Shown: positions 1 to 64,000, counted from the stretch's first letter. The stretch is DNA of 64,000 nt from Candidatus Aminicenantales bacterium (GCA_050015275.1 JBEKBS010000013.1:4589-68588); one strand, 5' to 3'. Numbers and translations are program-made. The notes: generated by a model not told the origin, from the letters alone.

Positions 1-1026
1 CTGGCCGCCTCCTCGGACGAGGACTTCCGCCTGGACAGGTATTACCTCGACGAATCGAAATGGATGGACGTCATCGACACCGCCCGGACCGTGCCCTTCC
101 TCTTCCATGCCTGGCGGGTCCTCGTCGTCTCGATCCCTGAGCGGCGTCCGGGCTCCGACAGGGGCGGCGGTCAGCGCGGGGAGGCGGGCGGCGACGAGAT
201 GAAAGGGGCGAAGTTCCTGAGCGAGGCTGACCAGAAGATCATCCGCGCCTACTTCGCCGAACCGGCGGCCCGGACCACCCTCGTCGTCATCATGCCCGGG
301 AAGGTCAGGAAGAACGACTCCATTGTCCGGTTCTTTTCGTCCCTGCCGAAGTCTTCCGTCCTGGTCAAGGAGGTTAAGCGTCTCTATGCGCAGGGCGTCA
401 AGAACTGGGCCGACCGGAAGGCCCAGACGCTCGGAAAGTCGCTCACCGAAGGAGCGAAGGCCCGCCTGTACGAGATCGTCGGCTCCGACCTCAGGCTGCT
501 TTCGAACGAGCTCGAAAAGCTGGCGACCTTCGTCGGCGACAAGCGGGGGATCAGCGAGGAGGACGTCAACCAGGCTACGGCCTGGCTCAGGAGCTACGAG
601 TCCTACGAGATCGACGATGTTCTGACGAACGCGGACTTCGAACAGGGGGTCACGATCCTCGGCCACCTCTTCTCGGAGGGCGAAAAGCCGGAGCTCATCG
701 TCGGGCGGCTGACGACTTTCTTCAGGAACGTCCTCGCGGCCCAGACCTGGCTCCGCGAAAGGAGCAAGACGAGGGAGGAGATTTTCCAAGAGTTCTTTCC
801 CTATATCCAGAAGGCCCATTCCGGCCTCTACGAAAGGAAATATGAGGGGTTCTTCTCGGCCGTCGAGGGGCTGTCACGGACAGAGCTCGCCTCCGTCCTG
901 AGGAAACTCCAGAAGGTGGACATCAGGATCAAGACGACCGAGACCGATGCGAAGACGGCCCTCGAGGTCTTCCTGAAGGAGTATTGTCTGCTGCGGGGCC
1001 GGAGGAAGGCTATTTCGCGGGGCTGA
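1..1026 (+). CDS. holA: DNA polymerase III delta subunit (5'-truncated by window edge)
   Basis: Frame open from base 1; motifs 'ARTVPFL', 'VGSDLRLLSNELEKLATF', 'ISEEDV', 'LQKVDIRIKT'; adjacent to rpsT, a common synteny. Confidence 0.85.
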   Translation: MAASSDEDFRLDRYYLDESKWMDVIDTARTVPFLFHAWRVLVVSIPERRPGSDRGGGQRGEAGGDEMKGAKFLSEADQKIIRAYFAEPAARTTLVVIMPGKVRKNDSIVRFFSSLPKSSVLVKEVKRLYAQGVKNWADRKAQTLGKSLTEGAKARLYEIVGSDLRLLSNELEKLATFVGDKRGISEEDVNQATAWLRSYESYEIDDVLTNADFEQGVTILGHLFSEGEKPELIVGRLTTFFRNVLAAQTWLRERSKTREEIFQEFFPYIQKAHSGLYERKYEGFFSAVEGLSRTELASVLRKLQKVDIRIKTTETDAKTALEVFLKEYCLLRGRRKAISRG

Positions 1027-1288
1027 CGCCCAGCCCGACGACCTGACGGCTGAGGCGGGATTTGTAACGGCTCCCCGTGTTCTTGTGGATCGTGCCTTTC
1101 TTGACGGCCTGGTCGATCGTCGAAATGACGCCGGGGAGGAGCTTCCGGGCCGTTTCCTGGTCTTTATTCTCGGTCGCTTCGCGGACTTTCTTGATGCCGG
1201 TGCGGAGCGCGGACGTGTTCCGGGCGTTGACCGCCTTCCTGCGGATGCTGCGCCGCTCTTGCCGGATGGCGGATTTGTGATGGGCCAT
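1010..1288 (-). CDS. rpsT: 30S ribosomal protein S20
   Basis: MAHHKSAIRQERRSIRR...IDQAVKKGTIHKNTGSRYKSRL; start reassigned to ATG 1288 after an AGGAG RBS. 3' end overlaps holA convergently by 17 nt. Confidence 0.95.
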   Translation of the reverse strand: MAHHKSAIRQERRSIRRKAVNARNTSALRTGIKKVREATENKDQETARKLLPGVISTIDQAVKKGTIHKNTGSRYKSRLSRQVVGLGVSPAK

Positions 1289-1312
1289 GGTTTGACTCCT
1301 TGAAAGGCGTCT

Positions 1313-1341
1313 ATGATAGAATATCCTGGTTTCAAAGTCAA
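1313..1341 (-). promoter_or_regulatory. sigma-70-type promoter for rpsT
   Basis: Minus strand TTGACT (1336-1341)-N17-TATCAT (1313-1318). Confidence 0.6.
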
Positions 1342-1376
1342 ACAGCCTCCCCACTGGAGCGAGGCGGCCCTGCCTG

Positions 1377-2969
1377 ATGGAACGCGACGACCAGAGAAGC
1401 CGGCTCCTGCGGTCCACGGCCTCCGTGGCCCTGCCGACGCTCGTCAGCAGGCTGCTGGGCTACGTCCGGGACCTCCTCCAGGCCTATTTCCTGGGCACGG
1501 GCCACAGCGCCGACGCCTTCACCATCGCCTTTACCATCCCTAATCTCTTCCGCCGCCTGACGGGCGAAGGGGCCATGACGGCGGCGTTCGTTCCGACCTT
1601 CACGGAGATCAAGGGAAAGGGCGACCGGAAGGAGCTTTGGAAGTTCGGCAACGTCTTTTTCTATGATCTCGCCCTGGTCATGGGTCTCGCGACCATCCTG
1701 GGCATCGTCTTCGCGCCGGGCCTCGTCAAGGTCATCGCCTACGGGTTCAAGGCGACCGAAGGCAAGTGGGCCCAGACGATCGCCATGACCCGGATCATGT
1801 TCCCGTACCTCTTTTTCATCAGCCTGGCGGCCCTGGCCTCGGCCATCCTCAATTCCTTCCGCCGGTTCTTCATCCCGGCCTCGACGCCGATCCTGTTCAA
1901 TTTGGCCGTCATCGCCGCCGCGGCCTGCCTGGCCCGCGGATCGAGAGCGCCGGCCCGCGTCTTTTGCCTCGGCGTTCTGGCCGGAGGCGTCCTGCAGCTC
2001 CTCGTCCAGGTCCCCTTCCTCCGGAAGGAGGGGATGCGCTTCACCTTCGGCCTGTCCTTCAGGCATCCGGCGGTCCGCCGCGTCGCGGCCCTCATGGTGC
2101 CGGGGGTCCTCGGGGCGGGCGTCTACCAGGTCAACTTCGCCCTGAGCCGGATGATCGCGTCCGGTTTGGGGCGGGGAAGCACGGCCGCGCTTTACTACTC
2201 GTCGAGGATCGAGGAGCTGACCATGGGGCTTTTCTCGATCGCCCTCGCCGCCGCCCTCCTGCCGGTCTTTTCAGAACACGCCGCGGCCCTGGACATGCCG
2301 GAGATGAAGCGGACGCTGGGTTTTTCCCTCAGACTGACCTCGTTCGTGACGCTTCCTGCCGCGGCCGGGCTCGTCGTCCTCAGCCGGCCGATCATCAGGG
2401 TCCTCTTCGAGCGGGGGAAGTTCGACAGCGAATCGACCTCCCTGAGCGCGGCCTGCCTCCTGTTCTTCGCCTTGGGCCTGCCCTTCGTTTCCGGGGTGAA
2501 AATGCTCGCCCCGGCCTTCTTCTCGCTCAAGGACATGAGGTCTCCCGTCATCGTGGGAGTTGCCGTCATGGCCGTCAACGTCGGCTTGTCGTTCGCCCTG
2601 ATGGGCCGCCTGCGTGTCGGCGGCCTGGCCCTTGCCCTGTCGTTGTCGCAGGTGGTCAACTTCGGCGCCCTCTTCGCTTGGCTCGAGAAAAAGATCGGGC
2701 CCATGGACAGGCGGGCCGTCGCCGCCACGGCCGGCAAGGCCTTGGCCGCCTCAGCCCTGATGGCCGCGGCCCTCCTGTTCTTCCGGCCCGTTATCGACGT
2801 CGCGACAGCGCCCTTCGCCCGTCAGGCGGCGGGATTGGCCGCGGCCATCGCCCTGGGCATCGGCCTCTATATCCTGTCCCTCTGGCTCATCAGCCCGAAG
2901 GAGGCGAAAAGTCTCGTCGGGACTGTTCTCCACGCCGCGCGGCCCCGTGCCCGAAAGGAGGCCGGATGA
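1377..2969 (+). CDS. murJ: Lipid II flippase MurJ (MviN)
   Basis: [39 protein letters not shown] motifs; many TM helices; 530 aa. Confidence 0.95.
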
Positions 2970-3433
2970 AAATCGTGCTGCAGAGGGTCAAGGAAGCCCG
3001 GGTCGAGGTCGAGGGGAATACGGTCGGCCGCATCGGGAAGGGGATCTGCCTCCTCCTGGGAGTCGAAAAGGGCGACACGGAGGACGAGGCCTGCCTCTTG
3101 GCCAGGAAAGCGGTCGAACTTCGCATCTTCCCGGACGCCGATGGAAAGATGAACCTGTCGCTGGCCGACCTCGGCGGCGAGGTCCTGGCCGTCTCCCAGT
3201 TCACGCTGGCCGGGTCGGTCCGCAAGGGCAGGCGGCCGAGCTTCGACGGCGCCGAGGAGCCCCGCCGGGCTGCGGAGATATTCGACCACTTCGTGGGCGC
3301 CGTCGAGGCCATGGGGGTCACGGTCGAGACCGGCGTTTTCCAGGCCGTCATGGATGTCCACATCGTGAACGACGGCCCGGTGACTTTCGTTCTCGATTCC
3401 CGGAAAGGCCCTGGCGGCGGCGAAGAGGGATGA
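2966..3433 (+). CDS. dtd: D-aminoacyl-tRNA deacylase
   Basis: [30 protein letters not shown] motifs; true start ATG 2966 (ATGA overlap with murJ stop), within the 555-aa track ORF. Confidence 0.95.
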
Positions 3434-3511
3434 GAAAGCCGGCCCCGACCTCACCCCTCTGGGGGATGGCCGCCCAGCCAAAATCACCTGCGGAATCCCC
3501 GGCTCTGACCA

Positions 3512-3540
3512 TAGACCGGTCCGGCCGTTCCGCCCATAAT
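3512..3540 (+). promoter_or_regulatory. candidate sigma-70 promoter of the radical SAM operon
   Basis: TAGACC (3512-3517)-N17-CATAAT (3535-3540), about 85 nt upstream of ATG 3625. Confidence 0.4.
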
Positions 3541-3624
3541 GCCCAGAGGACGGAGACTGTTCCGGAGACCGTAGGGTTCTGCGCCGCAAATGAGGTCTCC
3601 TGAGATGGACAAAAGCGCATTGCC

Positions 3625-5574
3625 ATGAGCCGATTCGTGAGCCGGGAGCCGAGGCCGCGCCTGCCCCGCCTTCCTCTGAGCGGCGCCATCGACCTGACCT
3701 ACAGGTGCGGCAACGACTGCCGTCACTGTTGGCTCAGGCTTGCCCCAGGCTCGCCGGAGGGGAAGCGCGAGCTCACGTTCGAGGAGATCCGGACGATCGT
3801 CGATGCGGCCCGGCGGATGGGCTGCCGGGGCTGGTCCCTTTCCGGCGGCGAGCCCATGCTCCGCCCGGATTTCGCCGAGATCTTCGACTACATCACCACG
3901 CATTCAGCCACATACACCCTGAACACGAACGGGGCCCTGATCACGCCGGCGATCGCCCGCTTAATGAAGAAGCAGGGCACGAAGCTTATCGCCCTCTATG
4001 GCGCCACGTCCGAGGTCCACGACCGGGTCACCCGGAATCCCGGTTCCTTCGAGGCCCTGAAAAGGGGCATCGACCTTCTCCGCGAGGCGAACGCCCGGTT
4101 CACCGTCCAGATCGTCCCGATGAAAAGCAACCTCGACGAGTACGAAGCCATGGCCCGGCTGGCCGGATCCTGGAGCCCGTCCTGGCGGGTCGGGGCGGGC
4201 TGGCTCTGTCTCGCGGCCGACGGCGACTCCGGCAAGAACAGAGGGATCCGGGAAGAGCGGCTGGCCCCCGCCGATGTCCTCAGGATCGACCGGCCGGAGG
4301 GCCCGTCGGGCGGCCTCGACGAAGAGCGTTCGTCGTGCCCGTCCGCCTCGGGCGGCGGGCTCTACGCGGAGTGCCTTGCCGGCCGCCGGGAATTCCATAT
4401 TGACCCCTACGGCGGGATGAGCTTCTGCGGCTTCGCCAAGGACCCGGCCCTGCGCCTCGACCTCCGCCGGATGAGCTTCCGAGAGGCCTGGGACGACCGC
4501 CTCCCCGGGCTGGCCGACAGGATCAAGCCGGGGAAAAAATATTTCGAAAATTGCGGGGCCTGCGACCTCCGGGATGATTGCCGGTGGTGTCCCGTCTACG
4601 CTTACCTCGAGCACCGCGACCACTCGGCCAGGATCGATTATCTTTGCGCGATCGCCCGGGAGGAGAGGGCCTTCAGGAATGAATGGGAGAGGACGCATTG
4701 CCGCTCCTACGGGATCGCCGGCCTGAGGATCCGGGTCGAGGCGGACTTGCCGATCACGGACTCGACCTTCCAACCGAAGCTCGAGCGCTTCAGAACTTCG
4801 GGCCCGGGCGAGAGCATCATCAGGATCCGCCACCACTTCTCGCTCCCGGACCTCGCCGGAGAGGATCTGGGACAAGAGGTCTACCGCAAGCCGCCATGGG
4901 CGATCTTCCGGAAGGGCAGCTCCTGGATCTACTTGGGCATTTACCCCGACCCGGCTGACAAGAGGATCCACAGGGTCATCGTTTTCAACGACGACCATAC
5001 CCGGGCCGGGATCTTCAGCCCTTCGGCCGAGCTGTTCCGCGGCGGCGGCCTCGATTCCTTGACGATCCTCGCCTCCGACCAGATCCTGCTGGCCCGGGTC
5101 CTGCCGTTCGTCGGCGGCGCGTTCGTCCACGCGGCGGGTGTCAGCCTGAACGGCAGCGGCCTTCTCTTCGCCGGACCTTCGGAGGCCGGGAAATCGACCA
5201 TCGTCAAAATGCTCAAGGGAAGGGCCGAGATCCTCTGCGATGACCGGATGATCGTCAGGAGAAACGCCGGAGGGTTCCGCATCCACGGGACCTGGAGCCA
5301 CGGCGAAGTCCCCGATGTCTCCCCGGGTTCGGCCCCCTTCCGGGCCCTCCTTTTCCTCCGGCAGGCCAGGGAGAACCGCATCGAGCGGGTCGAAGACCCG
5401 AAGGCCGTTCTCAAAAGCCTCCTGCCGCGGTTCGTCAGGCCCCTCGTGACGGCGGACTGGTGGAACCGGGTCCTCACCCTGGCCGGGGAGATCGCGGCCG
5501 GGATCCCTTGTTACGATATGCATTTTGACAAGAGCGGCACGGTCGTCGACGCCCTCGAGGAGATGTTTAAATGA
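3625..5574 (+). CDS. Radical SAM/SPASM peptide maturase fused to a C-terminal HprK/PEPCK-fold P-loop kinase-like domain
   Basis: CGNDCRHC (3706-3729), SGGEPM, NTNG; SPASM C-x17-C...CGAC-x5-C-x2-CP...C. C-terminal ~290 aa has HAAGV...GLLFAGPSEAGKST...LCDD, typical of HPr-kinase-related proteins. Confidence 0.85.
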   Translation: MSRFVSREPRPRLPRLPLSGAIDLTYRCGNDCRHCWLRLAPGSPEGKRELTFEEIRTIVDAARRMGCRGWSLSGGEPMLRPDFAEIFDYITTHSATYTLNTNGALITPAIARLMKKQGTKLIALYGATSEVHDRVTRNPGSFEALKRGIDLLREANARFTVQIVPMKSNLDEYEAMARLAGSWSPSWRVGAGWLCLAADGDSGKNRGIREERLAPADVLRIDRPEGPSGGLDEERSSCPSASGGGLYAECLAGRREFHIDPYGGMSFCGFAKDPALRLDLRRMSFREAWDDRLPGLADRIKPGKKYFENCGACDLRDDCRWCPVYAYLEHRDHSARIDYLCAIAREERAFRNEWERTHCRSYGIAGLRIRVEADLPITDSTFQPKLERFRTSGPGESIIRIRHHFSLPDLAGEDLGQEVYRKPPWAIFRKGSSWIYLGIYPDPADKRIHRVIVFNDDHTRAGIFSPSAELFRGGGLDSLTILASDQILLARVLPFVGGAFVHAAGVSLNGSGLLFAGPSEAGKSTIVKMLKGRAEILCDDRMIVRRNAGGFRIHGTWSHGEVPDVSPGSAPFRALLFLRQARENRIERVEDPKAVLKSLLPRFVRPLVTADWWNRVLTLAGEIAAGIPCYDMHFDKSGTVVDALEEMFK

Positions 5575-6794
5575 GCCCGGCGGCAAAGGCCTTCACGAGA
5601 AAGGTTGAGTCCGGCCGGGCGGACTTCTGGAAGGCCGGGCGCCCGCGTCTCGCCAGGCTCGACATCGAGCTCACCGAGCGGTGCAACAACGACTGCGTCC
5701 ACTGTTCGATCAACCTGCCGGACGGGGACGACGAGGCCAAGCGCCGGGAATCGACCACGGCAGAGATCAAGAATATCCTCGCCGAGGCGGCTTCTCTCGG
5801 CTGCCTGAGCGTCAGGTTCACGGGCGGGGAGCCCCTCCTCCGGGAGGATTTCGAGGAGACCTACATGGCCGCCCGGAAGCTGGGCCTCCGGGTCAGGATC
5901 TTCACCAACGCCACTCTCGTCACGCCGCGGCTCGCCGCGGTCCTCAAGAAGGTCCCGCCGCTCGAAAAAATGGAAGTCTCCGTCTACGGAATGACAAGCG
6001 AGACCTCGGAAAAAGTGACCGGGAACCCTGGCGCGTACGAGGCGTCCCGGCGGGGCATCGGCCTTCTCTCCGGTCACGGCATCCCGTTCGTGCTCAAAGG
6101 CGTTGTCGTGCCGGACACGAAGGGCGAGATGGACCGCTTCGAGGCCTGGGCCCGTGAGATCTCCGGCGCGGCCGGACGTCCTGCCTACGCCGTGCTTTTT
6201 GACCTGAGATCGCGCCGCGACAATGAAGCTAAAAACGACCGGATCCGGGAGCTCAGGATGGGACCGCGGGAATACGTCGAGCTGGAATCCCGCCTACGAA
6301 AAAGCCATGCGGGCGAACTCAGGGGATTCGTCGCCCGTTTCGCCGGGACAAGCGGCGACCGCCTCTTCGCCTGCCTCGCCGACACGGGCAGCGTCGATGC
6401 CTACGGCCGCTTCCAGGTTTGTCTCCTCCTGCGGCACCCCGAGACCGTCTTCGACCTGAAAAAAAGTTCTTTGCGAAGCGCCGTCGAGGAGTTCCTGCCG
6501 AAGGTCCGGGAGATGCGGGCGTCAGATCCGGCCTATCTCGAGCGCTGCGGCCGTTGCTTTCTTAAGGCCTTGTGCCTGCTGTGCCCGGCGAGGTCATGGA
6601 CGGAGCATGGCACTCTCGACACCCCGGTCGAGTATCTTTGCGGGATCACCCATGCCCAGGCGGTCTCGATCGGGGTCATCAGAGAAGGGGAGAAGTCCTG
6701 GGCCGTGGCGGACTGGCGGGCCCGGGTCGAACGGCTGACAGCTTCGCCGAAGGATCGGGAAACGGCGCGGATCGAAGGCCGCGAGGAATGCTGA
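5571..6794 (+). CDS. Radical SAM/SPASM peptide maturase (paralogue 2)
   Basis: CNNDCVHC, TGGEPLLREDF, FTNATL; SPASM CLAD...FQVC...CGRCFLKALCLLCP...YLC; ATGA overlap with upstream gene. Confidence 0.9.
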   Translation: MSPAAKAFTRKVESGRADFWKAGRPRLARLDIELTERCNNDCVHCSINLPDGDDEAKRRESTTAEIKNILAEAASLGCLSVRFTGGEPLLREDFEETYMAARKLGLRVRIFTNATLVTPRLAAVLKKVPPLEKMEVSVYGMTSETSEKVTGNPGAYEASRRGIGLLSGHGIPFVLKGVVVPDTKGEMDRFEAWAREISGAAGRPAYAVLFDLRSRRDNEAKNDRIRELRMGPREYVELESRLRKSHAGELRGFVARFAGTSGDRLFACLADTGSVDAYGRFQVCLLLRHPETVFDLKKSSLRSAVEEFLPKVREMRASDPAYLERCGRCFLKALCLLCPARSWTEHGTLDTPVEYLCGITHAQAVSIGVIREGEKSWAVADWRARVERLTASPKDRETARIEGREEC

Positions 6795-6805
6795 GGAGAA
6801 GAATC

Positions 6806-7111
6806 ATGGAAAGTCCGATCAGCCTGGATTCGGCCTATGGGCCGTCGGAAGACGTCGTCGTCAGAGAGATCGAGGGGGAGCTCATCATCGTCCCGCTCGT
6901 CTCCGGCATCGGGGACCTCGAGGACGAGCTCTTCACCCTGAATGAGACCGGCCGGGCCATCTGGCAGAGGCTCGACGGCCTGAGGCCATTACGAGCCGTC
7001 GTGAACGAGCTCGCCGCCGAGTTCGACGCGCCGGCCGGACGCATCGAGGAGGACGTCGTCGGGCTCCTCGAGGAGCTCGCCCGGCGGAAGATGATCGTCC
7101 GGAAAGGATGA
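6806..7111 (+). CDS. Stand-alone PqqD-family RiPP recognition element (RRE)
   Basis: DVVVREIEGELIIVP...LFTLNETGRAIWQRLDG...LAAEFD...EDVVGLLEEL is the PqqD pattern; GAGGAG RBS at 6793-6798, ATG 6806, 101 aa. Confidence 0.9.
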   Translation: MESPISLDSAYGPSEDVVVREIEGELIIVPLVSGIGDLEDELFTLNETGRAIWQRLDGLRPLRAVVNELAAEFDAPAGRIEEDVVGLLEELARRKMIVRKG

Positions 7112-7620
7112 GCGCTCGAGACATGAAACCCGCCCGGCTCATCAGGAAAGATAGAGAGCTCGCGCTCTCGGGCAAAGCCCTGACCGGGCTCATGCGGGCG
7201 GTCCTCGCGAAAGGAAAGCCCCTGCGGTTCCGGGCCAGAGGGCTCAGCATGTCGCCCTTCATCAAGGACGGTGACGTGGTAACTGTGCGGCCGCTCGCGG
7301 GAGCGCGCCCGAGGGCGGGAGACATCGTGGCGTTCCTCCATCCCGCGACCGGCAAGGCGGCTGTCCACAGGGTCGTCGGAGAATGGTCGGGCCTTTTCTC
7401 GCTGAAGGGAGATAACACTCCTGGGGCCGACGGTGTGCTATCGCTCGAACAAATCCTGGGGACCGTCTGCCGTATCGAAAGGTCGGGCAAAAGCGTCCTT
7501 TTAGGACGGCGCCCGGGCCGGGCCGTGATCGCCTCGCTCTCGCGGTCCGGGTTGCTGACGAAAGCCCTGGGAGCCGCCCGCCGGGCGTCCGGCCGGAAAC
7601 CCGGGAGGAGCCGGTCATGA
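7108..7620 (+). CDS. Soluble S24/S26-family (signal-peptidase-like) Ser-His peptidase, candidate leader peptidase
   Basis: GLSMSPFIKDGD (catalytic Ser), GDIVAF, VHRV (His), KGDN boxes; no N-terminal TM anchor; ATGA-coupled on both sides. Confidence 0.8.
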   Translation: MSARDMKPARLIRKDRELALSGKALTGLMRAVLAKGKPLRFRARGLSMSPFIKDGDVVTVRPLAGARPRAGDIVAFLHPATGKAAVHRVVGEWSGLFSLKGDNTPGADGVLSLEQILGTVCRIERSGKSVLLGRRPGRAVIASLSRSGLLTKALGAARRASGRKPGRSRS

Positions 7621-8732
7621 CCCGGCGCTTCGTTTCCCGCAAGGAGCTGCCCGCCCTTCCGCTCTGGGAGAAGATGGGGAAGAGAAGGGCCGCACTCAGC
7701 TTCGATCTCGAAGTGACCGACCGCTGCAACCTCAACTGCCGCCATTGCTATATCAACGTCCCGGCCGGAGACAGGGCCGCGAAAAGGCGGGAGGTCGATG
7801 CGGCCGAGGTCGGCCGGATCGGAGCCGAAGCCGCCTCCCTCGGCGTCCTCTGGTGCCTGATCACGGGCGGGGAGCCCCTCCTCCGGAAGGATTTTTTCGA
7901 GGTTTACCTGGCCTTGAGGCGGCTGGGATTTCTGATATCGGTTTACACGAACGCGACGCTCATCGGCTCGGAGCACATCCGGTTTTTCAAAAAATATCCG
8001 CCCCGGGACATCGAAGTGACGGTCTACGGCGTGACAGAAGAGACCTACGAGCGGGTGACCCGGGTGCCCGGCTCGTTCGCGGCTTTCCGACAAGGGCTCG
8101 GTCTTCTCCTCGAGAGCGGCGTCAAGGTCCGGCTCAAGGCCATGGCTATGCGCTCCAATTATCACGAACTCCCGGCGATCGCCGAGTTCTGCCGGGCGAG
8201 GACCAAGGATTATTTCCGCTTCGACCCGTTCCTCCATTACCGTTTCGACCGGGATCCCGGACGCAATAAGGAGATCGAGGCCGAGCGGCTGAAGCCGGCC
8301 GAGGTGGTCGGGATCGAACAGGCTGACAGCGAGCGTTTCCGGGCGCTGGAGACAAGCTGCGACCGGCTCATCGTCCCCGAATTCTCAAAGTCCGACTGCC
8401 GACACCTCTTTCGTTGCGACGCAGGGCAGAGGAATTTCGTCGTCGGGTCCGACGGCCGTTTCCGGCTCTGCGCCTCGCTCTATCATCCCGATCTCTTCTT
8501 CGACCTGAAAAAGGGGAGCCTAGCCGAGGCCTGGACGAGCTTCGTGCCGGCGGTCCTGGCCAGGAAAACGGACCGGAAGGACTATCTGGAAAGGTGCGCC
8601 AGGTGTCCGATCATCAACCTTTGTCTCTGGTGCCCGGCCCACGCGTATCTGGAGACCGGCGAGCTGGATGCGCCCGTTGACAATTTTTGTAAGCTCGCGC
8701 ATTCGCGTGAGAAAGCCCTTAATAAATGTTGA
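7617..8732 (+). CDS. Radical SAM/SPASM peptide maturase (paralogue 3)
   Basis: CNLNCRHC, TGGEPLLRKDF, YTNATL; SPASM CDAG...FRLC...CARCPIINLCLWCP...NFC. Confidence 0.9.
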   Translation: MTRRFVSRKELPALPLWEKMGKRRAALSFDLEVTDRCNLNCRHCYINVPAGDRAAKRREVDAAEVGRIGAEAASLGVLWCLITGGEPLLRKDFFEVYLALRRLGFLISVYTNATLIGSEHIRFFKKYPPRDIEVTVYGVTEETYERVTRVPGSFAAFRQGLGLLLESGVKVRLKAMAMRSNYHELPAIAEFCRARTKDYFRFDPFLHYRFDRDPGRNKEIEAERLKPAEVVGIEQADSERFRALETSCDRLIVPEFSKSDCRHLFRCDAGQRNFVVGSDGRFRLCASLYHPDLFFDLKKGSLAEAWTSFVPAVLARKTDRKDYLERCARCPIINLCLWCPAHAYLETGELDAPVDNFCKLAHSREKALNKC

Positions 8733-8757
8733 CAAAAGGCCCTAAAAGCTTTATTAT
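8729..8757 (+). promoter_or_regulatory. Strong internal sigma-70 promoter for the precursor peptide gene
   Basis: TTGACA (8729-8734, overlapping the rSAM3 TGA stop)-N17-TATTAT (8752-8757); 11/12 consensus matches with ideal spacing in a GC-rich background. Confidence 0.75.
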
Positions 8758-8785
8758 CAACGACGAAAAGGGAGCGAGGAAGCGG

Positions 8786-8983
8786 ATGAGAAGAACTTCG
8801 ATGAAAAAACCCTGGCAGACCCCTGAGCTAGTGATCCTTTTTCGAGGCAGGCCCGAAGAGGCCGTCCTGTGCAACTGCAAGCACGCCAACATGGCCGCCG
8901 TTTCCCCCCATACTTTCAATAACAGCTGCAACTTGAGCGCGACCTGCTGTTCCACCTGCCAGAACACGACAGCGGCCAGCTGA
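8786..8983 (+). CDS. Putative RiPP precursor peptide (WxxPxL leader; six-Cys Ser/Thr/Asn-rich core)
   Basis: MRRTSMKKPWQTPELVILFRGRPEEAVL-CNCKHANMAAVSPHTFNNSCNLSATCCSTCQNTTAAS; GAGGA RBS at 8776-8780; alternative start ATG 8801 (60 aa); directly downstream of the rSAM/PqqD/peptidase genes. Confidence 0.8.
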   Translation: MRRTSMKKPWQTPELVILFRGRPEEAVLCNCKHANMAAVSPHTFNNSCNLSATCCSTCQNTTAAS

Positions 8984-8985
8984 AC

Positions 8986-9017
8986 GGCCGCTCCCCACAA
9001 GCGGTCAGGCTTTTTTT
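8986..9017 (+). terminator. Probable intrinsic terminator after precursor gene
   Basis: Stem GGCCGCT / AGCGGTC with a 7-nt loop, followed after 4 nt by T7 (9011-9017). Confidence 0.6.
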
Positions 9018-9127
9018 CCGCATTCCCGTTTTTCCTGTCCCCCGGTGACATCCGGACCAGATCAGGAAGGCACTTTTTGCCGAGATCGGATAGGCCTGGC
9101 TCTGCCGAGCCTTGGGCCCAACAGATG

Positions 9128-9712
9128 TCAGATGAACCGGACTTCGCTCGCCTTGCGGATGGCCTCTTCGGCGGCCTGCCTCACGTAGGGGTTCGGGTCC
9201 TTCTTCAGCCCGACCAGCAGGCCGAGCGCCTCTTCTCCGCCGATCTCTCCCAGGGCCTCTGCCGCCGACCGCCGGATGTCGGCGTTGGCCGTGCCCTCAA
9301 GGGCTTTCTCTATCTTAGGGATGGCCGCCTGGGCCCGGTGGACACCCAGGAGCTTCAGGACGGCGCTCCTGGCGTACCACGGGGGACGGCCGAGCCGGCC
9401 GAGGGCTCGGCCGAGGTCGAGCGTCCGTTTTCGGGCAAGCTCCAGGAAGACATAACCGCGGACCCCTTCGCACGGATCGCCCAGCGCTTCCCAGAAGAGC
9501 TCCTCTACCCAGGGCGCTCTGACCTTGGCGCAGGCCTTGAGGATGCCCAGCCTTTTTTTCTTGTCCGGGGTCGCGGCGAGCTTTTGAATGAACCGGCCGC
9601 AAATAGGCGAAAAGGCCGCCGCTTCAGCCGCCGCGCCCGCCGGATGACGTTCGTCCTTGCTCAAAGTCTCCAGGTCTCCTCTGCCATTCTTCCCCGCCGG
9701 AATGTCTGACAT
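9128..9712 (-). CDS. HEAT/PBS-lyase-like repeat protein
   Basis: Repeats 'ALGDPCEGVR', 'NADIRRSAAEALGEIG', 'KDPNPYVRQAAEEA'; start uncertain; co-oriented just downstream of ribBA. Confidence 0.75.
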   Translation of the reverse strand: MSDIPAGKNGRGDLETLSKDERHPAGAAAEAAAFSPICGRFIQKLAATPDKKKRLGILKACAKVRAPWVEELFWEALGDPCEGVRGYVFLELARKRTLDLGRALGRLGRPPWYARSAVLKLLGVHRAQAAIPKIEKALEGTANADIRRSAAEALGEIGGEEALGLLVGLKKDPNPYVRQAAEEAIRKASEVRFI

Positions 9713-9734
9713 CGGTCCAGGTCCGGGCCGGGCC

Positions 9735-10952
9735 TCAGACCCGGTCCAGGATATGGCCCATTTTCTCTTTTTTTGTTTTCAGGTACCTGAGGTTGCTGGC
9801 GTTGGGCTCGACCTCGAGCGGAACGCGCTCGACGATCTCCAGCCCGTAGCCGGCCAGGCCGATGTATTTCCGGGGATTGTTGGTGATGAGGCGGATCTTG
9901 CGGACGCCCAGGGCCGCGAGGACCTGGGCGCCGATGCCGTAGTCGCGCTGGTCGGTCTTGAATCCCAGCCGGTGGTTGGCCTCGACCGTGTCCGCGCCCT
10001 GGTCCTGGAGGGCGTAAGCCCGGACCTTGTTCGGCAGCCCGATCCCGCGGCCTTCCTGGTTCAGGATATAGAGAACGATCCCCTTGCCCTCTTTTTCGAT
10101 CATCTCCATGGACCGCCGGAGCTGCTCTCCGCAGTCGCAACGGAGTGAGCTGAAGGTGTCGCCAGTCAGGCACTGGGAATGGGTCCGGACGAGCGTGGGC
10201 TCGTCTCCCCGGATCTCGCCCTTGACCAGGGCGGCGTGGTGTTCCTTGCTGATGACGTCCTCGAAGAGGAAGAGCCGGAAATGGCCGTGGCGCGTGGGCA
10301 TGTCGGCCTCTTCGAGCTTCCGGACCAGGGTTTCGTGGTTCATCCGGTAGCGGATGAGGTCGGCGATGGTCAGGACCGGGATGCCGTGCTCCCGGCTGAA
10401 GCGGTCGAGCTGGGGCCTGCGGGCCATGGACCCGTCCTCGTTCATGATCTCGCAGATGACGCCGGCCGGAGCGAGGCCCGCGAGGCGGGCCAGGTCGACG
10501 GCAGCCTCGGTCTGGCCGGCCCTGGCGAGGACGCCGCCCTCCTTGGCTTGGAGGGGAAAGACGTGGCCCGGCCGGGCCAGGTCCTCGGGCTTCGTCCGCG
10601 GGTCAAGGGCCGCCAGGATGGTTTTCGCCCGGTCGTAGGCCGAGATCCCCGTCGTAACGCCCTGCTTGGCGTCGATCGAGACCGTGAAGGCGGTCTGGTA
10701 GCGCGCCGTATTGTCGGCGACCATGAGGGGAAGATGGAGCTCTTCCAGGCGTTCCCGGGTCAGAGGCAGGCAGATGAGCCCCCGGCCGTGCTTGGTCATG
10801 AAGTTGACGATTTCCGGGGTGATCTTTTCGGCGGCGACCGTGAGGTCGCCCTCGTTCTCCCGGTCTTCGTCGTCGACGACGATGATCATCCGGCCGGCCT
10901 GGACCTCGGCCACGGCCTGCTCGACGGAAATTGTCTTGTCCTTGCCGTCCAT
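9735..10952 (-). CDS. ribBA: Bifunctional DHBP synthase / GTP cyclohydrolase II
   Basis: [41 protein letters not shown]; start moved to ATG 10952. Confidence 0.95.
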
Positions 10953-10995
10953 GGTTCTTTCGGTTGGGGATAAAAGCCCGTTCAGAGGGCCCTTG

Positions 10996-11592
10996 TCAGC
11001 CCGCTTTTTGTCCCTTGACGAGCCAATTATACACGTATTTTCCGATGATGTCACACTCGAGATTGACCGAGGCCCCGGCGCGGAGACCGCCCAGGTTTGT
11101 CCCCTCCAGGGTCAGCGGGATGAGCTCGATGTCCATGGACGACGGGCCGAGCGAGGCGATCGTCAGGCTGACGCCGTTGACCGCCACCGAGCCCTGTGGG
11201 ACAAGGAAGGGGCGGATGCGCTTGGGGAAGGATACGGTGATCCTCCGTCCAGGCCTTCTCTCCGCTGTCCGGAGGATCTTTCCGACGGCGTCGACATGGC
11301 CCGTGACCAGGTGGCCGCTGAGAGGGGACGCCAGGGTAAGCGGAAGCTCCAGGTTGACACGGTCGTGATGCTTGAGGACCCCCAGCGTCGTCCGGTCGAT
11401 GGTCTCCAGGGACAGGTTGAAGCGAAGGCTGCCCTTCTCCGCGCCGAGGAGGCTTAGGCAAACGCCGTCGACCGAGACACTGTCGCCGGGACGGAGCTTG
11501 TCCGTGAGGCCCGGCGCCTCGATGAGGAGCTTCTGACGGCCGCGGCGGTATCCGGAAAAAAGGCCCTGGTGAGTGATGATCCCCGTGAACAT
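10996..11592 (-). CDS. ribE: Riboflavin synthase (alpha chain)
   Basis: N-terminal [37 protein letters not shown]. Confidence 0.95.
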
Positions 11593-12692
11593 CAGAAATA
11601 TCCCTCCAGGATGATGTCGTCCCCGAGGCCGAACGGCCGGAGGCTTTTCAAGGTCAAGGCGGCCCGGACCTTCTCGACGCCCTCTCCCTCCCAAAGGCCC
11701 GGCGCGTCGCGGCCGCCGACGAGCTTGGGGGAGAGCGTGATGAAGATCTTATCGGCGAGCCTGCGCTCGATGAAGCTCGTGTGGAGCCGGCGCCCGCCCT
11801 CGACGAGGAGGCCCGCGATCTCCCTTCTGCCGAGCTCGACGAGGACGGCTTCGAGACCACCGTCCTTCAGGGACCTGCCGAGCCCGACGACCTCGACGCC
11901 TTTTTTTTTCAAGGCTTCGGCCTTCGTAGAGGGCGCCCCGCGCCCGGCGAAGACGATGATCGGACCGTGCGCGAGAGTGCCCAGGAGTCTGGCCGAGAGC
12001 GGGAACCGCAGCTCGGAATCGAGGATGACGCGGGTGAGTTTCTTTTCGCCCCAGCTCGGATGGCGGACGGTCAGGCGCGGGTCGTCGCGGAGGAGCGTGT
12101 TGACGCCGACCATCAGGGCGTCATATTCCCCCCGCAGGAGATGGACGTAATCTCTCGTCCCGGCCGCGGAGATCCAGCGGGAATCGCCGGTCCGGGACGC
12201 GGTCTTGCCGTCCAGGCTCATGGCGGCCTTGAGGGTCACGAAGGGGACCTTTCGGGTGATGTACTTGATATAGATCTCGTTCAGGCGGGCGTTCTTTTCC
12301 CGGAGGAGCCCGACGCTGACGTCGAGGCCCGCCCGCTTCAGCTTCCGGACGCCCCGCCGGTGGACGATCGGATTCGGGTCGTATTCCGAGATGACGGCCC
12401 TTTTCAATCCGGCCGCAAGGAGGGTGTCGGCGCAGGGGGGCGTCCGGCCCCAGTGGACGCACGGCTCGAGGGTGATGTAGATCGTCGCTCCCTTGGCCCG
12501 GCGCCCGGCTTGCCGGAGGGCCATGATCTCGGCATGGGGTTTGCCCGCCTCCTCGTGATAGCCGCAGCCGGCGATCTTCCCGTCGCGGACGATGACCGAG
12601 CCGACGAGAGGGTTGGGGCTCGACCGGCCCCGGGCCTTTTCGGCGAGCCCGTAGGCCATTTCCATGCAAGCAAGATCGGTGGCCTTGCTCAT
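11592..12692 (-). CDS. ribD: Bifunctional pyrimidine deaminase/reductase RibD
   Basis: PNPLVG, HAE, TLEPCVHWGRTPPC, SLDGK, LLVEGG. Confidence 0.95.
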   Translation of the reverse strand: MSKATDLACMEMAYGLAEKARGRSSPNPLVGSVIVRDGKIAGCGYHEEAGKPHAEIMALRQAGRRAKGATIYITLEPCVHWGRTPPCADTLLAAGLKRAVISEYDPNPIVHRRGVRKLKRAGLDVSVGLLREKNARLNEIYIKYITRKVPFVTLKAAMSLDGKTASRTGDSRWISAAGTRDYVHLLRGEYDALMVGVNTLLRDDPRLTVRHPSWGEKKLTRVILDSELRFPLSARLLGTLAHGPIIVFAGRGAPSTKAEALKKKGVEVVGLGRSLKDGGLEAVLVELGRREIAGLLVEGGRRLHTSFIERRLADKIFITLSPKLVGGRDAPGLWEGEGVEKVRAALTLKSLRPFGLGDDIILEGYF

Positions 12693-13579
12693 GCGAGAAG
12701 CGCCTCGACGAATTCGCGCGGCGAGAACTCGAGGAGGTCGTCCTCCGATTCGCCGACGCCGATGAAGCGGATCGGGAGGGCCAGCTCGTCGGCGATCCCG
12801 ATGACGGACCCGCCCTTGGCGGTCCCGTCGAGTTTGGTCAGGAAGATCCCGGTGAGGCCGGAGTACTTCAGGAATTCCCGGGCCTGGAGGATGGCGTTCT
12901 GGCCGACCGTCGCGTCCAGGACGAGAAGCGTCTCCTGGGGGGCCCCCTCGATCTCCCGGCCGGCCACGCGCCTGATCTTTTCGAGCTCGACCATGAGGTT
13001 CGTGTGGGTATGGATCCGTCCGGCCGTGTCGACGAGGAGGACATCGCCTTGCTGGGCCTTGAACGACCGGACGGCGTCGAAGACGACGGAGGCGGGGTCG
13101 GCGCCGTACTGGGCTTTGACGACGGGGATCCCGAGCCGCCGGCCCCAGAGGACGAGCTGTTCCTGGGCCGCAGCCCGGAACGTGTCGGCCGCGGCCATCA
13201 TCACCTTTTTGCCGGCGCGCTGATAATAGCGGGCGAGCTTGGCCGTCGAGGTCGTCTTGCCGCCGCCGTTGACGCCGACCATCAGGACGACGGCCGGGCC
13301 TTGGCCTGCGGCCGGCGGTTTCATGTGCCGGGCGAGGACGGCTTCGAGCTCCGCTTTGAGGGCTTTTTCCAGGTCCAGCCCGGAGTCCTCCTTCCGGGTT
13401 TCGGCGCGGAGGGACTCTATGATCTTTTCGGTGGTCCCGACCCCGACGTCGGCCAGGATCAGGGCCTCGGCCAGGTCGTCCAGGATCTCTTCCCTCTGTT
13501 TCCCGCTCCGGAAGAGCTGCCCGATCTTCTGGAACGCCCGGCGGGTCCGGAACAATTTCTCGCGGAGGTTGGCGAACAC
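12689..13579 (-). CDS. ftsY: SRP receptor FtsY (NG domain only)
   Basis: GVNGGGKTTS, DTFRAAA, DTAGR, TKLDGTAKGG, GVGE; GTG start. Confidence 0.95.
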   Translation of the reverse strand: MFANLREKLFRTRRAFQKIGQLFRSGKQREEILDDLAEALILADVGVGTTEKIIESLRAETRKEDSGLDLEKALKAELEAVLARHMKPPAAGQGPAVVLMVGVNGGGKTTSTAKLARYYQRAGKKVMMAAADTFRAAAQEQLVLWGRRLGIPVVKAQYGADPASVVFDAVRSFKAQQGDVLLVDTAGRIHTHTNLMVELEKIRRVAGREIEGAPQETLLVLDATVGQNAILQAREFLKYSGLTGIFLTKLDGTAKGGSVIGIADELALPIRFIGVGESEDDLLEFSPREFVEALLA

Positions 13580-13588
13580 GGTTTAACT

Positions 13589-13617
13589 ATTTTATTTTTC
13601 AATCGTTTGAATGTCAA
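13589..13617 (-). promoter_or_regulatory. sigma-70 promoter of the ftsY-rib operon
   Basis: Minus strand TTGACA (13612-13617)-N17-TAAAAT (13589-13594), 9 nt from the ftsY GTG. Confidence 0.7.
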
Positions 13618-13684
13618 CTTTCACTCCGGACGTCCCCTGCGGCAAATTGTGGAATGCGGATGAATGTGCTACAGTGACAATCAG

Positions 13685-15376
13685 ATGAATTCCTCAGTCT
13701 GGATCATGACCCCGGCCAGATCCGAAGCCGAGGCCCTGGCCGCGGAGCTGGGCCTCTCCCCGGCCATCGCCCAGGTCCTCGTCAACCGCAAGATCGCGAC
13801 ACCCGGCGAGGCCAGGTCCTTCCTCTTCGGAACGCTCGATGGGCTCCACGACCCGTACCTGATGAAGGGGATGGCCCAGGCCGTGGAAAGGATCCAGAAG
13901 GCGATCGCCGACGGCGAGAAGATCCTGATCTTCGGCGATTATGACGTCGACGGCGTCCTCTCGGTCGTCATGCTCTTCAAGGCCCTGGCCTCGCTCGGGG
14001 CCAAGGTCGAGTATTTCATTCCCGAGCGGCTCAAAGACGGCTACGGCATCAAGGAACACCACGTGGAGATCCCCGTCGAGCGCGGCACGGGCCTCGTCAT
14101 CAGCGTCGACTGCGGGATCAAGGCGGTCGAGTTCACGGCCCAGGCCAAGGCGAAGGGCGTGGACGTCATTATCACCGACCACCACCGGCCCGGCGAGACG
14201 CTCCCGGCCGCCGTGGCCATCCTCGACCCGGTCCTGGAGGACTCGGGTTATCCCGACCGCGACCTCGCCGGCGTCGGCGTCGCGTTCAAGCTCATCCAGG
14301 CCCTCCTCGAGAAGTCGGGGAAGGCGGCGGGCCTGCCCCATTACATGAAGCTTGTCTGCATCGGGACTGTGGCCGACGTGGCCGGCCTCAAGGGCGAGAA
14401 CCGGCTGTTCGTGAAATACGGCTTGAAAGGGCTGGGGAGCGTCGCCAACACGGGGCTCAAAAGCCTGATCGAAGCCTGCGGCCTCGGCAACCGGAAGATC
14501 TCCGAGGGCGACCTCGGCTTCCGCATCGGCCCCCGGATCAACGCCGCCGGCCGGATGGGAATGACGGACCTGGCCGTCCGGCTGTTTTTCTGCGACACCA
14601 TCGAAGAGTCGCTGTCCCTTGTCCAACAGCTCGAGGAGCTGAATTCCAAGCGGCAGAGGACCGAGGAGAAGATCTTCGAGGCGGCCAAGGGCCTGATCGA
14701 GGAGAAGTCCCTGGCCCGGAAATACAAGTGCCTCGTCCTCGGGAGCGAGACCTGGCACCGCGGCGTCATCGGCATCGTGGCCTCGAAGCTCAAGGACTAT
14801 TTCCACCGGCCGGTCGTCCTTTTCGCCTACGAAGACGGCAAGGCCTGCGGCTCCGGACGGAGCATCTCGGACGTCCCGCTCATCGACCTCCTGGACGAGT
14901 GCAAGCACCTGTTCCTGAGTTACGGCGGGCACCGCCTGGCCGTCGGCTGCACGCTGCCTTTGGACCGGATGGACGCCTTCAAGGAGACCCTCAACGCCCT
15001 GGCGGACGCGAGGATCAGCGAGGAGGACCTGAAGAGGAAGATCCGGATCGACGCCCCGCTCGCGTTTTCCGCCGTCGACGGCCGCTTTCTCGAGCAGTTC
15101 TCCCTGCTCTTCCCGTTCGGCGTCGGCAATCCCAAGCCCCTTTTCCTGACCGAGAACGTGGAGATCCTGAGCGACCCGCAGATCCTCCAGCGGAAGCACC
15201 TGAAGTTCCTGGCCCGGCAGAACGGCCGGGTCTTCGAGGCCGTGGGCTGGGACAAGGCGGACTGGTCGCATGTCCTCCGCCGGGGCGGCCGGGTCGACCT
15301 GGCCTACTCGTTGCTGATGTCAGAGTATATGGGCGAACAGAGAATTAGTCTGTCCATCGAAGACCTGAGAGTCTGA
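13685..15376 (+). CDS. recJ: ssDNA-specific exonuclease RecJ
   Basis: GDYDVDG, SVDCGI, TDHH, GTVADV, PRINAAGR, GSGRS, YGGH, PFGVGNP; start 13664 or 13685. Confidence 0.95.
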   Translation: MNSSVWIMTPARSEAEALAAELGLSPAIAQVLVNRKIATPGEARSFLFGTLDGLHDPYLMKGMAQAVERIQKAIADGEKILIFGDYDVDGVLSVVMLFKALASLGAKVEYFIPERLKDGYGIKEHHVEIPVERGTGLVISVDCGIKAVEFTAQAKAKGVDVIITDHHRPGETLPAAVAILDPVLEDSGYPDRDLAGVGVAFKLIQALLEKSGKAAGLPHYMKLVCIGTVADVAGLKGENRLFVKYGLKGLGSVANTGLKSLIEACGLGNRKISEGDLGFRIGPRINAAGRMGMTDLAVRLFFCDTIEESLSLVQQLEELNSKRQRTEEKIFEAAKGLIEEKSLARKYKCLVLGSETWHRGVIGIVASKLKDYFHRPVVLFAYEDGKACGSGRSISDVPLIDLLDECKHLFLSYGGHRLAVGCTLPLDRMDAFKETLNALADARISEEDLKRKIRIDAPLAFSAVDGRFLEQFSLLFPFGVGNPKPLFLTENVEILSDPQILQRKHLKFLARQNGRVFEAVGWDKADWSHVLRRGGRVDLAYSLLMSEYMGEQRISLSIEDLRV

Positions 15377-15384
15377 CGATACGC

Positions 15385-17235
15385 ATGAGCGCGCGAGCGA
15401 CATTCCCGGTGAAATTCGCCCGGCTCGGGATCGCCGTTTCCTTGGCCGTCCTGTTGGCCGCGGTCGGCTTTCGCCTCATCTCCCGGCGCTCCCATCCCGT
15501 CCGGGCCGTCTCCGAAAACGCCGCGCCCGAAACGCGAACGATCGACCGGAAGGAGGGCATCCGGCACCGGGAATACAAGGACGGGAAGGTCTGGGATGAC
15601 CTCCGGGCCGACCGCTTCTTCCTCGGCGAGGACGGGCTCAACCATCTGGAAGGCTCCGTCGAGATCCTGGACCACGGCCGGGCGGAGGGCCGTGAGACAA
15701 GGATCTCCGCCGACCGGGTCGCTTATAACAAGGAGATGCTCCTTTTCAAGATCTCCGGACGGGTCAAGGTCACCGCCGAGGACCTCACCTTCGAGTCCGA
15801 TTCCATCAAATACGATAAGACAGCCGGGCTCTACCGGACCGACCAGGGGGGCGCCTTCACCTCGGACAGGCTCGCCGGTTCGGGGCGGACGTTCGTCTAT
15901 GACGAGAAACGGAACGATATCGGGCTTTCCGGCGGCTTCCTCTTCGAAACGAGCGCCGGGCCGCCGACCTCCGGGGCCGCGCGCATCACTGGCGATTCCC
16001 TTGTTTACTCTAGAGGCGAAAAAACGGGCCGGGCCGAAGGCCGGGCCCGCCTCTCCTCGGCCGACGGAGATGGGGCCTCGGAGGTCCTCCGGTTTCAGCT
16101 CTCGGATGACGGGCGCACGTTCGATTCCATGACCTTTGAGAAGGGCGCGAAATGCGTCTTCGGAGGGCCGGCCGGCCGGCCGGGACGGCGCGCCATCGAA
16201 GCCGCGACGGTCCGGGTTCTCTCATTCCCGGGTTCCTCCCGGGTCTCAGTCGTCGACGCGGAGGGGGGCTGCCGGATGTCGCTGGCGGCGCCGCCGGAGC
16301 CGGGAGGCCGCATCGAGGCTGCAGCCCTTCGCCTGAGCCTGGGTCGTGGAGGCGAGCTCGAGAGCTGGACGGCGTCCGGCGACGTCCGGATGAGCATGGA
16401 GGGGAAGACCGGCGACGAGCGCGACCTCCAGGGTGAAAGCGTAACTTATTCCGGCAAGCCCGGACTCCTGACCGTCCAGGCCGGAGAAGGAGGGACCGCC
16501 CGGTTGGAATCCGCCGAGTCCAGGACCGAGGCTCCCGCGATCAGCCTCGAGACGGGCACGGGGAACGCCGTCGCTTCGGGAGGGGTCCGATGCCTCATGA
16601 AGCCGCGGCCCGACGCGGCCCCGGTAGGCTTTTTCTCCAAAGACGCCTCTCTCTTCGTTACGTGCCGGAGCCTGAAGTCCTTCGGCGACGAGCACCGGCT
16701 CCGCTTCGAAGGGCAGGTCAGGCTCTGGCAGGACAACAGGGCCATCCAGGCGAATGAGCTCGACGTCCTTGAAAGCTCGGGAGAAGTACGGGCCCGGGGA
16801 GGCGTGACAGCCGGCTTCCCCTTCCGGGGCCGGAGTCCTTCCGAAGATAGCAGGATCGAGATCGGCGGGGGGGAGATGGCTTACTCGCCGGCGGACCGGA
16901 TAGCCACCTTCCGGGGAGGGAGCCTCGTCCGGACCCAGGACTTCCAGCTCGTCGCCGGGACGGTCGCCGTCCGTCTCATGGAGGGGAAAAAAGAGGTCCA
17001 GAGCCTCATCGCAGGCGGTTCCGTCGTCGTCTCCCACGGCCTTTACGAGGGCCGCGGCGGCGAGGCCGTTTACGATCCCGGGGCCGAGACGGTGGTCCTC
17101 ACCGGAAACCCTGTCCTGGTCGAAAAAGGGAAGGGCTCTTCCCGGGGAGACAAATTGACTTTTCGCCTGGGCGATGATAAAATCCTGATCGAAAATAAGG
17201 GACAGGGAAGGTCGATCACCGTCGTCAAATCGTGA
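15385..17235 (+). CDS. Extended LptC/LptA(OstA)-like beta-jellyroll LPS transport protein
   Basis: N-terminal TM anchor then repeated beta-strand-rich units; C-terminus 'AVYDPGAETVVLTGNPVLV...GDKLTF' is LptA-like; immediately upstream of lptB. Confidence 0.7.
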   Translation: MSARATFPVKFARLGIAVSLAVLLAAVGFRLISRRSHPVRAVSENAAPETRTIDRKEGIRHREYKDGKVWDDLRADRFFLGEDGLNHLEGSVEILDHGRAEGRETRISADRVAYNKEMLLFKISGRVKVTAEDLTFESDSIKYDKTAGLYRTDQGGAFTSDRLAGSGRTFVYDEKRNDIGLSGGFLFETSAGPPTSGAARITGDSLVYSRGEKTGRAEGRARLSSADGDGASEVLRFQLSDDGRTFDSMTFEKGAKCVFGGPAGRPGRRAIEAATVRVLSFPGSSRVSVVDAEGGCRMSLAAPPEPGGRIEAAALRLSLGRGGELESWTASGDVRMSMEGKTGDERDLQGESVTYSGKPGLLTVQAGEGGTARLESAESRTEAPAISLETGTGNAVASGGVRCLMKPRPDAAPVGFFSKDASLFVTCRSLKSFGDEHRLRFEGQVRLWQDNRAIQANELDVLESSGEVRARGGVTAGFPFRGRSPSEDSRIEIGGGEMAYSPADRIATFRGGSLVRTQDFQLVAGTVAVRLMEGKKEVQSLIAGGSVVVSHGLYEGRGGEAVYDPGAETVVLTGNPVLVEKGKGSSRGDKLTFRLGDDKILIENKGQGRSITVVKS

Positions 17236-17238
17236 ACA

Positions 17239-17964
17239 ATGAAGGATTCCCTGAAGGCCGTTGACCTTGAGAAAAGCTTCGGGTCAAAGAAGGTCGTCGA
17301 CAAGGTCACGATCGAGGTCGGGCGGGGGGAGATCGTCGGGCTCCTGGGGCCGAACGGGGCCGGAAAAACAACCACGTTCTCCATGATGCTGGGCCTTGTC
17401 CCCCAGGACGGCGGCCGGGTTTATCTGCGCGGCGAGGACATCACGGACCTGCCGATGTACCTGCGGGCCCGCAAGGGGCTCTGTCTGCTCCCCCAGGAGC
17501 CGTCTTCGTTCCGGAAGCTCACGGTGGAGGATAACCTCCTGGCCGTCCTCGAAACGAGGCCCGGCGCCGAGGCGTCAAGAAACGCCCGCCTGGCTGAAGC
17601 GCTGGCAGAATACGGACTCACGAAGCTGGCCCGGTCCCGGGCGCTGACGCTCTCGGGAGGGGAGCGGCGCCGGCTCGAGATCGCCCGGGCGATGATCATC
17701 GACCCCGATTTCGTCCTCCTCGACGAGCCGTTCACGGGCATCGACCCCCTGGCGGTCCTCGACCTCCAGAAGATCATCCGGGACCTCCGCGAGGGCGGGG
17801 TCGGCGTCCTGCTGACCGATCACGCCGTCCGGGAGACGCTGAAGATCACGGACCGGGCCTACATCCTCGGCGGCGGCAAGGTCCTCAAGGAGGGCGTGCC
17901 CGCGGAGATCGTGGCCTCGGAGGACGTCCGTAAGAGCTATTTGGGAGACGACTTTCGTCTTTAA
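17239..17964 (+). CDS. lptB: LPS export ABC ATPase
   Basis: GLLGPNGAGKTT, LPMYLRARKG, LSGGERRRLEIAR, LLDEPF, TDH, YLGDDF. Confidence 0.95.
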   Translation: MKDSLKAVDLEKSFGSKKVVDKVTIEVGRGEIVGLLGPNGAGKTTTFSMMLGLVPQDGGRVYLRGEDITDLPMYLRARKGLCLLPQEPSSFRKLTVEDNLLAVLETRPGAEASRNARLAEALAEYGLTKLARSRALTLSGGERRRLEIARAMIIDPDFVLLDEPFTGIDPLAVLDLQKIIRDLREGGVGVLLTDHAVRETLKITDRAYILGGGKVLKEGVPAEIVASEDVRKSYLGDDFRL

Positions 17965-17998
17965 TGATGGACGATGATGAAGGGATGAGGCGGCAACG

Positions 17999-19483
17999 AT
18001 GACACTCCGGCAAAGGCTCGACCAGCGCCAGGTCCAGAAGTTGATCCTGGCCCCGGCGCTCCAGCAGGCCATCAAGCTCCTGCCCCTGACCAACCTGGAC
18101 CTCATCGAGGTCATCGATGCCGAGCTCGCCCAGAACCCCATGATCGAGATCGAGGGCGAGTCCCAAGAGCGGGAAGCCCCGGAGCCCGGCCAGCCGGCCG
18201 AGGAACGCGACGCCGAAAAACCCCGCGACGAGACCCCGGCCGAGCTCAAGCTCCCTGCGGAGGACCCGAATTTCGAGTCCCGCGACTCCGAGGGCTTCGA
18301 CGCGCGCTTCCAGGAGTACCTCGACGACGGGTTCCGCCCCCATTTCTACGAGAACCAAGAGGCCGTCTCCCTCGAAAACACCTTGTCCCGGACCCCGTCG
18401 CTCTGGGACCACCTGAACTGGCAGGCCGGCTTGACCTTTTTCGACAAGGAGGACCTGGAAATCGCCCACGACGTCATCGGGGATATCAACGAAGACGGTT
18501 ACCTGAGCTCCTCGATCGAGGAACTGGCCCGTCTCCGAGGGACGACGCCGGACAAAATCAACGGAATCCGGGAGAAGATCAAGATGTTCGACCCGGTGGG
18601 GGTCGGCAGCTTGAACGTCCGCGAGGCGTGGCTGGCCCAGATGGACTCTCTGCAGATTCACGACGACGTCGCCCGGGCCATCGTCATGCACCATCTCCCC
18701 CTCCTGGAGAAGTCTGATTACCTCCAGCTTTCCAGAGCCCTCAACATCCCGATGTCCGCGATCAAGGAGCACGTCGACCTGATCAAGGGCCTCGACCCGA
18801 AGCCGGGCCGGAAATACAACGAGGAGAAAACGACGTATGCCTTTCCGGACATCAGCGTCGCCAAGGAGGGCGACGAATGGAAAGTCACCCTCAACAACGA
18901 AGGGGTTCCCAGGCTCCGGATCAGCCGGTATTACCGGCGGCTCCTGGCCCAGTCATCCCACGACCAGCCCGAAGCCTACCGGTTCCTGGTGGACAATATG
19001 AAGAAGGCCGTGTGGTTCATCCGCAGCCTGGACCAGAGGGACCGGACCATCCACAAGGTCGCCCAATATATCGTCAACAAACAGCAAGGGTTTTTCGACA
19101 AGGGGCTCGACGGCGTCAAGCCCCTGACCCTGATGGAGATCGCCCAGGACATCGGCGTGCACGAATCCACGGTCGGGCGCGTTGTGGCCAATAAATACAT
19201 CCTGACCCCCCAGGGCGTTTTCCCCCTGAAGTTCTTCTTCCACAAGTCGCTGCCGGGGAACTACGGCGAGGAAGTCTCCTCTCTCAGGATCAAGGAAAAG
19301 ATCAAGAAGCTCGTCGAGGGGGAGGACTCGGCGAACCCCCTGAGCGACATCGAGATCGGCGACCTCCTGGCGAGGGAGAACCTGAAGATCGCCCGGAGGA
19401 CGGTCGCCAAGTACCGGATGCAGCTCAAGATCGAGCCGTCGCACATCCGGAAGAGGAAGTCCATCATGGAGGAACGAGCATGA
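17999..19483 (+). CDS. rpoN: RNA polymerase sigma-54 factor
   Basis: LQQAIKLL region I, HESTVGR HTH, RpoN box ARRTVAKYR. Confidence 0.95.
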   Translation: MTLRQRLDQRQVQKLILAPALQQAIKLLPLTNLDLIEVIDAELAQNPMIEIEGESQEREAPEPGQPAEERDAEKPRDETPAELKLPAEDPNFESRDSEGFDARFQEYLDDGFRPHFYENQEAVSLENTLSRTPSLWDHLNWQAGLTFFDKEDLEIAHDVIGDINEDGYLSSSIEELARLRGTTPDKINGIREKIKMFDPVGVGSLNVREAWLAQMDSLQIHDDVARAIVMHHLPLLEKSDYLQLSRALNIPMSAIKEHVDLIKGLDPKPGRKYNEEKTTYAFPDISVAKEGDEWKVTLNNEGVPRLRISRYYRRLLAQSSHDQPEAYRFLVDNMKKAVWFIRSLDQRDRTIHKVAQYIVNKQQGFFDKGLDGVKPLTLMEIAQDIGVHESTVGRVVANKYILTPQGVFPLKFFFHKSLPGNYGEEVSSLRIKEKIKKLVEGEDSANPLSDIEIGDLLARENLKIARRTVAKYRMQLKIEPSHIRKRKSIMEERA

Positions 19484-20004
19484 ACGTCCATTTCACCGCG
19501 CGGCAGGCCGTCCTGACGCCCGAGATCAAGGATTACTGCGAAAAGCGCCTGAGCCGTCTAAAGGACCTGAGCGGGGACATTCTGGACGTGAACATCATCC
19601 TGGGAGTCCAGAAGATCCGGAGCAGGGCCGAGATCCATGTTAAGGCCAAGGGGGCGAGCCTGGTCGTCACGGAAGAATCACGGGACATGATGAGCTCGCT
19701 GAACCAGGCGCTCGACAGCCTGGAAAAAAAGATCAAAAAGGAACGCGAAAAGTGGCGGGAGCGGAAGCGCCGGGGCGGCCGGGAGCGGAAGGAGCTCGTC
19801 CCGCTCCCAGAGGCGGCAGAGCCCGAGAAGCGGGTCATCCGCAGTCCGAATTTCTCGGTCAAGCCCCTATCGCTCGAAGAGGCCTTGGCCCAGTTCGAGT
19901 TCAAGAACAGGGAGGTGCTCGTTTTCCGTCGGGACGGGTCCGAGCGCTGGGCCGTCCTCTACCGGCGGAAGGACGGGAACTACGGGCTCGTGGAGCCGGA
20001 ATGA
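19480..20004 (+). CDS. hpf: Ribosome hibernation promoting factor (long form)
   Basis: S30AE N-domain plus C-terminal 'KPLSLEEA...VLYRRKDGNYGLVE'; follows rpoN. Confidence 0.85.
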   Translation: MNVHFTARQAVLTPEIKDYCEKRLSRLKDLSGDILDVNIILGVQKIRSRAEIHVKAKGASLVVTEESRDMMSSLNQALDSLEKKIKKEREKWRERKRRGGRERKELVPLPEAAEPEKRVIRSPNFSVKPLSLEEALAQFEFKNREVLVFRRDGSERWAVLYRRKDGNYGLVEPE

Positions 20005-20020
20005 CCGGCGAGAGGCGGAC

Positions 20021-20491
20021 GTGAAGCTCCATTCTCTTCTTGCCGAGGACCTGGTCCTGACGCCCCTCAAGGGCCGGCTCCGGGATGACGTCCTCAGGGA
20101 GATGGTGGAGCGTTTCGCCCGCCGGACCGCGGTCGCCTCCGGCGGGGACCTCCTCGGAAAGCTCCTCGAAAGGGAAAAGCTGGGCACGACGGCCATCGGC
20201 GGGGGGGTCGCCATCCCGCACTGCAAGGTCGGAGGGCTCAAAGCGCCCGTCCTCGTCCTCGGGCTTTCGCGCGAAGGCGTCGCCTTCGATTCCGTCGACG
20301 GCAAGGAAGCCCATGTCATTTTTCTGGTCGTCTCCCCCCTCGAGCACCCGAACACGAACCTCCGCCTCCTGGCCTCGATCGCCAAGCTCGTCCGCAAGTC
20401 GGGGACCCTGACGACGAAGCTCCTCAAGGCCTCCAACGCCGGGGAGGCCATCCGGGTCCTGCGCGAGGAAGAGGACAGGGCCCATGGCTGA
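20021..20491 (+). CDS. ptsN: PTS EIIA (Ntr/Fru type)
   Basis: LEREKLGTTAIGGGVAIPH phospho-His motif; rpoN operon context. Confidence 0.85.
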   Translation: MKLHSLLAEDLVLTPLKGRLRDDVLREMVERFARRTAVASGGDLLGKLLEREKLGTTAIGGGVAIPHCKVGGLKAPVLVLGLSREGVAFDSVDGKEAHVIFLVVSPLEHPNTNLRLLASIAKLVRKSGTLTTKLLKASNAGEAIRVLREEEDRAHG

Positions 20492-21047
20492 GAGAAAAAC
20501 CCGCCCGGCCCGGGGCGGACGGGCCGAACAGGCGACCATCTCCGCGGGCTTCGTGAAGATCTTCGGGGTCGGGACCCTCATCCTCGGCGACAGCGGGATC
20601 GGGAAGAGCGAGAGCGCCCTGGAGCTCATCGCCCGGGGCCACAAGTTCATCTCCGACGACGTCGTCAGGATCCGGAAGGATCCGGACGGGACCCTGCGCG
20701 GTACGGCCCCGCCCCTGAGCCGGGATTTCATGGAGATCCGGGGGCTCGGGATCATCAACATCCGCGAGATCTTCGGGCCCAAGTCGGTGGCCCGCAGCGC
20801 GGGGATCGACCTGATCATCAAGCTGAAGAAATGGCGGAAGGGCTTCGAGGTCGACCGTCTGGGCCTCAAGGTCGCCGACGATGAGTCCATCCTGGGCGAA
20901 AAGGTCCCCCAGCTCGCGATCCCGGTGGCGCCGGGTCGGAACATGGCCACGTTGATCGAAGTGGCCTGCAAGGTGCACCTCCTCCGGAAGCGGGGATACC
21001 ACGCGCCGGCCGAGATCATCAAACGTCTGGACAGGGTCCTCAGCTGA
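20484..21047 (+). CDS. hprK: HPr kinase/phosphorylase, catalytic domain only
   Basis: GDSGIGKSESALEL, SDD, MEIRGLGIIN, PGRN; 187 aa, no N-terminal domain. Confidence 0.85.
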   Translation: MAERKTRPARGGRAEQATISAGFVKIFGVGTLILGDSGIGKSESALELIARGHKFISDDVVRIRKDPDGTLRGTAPPLSRDFMEIRGLGIINIREIFGPKSVARSAGIDLIIKLKKWRKGFEVDRLGLKVADDESILGEKVPQLAIPVAPGRNMATLIEVACKVHLLRKRGYHAPAEIIKRLDRVLS

Positions 21048-21055
21048 GGGACAAC

Positions 21056-21925
21056 ATGAAGAATGCCTTGAAGGACAACCGGTTCCTGATCATCACCGGG
21101 CTTTCCGGGTCCGGGAAGACCGTCGTCAGCCGCTTCCTGGAGGACATGGGGTATTACTGCGTCGACAACCTCCCGGCCAAGCTCATCCCGGAGTTCGTCG
21201 ATCTCTGGCTGAAGAAAAAGGTCGAGATCGACCGGGTCGCCCTGGTCATGGACATCCGGGAGCCGAGGTTCGTGACGGAGTTCCCGAGGGTCCTCCGGGA
21301 CATCCGGAAAAGCGCCCCGGCCAAGCTCGTGTTCCTTGACGCTTCCGACGAATGCCTGGTCAAGAGGTTCAGCGAGACCCGGCGGCCCCACCCGCTGACC
21401 CGGAGGAAGCCCATCCTGGAGGGCGTCCGTATGGAAAGGAAGAGGCTCCTGTCCATCAAGAAGATGGCCGACGAGGTCGTCGACACGTCCAACCTGACCC
21501 TCTCCCAGCTCAAAGAAGCGGTCAGCCAGAAGGTCCTGAAGGCCCGGACGCTCCGGATGCAGACTGTCATCATCAGCTTCGGGTACAAGTACGGGATCCC
21601 CCTGGATTCCGACCTCGTCTTCGACACCCGCTTCCTGCCCAACCCGTTTTACGTCGACCGCCTTCGGGACAGGGACGGGAAGACCCGGAGTGTCCGGGAC
21701 TTCGTCCTCGGGTCGCCGGGCGCCCGGGCCTTCATCCGGGAGCTCGTCCGGTTCACGGACTTCTTGATCCCCCGCTTTGTCAAGGAAGGCAAGAGCACGC
21801 TGACCGTGTCGATCGGCTGCACGGGCGGCAAGCACAGGTCCGTCGTGATCGCCGAGGAGCTCCGGACGCACCTGAAGAGAACGGGCGGGGACATCAAGAT
21901 TTATCACCGGGACCTTTATAAATAG
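21056..21925 (+). CDS. rapZ: RNase adapter RapZ (YvcJ/YhbJ P-loop protein)
   Basis: TGLSGSGKT, CVDNLP, ETRRPHPL, SFGYKYGIP, RFLPNPFY, GCTGGKHRSV. Confidence 0.95.
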   Translation: MKNALKDNRFLIITGLSGSGKTVVSRFLEDMGYYCVDNLPAKLIPEFVDLWLKKKVEIDRVALVMDIREPRFVTEFPRVLRDIRKSAPAKLVFLDASDECLVKRFSETRRPHPLTRRKPILEGVRMERKRLLSIKKMADEVVDTSNLTLSQLKEAVSQKVLKARTLRMQTVIISFGYKYGIPLDSDLVFDTRFLPNPFYVDRLRDRDGKTRSVRDFVLGSPGARAFIRELVRFTDFLIPRFVKEGKSTLTVSIGCTGGKHRSVVIAEELRTHLKRTGGDIKIYHRDLYK

Positions 21926-22019
21926 GCGTCCTTTTTATACAATAGGGGCTTGAACGCGGAGCCGGCCCCGGAGCGCCGGCCGGCGGAGAGGCAAAGACGA
22001 AAAGCGAGCGCAGGATTCG

Positions 22020-22433
22020 ATGACCATGATCGGCGGCATCATCGTTAGTCACGGCAAGATGGCCGAGGAGCTCCTCAACGCCCTGACGATCATCCTCGGC
22101 GAGGCCCCCAACATCGAGGCCATCTCCATCGGTTGGTATGACGACGTCGAGGACTCGAAAAAGAAGATCAGCCAGAGCCTCAAGCGGGTGGACCAGAAAA
22201 ACGGGGTCATCATCTTCACCGACATGTTCGGCGGGACCCCGTCCAACCTGAGCTTCGGCTTCCTCAAGGAAAACCAGGTGGAGATCATCACCGGGGTCAA
22301 CCTCCCCATGCTCATCAAGTTCGTCTCCCTCCAGAGAAGCAACACCCTCAAGGACGTCGCCAAGAAGGTCGTCGACCAAGGCAAGAAGAATATCCATCTC
22401 GTCAGCGCCCTGCTGACCTCCCGCGCGAAATAG
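22020..22433 (+). CDS. PTS EIIA, mannose/fructose type
   Basis: IIVSHG, TDMFGGTPSN, TGVNLPML. Confidence 0.9.
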   Translation: MTMIGGIIVSHGKMAEELLNALTIILGEAPNIEAISIGWYDDVEDSKKKISQSLKRVDQKNGVIIFTDMFGGTPSNLSFGFLKENQVEIITGVNLPMLIKFVSLQRSNTLKDVAKKVVDQGKKNIHLVSALLTSRAK

Positions 22434-22439
22434 CCGCTC

Positions 22440-22709
22440 ATGCTCGAGAAAAAGATCACGATCAAGAACAAGCTGGGCCTCCACGCCCGGGCGGCGGTCA
22501 AGTTCGTCAACCTGGCCAACCGGTTCAGCTCAGCCGTGAAGATCATCAAGGACGGAAACGAGATCGACGGCAAGAGCATCCTGGGCATCCTCACCTTGGC
22601 GGCGACCCAGGGGTCCCAGATCACGCTGGCTGTTTCCGGGAAGGACGAAACGGCGGCCCTCGCGGCCCTGGCCGAGCTCATCAACGACCGGTTCGACGAG
22701 AAAGAATAA
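22440..22709 (+). CDS. ptsH: Phosphocarrier HPr
   Basis: GLHARAA (His15) and DGKSILG (Ser46). Confidence 0.95.
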   Translation: MLEKKITIKNKLGLHARAAVKFVNLANRFSSAVKIIKDGNEIDGKSILGILTLAATQGSQITLAVSGKDETAALAALAELINDRFDEKE

Positions 22710-22715
22710 AGGGAC

Positions 22716-24512
22716 ATGGACATCGTCAGACTGAGAGGCATCGGCGTTTCGCCGGGGATCGCGATGGGCGAGGTCCTGCTCCCCAAGCGGGTCGTTTTCA
22801 CCTCGCGGAAGGAGCTCGTCCCGGCCTCGGACGTCGAGGGCGAGCTGAAGCGCCTCATGAGGGCCATCGAGAGGACCAAGGCCGACATCGTCCAGGTCCG
22901 GGAGAAGATCAAGGAGAAGATGGGCGAAGAGGACTCGTTCATCTTCGAAGCCCACCTCCTGATCCTGGAAGACCCGTCCCTCAACTCGGGCCTGGAGAAG
23001 ATCATCCGGGAAGAAAGGGCCCGGGCCGAATGGGCCCTGTCCAAAACGAACAACCGCTACGAACAGCTGTTCGAATCCCTCAACGACGATTATTTCCGCC
23101 AGAGGAAATCCGACGTCTCGGACGTCCTGAGCCGGATCTACAGGAACCTCGAGGTGAAGATCCGGACGGAGAAAGAAAAGGCGGCCGGCCGCCAGCACGT
23201 CCTCATCGCCCACGAGCTCCTGCCCTCCGAAGCGGCCATCCGGCTCGGGCGCGAGACCACCCTCGGCGTCGCCCTCGACATGGGGGGAGGGACCTCGCAC
23301 ACAGCCATCCTGGCCCGGTCGATGAATATCCCCGCCGTCCTCGGACTCCGGAACGTCACGTCGCACGTCCGGGAAGGGGACTTCGTGATCGTCGACGGCA
23401 CGGGCGGCGAGGTCATCATCAACCCGCCCGCGGCCGTCCGGCGCGAATACCAGGCCAAGAAGGAAAAGTACGACAATTACCGCCGGGAGCTCCAAAAGAC
23501 CGCCCGCCTCAAGCCGGTGACCCTGGACCGGGTCCGGGTGAGCCTCCTGGCCAACATCGAGCTCCCCGAGGAAGTGAATCTGGCCATGTCCCTGGGCGCG
23601 CAGGGCGTGGGACTATTCCGTTCGGAGTTCATCTACCTCAGGACGACGTCCCTGCCCGGAGAAGAGGACCACCTGGCCATCTACTCCCGGATCGCCCGTG
23701 ATGCGGCCCCCCACGCGGTGTACATCCGGACCCTCGATATCGGCGGGGAGAAGTCCCTGCCCCAGCTCAACATCGAGCAGGAGCCCAATCCGGCCCTCGG
23801 GTTGCGGGGGGCGCGGTTCTCCTTGAGGAACAAGCCGCTTTTCCGGATCCAGCTTCGGGCCATCCTCCGGGCCAGCCGGCAGAAGAACGTCCGGATCCTC
23901 ATCCCCATGGTGACCGAGGTCGAGGAGGTCATCGAGGTCAAGGACATCCTCGAGGACGTCAAGGCCGAGCTCCGCCGCGAGAAGGAAAAGTTCGACGAGA
24001 GGATCCCCCTCGGCGTCATGATCGAGGTCCCGGCGGCCGCGGCCATGACCGACCTGATGCTCCGGGAAGTGGATTACGTCAGTATCGGAACGAACGACCT
24101 CATCCAATATTTCCTGGCGGTCGACCGGTCCAACGAGTTCGTCTCTTACCTCTACAAACCCTTCCACCCCGCCGTGCTCCGGCTCATCCGCTTGGTCATC
24201 CAGTCCGCCGAGAAGATGGGAAAGGACGTCACGGTCTGCGGCGAGATGGCCGCCGACCCGCTGTCCGCCATCGTCCTCCTGGGCTTCGGGCTGAGGACGT
24301 TCAGCATGAACCCCATCTTCATCCCCCGGGTCAAGAAGGCCCTCCGGGCGGTCGAAGTGAAGACGGCCGAGAAGATCGTCGCGGAGGTCATGAAGCTCAG
24401 GAGCGCCCAGGAGATCGAGGAGTACGTCATCGAGGAGATCCTCGTGAAGCACCCCCAAGTTTTTCTCGGCAGCCGGCCCTCCGAGCCCGGGCGGCGGCGG
24501 AAGCCCAGCTGA
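22716..24512 (+). CDS. ptsI: PEP-protein phosphotransferase (Enzyme I)
   Basis: GIGVSPGIA, GGTSHTAILAR, GLFRSEF, EPNPALGLRG, GTNDLIQY, CGEMA; no GAF domain. Confidence 0.95.
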   Translation: MDIVRLRGIGVSPGIAMGEVLLPKRVVFTSRKELVPASDVEGELKRLMRAIERTKADIVQVREKIKEKMGEEDSFIFEAHLLILEDPSLNSGLEKIIREERARAEWALSKTNNRYEQLFESLNDDYFRQRKSDVSDVLSRIYRNLEVKIRTEKEKAAGRQHVLIAHELLPSEAAIRLGRETTLGVALDMGGGTSHTAILARSMNIPAVLGLRNVTSHVREGDFVIVDGTGGEVIINPPAAVRREYQAKKEKYDNYRRELQKTARLKPVTLDRVRVSLLANIELPEEVNLAMSLGAQGVGLFRSEFIYLRTTSLPGEEDHLAIYSRIARDAAPHAVYIRTLDIGGEKSLPQLNIEQEPNPALGLRGARFSLRNKPLFRIQLRAILRASRQKNVRILIPMVTEVEEVIEVKDILEDVKAELRREKEKFDERIPLGVMIEVPAAAAMTDLMLREVDYVSIGTNDLIQYFLAVDRSNEFVSYLYKPFHPAVLRLIRLVIQSAEKMGKDVTVCGEMAADPLSAIVLLGFGLRTFSMNPIFIPRVKKALRAVEVKTAEKIVAEVMKLRSAQEIEEYVIEEILVKHPQVFLGSRPSEPGRRRKPS

Positions 24513-24553
24513 TATCGCCGCCCTCACGTTTTGCCGCAGTTTTAAGGGCTGTA

Positions 24554-24934
24554 TCAATCCCTACCGTAATCGTCCTTCAGCCGGACGATATCGGATTCTC
24601 CCGACCGGCCGATCCAGATTTCCATGACCCGGGCGGGCGCGGGTCCGGGGTTGCGGAGGCGGTGGGGAGTCCCGCGGGGGATGAAGATCTCCTCGTTGGC
24701 GGCGGGAGAGAAGATCCGGTCGCCGACCGTGACCTCGAGGCCCTGGTCGAGAACGACCCAGTACTCGTCCCGCCGGTCGTGGTACTGGAGCGAGAGGACG
24801 CCGCCCGGGTCGACCGTGATGATCTTGATGCTCCCGGCCTCTTGGTGCGGGTAGCGGCGGAACATGCCCCAGGGGCGGTGGTCTTCGACGATGCCGGCCC
24901 GGAAGGCATCTTCGGTCCGCTTTTTCTTTTCCAT
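24554..24934 (-). CDS. Stand-alone mannose-6-phosphate isomerase type II C-terminal cupin
   Basis: RPWG, LSLQYHDRRDEYW, HRLRNPG, DIVRLKDDYGR. Confidence 0.85.
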   Translation of the reverse strand: MEKKKRTEDAFRAGIVEDHRPWGMFRRYPHQEAGSIKIITVDPGGVLSLQYHDRRDEYWVVLDQGLEVTVGDRIFSPAANEEIFIPRGTPHRLRNPGPAPARVMEIWIGRSGESDIVRLKDDYGRD

Positions 24935-25028
24935 AGGCGAAACCATGCTGTCGCCCGGGCACGAGGGGACGGCCGTGATCAAGCCGGCTGCCGACGACGA
25001 CTTTGCGATGATCAGGCGCGCGCCGGCC

Positions 25029-25514
25029 CTAGAACGGGACGTCGTCGTCGCCGCCGCCCGTGGCGGGCTCGTCGTCCGGCGGGAATTCCCCTCCGGCCGG
25101 GCCCCCGCCGCGGGGTTCGAAATCGGACGGCTCCGCCTCCCGAGTTTCGGCCGCGGCCCCGTACTCTTCCCGCTTTCCGAGGAGGGTGATGTTCTCGGCT
25201 TCGATCTCGGTCGTCGTCCGCTTGTTCCCGTCCTTGTCCTGCCAGCTCCGGGTCCGGAGCTTACCTTCGATGAGAATCAGTTTCCCCTTGTCCAGGTACT
25301 TCTCGCAGAACTCGGCCTGCTTTCCCCAGACGACGATCTTGTGCCATTCGGTCCGGTCCTTGCTCTCCCGGGTGGCCGTATTGAAGAATCTTTCGTTTGT
25401 AGCCAGGGTGAAGCGGGCGACCTGCCGCTCCTTCTGGGGAAGATACTTCATCTCGGGCTTTTGGCCGAGCCGGCCGACGAGGATGACCTTGTTCAAGCTG
25501 TTGGTGTCTCTCAT
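25029..25514 (-). CDS. ssb: Single-stranded DNA-binding protein
   Basis: LNKVILVGRLG, TEWH, EGKLRTRSW, C-terminal DDDVPF; start ATG 25514. Confidence 0.95.
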   Translation of the reverse strand: MRDTNSLNKVILVGRLGQKPEMKYLPQKERQVARFTLATNERFFNTATRESKDRTEWHKIVVWGKQAEFCEKYLDKGKLILIEGKLRTRSWQDKDGNKRTTTEIEAENITLLGKREEYGAAAETREAEPSDFEPRGGGPAGGEFPPDDEPATGGGDDDVPF

Positions 25515-26392
25515 TTTTCCGTCAACTCTTTGATTTTGTCCAGGGCGATCTTGGTCTCTTCCTGGAGGGGGTATTTCGTCACGAGAAGTTTGAACGCCGC
25601 CAGGGCCTCCTCCTTCTTCCCGAGCTCCATGTAGCTGATGCCCTTCTTGAGATGGGCGGCCGCGATCTTGTCGCCTTCGGGATACGTCAGGATGACCTCG
25701 TTGAAGGCGTCGATGGCCTCGTCGAATCTCTTCTGGCTGAAACGGCATTCGCCGATCCAGTAGAGGGCATTGTCGGCCAGCGGGCTGTCCGGGAACTGTT
25801 GCCGGTAAAGCCTGAAGCTCTCGACGGCCAAGTCGTAGTTGCCCTTGAGGTAATCGTTGTAGGCCATCCGGTAGGCGTCCTGCGGCGAGATGTTCGTGAC
25901 CGGAGCGGGAGGCGGTTGGGCGGGGGAACCGGCGGGCGGTGCGGCCTGGCCGGGTTTTGTCTCGGGCTTTTTTTGCGGGGCGGGCTCTTTCGCGGCCTGG
26001 CCCCGGGCCGCCTCCCCGGAGACGGCTGGGCGGGGTTCTGACGCCCGCGCTGCGGCGAGGTCCTGGGAGAGCTTCTGGACATCGAGGCTGAGCTGGTCGA
26101 TCCGCCGGAGCACGTCCTGGTACTGGGAGGGGACGGCCCTCACGTCGTCCTTGAAACCGGCCTGGTCGGCGATCGATTGGCGGACGAGGTCGGCCAGGGC
26201 CTTGATCTCGTTGCGGAGAGCCCGGACTTCCTCCGCGCTCCGATCGAGCCGGGCGCGGAGGTCCTGGACCTGGTCCTTGAGGAGCTGGACGTCCTGATAG
26301 ATGAGTTCGTAGGTCTTCTTTGTCTTGTCCTGCCCGGCCGAGGCCAGGACGAGGCAAGCCATAAGGACCGGCCCGAGGGCTTTTTTGAGCAC
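25511..26392 (-). CDS. cpoB: Tol-Pal protein CpoB/YbgF (coiled coil + TPR)
   Basis: Signal peptide, coiled coil, TPRs 'FPDSPLADNALYWIGE'; follows pal. Confidence 0.9.
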   Translation of the reverse strand: MLKKALGPVLMACLVLASAGQDKTKKTYELIYQDVQLLKDQVQDLRARLDRSAEEVRALRNEIKALADLVRQSIADQAGFKDDVRAVPSQYQDVLRRIDQLSLDVQKLSQDLAAARASEPRPAVSGEAARGQAAKEPAPQKKPETKPGQAAPPAGSPAQPPPAPVTNISPQDAYRMAYNDYLKGNYDLAVESFRLYRQQFPDSPLADNALYWIGECRFSQKRFDEAIDAFNEVILTYPEGDKIAAAHLKKGISYMELGKKEEALAAFKLLVTKYPLQEETKIALDKIKELTEK

Positions 26393-26395
26393 GGG

Positions 26396-26944
26396 CTATT
26401 TTTCGATGATCATGAACTGGGCCCGCCGGTTCTTCTGCCAGGCGGCCTCGTCATGACCCGGGTCGAGCGGCTGGCTCTTGCCGTAGGAGAGGATCTTGAT
26501 CCGGCCCGCGGAGATCCCCAGTGTTCCCATGTAATCCATGGTGTTTTTGGCCCGCTTCTCGCCCAGAGCGAGGTTGTATTCTTCCGTGCCGCGCTCGTCG
26601 CAGTGGCCTTCGATGAGGATCTTGATCGTCTTGAACTTGTTCAGCCAGGCCGCGTTCGTCTCGAGGACGGGCTTGGCGTCCTCGCGGATGAGGGCCTTGT
26701 CATAGTCGAAATAGATGTTGGCCAGCGGCTTTTCCTTGTTGATCTGCTCGAGCGACTTCTGGAGGAAGATCTCCTCCTCGGATACCACGGGCTCTTTCAC
26801 GACCGGCTCCGCGACCTTCTCGACCTGGGGCTGTTCCTTCGCCTGCGGGGGCGGCGGGGGGACTTCCTTGGGTTTCTTCTTGCATGAAACGGTGAATGAG
26901 AAAACGAGGATGACCGCGAGCGATAGAATGATTAACTTCTTCAT
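26396..26944 (-). CDS. pal: Peptidoglycan-associated lipoprotein
   Basis: Lipobox TVSC; IYFDYD, IEGHCDERGTEEYNLALGEKRA, SYGK, NRR. Confidence 0.95.
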   Translation of the reverse strand: MKKLIILSLAVILVFSFTVSCKKKPKEVPPPPPQAKEQPQVEKVAEPVVKEPVVSEEEIFLQKSLEQINKEKPLANIYFDYDKALIREDAKPVLETNAAWLNKFKTIKILIEGHCDERGTEEYNLALGEKRAKNTMDYMGTLGISAGRIKILSYGKSQPLDPGHDEAAWQKNRRAQFMIIEK

Positions 26945-27006
26945 AGAACCTCCTCCTGGTGGTCTCTCGGCGCGAACTTCCCCTCGGGGAGTATTCGACC
27001 CTCCTC

Positions 27007-27035
27007 CTTATACAATGAGAGATGAGCGGTGTCAA
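27007..27035 (-). promoter_or_regulatory. Internal sigma-70 promoter for pal
   Basis: Minus strand TTGACA (27030-27035)-N17-TATAAG (27007-27012) in the tolB-pal gap. Confidence 0.55.
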
Positions 27036-27060
27036 TACGGCGTCCGGCCCGCCGGCGGCC

Positions 27061-28362
27061 TCAGTTCGTCCAGTTGGCGAGCTTGTTCTCCCCGCGGTCC
27101 GTGAGCCGCCGGAGGTTGGTCGCGTCGTAGTCGATCGTATAAAGCTGGATGGAGCCCGACATGTTCGAGGTGAAAACGAGGTGGCGGCCGTCCGGGGACC
27201 AGCTCGGCGACTCGTTGCGGGCGTTGGATTCGGTCATCTTGCTGATCTGGTTGGTCCGGAGGTTGAGGAGGTAGATATCGAAGAAGTTCTCGACGCGGGA
27301 GACGTAGGCGATCCGGTCGCCGGTCGGGGACCAGGCGGGCGAGTCGTGGTAATTGCCGCCGAAACTCACCTTCCGGACGTTCGAGCCTTCGGCGTCCATG
27401 ATGTAGATCTGGGGGGCGCCCTGGCCCGTCCGGTCGCTCGTGAAGGCGATCTCGCGGCCCGTGGGCGACCAGGACGGGGCCGTATCGATGGCGCTGTTGT
27501 AGGTCAGCCTCTTGATCTTCATCGTCGCGAGGTCGAGGACGTAGATCTCGGCGTTCCCGTCCTCGCTCATGGTCGAGCAAAAGGCCATCTTTTTCCCGTC
27601 GGGGGAGAAGGCGGGCGAATAATTCGTCCCCTTGGAGGCGATGAGCGTCTCCTTGCCGTCGTAGATGTTCCGGATGTACAGGTCGGCGTTGCCCCTCTTG
27701 TAGGACGTGAAGGCGATCGACCTCTGGTCGGGCGACCAGGCGGGCATGTAATCCTTGACCTTGTTGAAGGTGATCCGCGTCTGGTTCGCGCCGTCGTAGT
27801 CCATCATGTAGATCTCGTCGTTGCCGTCGCGGTTGCTGACGAAAGCGATCCGCGTCGTAAAGACCGGCTTTTCGCCGTAAAGCTTCATGAGCTCATCGGC
27901 CATCCGGTGGCCGATGAGACGGAGGCCGCTCTTCTCAGCCTGGTAGCGCTTGCCGACGATGAACCGCTCGCTCTTGACGTCATAGATCTTGCCGTCGAAG
28001 ACCGTCCGTCCCGCGTCGTCGTCGCGGACCTCGCCGGTGACGAGGAGCTTGGCCTGGATCGAGTCCCAGTCCTTGAAGTTGATCTTCTCTGTGTTCGTCA
28101 GGCGCCCGACGTAGTCGTAATAGCTCTTAGGCAGGAGCTGGAAGATCCGGCTGTACTTGATGTCGTCGGAGAGAATCTGTTGGATCTCCTGGGCGGCCGC
28201 CTGGGCCTGGGGCGACGCGGAGTGGACAATGAAGGCCGGCAGGGCCACGGACACCATGGGCATGCCCTCGCTGATCTTCAGGAGGACCTCCTGCTGGGCC
28301 CGCAGGACGCCCGCCGCCAGGGTCAGGAAGAGGAATCCGGTCAAGGCTTTTTTTGTTGTCAT
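27061..28362 (-). CDS. tolB: TolB beta-propeller protein
   Basis: TolB N-domain then PD40 repeats (PAWSPD, PAFSPDG, PSWSPTG). Confidence 0.92.
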
Positions 28363-29192
28363 CGGGAATGCTCGAAGATGAGATGGATGCCGAGGAATTG
28401 GCCGTCGTATTCGGCCGGAAGCGGGGCGAACGGGGAGGCCGTCTGGATCGCCCGCATGGCCGAGAGGTCGAAGGCGGGGACCCCGCTCGAGACCTCGACC
28501 TTCAGATCCGAGACCTGGCCGTTCCTGTAAATCTTGAAATAGACTTGGGTCTGGAACTGGCCGCTGACGCCGGGGTCGACGAGAGAGGTGAACCAGCTCG
28601 AGGAGATCTTGTCGGACACGAACTGCAGGTAATAGGTGAACGGAAACCCGGAGACACCGAAAGGTTCGCCGGACCCGCCGCCGGTGCCGCCGCCGGTGCC
28701 GCCGCCCGTCCCCCCGGCCCCCGTCCCGAACCGCAGACCGTAGCCGGGGCCCTGCCCGCCGCCCCGGCCGGTTGTCGCGGCCGCGGGCGGGCTTGCGGCT
28801 CCCGCCGCGGCGGACGTCGACGGCTCCGGCTTGGTGATGGCGGCCTTTTTCTCCGGAGCTTTCTTGATTGTCTTGGGCTTGTCGACGGGGTGACGCATCC
28901 CGGCCTTGTCGTCGGCCTTGACATTCCCGGGAACGGTCAGGTCGCTGAGCGATTGTTTCGTTTTCGGAGGGGGCAGAGGCTGAACGAGGGGTTCTCCGCC
29001 GCCGGGCCCGCCGCCCGTCCCTCCGCCGCCGACGGAGCCCATGAAGCTCACGTACTGAACGAGGCCTTTCTGGGGCGGCTTCGAGAGGGATGGGGAGGCC
29101 ACGATGAAGGCGATGAGCCCGCCGTGAAGGAGGCCCGAGAAGAGCAAGGCCCTCCGGAAAGCTTTGGGCGTGCCCCGGCTTGCCGCGGTCAT
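28359..29192 (-). CDS. TolA/TonB-family energy transducer
   Basis: TM with S-x3-H (SGLLHG), Gly/Pro-rich linker, C-terminal '[15 protein letters not shown]...PFAPLP'. Confidence 0.85.
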
Positions 29193-29641
29193 TTCTTTTT
29201 GTCTTTGACGTCGATGGGCTCGGTGATGATCCCGATCACCTCGACGCCGGCCTTCTTGGTGATGTCCATGATGCGGACGATGACTTTGTAGGGGAGATCC
29301 TCGTCGGCCTGGAGATAGACGACCTTTTTCGGCTTGTTGAAGAAATATTCGGTCAGGCGGCGTTCCAGCAGGTTGATATTGTAGGTGTTCTCGCCGATGT
29401 GGATGTACTGGTCTTTGGTGACGGTCAGCGTCAGCCCCTCTTCGGCCGGCTTGGAATCCGTTTCGGCCTGGGGCAGGTTGATGCCGATCCCGGACTGCAT
29501 CATGGGCGCCGTGACCATGAAGATGACGAGGAGGACAAGCATGACGTCGACAAACGGAGTGATGTTGATCTCCGACATGGACGTGCCGACCTGCCTCCGG
29601 CCCCGCGAGGCGGACGGCATCCCCTGGGTGCTAAGAGCCAT
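29189..29641 (-). CDS. tolR: TolR/ExbD
   Basis: [22 protein letters not shown]. Confidence 0.9.
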
Positions 29642-30299
29642 GGAGCCTCTCGGCGATGCTCAGGAATTCCAGGGAAAAATCTTCCATGTCGGCGATAAGG
29701 TCCTTGATGCGGCCCAGGAAATAGTTGTAGGCGATGACGGCCGGGACCGCGGCGAAGAGGCCGACGGCCGTGGCGATCAGGGCTTCGGCGATCCCGGGCG
29801 CGACGACCTGAAGGCTGGCCGAACGGAGCGTCCCGATGCGCTCGAAGGAGATCATGATCCCCCAGACCGTGCCGAAGAGCCCGATGAAGGGGGAGACGCT
29901 CCCGGTCGTGGCCAGGAAGAACATCATCTTCTCGAGTCGCGAGACCTCGGAGTTCGAGGCCTTGAGAAGGGCCCGGTTGAGGCTGTCTGTCTGCTCGCCG
30001 GTCCAGCCGTCGCCGGCCGACGACTTGCTCTGGTAGGCGAGCTCCTTGTAACCGGCCTGGAAGATGGCCGCGAGGGGGCTGGCCTTGTACTTCCGGGACG
30101 CCTCGTTGACGTCGCTCAAGCTCTTGCTTTTCCGGAACGAATCCAGGAACTTATCAGACTGCTTGAAAGCGGACCGGATCGTCCGGCGCTTGAAAATGAT
30201 GATGGCCCAGGAGAAGACGGAGAAAAAGACGAGGAGAAGGAGGATCAGGATGACGACGATGTCGGCGTCGGAGATGATTTTGAAGATGTTGATATTCAT
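29631..30299 (-). CDS. tolQ: TolQ/ExbB
   Basis: PFIGLFGTVWGIM, APGIAEALIATAVGLFAAVPAV; start ATG 30299; upstream TTGACA (30336-30341)-N17-TAATTT. Confidence 0.92.
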   Translation of the reverse strand: MNINIFKIISDADIVVILILLLLVFFSVFSWAIIIFKRRTIRSAFKQSDKFLDSFRKSKSLSDVNEASRKYKASPLAAIFQAGYKELAYQSKSSAGDGWTGEQTDSLNRALLKASNSEVSRLEKMMFFLATTGSVSPFIGLFGTVWGIMISFERIGTLRSASLQVVAPGIAEALIATAVGLFAAVPAVIAYNYFLGRIKDLIADMEDFSLEFLSIAERLHGS

Positions 30300-30385
30300 G
30301 ATAATCCATCCAAAATTAGCACACCGGGGATTCGCTGTCAAACGGACGGGCCGGATCCTGCGACGCCCTCGTGGCCTCCGGCTCC

Positions 30386-32779
30386 TCAGTGGACGCGTTC
30401 GGGCGCATCTCCGGCGGGCGCGACGCCGAGGAGGCGGACGAGGATCTCGCGGGCGACCCTTTTCGCGTCCCGGCCGCTTTCGTTGGTCGCGCCGACGCAC
30501 GACGGGCAGCCGTCCCGGCACGGGCAGACGTCGAGGGTCTTCAGCGCGTGCTCGAGGAGGCGGTCCTCGAGGGCGAAGAGCGACGGGCTGAGGCCGATCC
30601 CTCCGGGGTAATTATCGTAAATGAAGATGTTCGGCTCGAAATCCGGGCCGGGGAGCGCCGTCATCTCCCCCTGGGCCTGGGTCCGGACCGGGACGTTCCG
30701 GGGCGGCAGGGTGTCGCCCGTCGAGTTGTCTCCGATCGACACGCCGACGTCGTGGATGTCGCACATCATGAAGAGCGGCGACACGTGGTGGATGAGGTAG
30801 GAGAGGCCGAAGAGGCCGTTGATCCTCTGCTCGGACGGGAACGGGATCGCCTGGAGGAGGGAGGAGGGGATGGTCAGCCACCAGGCGGTCGTATGCATCT
30901 CGTTCTCGGGCAGGCTGAGGTCGCCCGCGCCGACATTCTCCATGGTGTGGAACTTGATCTTCTTGAAGCCGACGACCTGGGTCGCCACGTGGACCTCGCC
31001 GTGGGAGACGCGGCATTCGCCGAGCGATTTCTTTTCGAAGACGTCGAGGACCTTGATCTTCGTGTAGTCGATGGCGTCGGTATAGTAATCGATGTCGGTC
31101 TTCTTGACGTAGGCCTTCCGCTCTTCGAAGTCCAGCTTCTCGACGAAGTACTGTTCGCCCTCGCAGATGTAGATGGCCTTGGGGTGGAGGGCGGTCAGGG
31201 CCGAGGTGAAATCGACCTCGGCGATGACCCGGGTCTTCTCTGTCGTGTCGACGACGACGAAATTGTCGGAGCTCACGCTCCGCAGGTTGACCGCGTCGGC
31301 CGGGTAGGCGTCCGAGGTGTAGAACCACTTGTCCTGGGAATGGTGGAGGAGCTTGTCCTCCTCGAGGAACCGGAGGATGCCCGAGACGTCGGCCCGGCCG
31401 AATCTCTCGCCGTCCTCGAACGGGAGCTCGAAGGCGGCGCACTCGACGTGGCTGACGAGGATCGAGAGATTGTCCGGGTTGATGAGGGCCATCTCGGGGG
31501 ACTTGGAGAAAAAGTAGTCCGGGTTGTGGATGATGAACTGGTCGAGCGGCGAACTCGTCGCGACCAGGACCGCGGCGGAGGCCCCGGTCTTCCGCCCGGC
31601 CCGCCCGGCCCTCTGCCAGGTGCTGGCGATCGTCCCGGGATAGCCCGCGAGCACGGCCACGTCCAGGGTCCCGATGTCGATCCCGAGCTCGAGGGCGTTG
31701 GTCGAGACGACGCCGAGGATCTCGCCGCTCCGGATGCCCTTCTCGATCTCGCGCCGCACGAGCGGAAGGTAGCCGCCCCGGTAACCCCGGATGAGGCCCT
31801 CCTTCTGGAGGCTCGTCTCGATGTCGGCCTTGAGATAGGTCAGGAGGACCTCGGTGATCAGCCGGCTCCCAGCGAAGACGATGGTCTGCAGTCCGTTCTT
31901 GAGGAAGATCGAGGCGATCCGCCGGGACTCGTTGACGTAGGAGCGGCGGATGCCCAAGGCCGCGTTGACGACGGGCGGCGTGTAGAAGATAAAGTATTTT
32001 TCGCCGCGGGGAGCGCCGTTGTCGTCGATCAGGGTGACCGGGGCCTCGATCATCTTCTCGGCCATCTCGGCCGGGTTGGCGATCGTGGCCGTCGAGAGGA
32101 TGAACTGGGGGTCGGAGCCGTAGAAGCGGGCGATCCGGCGGAGGCGCCGCAGGACGTTGGCCAGGTGGCTGCCGAAGATGCCGCGGTAGCTGTGGAGCTC
32201 GTCGATGACGACGTACTTGAGGTTCTCGAAGAGCTTGATCCATTTCGTGTGGTGGGGGAGGATTCCGGAGTGGAGCATGTCCGGGTTGGTGAGGACGATG
32301 TGGCCGCGGGCCCGGATGGCCTTGCGGGCGTCCTGGGGCGTGTCGCCGTCGTAGGTGAAGACCCGGATCTCTTCGGGCAGCCGGGCGTTGACGTCGTCGA
32401 GCTCGGCCCGCTGGTCGTTCGAGAGGGCCTTGGTCGGGAAGAGGTAGAGGGCGCGCGTCGAGGGCTCCTTGAGGATGGCGTCGAGGACGGGCAGGTTGTA
32501 GCAGAGCGTCTTGCCCGAGGCCGTGGGCGTCACGACGACGACGTTCTTCTTCTGCTGCAGGGCGTCCCAGCAGGAGCGCTGGTGGGAATAGAGCCGGTGG
32601 AACCCTTTCTGGCCCAGGGCCTCGCGCAGGGCCGGATGGACGCCGTCGGGATACTCGCGGTACTTCCCTTCCTGGGCGGCGAGGTGCTTGATGGAGCAGA
32701 TGGAATCGGTCCTGTAGCCGATCTCCTTGAGGAGCTCGATCGAGCGGAGGATCTTCTCTTCGTTCGTCATGGGCCTCAT
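30386..32779 (-). CDS. DEAD/DEAH-box helicase with C-terminal DUF1998 (MrfA/SftH/Hrq1-like)
   Basis: TPTASGKT, PTKAL, TNPDMLH, IDELHSYRG, QRAGRAGR; C-terminal C...YDNYPGGIG...CPCRDGCPSC. Confidence 0.9.
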   Translation of the reverse strand: MRPMTNEEKILRSIELLKEIGYRTDSICSIKHLAAQEGKYREYPDGVHPALREALGQKGFHRLYSHQRSCWDALQQKKNVVVVTPTASGKTLCYNLPVLDAILKEPSTRALYLFPTKALSNDQRAELDDVNARLPEEIRVFTYDGDTPQDARKAIRARGHIVLTNPDMLHSGILPHHTKWIKLFENLKYVVIDELHSYRGIFGSHLANVLRRLRRIARFYGSDPQFILSTATIANPAEMAEKMIEAPVTLIDDNGAPRGEKYFIFYTPPVVNAALGIRRSYVNESRRIASIFLKNGLQTIVFAGSRLITEVLLTYLKADIETSLQKEGLIRGYRGGYLPLVRREIEKGIRSGEILGVVSTNALELGIDIGTLDVAVLAGYPGTIASTWQRAGRAGRKTGASAAVLVATSSPLDQFIIHNPDYFFSKSPEMALINPDNLSILVSHVECAAFELPFEDGERFGRADVSGILRFLEEDKLLHHSQDKWFYTSDAYPADAVNLRSVSSDNFVVVDTTEKTRVIAEVDFTSALTALHPKAIYICEGEQYFVEKLDFEERKAYVKKTDIDYYTDAIDYTKIKVLDVFEKKSLGECRVSHGEVHVATQVVGFKKIKFHTMENVGAGDLSLPENEMHTTAWWLTIPSSLLQAIPFPSEQRINGLFGLSYLIHHVSPLFMMCDIHDVGVSIGDNSTGDTLPPRNVPVRTQAQGEMTALPGPDFEPNIFIYDNYPGGIGLSPSLFALEDRLLEHALKTLDVCPCRDGCPSCVGATNESGRDAKRVAREILVRLLGVAPAGDAPERVH

Positions 32780-32869
32780 TTCATGCTAACGGAATCGGGG
32801 CCGATGGTCAACATGAATGGGGGGAAAAAACGTCCTCCTGGCCCCGTCTTGTGATAAAATAGATAGGTT

Positions 32870-35395
32870 ATGCTGAACGAAATTCGCATCAAGAGGGCGG
32901 CCCAGCACAACTTGAAGCATATCGACGTGAGCCTGCCCCGGAACCGGCTTATCGTCGTCACCGGGCCGTCGGGCTCGGGCAAGTCGTCGCTCGCCTTCGA
33001 CACGCTCTTCGCCGAGGGGCAGCGCCGGTACATCGAGTGCCTTTCGGCCTACGCCCGGCAATTTATCGACCAGATGGAAAAGCCCGAGGTCGAGTCCGTG
33101 GAGGGGATCTCGCCGTCCATCTCCATCGACCAGAAGACGATCTCGACCAATCCCCGCTCGACCGTCGGGACCATCACCGAGGTTTCCGACCTCTTCCGGC
33201 TTCTCTTCGCCCGCGTCGGGACGCCCCACTGCCCGAGCTGCGGGCGGGCCGTCAGCTCCCAGACCGCTGAGGAGATCCTGAAGAAGATCGCGGAGCTTTT
33301 CCGCGGCGAAAAGGTCCGCATCCTGGCGCCCATGATCAAGGGGCGCAAGGGCGAATATACGCGGCTTTTCGAGCGTCTGAGGAAGAAGGGCTTTCTCCGG
33401 GCCCGGGTCAACGGGCAGCTCCGCGACCTCGAGGACGAGATCCTCCTCGAAAAGACCCGGAAGCACACGATCGAAGTGCTGGTGGATACGGTCAAGGTCG
33501 GGCCCGACTCGGAGCACAGGCTCCAGGAAGCCGTGGCCAAGGCCCTCGAGGTCTCGGACGGCGAGATCCTGGCCGTCGACGACGCCGGCCGGGAAAGGTT
33601 CTTCTCCCTCAGCCTCCTCTGCCCTTATTGCGAGGTCAGCCTGCCCGAGCTCGAGCCGCGGAATTTTTCCTTCAACAGTCCCTACGGGGCCTGCGCCGCC
33701 TGCCACGGCCTGGGCTACGAGACGCGCCTGGACGAGTGGGGCGAGATCGAGCTCACCGACGACGTCTGCCCGCAGTGCGGCGGGGCGCGCCTCAAGAAAG
33801 AGAGCCTCTCGGTCAAGGTCGACCACAAGAACATCCACGAGATCGGCGAGCTCCCGATCCAGGACCTCCTCCACGAGGTCAAGACGTTCGAGTTCCCTCC
33901 CGCCGACCGGCCCGTCGCCTCCAAGATCCTGAAGGAGATCGAGGCCCGCCTGGCCATCATGGAAGACCTGGGGATGTCCTACCTCCAGCTGAACCGGACG
34001 ACATCCTCGCTCTCCGGCGGCGAGGCCCAGAGGATCCGGCTGGCGGCCCAGGTTGGGGCCCGTCTCCGCGGCGTGCTCTACGTCCTCGACGAGCCCACCA
34101 TCGGGCTCCACCAGCGCGACAACGGCCGGCTCATCACCCTCCTCCGGAGCCTCCGCGACGACGGGAACTCCATCGTCGTCGTCGAGCACGACGAGCAGAC
34201 CATCCGGGCCGCCGACTTCATCCTGGACCTGGGGCCCGGCGCGGGCGAGGCCGGGGGATTCAAGGTCGCCGAAGGCCCGCTCGCGACGATCCTGGGTTCG
34301 CCCGATTCGCTGACGGCCCAGTATCTCCGGGGCGAGAAGAAGGTTCCGGTCCCGGCTGCCCGGCGCTCGCCTTCGGGATGGCTGACCGTCCGCCGGGCCA
34401 GCGAGCACAATCTGAAAGGGATCGACGTCGGCCTGCCGCTGTCGGTCATGACGGCCGTGACCGGGGTCTCCGGCTCCGGCAAGAGCACGCTCGTCTACGA
34501 CATCCTGTACAAGGGCCTGACCAACAAGATCTACAAGGCCCGCCACCGCGTCGGCAGCCACGAGGCCATGGAGGGGGTCGAGCAGATCGACAAGGTCATC
34601 GCCGTCGACCAGAAGCCCATCGGCCGGACGCCGCGCTCCAACCCGGCCACTTACACCGGCCTCTTCACGGCCCTCCGGGAGCTCTTCGCCCGGACCCCCG
34701 AGGCCCGGATGAGGGGCTATTCCGCCGGCCGCTTCAGCTTCAACGTCCCGGGGGGCCGGTGCGAGGAATGCGAGGGGGCGGGCGTCAAGAAGATCGAGAT
34801 GCATTTCCTCCCCGACGTCTTCGTCACCTGCGACCGGTGCGAGGGGAAGCGGTACAACAAGGAAACCCTGGCCGTCATGTACAAAGGCAGGAACATCGCC
34901 GACGTCCTGGCCATGACCGTCGACGACGCCTACGAGCTCCTTAAAGCCCATCCCCAGCTCAAGAGGAAACTGGGCACCCTGAAAAGGGTGGGGCTCGGGT
35001 ACATCCGGCTGGGCCAGCAGGCGCCGACGCTTTCGGGCGGCGAGGCCCAGAGGATCAAGCTGACCAAGGAGCTCGGCCGCCGGACGACCGGCCGGACGCT
35101 CTACCTCCTGGACGAACCGACGACGGGCCTCCATTTCGACGATGTCCGCAAGCTCCTCGAGGTCCTCTCGGAGCTCGTCGGCCTCGGCAACACGGTCATC
35201 ATCATCGAGCACAACCTTGAAGTCATCAAGTATTGCGACTATATTATTGACCTGGGCCCGGAGGGAGGCGAGGAGGGGGGCCGCATCGTCGCCCAGGGGA
35301 CGCCGGAGAAGGTCGCGGGGACGGCCCGTTCGTACACGGGGCAGTACCTGGAGAAAGCCCTGCGCGACGGCCGGCCCGGAAGAAAGGACGGCTGA
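32870..35395 (+). CDS. uvrA: Excinuclease ABC subunit A (short, lacking insertion domain)
   Basis: Two ABC cassettes (GPSGSGKSSLAFDT, LSGGEAQRI twice, GVSGSGKST), zinc modules, UvrB-binding region present; 841 aa. Confidence 0.93.
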   Translation: MLNEIRIKRAAQHNLKHIDVSLPRNRLIVVTGPSGSGKSSLAFDTLFAEGQRRYIECLSAYARQFIDQMEKPEVESVEGISPSISIDQKTISTNPRSTVGTITEVSDLFRLLFARVGTPHCPSCGRAVSSQTAEEILKKIAELFRGEKVRILAPMIKGRKGEYTRLFERLRKKGFLRARVNGQLRDLEDEILLEKTRKHTIEVLVDTVKVGPDSEHRLQEAVAKALEVSDGEILAVDDAGRERFFSLSLLCPYCEVSLPELEPRNFSFNSPYGACAACHGLGYETRLDEWGEIELTDDVCPQCGGARLKKESLSVKVDHKNIHEIGELPIQDLLHEVKTFEFPPADRPVASKILKEIEARLAIMEDLGMSYLQLNRTTSSLSGGEAQRIRLAAQVGARLRGVLYVLDEPTIGLHQRDNGRLITLLRSLRDDGNSIVVVEHDEQTIRAADFILDLGPGAGEAGGFKVAEGPLATILGSPDSLTAQYLRGEKKVPVPAARRSPSGWLTVRRASEHNLKGIDVGLPLSVMTAVTGVSGSGKSTLVYDILYKGLTNKIYKARHRVGSHEAMEGVEQIDKVIAVDQKPIGRTPRSNPATYTGLFTALRELFARTPEARMRGYSAGRFSFNVPGGRCEECEGAGVKKIEMHFLPDVFVTCDRCEGKRYNKETLAVMYKGRNIADVLAMTVDDAYELLKAHPQLKRKLGTLKRVGLGYIRLGQQAPTLSGGEAQRIKLTKELGRRTTGRTLYLLDEPTTGLHFDDVRKLLEVLSELVGLGNTVIIIEHNLEVIKYCDYIIDLGPEGGEEGGRIVAQGTPEKVAGTARSYTGQYLEKALRDGRPGRKDG

Positions 35396-35401
35396 GGGAC
35401 C

Positions 35402-36391
35402 ATGGCCTTCAAGGATATCGCGGGCAACAACCGGGTCAAGAAGATCCTGAAGCTCGCCCTGGAGCGGGACCGGGTCCCGAACTCGCTCCTTTTCTGCGGC
35501 CCCGAGGGCATCGGCAAGAGGCCGATGGCCCTCGCCCTGGCCAAGGCCCTGAACTGCGCGGCGGCCCCCGGCGATTCGTGCGGCCGGTGTCCCGCGTGCC
35601 TGGCGATCGACGAAGGCCGATTCCCCGACGTCATGGAGTTTTCAGGGGAAGCCAAGGACATTTCGATCGAGCAGATCCGGTTCATCAAGCAGATGGCCTA
35701 CCTGAAGCCGATGATGGGAAGGAAGAGGGTTTTCATCCTGGACGACGCGGACAAGATGAGCCCGGACGCCTCCAACTCGCTCCTGAAGGTCCTCGAGGAG
35801 CCGCCGCTCTTTTCCCACTTCGTCCTCGTCACGGCGAGCCCGTTCCTGATCCTCCCCACGATCCTCTCCAGGTGCCAGACCCTGGCCTTTTCAGCCGTCA
35901 GCAAGGAGGAGATCGAGGAGATCCTGGTCGACCGGGACCTTCCGAAAGAACAGGCCCGCGTCCTGTCCCTCCTCGTGGACGGGAATCTCGAGAGGGCCCT
36001 GGAGCTCGAGTGGGACGAAGTCCAGGGGCTCAAAGACGAGGCCTGGAAGCTCTTCGAGATGATGCTCTCCGGCCGGAACGCCTCCCGCTTCCTGGAGCGC
36101 TTCGGCTCCCTGGGCAAGTCCGCCCAGGAGGACTTCGGGCAGACCCTCGAGATCTTCTCGTCCTTCACCCGGGACATGCTCCTCCTCGAGCTCGGCGGGG
36201 ACCCCCGGTTCCTGCTGAACCCTGATTACGAATCCGGGCTCCGGGAGGCCGCGGCGAAGCTGCCCGCGCGCCGGGCCCTGGCCCTCCTCGCGGACCTTGA
36301 TTTCGTCCTGACGGAGCTCGAGAAGAACCTCAACAAGAACCTCCTGGCGGCGACGTTTTTTTCGAACTTTGGAGAACTGACCCATGCCTGA
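35402..36391 (+). CDS. holB: DNA polymerase III delta' subunit
   Basis: GPEGIGK, CGRCPAC zinc motif, NSLLKVLEEPP, LPTILSRC. Confidence 0.9.
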   Translation: MAFKDIAGNNRVKKILKLALERDRVPNSLLFCGPEGIGKRPMALALAKALNCAAAPGDSCGRCPACLAIDEGRFPDVMEFSGEAKDISIEQIRFIKQMAYLKPMMGRKRVFILDDADKMSPDASNSLLKVLEEPPLFSHFVLVTASPFLILPTILSRCQTLAFSAVSKEEIEEILVDRDLPKEQARVLSLLVDGNLERALELEWDEVQGLKDEAWKLFEMMLSGRNASRFLERFGSLGKSAQEDFGQTLEIFSSFTRDMLLLELGGDPRFLLNPDYESGLREAAAKLPARRALALLADLDFVLTELEKNLNKNLLAATFFSNFGELTHA

Positions 36392-37067
36392 CATCATCTG
36401 CGTGCAGAGCGAAACATCGGGCCGGCTCCTCCGGGCCAAGACCGGCGGGGAGCCCTTCCGCAACGGCGACCGGTGCATCATCGAGTCCGAGCTCGGCGGC
36501 GACCTGGCCGTCGTCGTCGATGATGCGAGCCTCATGTGCAAGAACCCGAAGGCGGCCCACACGGCCGTCGAGATCATCCGCCGGGCCTCCGACGAGGACG
36601 TCCGGAAATTCGAGTGGCTGAGGGAGAAGGAGCAGCGGGCTTTCGATTTCTGCCTCCAGAGGATCGCGTCCAGGGACCTGCCGATGAAGCTTGTCTCGGT
36701 CCGCTATTTCTTCAGCGAGAAGAAGGGGATCTTCTATTACACGGCCGACGGGAGGATCGATTTCCGGCAACTGGTCAAAGACCTGGCCAAGGAGCTCCGG
36801 ATGAGGATCGAGATGCGCCAGGTCGGGGTCCGCGACGAGGCCAAGATGATCGGTGGCCTCGGCGTCTGCGGCCGGTGCCTCTGCTGTTCGAGCTTCATGC
36901 GGACGTTCGAGCCGGTGACGATCCAGAAGGCCCGCAAGCAGCAGATCGTCATCAACCCCACCAAGATCTCGGGCCTCTGCGGACGGCTGATGTGCTGCCT
37001 GGGTTTCGAAGAGCAGAGCCGCGGCCGGCTGTACTCCGAAGGGAACGACAACCCGATCGAGGATTGA
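36384..37067 (+). CDS. PSP1-domain / RicT (YaaT) Fe-S regulatory protein
   Basis: ADGRIDFRQLVKDLA, RIEMRQVGVRDEAK, CGRCLCC, GLCGRLMCCL; follows holB as is typical. Confidence 0.9.
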   Translation: MPDIICVQSETSGRLLRAKTGGEPFRNGDRCIIESELGGDLAVVVDDASLMCKNPKAAHTAVEIIRRASDEDVRKFEWLREKEQRAFDFCLQRIASRDLPMKLVSVRYFFSEKKGIFYYTADGRIDFRQLVKDLAKELRMRIEMRQVGVRDEAKMIGGLGVCGRCLCCSSFMRTFEPVTIQKARKQQIVINPTKISGLCGRLMCCLGFEEQSRGRLYSEGNDNPIED

Positions 37068-37109
37068 CGCCGGAGCGGTTTTGGGGAGAACCGGCCGGGA
37101 GCGACGGAC

Positions 37110-37763
37110 TCAGGACTTGGGAACGATCCTGAAACGGATCCGCTTGGAAACGGCGGTCAGGGTGCCGTCGGCCTTGAAGGCCTGAACCTGCCAGGAATAC
37201 GTCACGCCGGCCTTCAGCCGGGCCTTGATGTCGTTGGTCAGCACCCACCGCGTGTCCTTGGTCGAGGTGGTCATGAGGGGGGACCTTCCGGACAGGGAGA
37301 CCTTGTACTCCAGATCGTCGCCGGCGCTTTTCCATTCGAGGAAAGCCGGGGCCTCCTGGACGTCGGCGACCGGCGAGACGGGAGTCACGGCGCCGCCGCG
37401 GACGGTCTCGTCCTCAGTGAGGACGAGCGGCGGGGGGATGGTCCCGGTCCGGGGGTGAAGGAGCCAGACGGCGATAAAGAGCGCTACGGCCGAAATGCCG
37501 GCCACGACCCACCGGCGGGGGGTGAGGAAGGCCCATGCCCTTCGGACCCATGAGGTCGCCCGCGCGTCCTCGGCGAGATCCGTGAGGGGGACGTTCAGGA
37601 CGCCCTCCTTCCTGAGGATCTGGATGATCTCGTCCCTCTCGGACATCTTGGAAAAGCACGAGCGGCAGATGAAATAGTGCTCTTCGAAATCGGTCTGTTC
37701 TTCGGGCTTCAGCTTGTCCAGGAGGTAACTGTCGATCAGGCCCTCATGGCGGCATTTGGTCAT
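37110..37763 (-). CDS. Zinc-binding (ZAS, zf-HC2) membrane anti-sigma factor
   Basis: C...HYFICRSC (H-x3-C-x2-C), one TM helix, beta-rich periplasmic domain; downstream of ECF sigma. Confidence 0.8.
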   Translation of the reverse strand: MTKCRHEGLIDSYLLDKLKPEEQTDFEEHYFICRSCFSKMSERDEIIQILRKEGVLNVPLTDLAEDARATSWVRRAWAFLTPRRWVVAGISAVALFIAVWLLHPRTGTIPPPLVLTEDETVRGGAVTPVSPVADVQEAPAFLEWKSAGDDLEYKVSLSGRSPLMTTSTKDTRWVLTNDIKARLKAGVTYSWQVQAFKADGTLTAVSKRIRFRIVPKS

Positions 37764-37825
37764 GTCCGGTCCCTTTTCGAATCTCGGTATTTTAGTCGTG
37801 AGGACGGGACGAAAAACGGAAAATT

Positions 37826-38326
37826 TCAGGGCCTGACGGTCTTCTTAATGAGCTTGATGGCATAGTTCACCCGTTCGCTGACTCGGCGGGGAGAGATGCC
37901 CAACTCCTGGGCCACTTCATCCCTCGAAAGTTCTTTATAATAATAAAGATAGAGGACATCCCGGAACTTGGGCTTGAGCTGTTCGACGGCTGTGGCGATC
38001 ATCCGGGCCCGCTCCCTGCCCTCGGCCTCGACATGGGGGTCGGGGAAGGGGGCCGGCTCCGGCGCGTGCCTCAGGACCTTGGTCTTCTGACGGATGTGAT
38101 CGATGATCCGCCGGCTGGTGATGGTGTAGAGGAACGTGCCGACTGAGCTGTCTCCGCGGAACGCTCCGGTCTTGACCTTTTCGATGGCCTGCATGAGGAT
38201 CTCATCGACGATATCTTCCCAATCCGGGGTCGAGCTGCCGAGGGCCTTCCGGACGCGGAAGGATATGACGGTCCGGTACCCCAGGATGGCTTCGTCGAGC
38301 GGAAGATCCTTTTTAGCGTTCTCCAC
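37826..38326 (-). CDS. ECF sigma factor
   Basis: Region 2 'EDIVDEIL...FRGDSSVGTFLYTITSRRIIDHIR'; region 4 'LYYYKELSRDEVAQELGIS'; likely GTG start 38326. Confidence 0.88.
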   Translation of the reverse strand: MENAKKDLPLDEAILGYRTVISFRVRKALGSSTPDWEDIVDEILMQAIEKVKTGAFRGDSSVGTFLYTITSRRIIDHIRQKTKVLRHAPEPAPFPDPHVEAEGRERARMIATAVEQLKPKFRDVLYLYYYKELSRDEVAQELGISPRRVSERVNYAIKLIKKTVRP

Positions 38327-38484
38327 GGTCCCTTTATTATAAAAAGGGCCCGGAAGGCTCCGCAACATCTCCCGGAGTCAATCTTTTATCACCCCTAACG
38401 ACTAACCAACTACGTTCCGGAGAGGAACCCCAAGCCCAGCCCCGGGCGCGAGCATCGCGAGCGGCCCCTCGGTCCACGGACCGC

Positions 38485-40851
38485 TCAGAGCTCTTCCTTC
38501 TTGGCCTTCCCCCTGTCCATTTCCTTGACGTAGGCCCTGCGGTCGACGAGGATCTCCCGGGGCTTGCTCCCTTCCGACGGGCCGATGATCCCCTCATCCT
38601 GCATCTGGTCGATGATCCGGGCCGCCCGGGCGTAGCCCAGCTTCAGCCGTCGCTGGAGGTGGGAGGCCGAAGCCTGGCCCGAGACCATCACCTGACGGAC
38701 GGCCTCGTCATAAAGCTCGTCCTTTTCGTCCAAATCTCCCATGATCTTATCGGCGTCGCCGCGGACGACCTGGATGATCCTCTCGTCGAAGGTCGGCGTC
38801 CCCTGCGTCTTGACGAACTTGACCAGGCGCCGGACCTCGGGGATGGAGATGTAGGAGCAATGGAGGCGGATCAGCCGGGGAAAGTTCGGCGGCAGGAAGA
38901 GCATGTCCCCCATGCCGAGGAGCTTGTCGGCGCCCCCCGTGTCGATGATGATCCGGGAATCGACCTTGGACGGGACCCGGAACGCGACCCGGCAGGAGAA
39001 GTTGTTCTTGATCGTCCCGGTGATGACGTCGATCGACGGCCGTTGGGTGGCCATGACCAGATGGATGCCGACGGCCCGGGCGAGCTGGGCCAGCCGGCCG
39101 ATGAAGAACTCGACCTCCTGGGCCCCCACCATCATCAGCTCGGCCAGCTCGTCGATGATGATGACGATGTAGGGAAGGGGCTGGAAAGCGTCCCGCTCCT
39201 CGTCGGTGAGCTTGCCCTTCTTGTCGGCCAGGATCTGCTTCATTTGCTGGTTGTACTGGTCGATGTTCCGGACCTTGACCCCCTGGAGCTTCTTGTAGCG
39301 CTCCTCCATCTTCCGGACGATGTCCATGAGCACGACGTGGGCCTTCTTGGGATCGTTGATGACTGGGCAGAGGAGATGGGGGACGTCCTCGTAGAGCGTG
39401 AACTCGAGGCGCTTGGGGTCGATGAGGACGAGCTTCACCTCTTCCGGGGTCGACTTGTAAAGGATGCTGGCGATCAGGGCGTTGAGGGCGACGCTCTTGC
39501 CCGTCCCCGTCGACCCGGCGATGAGGAGGTGGGGCATGACCGCCAGGTCCGTGATGTAGACCCCGCCGTGGACGTCCTTGCCGAGGGCGAAGGTCAGCTT
39601 GGACGGCGATTCGAGGAACTTCTCCGACTCGATGATGTCGCGGAGCTTGATCGTCTCCCGCTTGTTGTTCGGGATCTCGACGCCCAGGGACGACTTGCCC
39701 GGGATCCGCTGGATGCGGACGGACTCGGCCTCCAGGGCCAGGGAGAGGTCCTCGGTGAGGTTGGCCACCTGGCTGACCTTGATTCCCGGCGCCGGGAAGA
39801 ACTCGTAGGTCGTGATCACGGGCCCGGGGTGATACTCGCGGACCTCGCCCTCGATTCCGAACTCCTTGAGCTTCTCCTCGATCCGGCGCTTCTTGTCGTA
39901 GAGCTCGTCCTTGTCGACCTTCTCCGCCGGTTTCCCCGGGTCGAGGAGATTGAACGGCGGGAAGTGGTACTCGCCCTTCCTGCCGAGGTCGGGGAACAGG
40001 AGCTTTTCGGGCGGAGGGGGAGCCACGGGCCTGGGCGCCGGGGGGGCCTCCCGGGCGGCTTTCCGGGCCTCCTTCTCCATCCTCTTCTTTTCTTTCTCCC
40101 TCTCCTTCTCCGCTTTTTTTTCGGCCTTAGGGTCCGGCTTGCCCCCGGGTTCGCCCTCCCCGCCGGCCGAGGCTGGCTCGGCGTACTTCTTCAGGACCTT
40201 CTCCCTCATCTTGTCCCGCTCCTTGCTCTTCTGGTAACGGGTGACCCGGATCCGGACCTCCTTGATGGTTGATTCGAACGTCCCTTTGAAGAAGTGGAGC
40301 GTTTTCCCGAGCGACCAGCGGGTGGAGAAGAGGAGGAAGAGGCCGAGCGCGGCCAGGAGGAAGATGAACGAGCCGACCGTGCTCAGGTACCGTTCGAGAA
40401 AATTCAGGACGGAATATCCGATGATACCGCCCGCCTGTATGGCCGTGCCCCTGAAAGGGATCCTCAGGAAAAGGAGCGCGGTCAGCGGACAGATGATCAG
40501 AAAGAACAGGAAGACGAAGCCCAGACGGCGCAGGAGGCCGCCGGCCGTGCCCCGCAGGACGGCCTTGACCGCTACGTAGCCGAGGATGAAGGGGAGGAGA
40601 AAGGCCGCAAAACCCAGGAGCCAGAAAAGCGCGTCGGCGAAATACGCTCCGGCGTGGCCGGCGAAGTTGCGGACGTGATGGCCTTGCGGCGGGACGTTGG
40701 CGAACGACGGGTCCTTGGAGTCATAGCTGATGAGGCTGACCAGGGAGAAGAGGGTGAAGAAAAGGAGGACGAGGCCGGCGATCTCGACGGCCCGGCTCTG
40801 TCTGCGGGCCGCGGACTTCCCGTTCGCGCTGCCCTTCTTCGCGTTTTTCAC
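38485..40851 (-). CDS. ftsK: DNA translocase FtsK
   Basis: N-terminal TM domain, PHLLIAGSTGTGKSV, IDPK, IDELA, ATQRPS, gamma domain 'LQRRLKLGYARAAR'. Confidence 0.95.
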   Translation of the reverse strand: MKNAKKGSANGKSAARRQSRAVEIAGLVLLFFTLFSLVSLISYDSKDPSFANVPPQGHHVRNFAGHAGAYFADALFWLLGFAAFLLPFILGYVAVKAVLRGTAGGLLRRLGFVFLFFLIICPLTALLFLRIPFRGTAIQAGGIIGYSVLNFLERYLSTVGSFIFLLAALGLFLLFSTRWSLGKTLHFFKGTFESTIKEVRIRVTRYQKSKERDKMREKVLKKYAEPASAGGEGEPGGKPDPKAEKKAEKEREKEKKRMEKEARKAAREAPPAPRPVAPPPPEKLLFPDLGRKGEYHFPPFNLLDPGKPAEKVDKDELYDKKRRIEEKLKEFGIEGEVREYHPGPVITTYEFFPAPGIKVSQVANLTEDLSLALEAESVRIQRIPGKSSLGVEIPNNKRETIKLRDIIESEKFLESPSKLTFALGKDVHGGVYITDLAVMPHLLIAGSTGTGKSVALNALIASILYKSTPEEVKLVLIDPKRLEFTLYEDVPHLLCPVINDPKKAHVVLMDIVRKMEERYKKLQGVKVRNIDQYNQQMKQILADKKGKLTDEERDAFQPLPYIVIIIDELAELMMVGAQEVEFFIGRLAQLARAVGIHLVMATQRPSIDVITGTIKNNFSCRVAFRVPSKVDSRIIIDTGGADKLLGMGDMLFLPPNFPRLIRLHCSYISIPEVRRLVKFVKTQGTPTFDERIIQVVRGDADKIMGDLDEKDELYDEAVRQVMVSGQASASHLQRRLKLGYARAARIIDQMQDEGIIGPSEGSKPREILVDRRAYVKEMDRGKAKKEEL

Positions 40852-40948
40852 GCCGCGATTATAGCATAATTACGGTGAGCGATGATAAGGGACCCGGCCG
40901 GAGACTCCGCCCCGCTGAGAAGCGGGACTGCCCCGCCAAGAGACGGTG

Positions 40949-41014
40949 CTGCCCGCATCTGGACAAATCGGGCAAGAGCCGGGACTGCCCGCTACTGGAC
41001 AGATCGGGCAGGAG
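40949..41014. repeat. Imperfect tandem repeat (2 x 30 bp, period 36) of a small palindromic unit
   Basis: ctgcccgcatctggacaaatcgggcaagag (40949-40978) vs ctgcccgctactggacagatcgggcaggag (40985-41014), 26/30 identical; each has TGCCCG...CGGGCA arms. Confidence 0.7.
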
Positions 41015-41816
41015 GCGGGGCGGCTCCCTGCCGGAGGGCGTCGAAGAGGGCAGCGAAGGTCTCAGGGGGGACTTGCTCGGCCCGGACGTTCGGCAGGAGG
41101 CCGCAGCGCTCGAAGGCGACGGCGAGGGCGCTGGCGTCCGCGTGCCTCTCAAGATTCTTCCGGAGCTGCTTCCGCCGCTCGGCGAAGGCCGCTTGGAGGA
41201 ACGCGCGGTAGAGAGGCTCGCCCGTGACGGCGTGGAGCGGGGCGGGCCGTAGGCGAAGCGCGAGTAGGGCGGACTGAACCCTGGGCGGCGGCGAGAACGA
41301 GCCCGGGGCGACGGTGAAGACGACCCGGGCCTCGAAATAATTCTGGAGGAGAATGGACAGGGGCGCGTATTTCTTGGATCCCGGCCCGGCCGGGATGCGC
41401 GCCGCCACCTCCTTCTGGAGGAGGAAGACGCAGTCCGTGAAAAGGTCCCGGTCATCGAGGACCCTGCGGAGGATCGGCGATGAGATCGAATAGGGGATGT
41501 TTCCCACGACACGGAGCGCCGGGACTCCGGCCTTGCGGCGAAGTTCGTTGAAGTCGATGGTCAGGGCGTCGCCATGAATGACCTCGACGTTGGCCGGCAT
41601 CGCCTCCCGAAGTCCCGGGATAAGCCGCCCGTCCTTCTCGATGGCGATGACCCGCCCGGCCCTTTCCGCCAGGGCGGCCGTCAGGACGCCTCTGCCGGCG
41701 CCGATCTCGACGATAACGTCCTCTTTCCGGGGCCCGATGACGCCGACGATCTTCCGGAGGACGGCCGGGCTGGCCAGAAAATGCTGCCCGAGGGCATGCC
41801 TTCGCGATCTCTTCAT
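40992..41816 (-). CDS. rsmA: 16S rRNA m6,6A dimethyltransferase
   Basis: LGQHFL, EIGAGRG, GNIPYSISS, QKEVA, FSPPPRVQS, RRK. Confidence 0.95.
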   Translation of the reverse strand: MKRSRRHALGQHFLASPAVLRKIVGVIGPRKEDVIVEIGAGRGVLTAALAERAGRVIAIEKDGRLIPGLREAMPANVEVIHGDALTIDFNELRRKAGVPALRVVGNIPYSISSPILRRVLDDRDLFTDCVFLLQKEVAARIPAGPGSKKYAPLSILLQNYFEARVVFTVAPGSFSPPPRVQSALLALRLRPAPLHAVTGEPLYRAFLQAAFAERRKQLRKNLERHADASALAVAFERCGLLPNVRAEQVPPETFAALFDALRQGAAPPPARSVQ

Positions 41817-41909
41817 GGGTCAGGGTCCCGGCGGCTTTTTCGCCTCCGGCGCCTATGATACCGCTTTTGGACCTCTGGGGCCATCCCGCCCTCGGCGGGG
41901 CCCTCCGGA

Positions 41910-41938
41910 TTGACGGTGGCTCCCGTTGTCCTTATAAT
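41910..41938 (+). promoter_or_regulatory. Near-consensus sigma-70 promoter
   Basis: TTGACG (41910-41915)-N17-TATAAT (41933-41938). Confidence 0.75.
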
Positions 41939-41969
41939 TGGGCCCTCAGAGATCGTTGAGGTCCTCGGG

Positions 41970-42056
41970 ATGCGCGCCAAGAAGATCCTCCTTTTTGCGT
42001 TCGGCGTCTTCGCCGCCGTGGCCGCCTTCCTCTCTATCAAAAGGCTAAGGCCATAG
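41970..42056 (+). CDS. Putative 28-aa single-TM micropeptide (below ORF-track cut-off)
   Basis: MRAKKILLFAFGVFAAVAAFLSIKRLRP*; GAGGT RBS at 41958-41962; own promoter ~30 nt upstream. Confidence 0.55.
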   Translation: MRAKKILLFAFGVFAAVAAFLSIKRLRP

Positions 42057-42112
42057 GCCGGATCCCGCCGGGCGTTCGAGGAATTCCGCGCGACCCCATC
42101 CGGGCCGGAAGT

Positions 42113-42141
42113 TTGACAAGGGCCCAGGTTTTCAATACATT
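42113..42141 (+). promoter_or_regulatory. sigma-70 promoter for receiver-accD-folC
   Basis: TTGACA (42113-42118)-N17-TACATT (42136-42141). Confidence 0.55.
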
Positions 42142-42158
42142 ACATTGAGCGTGCACCC

Positions 42159-42635
42159 ATGGCCGATAAGAAAATATTGATCATCGATTATGATGCCCAG
42201 AGTTTGGACTCCCTGACCAAGCTGGTCAGGTCGCAGAAGGTCCAGGTCGTCACCGCTCCGGACGGCCAGGCCGGCTACGAAAAATTCCGTGCAGAGAGGC
42301 CGGACCTCGTCATCCTGGAGGCGATCCTGCCCAAGGTCCACGGCTTCGACCTGACGAAGAAGATCACCCAGGAATCCGGGGGCCAGGTGCCCGTCGTGAT
42401 CGTGACGGGCCTTTACAAGGGGCCCCAGTACCGGCACGAGGCGATCGCCACGTTCGGCGCGTCGGACTATTTCGAGAAGCCGGTGGACCCCGACCGCTTC
42501 ATTGAGACGGTCCGGCAGCTGATGCGCGATGACGAGGAGATCGAAGAAGCGCTGCCCGACCCGGCCACGGTCATCGACAACCTTTCCCAGCGGGTCAGGG
42601 ATAAGGCCGCCCAGGGAAAGAAGAATGAGGGCTAG
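42159..42635 (+). CDS. Single-domain response-regulator receiver, atypical (phospho-Asp replaced by Glu)
   Basis: KILIIDYD...PDLVILEAILPKVHG...PVVIVTG...GASDYFEKP. Confidence 0.85.
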   Translation: MADKKILIIDYDAQSLDSLTKLVRSQKVQVVTAPDGQAGYEKFRAERPDLVILEAILPKVHGFDLTKKITQESGGQVPVVIVTGLYKGPQYRHEAIATFGASDYFEKPVDPDRFIETVRQLMRDDEEIEEALPDPATVIDNLSQRVRDKAAQGKKNEG

Positions 42636-42653
42636 GATCGAAGGACGGCGCGC

Positions 42654-43445
42654 ATGACGACCCTCTGGAGCCGCTGCAACAACTGCCAGCGCATCCTCTA
42701 CAAGCAGGACATCCTCGACAACCTCCACGTCTGCCCGTCCTGCAATTTCCATTTCCGGATCTCGGCCGAGGACCGGCTCGGGATGCTGTTCGACGACGGG
42801 ACGTACGAAGTCCAGGACGCCGGCATCCACTCCGTTGACGCCCTCCATTTCGTCGACACCAAGCGGTACGTCGACCGGCTCGCCGAGAACGAGCAGAAGG
42901 TGGGCCTTGCGGAAGCCATCATCACGGCCAGGGGGACGATGGGCGGCATCCCGGTCTATGTTCTGGCCATGGAATTCACCTTCCTGGGCGGGAGCGTGGC
43001 CTCGGTCGTGGGCGAGAAGATCGCCCGGGCCTGCGAACGGGCCATCGAGGAGAACCGCCCCGTCATCATCGTTTCCTGCTCCGGCGGCATGCGGATGCAG
43101 GAGGGGATGCTCTCGCTCATGCAGATGGCCAAGACGAGCGCGGCCATCGCCCGTCTCGGCGAAGCCAAGGTCCCGTACATCTCGGTCATGGCCGACCCGA
43201 CGACGGGCGGAACAACGGCCAGCTTCGCCATGCTCGGCGACATCAATATCGCCGAGCCGCAAGCCCTGATCGGCTTCGCCGGCCCTCGCGTCATCGAACA
43301 GACGATCAAGGAAAAGCTCCCCAAAGGCTTCCAGAGGGCGGAATTCCTTCTCAGCCATGGGATGGTCGATGACGTCATCGAACGGAAGAACCTGAGGCCT
43401 TACCTGATCAAAGCCCTCCGCCTCTTCCTCAACTGGCCTCAATGA
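42654..43445 (+). CDS. accD: Acetyl-CoA carboxylase carboxyltransferase beta
   Basis: Zn ribbon CNNC...CPSC, SGGMRMQEG, PTTGGTTASFA, GFAGPRVIEQT. Confidence 0.95.
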   Translation: MTTLWSRCNNCQRILYKQDILDNLHVCPSCNFHFRISAEDRLGMLFDDGTYEVQDAGIHSVDALHFVDTKRYVDRLAENEQKVGLAEAIITARGTMGGIPVYVLAMEFTFLGGSVASVVGEKIARACERAIEENRPVIIVSCSGGMRMQEGMLSLMQMAKTSAAIARLGEAKVPYISVMADPTTGGTTASFAMLGDINIAEPQALIGFAGPRVIEQTIKEKLPKGFQRAEFLLSHGMVDDVIERKNLRPYLIKALRLFLNWPQ

Positions 43446-44734
43446 ACCCCGGCGAGTGCCGGGACTATCTCGGCCATCTCCAGCATTTCGGGATCAAGCT
43501 CGGCCTCGAAAACATCACCATGCTCCTCGCGGCCCTGGGCGAACCGCACCGGAGCTTCCCGGCCGTCCACGTGGCGGGGACCAACGGCAAGGGCTCGGTC
43601 TCGGCCATGCTCGACCTCATCCTCCGGAACCACGGGTTCCGCACCGGCCTCTACACCTCTCCCCATCTCGTGAGGGTCGAGGAGAGGGTCCGGGTCAATG
43701 GAGAGCGGATCGGGCCCGGGGAATTCTGCGTCCTCCTCGACCGGGTCAGGGAGAGGATCGACGGCCTGATGGCGGCCGGGCGCCTGGTCTATCACCCGAC
43801 GTTCTTCGAGGTCCTGACCGCCCTCACCTTCCTCCATTTCGCGGAGCGGAAGGTCGACGTCGCGGTCCTCGAGACGGGGATGGGCGGCCGGTTCGACGCC
43901 ACGAACGTCGTCCATCCTCTTGTCTCCGTGATCACGACGATCTCCAGGGACCACGAGAAGCATCTGGGCTCGACGCTCCGCCAGATCGCTTTTGAGAAGG
44001 CCGGCATCGTCAAGCCCGGTGTCCCGGTCGTCTGCGGCGTCCCGAAGGGTGTCGCTCTCGGGGTGATCCGCCGCCGCGCCCGCGAAGTCAAGGCCCCTTT
44101 TGTCCGCGTTTTCGGGCCGGGGACGGCTTTCGAAAGCCGGCGGACCGCCCGGGGTTTCCGCTTCCGGTACGCGAGCGGGGCGGATGAATACGTGTTCACC
44201 CCGGCCCTGGCCGGCCGCTACCAGGGCGAGAACGCGGCCGTCGCCGTCGCGGCGGCCGAGGTCCTCGGCCGGGTCTGGCGGCCGCTCCAGAAGTCGAAGA
44301 TCCTCCGTGGCGTCCGCGAGGCGCGCTGGGAAGGCCGCCTGGAAACGGTCTCCCGGAGGCCCCTTGTCATCCTCGACGGCGCGCATAACGAGGAGGGGGC
44401 CGGGTCCTTGGCCGCCCATATCAAGGACGTGATCAGGAAGCCGGTCATCCTGGTCTTCGCGGCCATGAAGGACAAGGACATCCGGAAGATGGCCAGGCTT
44501 CTCTTCCCCCAGGCCCGGACCGTGATCCTGACCCAGGTCCCCTATAAGCGCTCCGCCCTGCCGGCCGAGATCCTTGAGGCAGCCCGCGAATTCGAGGGTC
44601 GCGTCCTGCTGGAGCCGGACGTGGCTAGAGCCGTGCGCCTGGCCCTTGATGAATCGGCCGGCCGGACCCCCGTCCTCATCGCCGGCTCCCTCTTCCTCGT
44701 CGGCGAGGTCAAGAAGCTCCGGTTGTTCGCCTGA
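43442..44734 (+). CDS. folC: Folylpolyglutamate synthase/dihydrofolate synthase
   Basis: HVAGTNGKGS, YTSPHL, ETGMGGRFDATN, LDGAHN, GSLFLVG. Confidence 0.95.
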   Translation: MNPGECRDYLGHLQHFGIKLGLENITMLLAALGEPHRSFPAVHVAGTNGKGSVSAMLDLILRNHGFRTGLYTSPHLVRVEERVRVNGERIGPGEFCVLLDRVRERIDGLMAAGRLVYHPTFFEVLTALTFLHFAERKVDVAVLETGMGGRFDATNVVHPLVSVITTISRDHEKHLGSTLRQIAFEKAGIVKPGVPVVCGVPKGVALGVIRRRAREVKAPFVRVFGPGTAFESRRTARGFRFRYASGADEYVFTPALAGRYQGENAAVAVAAAEVLGRVWRPLQKSKILRGVREARWEGRLETVSRRPLVILDGAHNEEGAGSLAAHIKDVIRKPVILVFAAMKDKDIRKMARLLFPQARTVILTQVPYKRSALPAEILEAAREFEGRVLLEPDVARAVRLALDESAGRTPVLIAGSLFLVGEVKKLRLFA

Positions 44735-44739
44735 GCCAG

Positions 44740-44768
44740 TTGCATTTTTCGCCAGATGGCGTTAAAAT
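44740..44768 (+). promoter_or_regulatory. sigma-70 promoter of atp operon
   Basis: TTGCAT (44740-44745)-N17-TAAAAT (44763-44768). Confidence 0.55.
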
Positions 44769-44801
44769 TTCATTTACTTTTCCGTCTGGGAAAGATATCC
44801 G

Positions 44802-45218
44802 ATGTTGTCCATTAACGCGACCGTTTTCGTCACGTTCGCCCTCGTCTGGATCCTCGTTCTCGTCCTGTCGCGTGTTTTCTTCAAGCCCGTCCGGCGCGTC
44901 CTCGACGAGCGGGCCTCGCGGATCGAGAAGGCGAAGGCGGAGACCGAGAAGACCCTGGCGGCCTATGAACAGGACCTCCGGCGGATCGAGGAAGGCCTGA
45001 AGGAGGCCCGGGCCGCGGCGGCCGGGATCCGTGAGCAGGCCGCACTCGAAGCTCTGAAGGAAAAGAGCCGGCTCCTCCAGGAGATCCAGGTCGAGTGCCG
45101 GGCCCAGGTGGACAAGGCCAAGGCCGAGCTCGGCCAGCGGGTCGAGGCGCTCAAGAAAGAGCTCGACGCCACGACCGAAGAGCTCTCCGAGGACATCGAG
45201 CGGAGGATCCTGAACTGA
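44802..45218 (+). CDS. ATP synthase F0 subunit b'
   Basis: N-terminal TM, 'FFKPVRRVLDER', coiled coil; first of two b-type genes. Confidence 0.88.
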   Translation: MLSINATVFVTFALVWILVLVLSRVFFKPVRRVLDERASRIEKAKAETEKTLAAYEQDLRRIEEGLKEARAAAAGIREQAALEALKEKSRLLQEIQVECRAQVDKAKAELGQRVEALKKELDATTEELSEDIERRILN

Positions 45219-45799
45219 TGATGCCGCGGAAACCTTTCGCCGTCGTTCTCACCGTCCTGCCCCTCCTTTTGTTCATGAGCGCTGGGGAGGCGGGACGGCC
45301 GTCGACTGCCATGGATTTTGCCGGGAAGGTCGTCAATTTCGTTATCCTCTTCGGTGGCTTGGCGTTCGTCCTTCGCAAACCGCTTGCGGCCATGCTCCGA
45401 AAAAGGTCCGCCGACATCCGGGACACGATCCGACTGGCCGACGAGGGGAGCGCCGAAGCCGCGAAAAAATACGAAGGGTCGGAGGCGCGGCTGGCGGGGC
45501 TCGAGGGGGACGTCCTGCAGTTGAAGAACGAAGCCGAGGAGGACGCCCGCATGGAAAAAGACAGGATCGCCCGGCTGGCCGCCGAGGAGTCCGACCGGGT
45601 CCGGCAATTCACCGGCCAGGAGATCGACGAGCAGGTAAGGGCCGGCGCCGGGGAGCTCAGAGCGTACGCCGCGGAGCAGGCGACGGCCCTGGCCCGGGAG
45701 AGGATCCGGAAAAGGCTGACCGCCGAGGGCCAGGCGGCCCTCATCAACAAATCCATCGAGAGGCTCTCGCGGTTTTATGAAAAATCAGGTTCTCGTTAA
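45218..45799 (+). CDS. atpF: ATP synthase F0 subunit b
   Basis: 'KVVNFVILFGGLAFVLRKPL...R' then coiled coil; start 45218 or 45221. Confidence 0.88.
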   Translation: MMPRKPFAVVLTVLPLLLFMSAGEAGRPSTAMDFAGKVVNFVILFGGLAFVLRKPLAAMLRKRSADIRDTIRLADEGSAEAAKKYEGSEARLAGLEGDVLQLKNEAEEDARMEKDRIARLAAEESDRVRQFTGQEIDEQVRAGAGELRAYAAEQATALARERIRKRLTAEGQAALINKSIERLSRFYEKSGSR

Positions 45800-46319
45800 A
45801 AGATACGCCCAGGGCCTCGTCCAGGCCGTGAAGGACGAGGGGGAGTTCGCGGCCGTCCGGGCCGACCTCAACGCGTTCCTCGATCTTTATGCCCGCCAGG
45901 ACGAGCTCCGCCGCGCGCTGATGAACCCGTTCATCAACGCCGGGGCCAAAACCAAAATTTTGAAGGACGTCCTGGACAGGGGCGGGGCCGGCAAGAAAAC
46001 AGGCAGACTGCTCCAGCTTCTCCTCGATCACAAGCGTTTCGACCTCGTCAAGGACATCGCGGAAGTCCTGCCCGAAATGTGGAACGAGAAACTCGGGATC
46101 CTGACCTTCGAAATCGCCTCCGTCATTCCTCTGACAGACGCCCAGAAGAGCCGGCTCCGGGAGACGATCGAGGCCGCGGAAAAGAGGCCCGTCGACCTCG
46201 TCTTCAAGATCGATCCCGGGATCATCGGGGGGCTCGCCCTGCGCACGGGGCACATCGTCTATGACGTGTCCATCCAGGGGAATCTCAACCAGATGAGAGA
46301 GCATATCCAGCAAGGCTAG
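45777..46319 (+). CDS. atpH: ATP synthase delta
   Basis: [22 protein letters not shown]. Confidence 0.92.
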
Positions 46320-46327
46320 AGGTCGCC

Positions 46328-47845
46328 ATGAATATCAAAGCCGACGAGATCACGAAGATCATCCAGCAGCATATCGAAGGCTACGAGGCGAGCGTCGATA
46401 TCCGGGAGGTCGGGACCGTCACTTCCGTGGGGGACGGGATCGCCCGCATCTACGGCCTCGACCGGGTCATGTACAACGAGCTCCTGGAGTTCCCCCGCGG
46501 GCTTTTCGGCCTGGCCCTGAATCTTGAAGAGGAGGACGTCGGCGCCGTTCTCCTGGGCGAGAGCCACCTCGTCCGGGAGGGGGACCAGGTCAAGCGGACC
46601 CGCCGGATCATGCACGTGCCGGCCGGCCCGGCCATGATCGGCCGGGTCGTCAATCCCCTCGGCCAGCCGCTCGACGACAAGGGGCCCATCAAGACGGATA
46701 CCCGCATGTTCGTCGAGCGCCTGGCCCCGGGCGTTGTCGAGCGCGTGCCCGTCCGGGAGCCTCTCCAGACCGGGATCAAGGCCATCGACGCCATCGTCCC
46801 CATCGGACGGGGCCAGCGCGAGCTCATCATCGGCGACCGTCAGACGGGCAAGACCGCCATCGTCCTCGACACGATCCTCAATCAGAAGTCGTCCGGCGTC
46901 GTCTGCATCTACGTGGCCATCGGCCAGAAGAACTCGACCGTCGCCCAGATCATCAAGACCCTCGAGGATTTCGGCGCCATGGACTACTCGATCGTCGTCG
47001 TGTCCTCGGCGAGCGACCCGTCTCCCCTCCAGTACCTGGCACCCTACTCCGGCTGCGCCATCGGCGAGTACTTCCGGGACAATGGCCGCCACGCCCTGGT
47101 CATTTACGACGACCTCTCCAAGCACGCCGCCGCCTACCGGGAGATCTCGCTGCTCCTCCGCCGTCCGCCGGGACGCGAGGCTTATCCCGGCGACGTTTTT
47201 TACCTCCACTCGCGGCTCCTGGAGCGTGCGGCCAAGCTCAACGACGAACTCGGCGGCGGGTCCCTGACGGCCCTGCCCATCATCGAGACCCAGGCCGGGG
47301 ATGTCTCGGGGTACATCCCGACCAACGTCATCTCGATCACGGACGGGCAGATCTACCTCCAGCCCGAACTCTTCAACGCCGGCGTCCGGCCCGCCATCAA
47401 TATTGGGATTTCCGTGTCGCGCGTCGGCGGAAACGCCCAGATCAAAGCGATGAAGCAGGTCGCCGGCAAGCTCCGCCTGGACCTGGCCCAGTATCGGGAC
47501 CTCGTGACCTTCGCCCAGTTCGGGACCGAGCTCGACCGGACGAGCCAGGCCCAGCTCGACCGTGGCGAGCGGCTGACCGAGGTCCTGAAACAGGGCCAAT
47601 ATGCCCCCCTGCCGGTCGAGAAGCAGGTCCTCATCATCTACGCCGGGAACCGCGGCTTCCTGGACGAGTTCCCGGTGTCCCGGCTCAAGGAGTACGAGAC
47701 GAAGCTCTACGGGCATTTCGAGAAACTCCACCCGGACATCCTGGCCAACCTCCGGGAGAAGAAGCAGATCGACACGGCCCTCGAGGGGGCGATCGGCGCC
47801 GCGGTCACAGAGTTCAATGCCGAGTTCAAGGGGGAGGCCAGCTAA
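46328..47845 (+). CDS. atpA: ATP synthase alpha
   Basis: [37 protein letters not shown]. Confidence 0.97.
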
Positions 47846-47846
47846 C

Positions 47847-50451
<2,605 letters not shown>

Positions 50452-51264
50452 CGGCGAGACGCTCGACACCTTCTACCGGGGCCGGGTCCTGGTCCTCCAG
50501 AAAAAACGGGGTTTCCGGTTCTCTGTCGACGCGCCGCTCCTTGCGGATTTTGTCAGGACGAGGGAGACCGACGACATCCTGGACATCGGGACCGGCAGCG
50601 GGATCATTTCTCTTCTCATGAGCCTCAAGCCGTTCCGGCGCATCATCGCGCTCGAGATCCAGGAGGGCCTGGCCGACTTGGCGAGGCGGAACGTCGCCCT
50701 GAACGGGCTCGGGAAAAGGATCGACGTCGTCCATGCGGATTTCCGGAACTATGCTCCGGGCCGGAAGCTCGACCTGATCGTCGCGAACCCCCCTTACATC
50801 CGAAAGGCCACCGGCTTCCTCAGCCGGGTGACCGAAAAGTCCGTCGCCAAGCACGAAATCCATGGCGACATCGCCGACATGATTGGGAAAACCGGGGATT
50901 GGCTCAAGAGAAAAGGCCGGGCCTGTTTCGTCTATCCGGAAAGGCGGCGGGAGGATCTTGTCGCGGCGGCCGGGGCGCAGGGGCTCCGCATCCGGCGGAT
51001 CCGGTTCGTCCACCCACGGGCCGGCGGGCCCGCCAACCTCTTCCTGGTCGAGCTCGGATTCGAGGCCGGCGAAGGAAAACCGGAGGTGATGCCCCCGCTC
51101 GTCCTTTTCGCCCCGGATGGAAAATATACGGAAGAAGCCGAAGAGATCTTCTCCGGCCCCCCCCAGGCCCCTCATCCAGCGGCGTCCGGATCTGGCCGAG
51201 GCCTTCTTCGGTGACGACTTCAAACGGACGGCCCCCGGCCATCCGCTTGCTCAGTTGGTGCGGC

Positions 51265-52497
51265 CTATTTCCCGGCGAAAGCCGCCTCGATCTCCTTCAG
51301 GCCGACGCCGAAGACGGAGCGGGCGATCGCCTCGAGCGCCTTCTCCGGCCCCTGGAGGTGGATCGTCGTGTGGACGTGGGCGAGCGTTTCGCCCGGCCTG
51401 AGGTCGGCCGCCGGCGATGACGACTCCAGCTCGTAAAATGGCCCCAGCGGTTTCGCCCCCGGCGACGCAGGGCCATCGTTGTAGCTATTGACGACGTCCC
51501 CGGCGAACGGATCGTCCTGGATCTTCCACATCGAATTGACGTAGTCCGTCACGCCCTCGGGGATGGTGACGTGGATGACCGTCAGGACATTGTTCGCGGT
51601 GTCGTAGCTCCCGGCGAAAGGCTTGACGCGCCTGGGAGAGATCCCGATCTTGCTCCGGTATTTCCCGTCGCCGCTGAAAAAGAGGACGCCCTCCTTTTCC
51701 CTGACGATCAGCCGGTCCGCAGGCACCTTGCCGAAGTAGGCATCGTTGACGACAGGACCGAGGTCCGCCTCCGAGCCGGTCTTGAACGGGATGACGATGG
51801 TCGTCGCAGGCGAGGGATTGAACATGCCCAGGATCCAGACAGAGAGCAGCCCCGTTTCCTTGGCCCAGGACTTCGTCCCGATGTTGGTGATCCTGTTGTC
51901 CGATGAATAAGCCACCATCCTGACTCCGGCCGGGACAGGGACTCCGAGGCCCTGGACCTCGTCCGCCTTGAGGATCCGGACCTCGCGGTTGAGCTCGAGG
52001 TCGAACTCCGCGGCCGAATAGTTCACGAGATGCATGACCTTCCGGAAATGGATGCTGTCGGCCTTCCTCTTGACGACGTCGTAAGCCGCCTCATTGACCG
52101 GGGGCGGAGTGAACCAGTGGTCCAGGTCGAAGGGGTCGCCCTTCTTGAAAAAGATCGAGAACTGGCCGCCCTCGGGTCCGAGCCAGAAGCGGTCCTCGCC
52201 GCCGAAGGCGTTCATGTGGGGATTCTTCGCGCCCGAGGCGATGAGCTCCCGGTTGATCCAGCCGAAGCTCAACCCGTCGGGCCCGCCGGCCGTGCTCGTC
52301 ATGACCCGGCCCTGGAGGTCGGGGTTGACGGCCACCTGGGCCAGGTTATTCGCGCCGGTCAGGATGATGGCCTTGGTATGGGCCATGAGGAATGTCGCGT
52401 CGTCCTTGAAAAGGATCCCTTCCGGGGCTTTCGCGGATTTCCCGCAGCCGGCCGCGAGGGCGATGACCAGCAGCGCCGTCCAGATGCCATATCTCAT
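51265..52497 (-). CDS. Conserved hypothetical lipoprotein (beta-rich; recalled as DUF6786-like, unverified)
   Basis: Lipobox LAAGC; motifs FGGEDRFWLGPEGGQFS, NSYNDGP, FYELESSSPA; start ATG 52497 after AGGAGG. Confidence 0.65.
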   Translation of the reverse strand: MRYGIWTALLVIALAAGCGKSAKAPEGILFKDDATFLMAHTKAIILTGANNLAQVAVNPDLQGRVMTSTAGGPDGLSFGWINRELIASGAKNPHMNAFGGEDRFWLGPEGGQFSIFFKKGDPFDLDHWFTPPPVNEAAYDVVKRKADSIHFRKVMHLVNYSAAEFDLELNREVRILKADEVQGLGVPVPAGVRMVAYSSDNRITNIGTKSWAKETGLLSVWILGMFNPSPATTIVIPFKTGSEADLGPVVNDAYFGKVPADRLIVREKEGVLFFSGDGKYRSKIGISPRRVKPFAGSYDTANNVLTVIHVTIPEGVTDYVNSMWKIQDDPFAGDVVNSYNDGPASPGAKPLGPFYELESSSPAADLRPGETLAHVHTTIHLQGPEKALEAIARSVFGVGLKEIEAAFAGK

Positions 52498-52514
52498 GGG
52501 GCCTCCTTCTTGCG

Positions 52515-53678
52515 TTATTTCCCCCGGCTCTCGACGAGCCGGGCCGCGAACCATTCCCAGATCGCCTTGTTGAAGGCAAGGCTCGGCGGTGTCCCCTCGA
52601 GGATGGCCCGATAGCTCGTCAACGGGTCTCCGGGCTTTAGCCGGTGGCGGGGCTCGGCGTCGAAGAGGAGGGGATGTTCCGGGTGGAACTGGACCCCGAG
52701 GACGCACGGGTATTTCTTGTGCGTGACCGCCTCGATGATCCTCCCGTCCCGCGACGTGGCGATGGGGACGAGGTCCTTCCCGAGCTTCTCAACCGCCTGG
52801 TGATGGGAGCTCAGGATCCGCGGGTGGTCCGTCGTTTTGAAGCCCAGGGCGGAACAAAACAGGCCCTTTTCGCCGAGCTCGAGAGAGTGAAAATTGTAGC
52901 TCATGAGCTTGTCCAGGGGGAAAAGCAGCCGGTAGGGATTGTTGTGCCACCGCTCGGGGCCCAGGGCGATCGCGTCCTCGACCGTGGTCTTCCCATAAAC
53001 CTCGGCCCAGATGTCCTGGGTCAGGGTCCCGCCCGTTCCGACGTTCATGGTCTGGAAGCCCAGGCAGATGCCGAGGACCGGGAACCGGGGCCGCGAATCC
53101 AGGAGCGCTGTGAACGCGTCGTCCTGCGACCCGCCCAGGAGGTGGAAGACGGCCGAAACCTCCAGGTCGTGCCGGGCGGGGTCCTCGATCGACGTCAGCA
53201 GGCTCGTTTTCTTCTTGTAGACGGACGCCGGGATATCGGGCCCGCCGAAGAAGATGACCCCGTCGGCCTTTTTGACGATCTCGGCGAATTCGGGCGTGCA
53301 GGCGTTTTTCCGGAAAAGGACGGGCTCGCTGATCTCCGCGGTGACCTCGTGGAACTTGAACCAGTCGAGGCCGTTGTCGGCGACGTACTTCCGCGACTCC
53401 TCGAACTTCCCGATCTGCCGGACGTGATAGACGCCGATGACGGTGAGGTTGGGGATATTGAGCGTCCCGTTTTTCCGGAGGGTGGCCAGGGCCCGGATGT
53501 TGAAGACCTCGGGATTGAAGATGACGAGATGGACGTTCCCGTCCTTCACGGAGAGCTGGTCGAGGGCCCGGTCCGGCGCCTGAGCCGCGGCCGGAATGGA
53601 CAGGCCCAGGGCCAGGCAGAGGATCACGGCGGCCGCGATGTTCATGACAGAGAGTCTTCTCATTCTGTTCTCCCGCAT
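52515..53678 (-). CDS. Peptidase C26 / gamma-glutamyl hydrolase (class I GATase fold) with signal peptide
   Basis: GGPDI, GICLGFQ (nucleophile Cys), SSHHQAV, GVQFHPE; signal 'AAAVILCLALGLSIPAAA-Q'; start 53678 or 53663. Confidence 0.8.
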   Translation of the reverse strand: MRENRMRRLSVMNIAAAVILCLALGLSIPAAAQAPDRALDQLSVKDGNVHLVIFNPEVFNIRALATLRKNGTLNIPNLTVIGVYHVRQIGKFEESRKYVADNGLDWFKFHEVTAEISEPVLFRKNACTPEFAEIVKKADGVIFFGGPDIPASVYKKKTSLLTSIEDPARHDLEVSAVFHLLGGSQDDAFTALLDSRPRFPVLGICLGFQTMNVGTGGTLTQDIWAEVYGKTTVEDAIALGPERWHNNPYRLLFPLDKLMSYNFHSLELGEKGLFCSALGFKTTDHPRILSSHHQAVEKLGKDLVPIATSRDGRIIEAVTHKKYPCVLGVQFHPEHPLLFDAEPRHRLKPGDPLTSYRAILEGTPPSLAFNKAIWEWFAARLVESRGK

Positions 53679-53821
53679 CGATGTTCGGACTCGGGGGTCA
53701 TTATAATGATTTCCCGCCGGCTTTCGCAACAATCCGCCCGAGGTCCGAAATCCGGCCCTGCTGCCGCGGGAAACGTCTGCCCCGGCCGAGCGCGATCGAT
53801 GGACGAGTGATATAATAGAAA

Positions 53822-54136
53822 ATGAAGGAAGCGGTTATGGACTCCGATCGGCCTGATGCGAACAACCCCCGGCAGCGTTGGGAACCGGCACATGTCGAGT
53901 GCTATTCGGGGAGCCGGGAAGGGGAGACCCCCCGCGCCGTCACCCTTGGAGGGATACGTTTTCCCGTGGCCGAGGTCCTCTCGAGGGAGCGGGTGCGCGA
54001 CGTCCGGACTGGCCTGACGGCGGAGATGTTCCAGTGTCGGCTGGAGGCCGGCTGGCCGGTCTCGCTCGAGCGGTCCGAAGACGGCTCGTGGCGGGTCCGC
54101 CGAAGCGCGTCTTTTTTCTGCGGCGGCAATAAATAA
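53822..54136 (+). CDS. Small hypothetical protein
   Basis: 'VECYSGSREGETPRAV...VAEVL...W' small beta-rich protein; TATAAT at 53811-53816; start 53822 or 53837. Confidence 0.5.
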   Translation: MKEAVMDSDRPDANNPRQRWEPAHVECYSGSREGETPRAVTLGGIRFPVAEVLSRERVRDVRTGLTAEMFQCRLEAGWPVSLERSEDGSWRVRRSASFFCGGNK

Positions 54137-54217
54137 CCGGAGGACTCCCCGGACAGCCGCCGGTGCCCCCTCGAGCGTTCGTGGACGGGACGGACTCGGG
54201 CGCCGTATAATAGCCGG

Positions 54218-57640
<3,423 letters not shown>

Positions 57641-57675
57641 ATTATAATGAATTGATATTAAAAAAGATGTGCGGA

Positions 57676-58653
57676 ATGACAAGCGCCCGAAGAACGGCCC
57701 CGATCCTCCTCGCGGTCCTCTCCCTCCTTGCGTCCGGCTGCGGCCGCGGGGGGGAGAAAGCGGGGCCCGTCGCCAAGATCACCAATTTCGTCCAGGCGAA
57801 GCTCAAACGCGGGCCCATCCTCAAGATCGAGTCCCAGGAGTTCTCGAACGACGACCTGACGGCTTACATCAGGACGGCGGGCGGGAATGAGACCAAGGGC
57901 CTCTCGCCGGAATCCCTGAGCCGCCTTTTCGACAGGTTCGTCGATGATAAGATCCTGCTCGAAGCGGCCCGGCAGCGGAACGTGACCCTGACCTGGGACG
58001 AAAAAAAGAGCTACCTGGCCAAGCGGGCCGGCGAGACGGGCAGCAACCAGCCCGCCCCTGAGCCGGACGCCGCCGGGCCGGACAGCATGTTCGACGGGCT
58101 CCTCGTCGACAAGTATGCCTATCAGGTCATCAAGGACATCCGGGCCGACGATGCCGAGGTCCAGTCCTACTACGACCAACACAAAAAGGATTTCCTCCTT
58201 TCGGAGAGGGTCCAGGTGAGCCAGGTCCTCCTCCCGAGTGAGCAGCGGGCCGTCGCGGCCCTCAGGAGGGTCGAGAACGCTCCCGAAGAGGAGTTCAGGA
58301 GAGTGGCCCGGGAGGAATCCTCGGGCCCCGAGGCCTTCAAGGGCGGCGTGATGGGGGTCTACAAGCGGGGCGACCTTCCCTACGACATGGAAAAAGTGAT
58401 CTTCGCCCTGGACGAGGGGAAGTTCAGCCAGGTCGTCGAATCGTCATACGGATACCACGTTTTCCGGCTGGACAAGAAGTTCCCTCCCCAGCTCCAGGCC
58501 TTGGCCGACGCGGCGCCGGCGATCCGGATCAAGGTCCTCGAGCAGAAGATCAAGGATACGCTGGCCGCCCATCTCCAAGGACTGAAGGAGACCCTGAGCT
58601 GGAAGACCTTTCCCGAAAACCTATTCTTTGCTTACCAGAGGTTGGACCGATGA
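57676..58653 (+). CDS. SurA/PrsA-like parvulin PPIase lipoprotein
   Basis: Lipobox LASGC; parvulin 'SSGPEAFKGG..G...VVESSYGYHVF'; start 57667 or 57676. Confidence 0.8.
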   Translation: MTSARRTAPILLAVLSLLASGCGRGGEKAGPVAKITNFVQAKLKRGPILKIESQEFSNDDLTAYIRTAGGNETKGLSPESLSRLFDRFVDDKILLEAARQRNVTLTWDEKKSYLAKRAGETGSNQPAPEPDAAGPDSMFDGLLVDKYAYQVIKDIRADDAEVQSYYDQHKKDFLLSERVQVSQVLLPSEQRAVAALRRVENAPEEEFRRVAREESSGPEAFKGGVMGVYKRGDLPYDMEKVIFALDEGKFSQVVESSYGYHVFRLDKKFPPQLQALADAAPAIRIKVLEQKIKDTLAAHLQGLKETLSWKTFPENLFFAYQRLDR

Positions 58654-59627
58654 AAAAAGCCCTCATGTGCTTGATCGTCACGGGGATCGCCGGAGCGGCG
58701 CTCCTCGCCGGAGCGCCGCAAGTCGTCGAGGAGATCGTGGCCGTCGTCAACGACGAGATCATCACGCTCTCCCAGTACAAGCAGATGTTCGAGATGCAGA
58801 TCCAGCAGCTCAAGGCCGAGAATCTGCCGCAACAGGAATACGACAAGCAATACAAGCTTGTCAGGAACGGTCTCCTCGACGCCATGATCACGGAGACCCT
58901 CATCCTCCAGCAGGCCAAGGAGAAGAACCTCAGCGTCAGCGACGAGCTCAAGCATAACCTCGAGGCCCTCAAGAAGGAGAACAATTTCACCTCGGACGAG
59001 GACCTCCGCCGGGCCGTCGAGCAGCAGGGGATCCCCTACGAACAGTGGCTCAAGCAATACCAGGAAACCCTTCTCAAGCAGATGATCATGGTCTCTGAGG
59101 TGTACCGGTCCATCGTCCTGGACGAATCGGAGGTCGTCCGGTATTACAAGCAGCATCCCCAGGAGTTCACGGTCCCCACGGAATACAAGCTTCGCGCCGT
59201 CTACCTGGCCACGGAGCACCGCACGCCCGAAGCCCTCGAAGCCCTCAAGGCGGAAGCGGACGGCAAGCTCAAGGCCGGAGCGGCCTTCCCGGATGTGGCC
59301 GCGGCGCTCTCGGACCCTCCCATCAAGGAAGCCAAGGGCGACCTGGGGACGCTCAAGAAGGGCGAGCTCGATAAGACCTTGGAGGAAGCCGTCGAGAAAC
59401 TGAAGGCCGGCGAGGTCAGCCCCTGGGTTGCGGCCAAGAACGGCTGGTACCTGCTCAAGCTCGAGGAGAGGAAAGAAAGCTACCTGAGGACTTTCGACGA
59501 GGCCCGGCCCGAGATCCAGGAGAGGCTCCTGGCCGAAAAGCGCCAGAAGAAAAGCGAAGATTACATCGCCTCCCTCAAGGCACAAAGCTACATCAAGATC
59601 CTGAAGCCCAACCCGCTCGATTACTGA
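58650..59627 (+). CDS. SurA-like parvulin PPIase
   Basis: Signal peptide, 'IVAVVNDEIIT' SurA N-domain, 'KGDLG...GEVS...GWYLLK'. Confidence 0.88.
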   Translation: MKKALMCLIVTGIAGAALLAGAPQVVEEIVAVVNDEIITLSQYKQMFEMQIQQLKAENLPQQEYDKQYKLVRNGLLDAMITETLILQQAKEKNLSVSDELKHNLEALKKENNFTSDEDLRRAVEQQGIPYEQWLKQYQETLLKQMIMVSEVYRSIVLDESEVVRYYKQHPQEFTVPTEYKLRAVYLATEHRTPEALEALKAEADGKLKAGAAFPDVAAALSDPPIKEAKGDLGTLKKGELDKTLEEAVEKLKAGEVSPWVAAKNGWYLLKLEERKESYLRTFDEARPEIQERLLAEKRQKKSEDYIASLKAQSYIKILKPNPLDY

Positions 59628-59631
59628 TTAT

Positions 59632-59662
59632 ATTTCGGTGACATACAACTAATTACCGAAAT
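59632..59662. terminator. Hairpin between convergent genes (possible terminator)
   Basis: ATTTCGGT (59632-59639) / ACCGAAAT (59655-59662) inverted repeat in an AT-rich gap. Confidence 0.4.
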
Positions 59663-60204
59663 TATGAGATAAGGACAGCGGCCGCCAAGGCCGTCGTCCA
59701 CAGACCTTTCTCCCCCGTCGCCGTCCGGGAGATGCTCCGCGTCTCGAGAGAGATCCCGTTCGAGATCTTGTACGCCCGGCGGCCCTTCTCGGGGTCCTTC
59801 AGCTTTCCCCCCATCTTCGTGGCCAGCATCTCGGCGGCCAGGTATTCGGTGTAGAGCCCGGCCTCCTTTTCGGTCGGCCCGCCGCCTTCGTGCTCGGCGA
59901 GGTAGCCGTAGCAGGACGGGTCCTTCGGGATGGCCATCCCGATCGAAGCCGAGACCAGCCGGCCGGCCTCGTCCGTCGCGCTCTCGCTCAGGACAACGAA
60001 AAGGATCTGGCCCGGTTTGAGGAGCCGGACCCCTTCCTGCCTTGAGATGAGCCGGCAGTGCGGGGGATAGATGCTCGAGACCCGGACGAGGTTGAACGGG
60101 GCGATCCCCGCCTCCCGGAGGGCCTTCTCGAAGCTGACCAGCTTTTCCGTGTGCTGACCCCGGCCCCGGGTCAGGAACACTTTCGAGGGAACGATGACGC
60201 TCAT
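59662..60204 (-). CDS. pdaD: Pyruvoyl-dependent arginine decarboxylase
   Basis: SFEKALREAGIAPFNLVRVSSIYPP (Ser-Ser self-cleavage site), GYLAEH, WTTALAAAV. Confidence 0.9.
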   Translation of the reverse strand: MSVIVPSKVFLTRGRGQHTEKLVSFEKALREAGIAPFNLVRVSSIYPPHCRLISRQEGVRLLKPGQILFVVLSESATDEAGRLVSASIGMAIPKDPSCYGYLAEHEGGGPTEKEAGLYTEYLAAEMLATKMGGKLKDPEKGRRAYKISNGISLETRSISRTATGEKGLWTTALAAAVLIS

Positions 60205-60221
60205 GGCTCTGGCTCTCCGGC

Positions 60222-60764
60222 CTATTTCTTGACGTCTTCTTTCTTGGGCTCGACGACCGCGTCCTCCTTGAAATCGATGAAGCGGGACACGTCATAGACG
60301 CCGATGAGGACGGGCTGGGTGCCCTTGGACTGGGCGAACAGCCGGACCTCGGCCTGCTTCCAGCCCGGGTTGTCCTTGATGCTCTTGAGGTCCTTCCCAT
60401 CCACGCCGAAATTGCTTCTCATGGCGATCGCCTCGCTCTTGCCCCCGGGCGCGACGGACTTGCCGCGGATCGCGGCCAGGAAGCAGTCGCCGAAGTTCTC
60501 GCGGTCACCCTTGAAATTGAAAACCGCGTTGAAATTGACATAATTCATGGGCTTCGGGCTGAGGTTCTTGACCTGGAAGGAGAGCACCGGGACCAGGATC
60601 AACCGGGGCGGCCACTGCTGATAAAGTTTGGAAACCCACTTGGTCTCGATATCCGTGATTTCGATGGAAGCCTTGAGCTCCTGGGGCGTCATGCGCGTGC
60701 AACCGGCCTGAAAAAGAAGGGGCAGGGCCCCGAGGACAAGGACGACCGCCGCGGTCTTCTTCAT
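60222..60764 (-). CDS. Hypothetical lipoprotein
   Basis: MKKT + hydrophobic stretch + QAGC lipobox; AGGAG RBS; start ATG 60764. Confidence 0.7.
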   Translation of the reverse strand: MKKTAAVVLVLGALPLLFQAGCTRMTPQELKASIEITDIETKWVSKLYQQWPPRLILVPVLSFQVKNLSPKPMNYVNFNAVFNFKGDRENFGDCFLAAIRGKSVAPGGKSEAIAMRSNFGVDGKDLKSIKDNPGWKQAEVRLFAQSKGTQPVLIGVYDVSRFIDFKEDAVVEPKKEDVKK

Positions 60765-60885
60765 GGGATTTCTCCTCTCTAACCGTTTCAATGATAACGG
60801 ACGGGCGGGAATTATGCAACCGTGCCGGCCCCCGGGACCGGTCACTCGCGCGGTTTCTCTTTTTCGATGGAAAAAGTCCCCAGGG

Positions 60886-63800
60886 CTATCTCTTCACCGG
60901 CCCCAGGTACTTATCGAACCAGGCCAGGGTTTCCCTGATGAATTCATTCACGGGCGGGATATGGTCTGTTTCGTAAAATTTCTGCTCCTTGTCCTTGGCC
61001 GGAGTTCCCAATAGAGCAAACATCGGCTTTGATGATGTCTCCGGCGGGAAAAACGAGTCATACTTGCCGTTCAACATCAAAGTAGGCGACTTCACCCGGG
61101 TCACATAGTTGATTTGGTTCACCTCCGGGCGTCCTTGTCCCGCATTGCCGAAGCCTCCGGCCAAGAGAACACTGGCCTTGAGGCGCTCCTCGACGGCCAG
61201 GATCATGGGCGCGAGCATCGACCCGTAGCTCATCCCTTCTAAGGCCAGTTTCCGGCTGTCGATATCCGGGCGGGTTTCGAGATAGTCGATGGATCTTCTA
61301 AGGTCCTTGACCTGTTGAATGAAGACTTCTCTCCACTGCACGGAACTCCAATTTCCCTCGATGACGGAAATCAAGGCATCGTTCCCGCGCTCGAAGAATC
61401 CCTTATAGACGGGATAGATGACGGCCCGTCCGTTCTTGATGAGAAAAGAGAAGAACATGGGGACTTCATAATAGTTCTCGATGTCTTGGCTCGACCGCTG
61501 AAACACGGGAGCGTCGCCGCCCATATAGATGACGGTCTGATAGGGCGGCGCGGCGTTCCTGGGAAGGAAGAGATAGGCCATGACGCGTTCGCCGCCGTAG
61601 GCGGCGTCGAAGCTGATCTTCTCCAGAGTCCATTCGGGGCTTTCTTTCCTCGATTCCACGCGGGCCTTCAGATCGGTTTTATCGTAGGAAAACTGTTCCT
61701 TGTAAACCTGGAAAACAGAATCAGCCGCCGGCATTTGCTTGGCGTAATCTTCCGTTTCGCCGCTTTGGGGAAGGCCCAGGGACTTGACCATTTGAAAGGC
61801 CAACCCTGGGATCTTGTCCGGCTCGGGATAAAGAGCGCAGCGGAACCCGTTCTTGGCGGAACGGTCCATGGCCGGCGCTTGACTCATATTGTCGAACATG
61901 TAGGTGTTTTCCCCCCAGGCGCCGCCCCTGATGACGCGCCCTTTTGGGGTTTCATTTGAGCACCATTCCCTCACGTTCCCGGCCATGTCAAAAGCCCCGT
62001 AGGCCGTCACCCCCGGAAGGCTTCCCGCCGGGACCGGACCTTTGCCCGTGAAATTGCTGAAAGGGGCGAAGACGGCGAAACCGCCGAGCTGGGGATACTC
62101 GATGATCGGCGTATATTCGCCTCTCGCGACCCCCCAATGGGTTCCCGTCGGCAGGCTTTTCCCGGCGAATTCCGCGTATGCGGCCGCCTCGTACCAGCTG
62201 ATCCCCGACACAGGATAATCCGCTTGTCCCTCAGGATAATCGCCCGCCTGCCACCCGGCCGGACCAGGCAGGCTGGTCTGGTCGACGAATCCCTTGACGG
62301 CTTCTTCCCAGGTCAGATCTTTTCCGTCCTTGATGAATTTCTGCTTCCAGTATTTCTTGTTCCTGTAACCGCTGCCGTTGACGAATTCCTTGTATTGCTT
62401 GTTGGTAACCTCATATTTATCGATATAGAAATCCGCCAACTTTCCGACCGGTGTTTCCGCTCCCGTGACCCGCACCATGCCCGGCGGGATGCTGCCTTTC
62501 TTGTCCAGGACCCTCACCAGATTGTAGCCAACGATGATATTATGGCCCGAGATATCTCCATCCCAAGTGGACGCCGCGGCCAGGACCGTCTCATAGCCCT
62601 CTTTTTCCATCTTCCAGCGGAAGATACCGATAGGCAGCCTGACCTTCTCAATAGGGGATACACCGAGATAGGTCCATTCGCTCGCCGGAGTTGAATATTC
62701 TTTCATGAAGACCTTCGCGCCGGGAGGTTCGGTTTTGATGTCGATCCTCAAGGAGCATTTCGAAAAGATCCCGGCCAGCTTAGGATCGAGCGGGATGTAG
62801 GCTTCCGCCTTTTCCGCGAGTCGATAGACGGGTATGAGATTGCGCCAACAATCATTTCCCTCGATGAGCTTCTCCATCTCGGGGAGCGCCACCTGCCTGG
62901 CCCAGCGGACATGTGATTGGTGCTTGAAAAACCGGGTTCCAAAAAAGGCCAGGGCGGCCAGAACGGCCAACGTCGGAATGGCGACCCGGGGCTTGCGAAG
63001 TCGTCGGCTGAGCGTTTTCAGGTTCACCACGCCGGACTCGGCCAGCTGGAGGCTCGTCTGATAAGCCCTCAGGTCTTTTAGCATTTCGTCCGCGGAGCCA
63101 TAGCGGGCCTCGCGGTTCTTCTTGAGCGCCCGGAAGATGACCTGTTGCAGCTCGCCCGGAACCGGGGGCTTGCGGACCTTGAGGGGCTTCGGCTCCTCGT
63201 GGACGATCGAATAGATGATGGAGACGTCCCTGTCGCCTTTGAACGGGACCTCGCCCGTGAGCATTTCGTAGAAGACGACGCCGAGCGACCAGAGGTCCGT
63301 CCGTTGGTCCAATTCATCTCCGCGGGCTTGCTCCGGGGACATGTAGGCCACCGTCCCCAGCGTCGTCTGACTCTTGGTCAGCGAACTCCCACCTTGCAGT
63401 TTGGCCAGCCCGAAGTCCATGACCTTGGCCTGGCCCTTGTCCGTCACCATGATGTTCGCGCTCTTGATGTCGCGATGGATGATGCCCTTGCGGTGGGCCT
63501 CGCCCAGGCCGGCGGCGATCTGACTTGTGATGTCGACCGCGTTCTCCGTCTTCAAGGGGCCTTTATTGATCTTATCTCGGAGTGTCTCACCCTCGACGTA
63601 CTCCATGGCGATGAAGGACCGGTCTTCGGCTTCCCCGACTTCATAGATGACACAGATGTTCGGATGGGAGAGGGCCGCGGCCGCCTGGGCCTCGATGAGG
63701 AACCTCTCCTTGAGTTCGGGCAAGTTCATCAGGTGCGGCGGGAGAAATTTCAAGGCGACCATGCGCTTGAGCTTGAGGTCCTCAGCTTTGTAGACAACTC

Positions 63801-63999
63801 CCATGCCGCCCCGGCCGATCTCCTCGACGATCCGGTATTTCCCGGCGATGAGCTTATCTTTCGATATGACAGAAAGCGGAGTTGCGAGTGTTTTCGTGAG
63901 GGAATCCGGGAGCTGCCCCTCCTGGGCGAGCAGCGCGGCGCAGCTGCCGCAAAAGCGGGACGTGTCGGGATTATCGGCGTGACATTGAGGACATTTCAT
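60886..63999 (-). CDS. Membrane Ser/Thr kinase: Zn ribbon + Hanks kinase + TM + PEGA-like + FGE/SUMF1-like + alpha/beta hydrolase
   Basis: CPQC...CGSC; GRGGMGVVY, VALK, HRDIKSAN, DFG, YMSPE; TM 'VAIPTLAVLAALAFF'; DKYEVTN, PVSGISWYEAAAYA, DMAGNVREW, GFRC; GMSYG...D...H triad. Confidence 0.88.
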   Translation of the reverse strand: MKCPQCHADNPDTSRFCGSCAALLAQEGQLPDSLTKTLATPLSVISKDKLIAGKYRIVEEIGRGGMGVVYKAEDLKLKRMVALKFLPPHLMNLPELKERFLIEAQAAAALSHPNICVIYEVGEAEDRSFIAMEYVEGETLRDKINKGPLKTENAVDITSQIAAGLGEAHRKGIIHRDIKSANIMVTDKGQAKVMDFGLAKLQGGSSLTKSQTTLGTVAYMSPEQARGDELDQRTDLWSLGVVFYEMLTGEVPFKGDRDVSIIYSIVHEEPKPLKVRKPPVPGELQQVIFRALKKNREARYGSADEMLKDLRAYQTSLQLAESGVVNLKTLSRRLRKPRVAIPTLAVLAALAFFGTRFFKHQSHVRWARQVALPEMEKLIEGNDCWRNLIPVYRLAEKAEAYIPLDPKLAGIFSKCSLRIDIKTEPPGAKVFMKEYSTPASEWTYLGVSPIEKVRLPIGIFRWKMEKEGYETVLAAASTWDGDISGHNIIVGYNLVRVLDKKGSIPPGMVRVTGAETPVGKLADFYIDKYEVTNKQYKEFVNGSGYRNKKYWKQKFIKDGKDLTWEEAVKGFVDQTSLPGPAGWQAGDYPEGQADYPVSGISWYEAAAYAEFAGKSLPTGTHWGVARGEYTPIIEYPQLGGFAVFAPFSNFTGKGPVPAGSLPGVTAYGAFDMAGNVREWCSNETPKGRVIRGGAWGENTYMFDNMSQAPAMDRSAKNGFRCALYPEPDKIPGLAFQMVKSLGLPQSGETEDYAKQMPAADSVFQVYKEQFSYDKTDLKARVESRKESPEWTLEKISFDAAYGGERVMAYLFLPRNAAPPYQTVIYMGGDAPVFQRSSQDIENYYEVPMFFSFLIKNGRAVIYPVYKGFFERGNDALISVIEGNWSSVQWREVFIQQVKDLRRSIDYLETRPDIDSRKLALEGMSYGSMLAPMILAVEERLKASVLLAGGFGNAGQGRPEVNQINYVTRVKSPTLMLNGKYDSFFPPETSSKPMFALLGTPAKDKEQKFYETDHIPPVNEFIRETLAWFDKYLGPVKR

Positions 64000-64000
64000 G

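What the first reader, a model, noticed from the sequence alone, without database searches (positions are those of the whole stretch)
3512..9017. Candidate novel RiPP system: three radical SAM/SPASM paralogues + kinase fusion + PqqD + S26-like peptidase + six-Cys precursor
Seen: six co-oriented genes between dtd and the rib region, with three ATGA stop/start overlaps, in the order rSAM-SPASM::P-loop kinase, rSAM-SPASM, PqqD, Ser-His peptidase, rSAM-SPASM, small Cys-rich peptide. A promoter candidate lies at the front and a terminator at the end. Established: SPASM rSAMs with an RRE/PqqD are peptide maturases (sactipeptides, ranthipeptides, streptide/triceptides, mycofactocin, PQQ), and RREs bind Y/WxxPxL leaders. 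Inference: this is a self-contained maturation cassette (recognition, up to three radical steps, phosphorylation, leader removal) whose enzyme set matches no characterised RiPP class I know. From memory it partly resembles the bioinformatically defined, chemically uncharacterised SynChlorMet and HprK-related-kinase cassettes; that resemblance needs checking.
Basis: partly seen in the sequence, partly recalled or inferred. Interest (0 to 1): 0.93.

Follow-up and report, generated by a model that had tools for sequence, protein, structure and literature searches.

The report
Three-radical-SAM phosphopeptide RiPP gene cluster
This is a real six-gene cluster that most likely turns a small cysteine-rich peptide into a cross-linked, phosphorylated natural product, and it is an elaborated branch of a large peptide family for which I found no published chemistry.

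Summary
Six co-oriented genes lie between dtd and the rib genes: A (radical SAM/SPASM fused to a ScmC/HprK-like kinase), B (radical SAM/SPASM), C (PqqD-type recognition protein), D (Ser/His signal-peptidase-like protease), E (radical SAM/SPASM) and F (60-65 aa precursor).

All six genes recur together in 5 further genomes of the same class, in shuffled order. A, B and E are ancient, separately retained paralogues.

The cassette is a derived branch of a much larger family. In the best 80, 58 also carry one radical SAM, a PqqD, a kinase and a peptidase. Of those 80 precursors, 78 end in Ser.

No component reaches a curated NCBIfam cutoff, SynChlorMet models included. The kinase domain does carry the Pfam ScmC family.

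Three parts (recognition protein, HprK-like kinase, signal-peptidase-like leader peptidase) match the linear polyphosphorylated peptide (LPP) system of Bacillota, characterised in 2026, which has no radical SAM.

[quoted passage not shown] My verdict is a new variant of a known kind and a strong genome-mining lead.

The parts
3512..3540 (+). Weak sigma-70-like promoter candidate ahead of gene A (TAGACC-17-CATAAT)
   Evidence: 9 of 12 matches. Consensus match only.
3625..5574 (+). Gene A, 649 aa: radical SAM/SPASM domain (about aa 1-350) fused to a ScmC/HprK-like P-loop kinase domain (about aa 351-649)
   Evidence: It has CX3CX2C at C28/32/35 and a SPASM CX2CX5CX2C at 310-322. All 120 listed homologues (641-684 aa) carry PF04055 plus PF27840.
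4675..5571 (+). Kinase domain of A. Walker A motif GPSEAGKST at about 5173-5199, followed by a DDR motif
   Evidence: AF2 model pLDDT 91.2. VIA-align: PEPCK Z 14.1, HprK/P Z 10.5-11.0, next unrelated Z 4.4. Invariant H152, G167, S169, G172, K173, T175 and D189 in 10 of 10 sequences.
5571..6794 (+). Gene B, 407 aa: radical SAM/SPASM paralogue
   Evidence: C38/42/45; SPASM 326-338. Its own orthologue clade has SH-aLRT 100.
6806..7111 (+). Gene C: PqqD-family RiPP recognition element. An alternative start is ATG 6788.
   Evidence: Pfam PqqD 60.6 bits against a cutoff of 23.4. The best solved relative is the lasso recognition protein TbiB1, E 8e-8.
7108..7620 (+). Gene D, 170 aa: soluble signal-peptidase-like (clan SF) Ser/His peptidase. 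Ser47 at 7246-7248, His87 at 7366-7368.
   Evidence: Peptidase_S24 28.3 against 23.3. sigpep_I_arch 39.2 against 51.85. GxSMxP and VHR are invariant in 8 of 8 sequences. Fold matches are LexA, SipA, SpsB and SEC11 (model pLDDT only 69.6).
7617..8732 (+). Gene E, 371 aa: radical SAM/SPASM paralogue, the one with the shortest tree path to the single-enzyme relatives
   Evidence: Best solved relative is PqqE, E 6e-11.
8729..8757 (+). Strong sigma-70-like promoter dedicated to the precursor gene. Its -35 box overlaps the stop codon of E.
   Evidence: TTGACA-17-TATTAT, 11 of 12. The equivalent site in the related genome G167 is TTGACA-17-TAGAAT, 11 of 12, the only hit in 6.1 kb.
8801..8983 (+). Gene F: 60-aa precursor peptide (65 aa if it starts at 8786). 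Leader with WxxPxL, junction EEAVLxxCK, Cys-rich core, C-terminal Ser.
   Evidence: W5, P8, L10, E20, L23, K27 and C43 are invariant. C26, P36, C50 and C53 are present in at least 90% of 23 sequences. 22 of 23 end in Ser.
8986..9017 (+). Intrinsic-terminator-like hairpin plus T-run after F
   Evidence: 7-pair stem, 5 G-C pairs, tail AGGCTTTTTT.

Best explanation
This is a self-contained RiPP maturation cassette acting on the peptide encoded by gene F. All steps below are inferred.

1. The PqqD protein C binds the WxxPxL motif of the leader and presents the peptide to the enzymes.
2. The three radical SAM/SPASM enzymes A, B and E each carry out a distinct radical modification on the Cys-rich core. 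The most likely chemistry is Cys-sulfur-to-carbon thioether cross-links of the sactipeptide or ranthipeptide kind, centred on the conserved Cys26-Lys27, Cys43 and Cys50-x-x-Cys53.
3. The ScmC/HprK-like kinase domain fused to A phosphorylates a Ser. The most likely target is the nearly invariant C-terminal Ser, as the HprK-like kinases of paeninodin-type lasso peptides do.
4. The soluble Ser/His signal-peptidase-like protein D removes the leader near the conserved EEAVLxxCK junction, as LppS does in the LPP system.

The precursor is transcribed from its own strong promoter, presumably in excess over the enzymes. The cassette is a derived form (radical SAM triplicated, one copy fused to the kinase) of a widespread five-gene family with the order PqqD, radical SAM, precursor, kinase, peptidase.

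The confidence of 0.8 is for the general reading, a peptide-maturation cassette acting on F with these enzyme roles. The details stand lower: thioether chemistry about 0.4, and the C-terminal Ser as phosphosite about 0.5.
For: Shown here:
- All six genes recur together in 4 of 4 other genomes of the 201-genome sample that carry the fusion. Order is colinear in G167 and shuffled in G187, G058 and G097. A sixth genome, G287, also has the set.
- A, B and E each form their own five-member clade, with SH-aLRT 98, 100 and 95. The triplication is therefore old and each copy has been kept.
- All three have the CX3CX2C and seven-Cys SPASM motifs.
- The kinase domain has the HprK/PEPCK fold, with an invariant P-loop and invariant D189 of the DD motif (D190 in at least 90%).
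- The peptidase Ser and His boxes are invariant in 8 of 8 sequences.
- The recognition protein's closest solved relative is the lasso protein TbiB1.
- The precursor family occurs in 43 of 401 sampled genomes of the phylum, beside the radical SAM hits.
- The motif scan gave 542 confirmed loci. In the best 80: radical SAM 72, PqqD 66, kinase 73, peptidase 63, all four 58.
- A C-terminal Ser is found in 22 of 23, 28 of 29 and 78 of 80 precursors. The CK dipeptide is found in 29 of 29.
- A precursor-specific promoter is conserved in two genomes.

From papers:
- HprK-like kinases PadeK, ThcoK, SyanK and PsmK phosphorylate the conserved C-terminal Ser of lasso precursors (PMC9266682, passages seen).
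- In LPP, recognition protein, HprK-like kinase and signal-peptidase-like LppS phosphorylate and then cleave the precursor (PMC13381572, sections 6, 7 and 12 read).
Against: - No product, mass shift or transcript has been seen.
- No radical SAM here reaches any curated family cutoff, so the chemistry cannot be transferred from a characterised enzyme. The highest-scoring NCBIfam hits are the non-peptide enzymes AhbD and NirJ, although far below their cutoffs.
- LppK phosphorylates Ser3 of the core, not a C-terminal Ser (PMC13381572). The phosphorylation site here is therefore open.
- The number of enzymes (three) does not map simply onto the number of conserved Cys (four).
- No exporter or immunity gene lies in the cassette, which is unusual for a secreted antimicrobial.
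- The peptidase model has only moderate confidence (pLDDT 69.6).
Confidence: 0.8

Rival explanations
1. The maturation machinery is the same, but the product is not a secreted antibiotic. It would be an intracellular or cell-envelope-associated peptide: a redox or metal-binding cofactor-like molecule in the manner of PQQ or mycofactocin, or a peptide that works with large surface proteins.
For: - There is no transporter or immunity gene in the cassette.
- Among 61 full 10-kb related loci, no further gene family recurs beyond the four enzymes and the precursor. One exception is large ORFs: 28 of 50 loci with enough DNA have the peptidase fused to, or followed by, a giant ORF. Five of the six examples scanned carry surface-type domains (DUF11, CARDB, LTD, Laminin_G_3, Peptidase_C25) and the sixth a beta-barrel porin.
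- The cassette sits among housekeeping genes, murJ-dtd and rib, and is colinear in G167.
- A conserved CxxC and an invariant CK could bind metal.
Against: - Distribution is patchy. A same-genus genome (G374, 96% complete) has no precursor match, and only 43 of 401 genomes of the phylum do. That fits an accessory trait better than a core cofactor.
- PqqE and MftC cutoffs are not met.
- The window's own cassette has no giant neighbouring protein.
Confidence: 0.25
2. The kinase domain does not leave a stable C-terminal phosphoserine. It would phosphorylate another Ser or Thr near the leader-core junction to license leader cleavage, as in LPP. Alternatively it would activate a Ser for elimination to dehydroalanine, which then reacts with a Cys.
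For: - In LPP the target is Ser3 of the core, and phosphorylation promotes cleavage by LppS (PMC13381572, section 7).
- Phosphorylation followed by elimination is established chemistry in class III and IV lanthipeptides (my own knowledge, no call).
- The core is rich in Ser and Thr.
Against: - The only Ser conserved across the family is the C-terminal one: 78 of 80, 28 of 29 and 22 of 23.
- No Ser is conserved beside the EEAVLxxCK junction.
- No lyase domain was found in the six genes.
Confidence: 0.25
3. The cassette is simply a member of the SynChlorMet (Scm) cassette already defined by NCBIfam/TIGRFAMs.
For: - The kinase-like domain carries Pfam PF27840, named ScmC.
- ScmC, ScmD, ScmE and ScmF all appear among the sub-threshold hits.
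Against: - Every Scm equivalog is far below its cutoff: ScmC 42.4 of 125, ScmD 24.7 of 100, ScmE at most 84.9 of 400, ScmF at most 84.6 of 400.
- The single-enzyme relatives are below cutoff too.
- There are three radical SAM proteins here, not the two (ScmE, ScmF) named in the models.
- No peptidase model bears an Scm name among the hits listed for D.
Confidence: 0.05
4. The radical SAM proteins are cofactor enzymes (AhbD/NirJ-like heme enzymes, or MoaA-like) that lie beside an unrelated small ORF by chance.
For: AhbD, NirJ and NirJ2 are the highest-scoring NCBIfam hits.
Against: - Scores are about 87-101 bits against cutoffs of 500 or more, no better than for the peptide maturases.
- A PqqD recognition protein and a conserved precursor accompany the enzymes in every complete locus, and in 58 of 80 distant loci.
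- The best solved relatives include PqqE, SkfB and the streptide enzyme.
Confidence: 0.03

Closest known systems
Linear polyphosphorylated peptide (LPP) system of Bacillota (LppA/B/K/S; Popov et al., Nat Commun 2026, PMC13381572)
   Same: - A discrete PqqD-type recognition protein that binds a [Y/W]xxP leader.
- An HprK-like kinase.
- An archaeal-type, Ser/His signal-peptidase-I-like leader peptidase.
D's best NCBIfam hit is the same archaeal-type model, TIGR02228.
   Different: - LPP has no radical SAM enzyme. The paper has 0 occurrences of 'radical SAM', 'rSAM' or 'SPASM'.
[quoted passage not shown]
- Its leader consensus YxxPxVLxHQxIxFETxxS is not present here.
- Its phosphosite is Ser3 of the core.
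- The paper describes it as restricted to Bacillota.
Orthology of the kinase and peptidase to LppK and LppS could not be tested, because I held no such sequences.
SynChlorMet (Scm) cassette and HprK-related kinase A/B cassettes (NCBIfam TIGR04248-04251, TIGR04352, TIGR04355). They are defined bioinformatically, and I found no paper on them.
   Same: - The combination of radical SAM/SPASM proteins, a PqqD relative and an HprK-like (ScmC) protein.
- The kinase domain carries Pfam PF27840 ScmC.
   Different: - All curated cutoffs are missed by a wide margin.
- There are three radical SAM proteins, one of them fused to the kinase.
- A signal-peptidase-like protease is part of the set.
- The precursor family has the EEAVLxxCK motif and a C-terminal Ser.
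Paeninodin-type phosphorylated lasso peptides (PadeK, ThcoK, SyanK, PsmK)
   Same: - An HprK-like kinase together with a precursor whose C-terminal residue is a conserved Ser.
- A WxxPxL leader.
- A lasso B1-like recognition protein; TbiB1 is the best solved match.
   Different: No lasso cyclase and no B2 cysteine protease domain appears in the six genes. Radical SAM enzymes and a Ser/His peptidase take their place.
Sactipeptides and ranthipeptides (AlbA, SkfB, PapB and similar)
   Same: - Radical SAM/SPASM maturases with two auxiliary-cluster Cys motifs.
- Dependence on a recognition element.
- A Cys-rich core.
   Different: - Those systems usually use one maturase with a fused recognition domain.
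- None of their curated models is met here: AlbA at most 49 of 850 for A and E, StsB at most 81 of 625; PapB at most 57 of 340 on the single-enzyme relatives, not listed for A, B or E.
- They have no kinase.

Membership tests
SynChlorMet cassette (NCBIfam equivalogs) | ScmC equivalog TIGR04249 at or above 125 bits | tested here: not met
   40.4 bits on full-length A and 42.4 bits on the kinase part. The unfused relatives score 37.7 and 36.9.
SynChlorMet cassette (NCBIfam equivalogs) | ScmD (TIGR04248, at least 100 bits), and ScmE and ScmF (TIGR04250 and TIGR04251, at least 400 bits) | tested here: not met
   ScmD 24.7. ScmE 69.1 (A), 74.4 (B), 84.9 (E). ScmF 76.2 (A), 84.6 (B), 76.7 (E). All.
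Pfam ScmC family PF27840 (domain level) | The domain is assigned by Pfam's own model | tested here: met
   Precomputed Pfam lists PF27840 on all 120 listed homologues of A. The name 'ScmC' comes from the Atlas output. The model is not in the local Pfam copy, so the window protein itself was not scored.
HprK-related kinase A/B systems | TIGR04355 or TIGR04352 at or above 200 bits | tested here: not met
   31.5 and 12.4 bits.
HprK/PEPCK-like P-loop kinase fold | The fold, plus a Walker A GxSxxGK(S/T) motif and a DD motif | tested here: met
   Z 10.5-11.0 to four HprK/P structures (rmsd 2.7-3.2 over 117-121 residues). Z 14.1 to PEPCK. The next unrelated hit has Z 4.4. The motif residues are invariant in 10 of 10 sequences.
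LPP RiPP family (PMC13381572) | [quoted passage not shown] | tested here: met
   Genes C, A (C-terminal domain) and D. D stays below the TIGR02228 cutoff (39.2 against 51.85), but its Ser and His boxes are invariant.
LPP RiPP family (PMC13381572) | Leader consensus YxxPxVLxHQxIxFETxxS, an NTP transferase and MsbA-like exporter, and no other class-defining enzyme | tested here: not met
   Only [W/Y]xxPxL is shared. No such domains occur in the six genes. Three radical SAM enzymes are present.
Paeninodin-type lasso peptides | A conserved C-terminal Ser in the precursor next to an HprK-like kinase | tested here: met
   22 of 23, 28 of 29 and 78 of 80 precursors end in Ser.
Paeninodin-type lasso peptides | A lasso cyclase (Asn-synthase-like) and a B2 transglutaminase-like protease | tested here: not met
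   Pfam on the six proteins shows only Radical_SAM, SPASM, PqqD and Peptidase_S24.
Sactipeptide/ranthipeptide systems | A radical SAM enzyme with CX3CX2C and a SPASM domain, a recognition element, and a Cys-rich core | tested here: met
Sactipeptide/ranthipeptide systems | Cys sulfur to alpha, beta or gamma carbon thioether bonds in the product | not testable with these tools
   This needs mass spectrometry or NMR of the product.
PQQ and mycofactocin pathways | PqqE (at least 381 bits) or MftC (at least 265 bits) | tested here: not met
   PqqE at most 72.1 and MftC at most 88.1.
Heme enzymes AhbC/AhbD and NirJ | Curated cutoffs of 500-650 bits | tested here: not met
   The best score is 100.8 bits.

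The most novel reading that the evidence does not exclude
The window holds the most elaborate form of a widespread RiPP class for which I found no description. The motif scan gave at least 542 confirmed loci among one-genome-per-species contigs. They are mostly Acidobacteriota, with records also labelled Myxococcota, Nitrospirota, Entotheonella and others. The class is defined by a precursor with a [Y/W]xxPxL leader, an EEAVLxxCK junction, two or three further Cys and a C-terminal Ser. Its makers are a radical SAM/SPASM enzyme, a lasso-type recognition protein, a ScmC/HprK-like kinase and a signal-peptidase-like leader peptidase. The product would combine radical-installed cross-links with a C-terminal (poly)phosphoserine, a combination not reported for any RiPP. 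In the three-enzyme branch it would carry three distinct radical modifications. In many relatives the peptidase is fused to a giant surface-type protein, which hints at a cell-envelope role rather than an antibiotic one.
Probability: 0.5. Interest if true: 0.85.

Novelty: new variant of a known kind. Interest (0 to 1): 0.7.

Why it matters
If the inference holds, this joins two lines of RiPP biochemistry that have so far been separate. One is radical SAM/SPASM cross-linking. The other is the recognition protein, HprK-like kinase and signal-peptidase-like module, shown only in 2026 and reported as confined to Bacillota.

The family is large and conserved and comes mainly from poorly cultivated soil and peat bacteria. 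It has a sharply defined precursor signature, so it can be tested directly by heterologous co-expression.

The three anciently retained paralogues, one covalently tied to the kinase, offer a natural experiment. They could show how radical SAM maturases divide labour and how modification steps are ordered.

The frequent fusion of the peptidase to giant surface-type proteins in the simpler relatives raises the possibility of a physiological, envelope-related role.

Tried and rejected
Searches and checks that led nowhere:
- Expression: the look-up of sequencing runs listed 20 DNA holders (peat and wetland metagenomes) and no RNA holder. That says nothing on expression, and read laying was not used.
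- Rfam gathering search of window 1-14000: 0 matches.
- Solved-structure search by sequence gave no usable hit for the kinase domain or the peptidase.
- Pfam on three recurrent minus-strand ORFs of related loci gave nothing. I treat them as antisense artefacts of GC-rich DNA.
- Searching the own genome for a second precursor found only F itself.

Literature searches with 0 papers:
- 'SynChlorMet'.
- 'radical SAM' + 'HPr kinase' + 'RiPP' + 'PqqD'.
- 'Aminicenantes' + 'radical SAM' + 'RiPP'.
- 'HprK' + 'radical SAM' + 'precursor peptide'.
- 'ScmC' + 'radical SAM'.
- 'SPASM' + 'HPr kinase' + 'peptide'.
A looser search listed 15 of 50 papers, none on this system judging by title and abstract. These searches cover open-access PMC and bioRxiv only.

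Papers and files I could not see:
- The supplementary data of PMC13381572 (its network of signal-peptidase relatives and its domain co-occurrence tables) were not available. They might list radical-SAM-linked peptidase clusters.
- The TIGRFAMs paper that I recall as the origin of the Scm models could not be read. The id I recalled is not held and may be wrong.

Readings rejected: heme or cofactor enzymes, SynChlorMet membership, and a lasso peptide cluster. See rivals and membership tests.

Full report
**1. What is in the window.**

Between murJ and dtd (MurJ 450.8 bits, Dtd 173.6 bits, both above their cutoffs) and a HEAT-repeat gene plus ribBA on the other strand lie six + strand genes.
- A: 3625-5574, 649 aa.
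- B: 5571-6794, 407 aa.
- C: 6806 (or 6788) to 7111.
- D: 7108-7620, 170 aa.
- E: 7617-8732, 371 aa.
- F: 8801 (or 8786) to 8983.

A/B, C/D and D/E overlap by ATGA.

Pfam gives Radical_SAM for A, B and E, SPASM above cutoff for E only, PqqD for C and Peptidase_S24 for D. All three radical SAM proteins have CX3CX2C and a seven-Cys SPASM pattern.

The sigma-70 scan finds two sites where shuffles give 0.6. One is a weak site at 3512-3540. The other is a near-consensus site at 8729-8757, directly before F. A terminator-like hairpin follows F.

In the related genome G167, the only promoter-like hit in the 6.1 kb scanned sits at the same place before its precursor gene.

**2. The parts.**

Kinase domain. 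The last 299 residues of A fold with high confidence (pLDDT 91.2). They match PEP carboxykinase (Z 14.1) and four HPr kinase/phosphatase structures (Z 10.5-11.0). The next unrelated hit has Z 4.4. The P-loop residues and D189 of the DD motif are invariant in 10 fused and unfused relatives, and D190 and R191 are kept in at least 90%. NCBIfam sees ScmC (42.4 bits, cutoff 125) and HprK-related kinase B (31.5, cutoff 200), both sub-threshold. Precomputed Pfam puts PF27840 on all 120 listed homologues, and the Atlas output names that family ScmC.

Peptidase D. It has invariant GxSMxP and VHR boxes in 8 of 8 sequences and no hydrophobic N-terminus. Its best family hit is the archaeal-type signal peptidase I model (39.2 against 51.85). 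Its model is of moderate confidence (pLDDT 69.6) and matches LexA and signal peptidases.

Recognition protein C. A profile of C is closest to the lasso recognition protein TbiB1 among solved structures.

Radical SAM E. It is closest to PqqE among solved structures.

No radical SAM here reaches any curated cutoff. AhbD, NirJ, MftC, ScmE/F and StsB all score 69-101 bits against cutoffs of 265-650.

**3. The precursor.**

From ATG 8801, F has 60 residues, a WxxPxL leader, six Cys and a terminal Ser.

A word-indexed search found 20 relatives. With four genome-derived copies they give a 23-row alignment.
- Invariant: W5, P8, L10, E20, L23, K27, C43.
- Present in at least 90%: C26, P36, C50, C53.
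- Variable: C24 and C49.
- 22 of 23 end in Ser. The exception, P0132, has a divergent tail.

**4. Recurrence.**

Among 201 sampled genomes of the phylum, the full-length fusion occurs in five: G000, G167, G187, G058 and G097. A later look added G287. G398 has the precursor on a contig too short to judge.

In all of them the six genes lie together. The order is the same in G167 (with murJ and dtd) and rearranged in the others.

A tree of 22 radical SAM domains puts A, B and E into separate five-member clades (SH-aLRT 98, 100, 95; quick search, no bootstrap). The single enzymes of simpler loci form a fourth clade. The triplication is therefore older than these lineages, and no copy has been lost.

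The named homologues of A are called Aminicenantes or Aminicenantales, and one Terriglobales.

**5. The wider family.**

Other genomes of the phylum carry one radical SAM with a separate kinase-like gene. Small ORFs beside them share a YxxPxL leader, an EEAVLxxCK junction, two further Cys and a terminal Ser.

A precursor profile matches 43 of 401 sampled genomes (31 of 227 genera), at places next to the radical SAM hits. A same-genus genome, G374, has none, so the trait is patchy. In 29 loci, 29 precursors have CK and 28 end in Ser.

Of these, 542 were confirmed. The 80 best are mostly Acidobacteriota. Some records are labelled Myxococcales, Polyangia, Nitrospirae, Entotheonella, Binatia and others. 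These labels are as filed and unchecked.

In those 80 loci my own HMMs find a radical SAM in 72, a PqqD in 66, the kinase in 73, the peptidase in 63, and all four in 58. Several of these loci are cut by contig ends.

None of the 80 has a fused radical SAM-kinase. The commonest order is PqqD, radical SAM, precursor, kinase, peptidase, in 38 of 61 full-length loci. Of the 80 precursors, 78 end in Ser and 79 have exactly three Cys from CK onward.

NCBIfam does not cover these simpler cassettes either.

**6. Mechanism.**

The roles of three parts can be read from characterised relatives.

In the LPP system of Bacillota, a discrete recognition protein binds a YxxP leader. The HprK-like LppK polyphosphorylates Ser3 of the core. 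The signal-peptidase-like LppS then removes the leader, and it works poorly on unphosphorylated precursor (PMC13381572; sections 6, 7 and 12 read, plus a term search).

In paeninodin-type lasso peptides, HprK-like kinases phosphorylate the conserved C-terminal Ser of the precursor (PMC9266682, passages).

The only Ser conserved across this family is the C-terminal one. I therefore favour it as the target, at roughly even odds.

The radical SAM chemistry cannot be assigned. Thioether cross-links from the conserved Cys are the most economical guess.

Fusion of A to the kinase suggests that one radical step and phosphorylation are coupled.

The cleavage site is unknown. The invariant junction is the obvious candidate.

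**7. Comparison and novelty.**

The cassette works like a hybrid of a sacti- or ranthipeptide maturase set and the LPP/paeninodin phosphorylation-and-cleavage module.

It is not a member of the SynChlorMet, HprK-related A/B, PQQ, mycofactocin, heme or lasso families by their defining tests (see the membership table).

The LPP paper states that signal-peptidase-like enzymes had not been described in RiPP pathways before, and that LPP is restricted to Bacillota. It does not mention radical SAM enzymes.

Seven literature searches found no description of this family.

I rate it a new variant of a known kind.

**8. Limits.**

- There is no expression or product evidence.
- Taxon labels of metagenome-assembled genomes are as filed.
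- The counts rest on my own HMMs and on stop-to-stop ORFs in GC-rich DNA.

Noticed in passing
L091, L093, L095, L097, L099, L101, L102, L104, L106 and others (about 5800-10170 in each locus): In the single-radical-SAM relatives, the signal-peptidase-like domain is often the N-terminus of, or directly followed by, a giant ORF. It is fused in 19 loci and followed in 9, out of 50 loci with enough DNA. Most of these ORFs exceed 1100 aa and run off the fetched DNA. Of six examples scanned with Pfam, five show surface-type domains (DUF11 repeats, CARDB, LTD, Laminin_G_3, Peptidase_C25) and the sixth (L136) a beta-barrel porin. The window's own cassette has no such neighbour.
   Followed up: partly
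L033 14253-17894 (G187), and G187:C17:47590-47754: The genome G187 has a second, divergent set (kinase-like, two radical SAM genes, PqqD) about 3 kb from its main cassette. It also has a second precursor-like match elsewhere on the contig.
   Followed up: no
L033 11531-12310 (-); L037 7916-8221 (+): Lineage-specific extra genes lie inside or beside related cassettes. One is a SAM-dependent methyltransferase between the precursor and gene A in G187. The other is a GNAT acetyltransferase after the peptidase in G017.
   Followed up: no
L153 8501-9594 (G277); L154 9616-9786 (G382): W-type precursors occur with a kinase-like gene only (G277), or with no enzyme hit at all (G382), within about 8 kb on either side. 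In addition, 5 of 61 full-length loci from the species scan hold a precursor alone.
   Followed up: no
window 9128-9712 (-): A 194-aa HEAT-repeat protein (Pfam HEAT_2, no NCBIfam family) lies between the cassette's terminator and ribBA. Whether the same gene follows the cassette in G167 was not checked.
   Followed up: no
P0132 (metagenome protein): One precursor relative is 79% identical over the leader and early core, then has a divergent, Cys-free tail that ends in Ala. It looks like a frameshifted copy.
   Followed up: no
G374 (same genus as the window's genome): A same-genus genome, 96% complete, has no precursor match. The cassette is therefore not fixed even within the genus.
   Followed up: no
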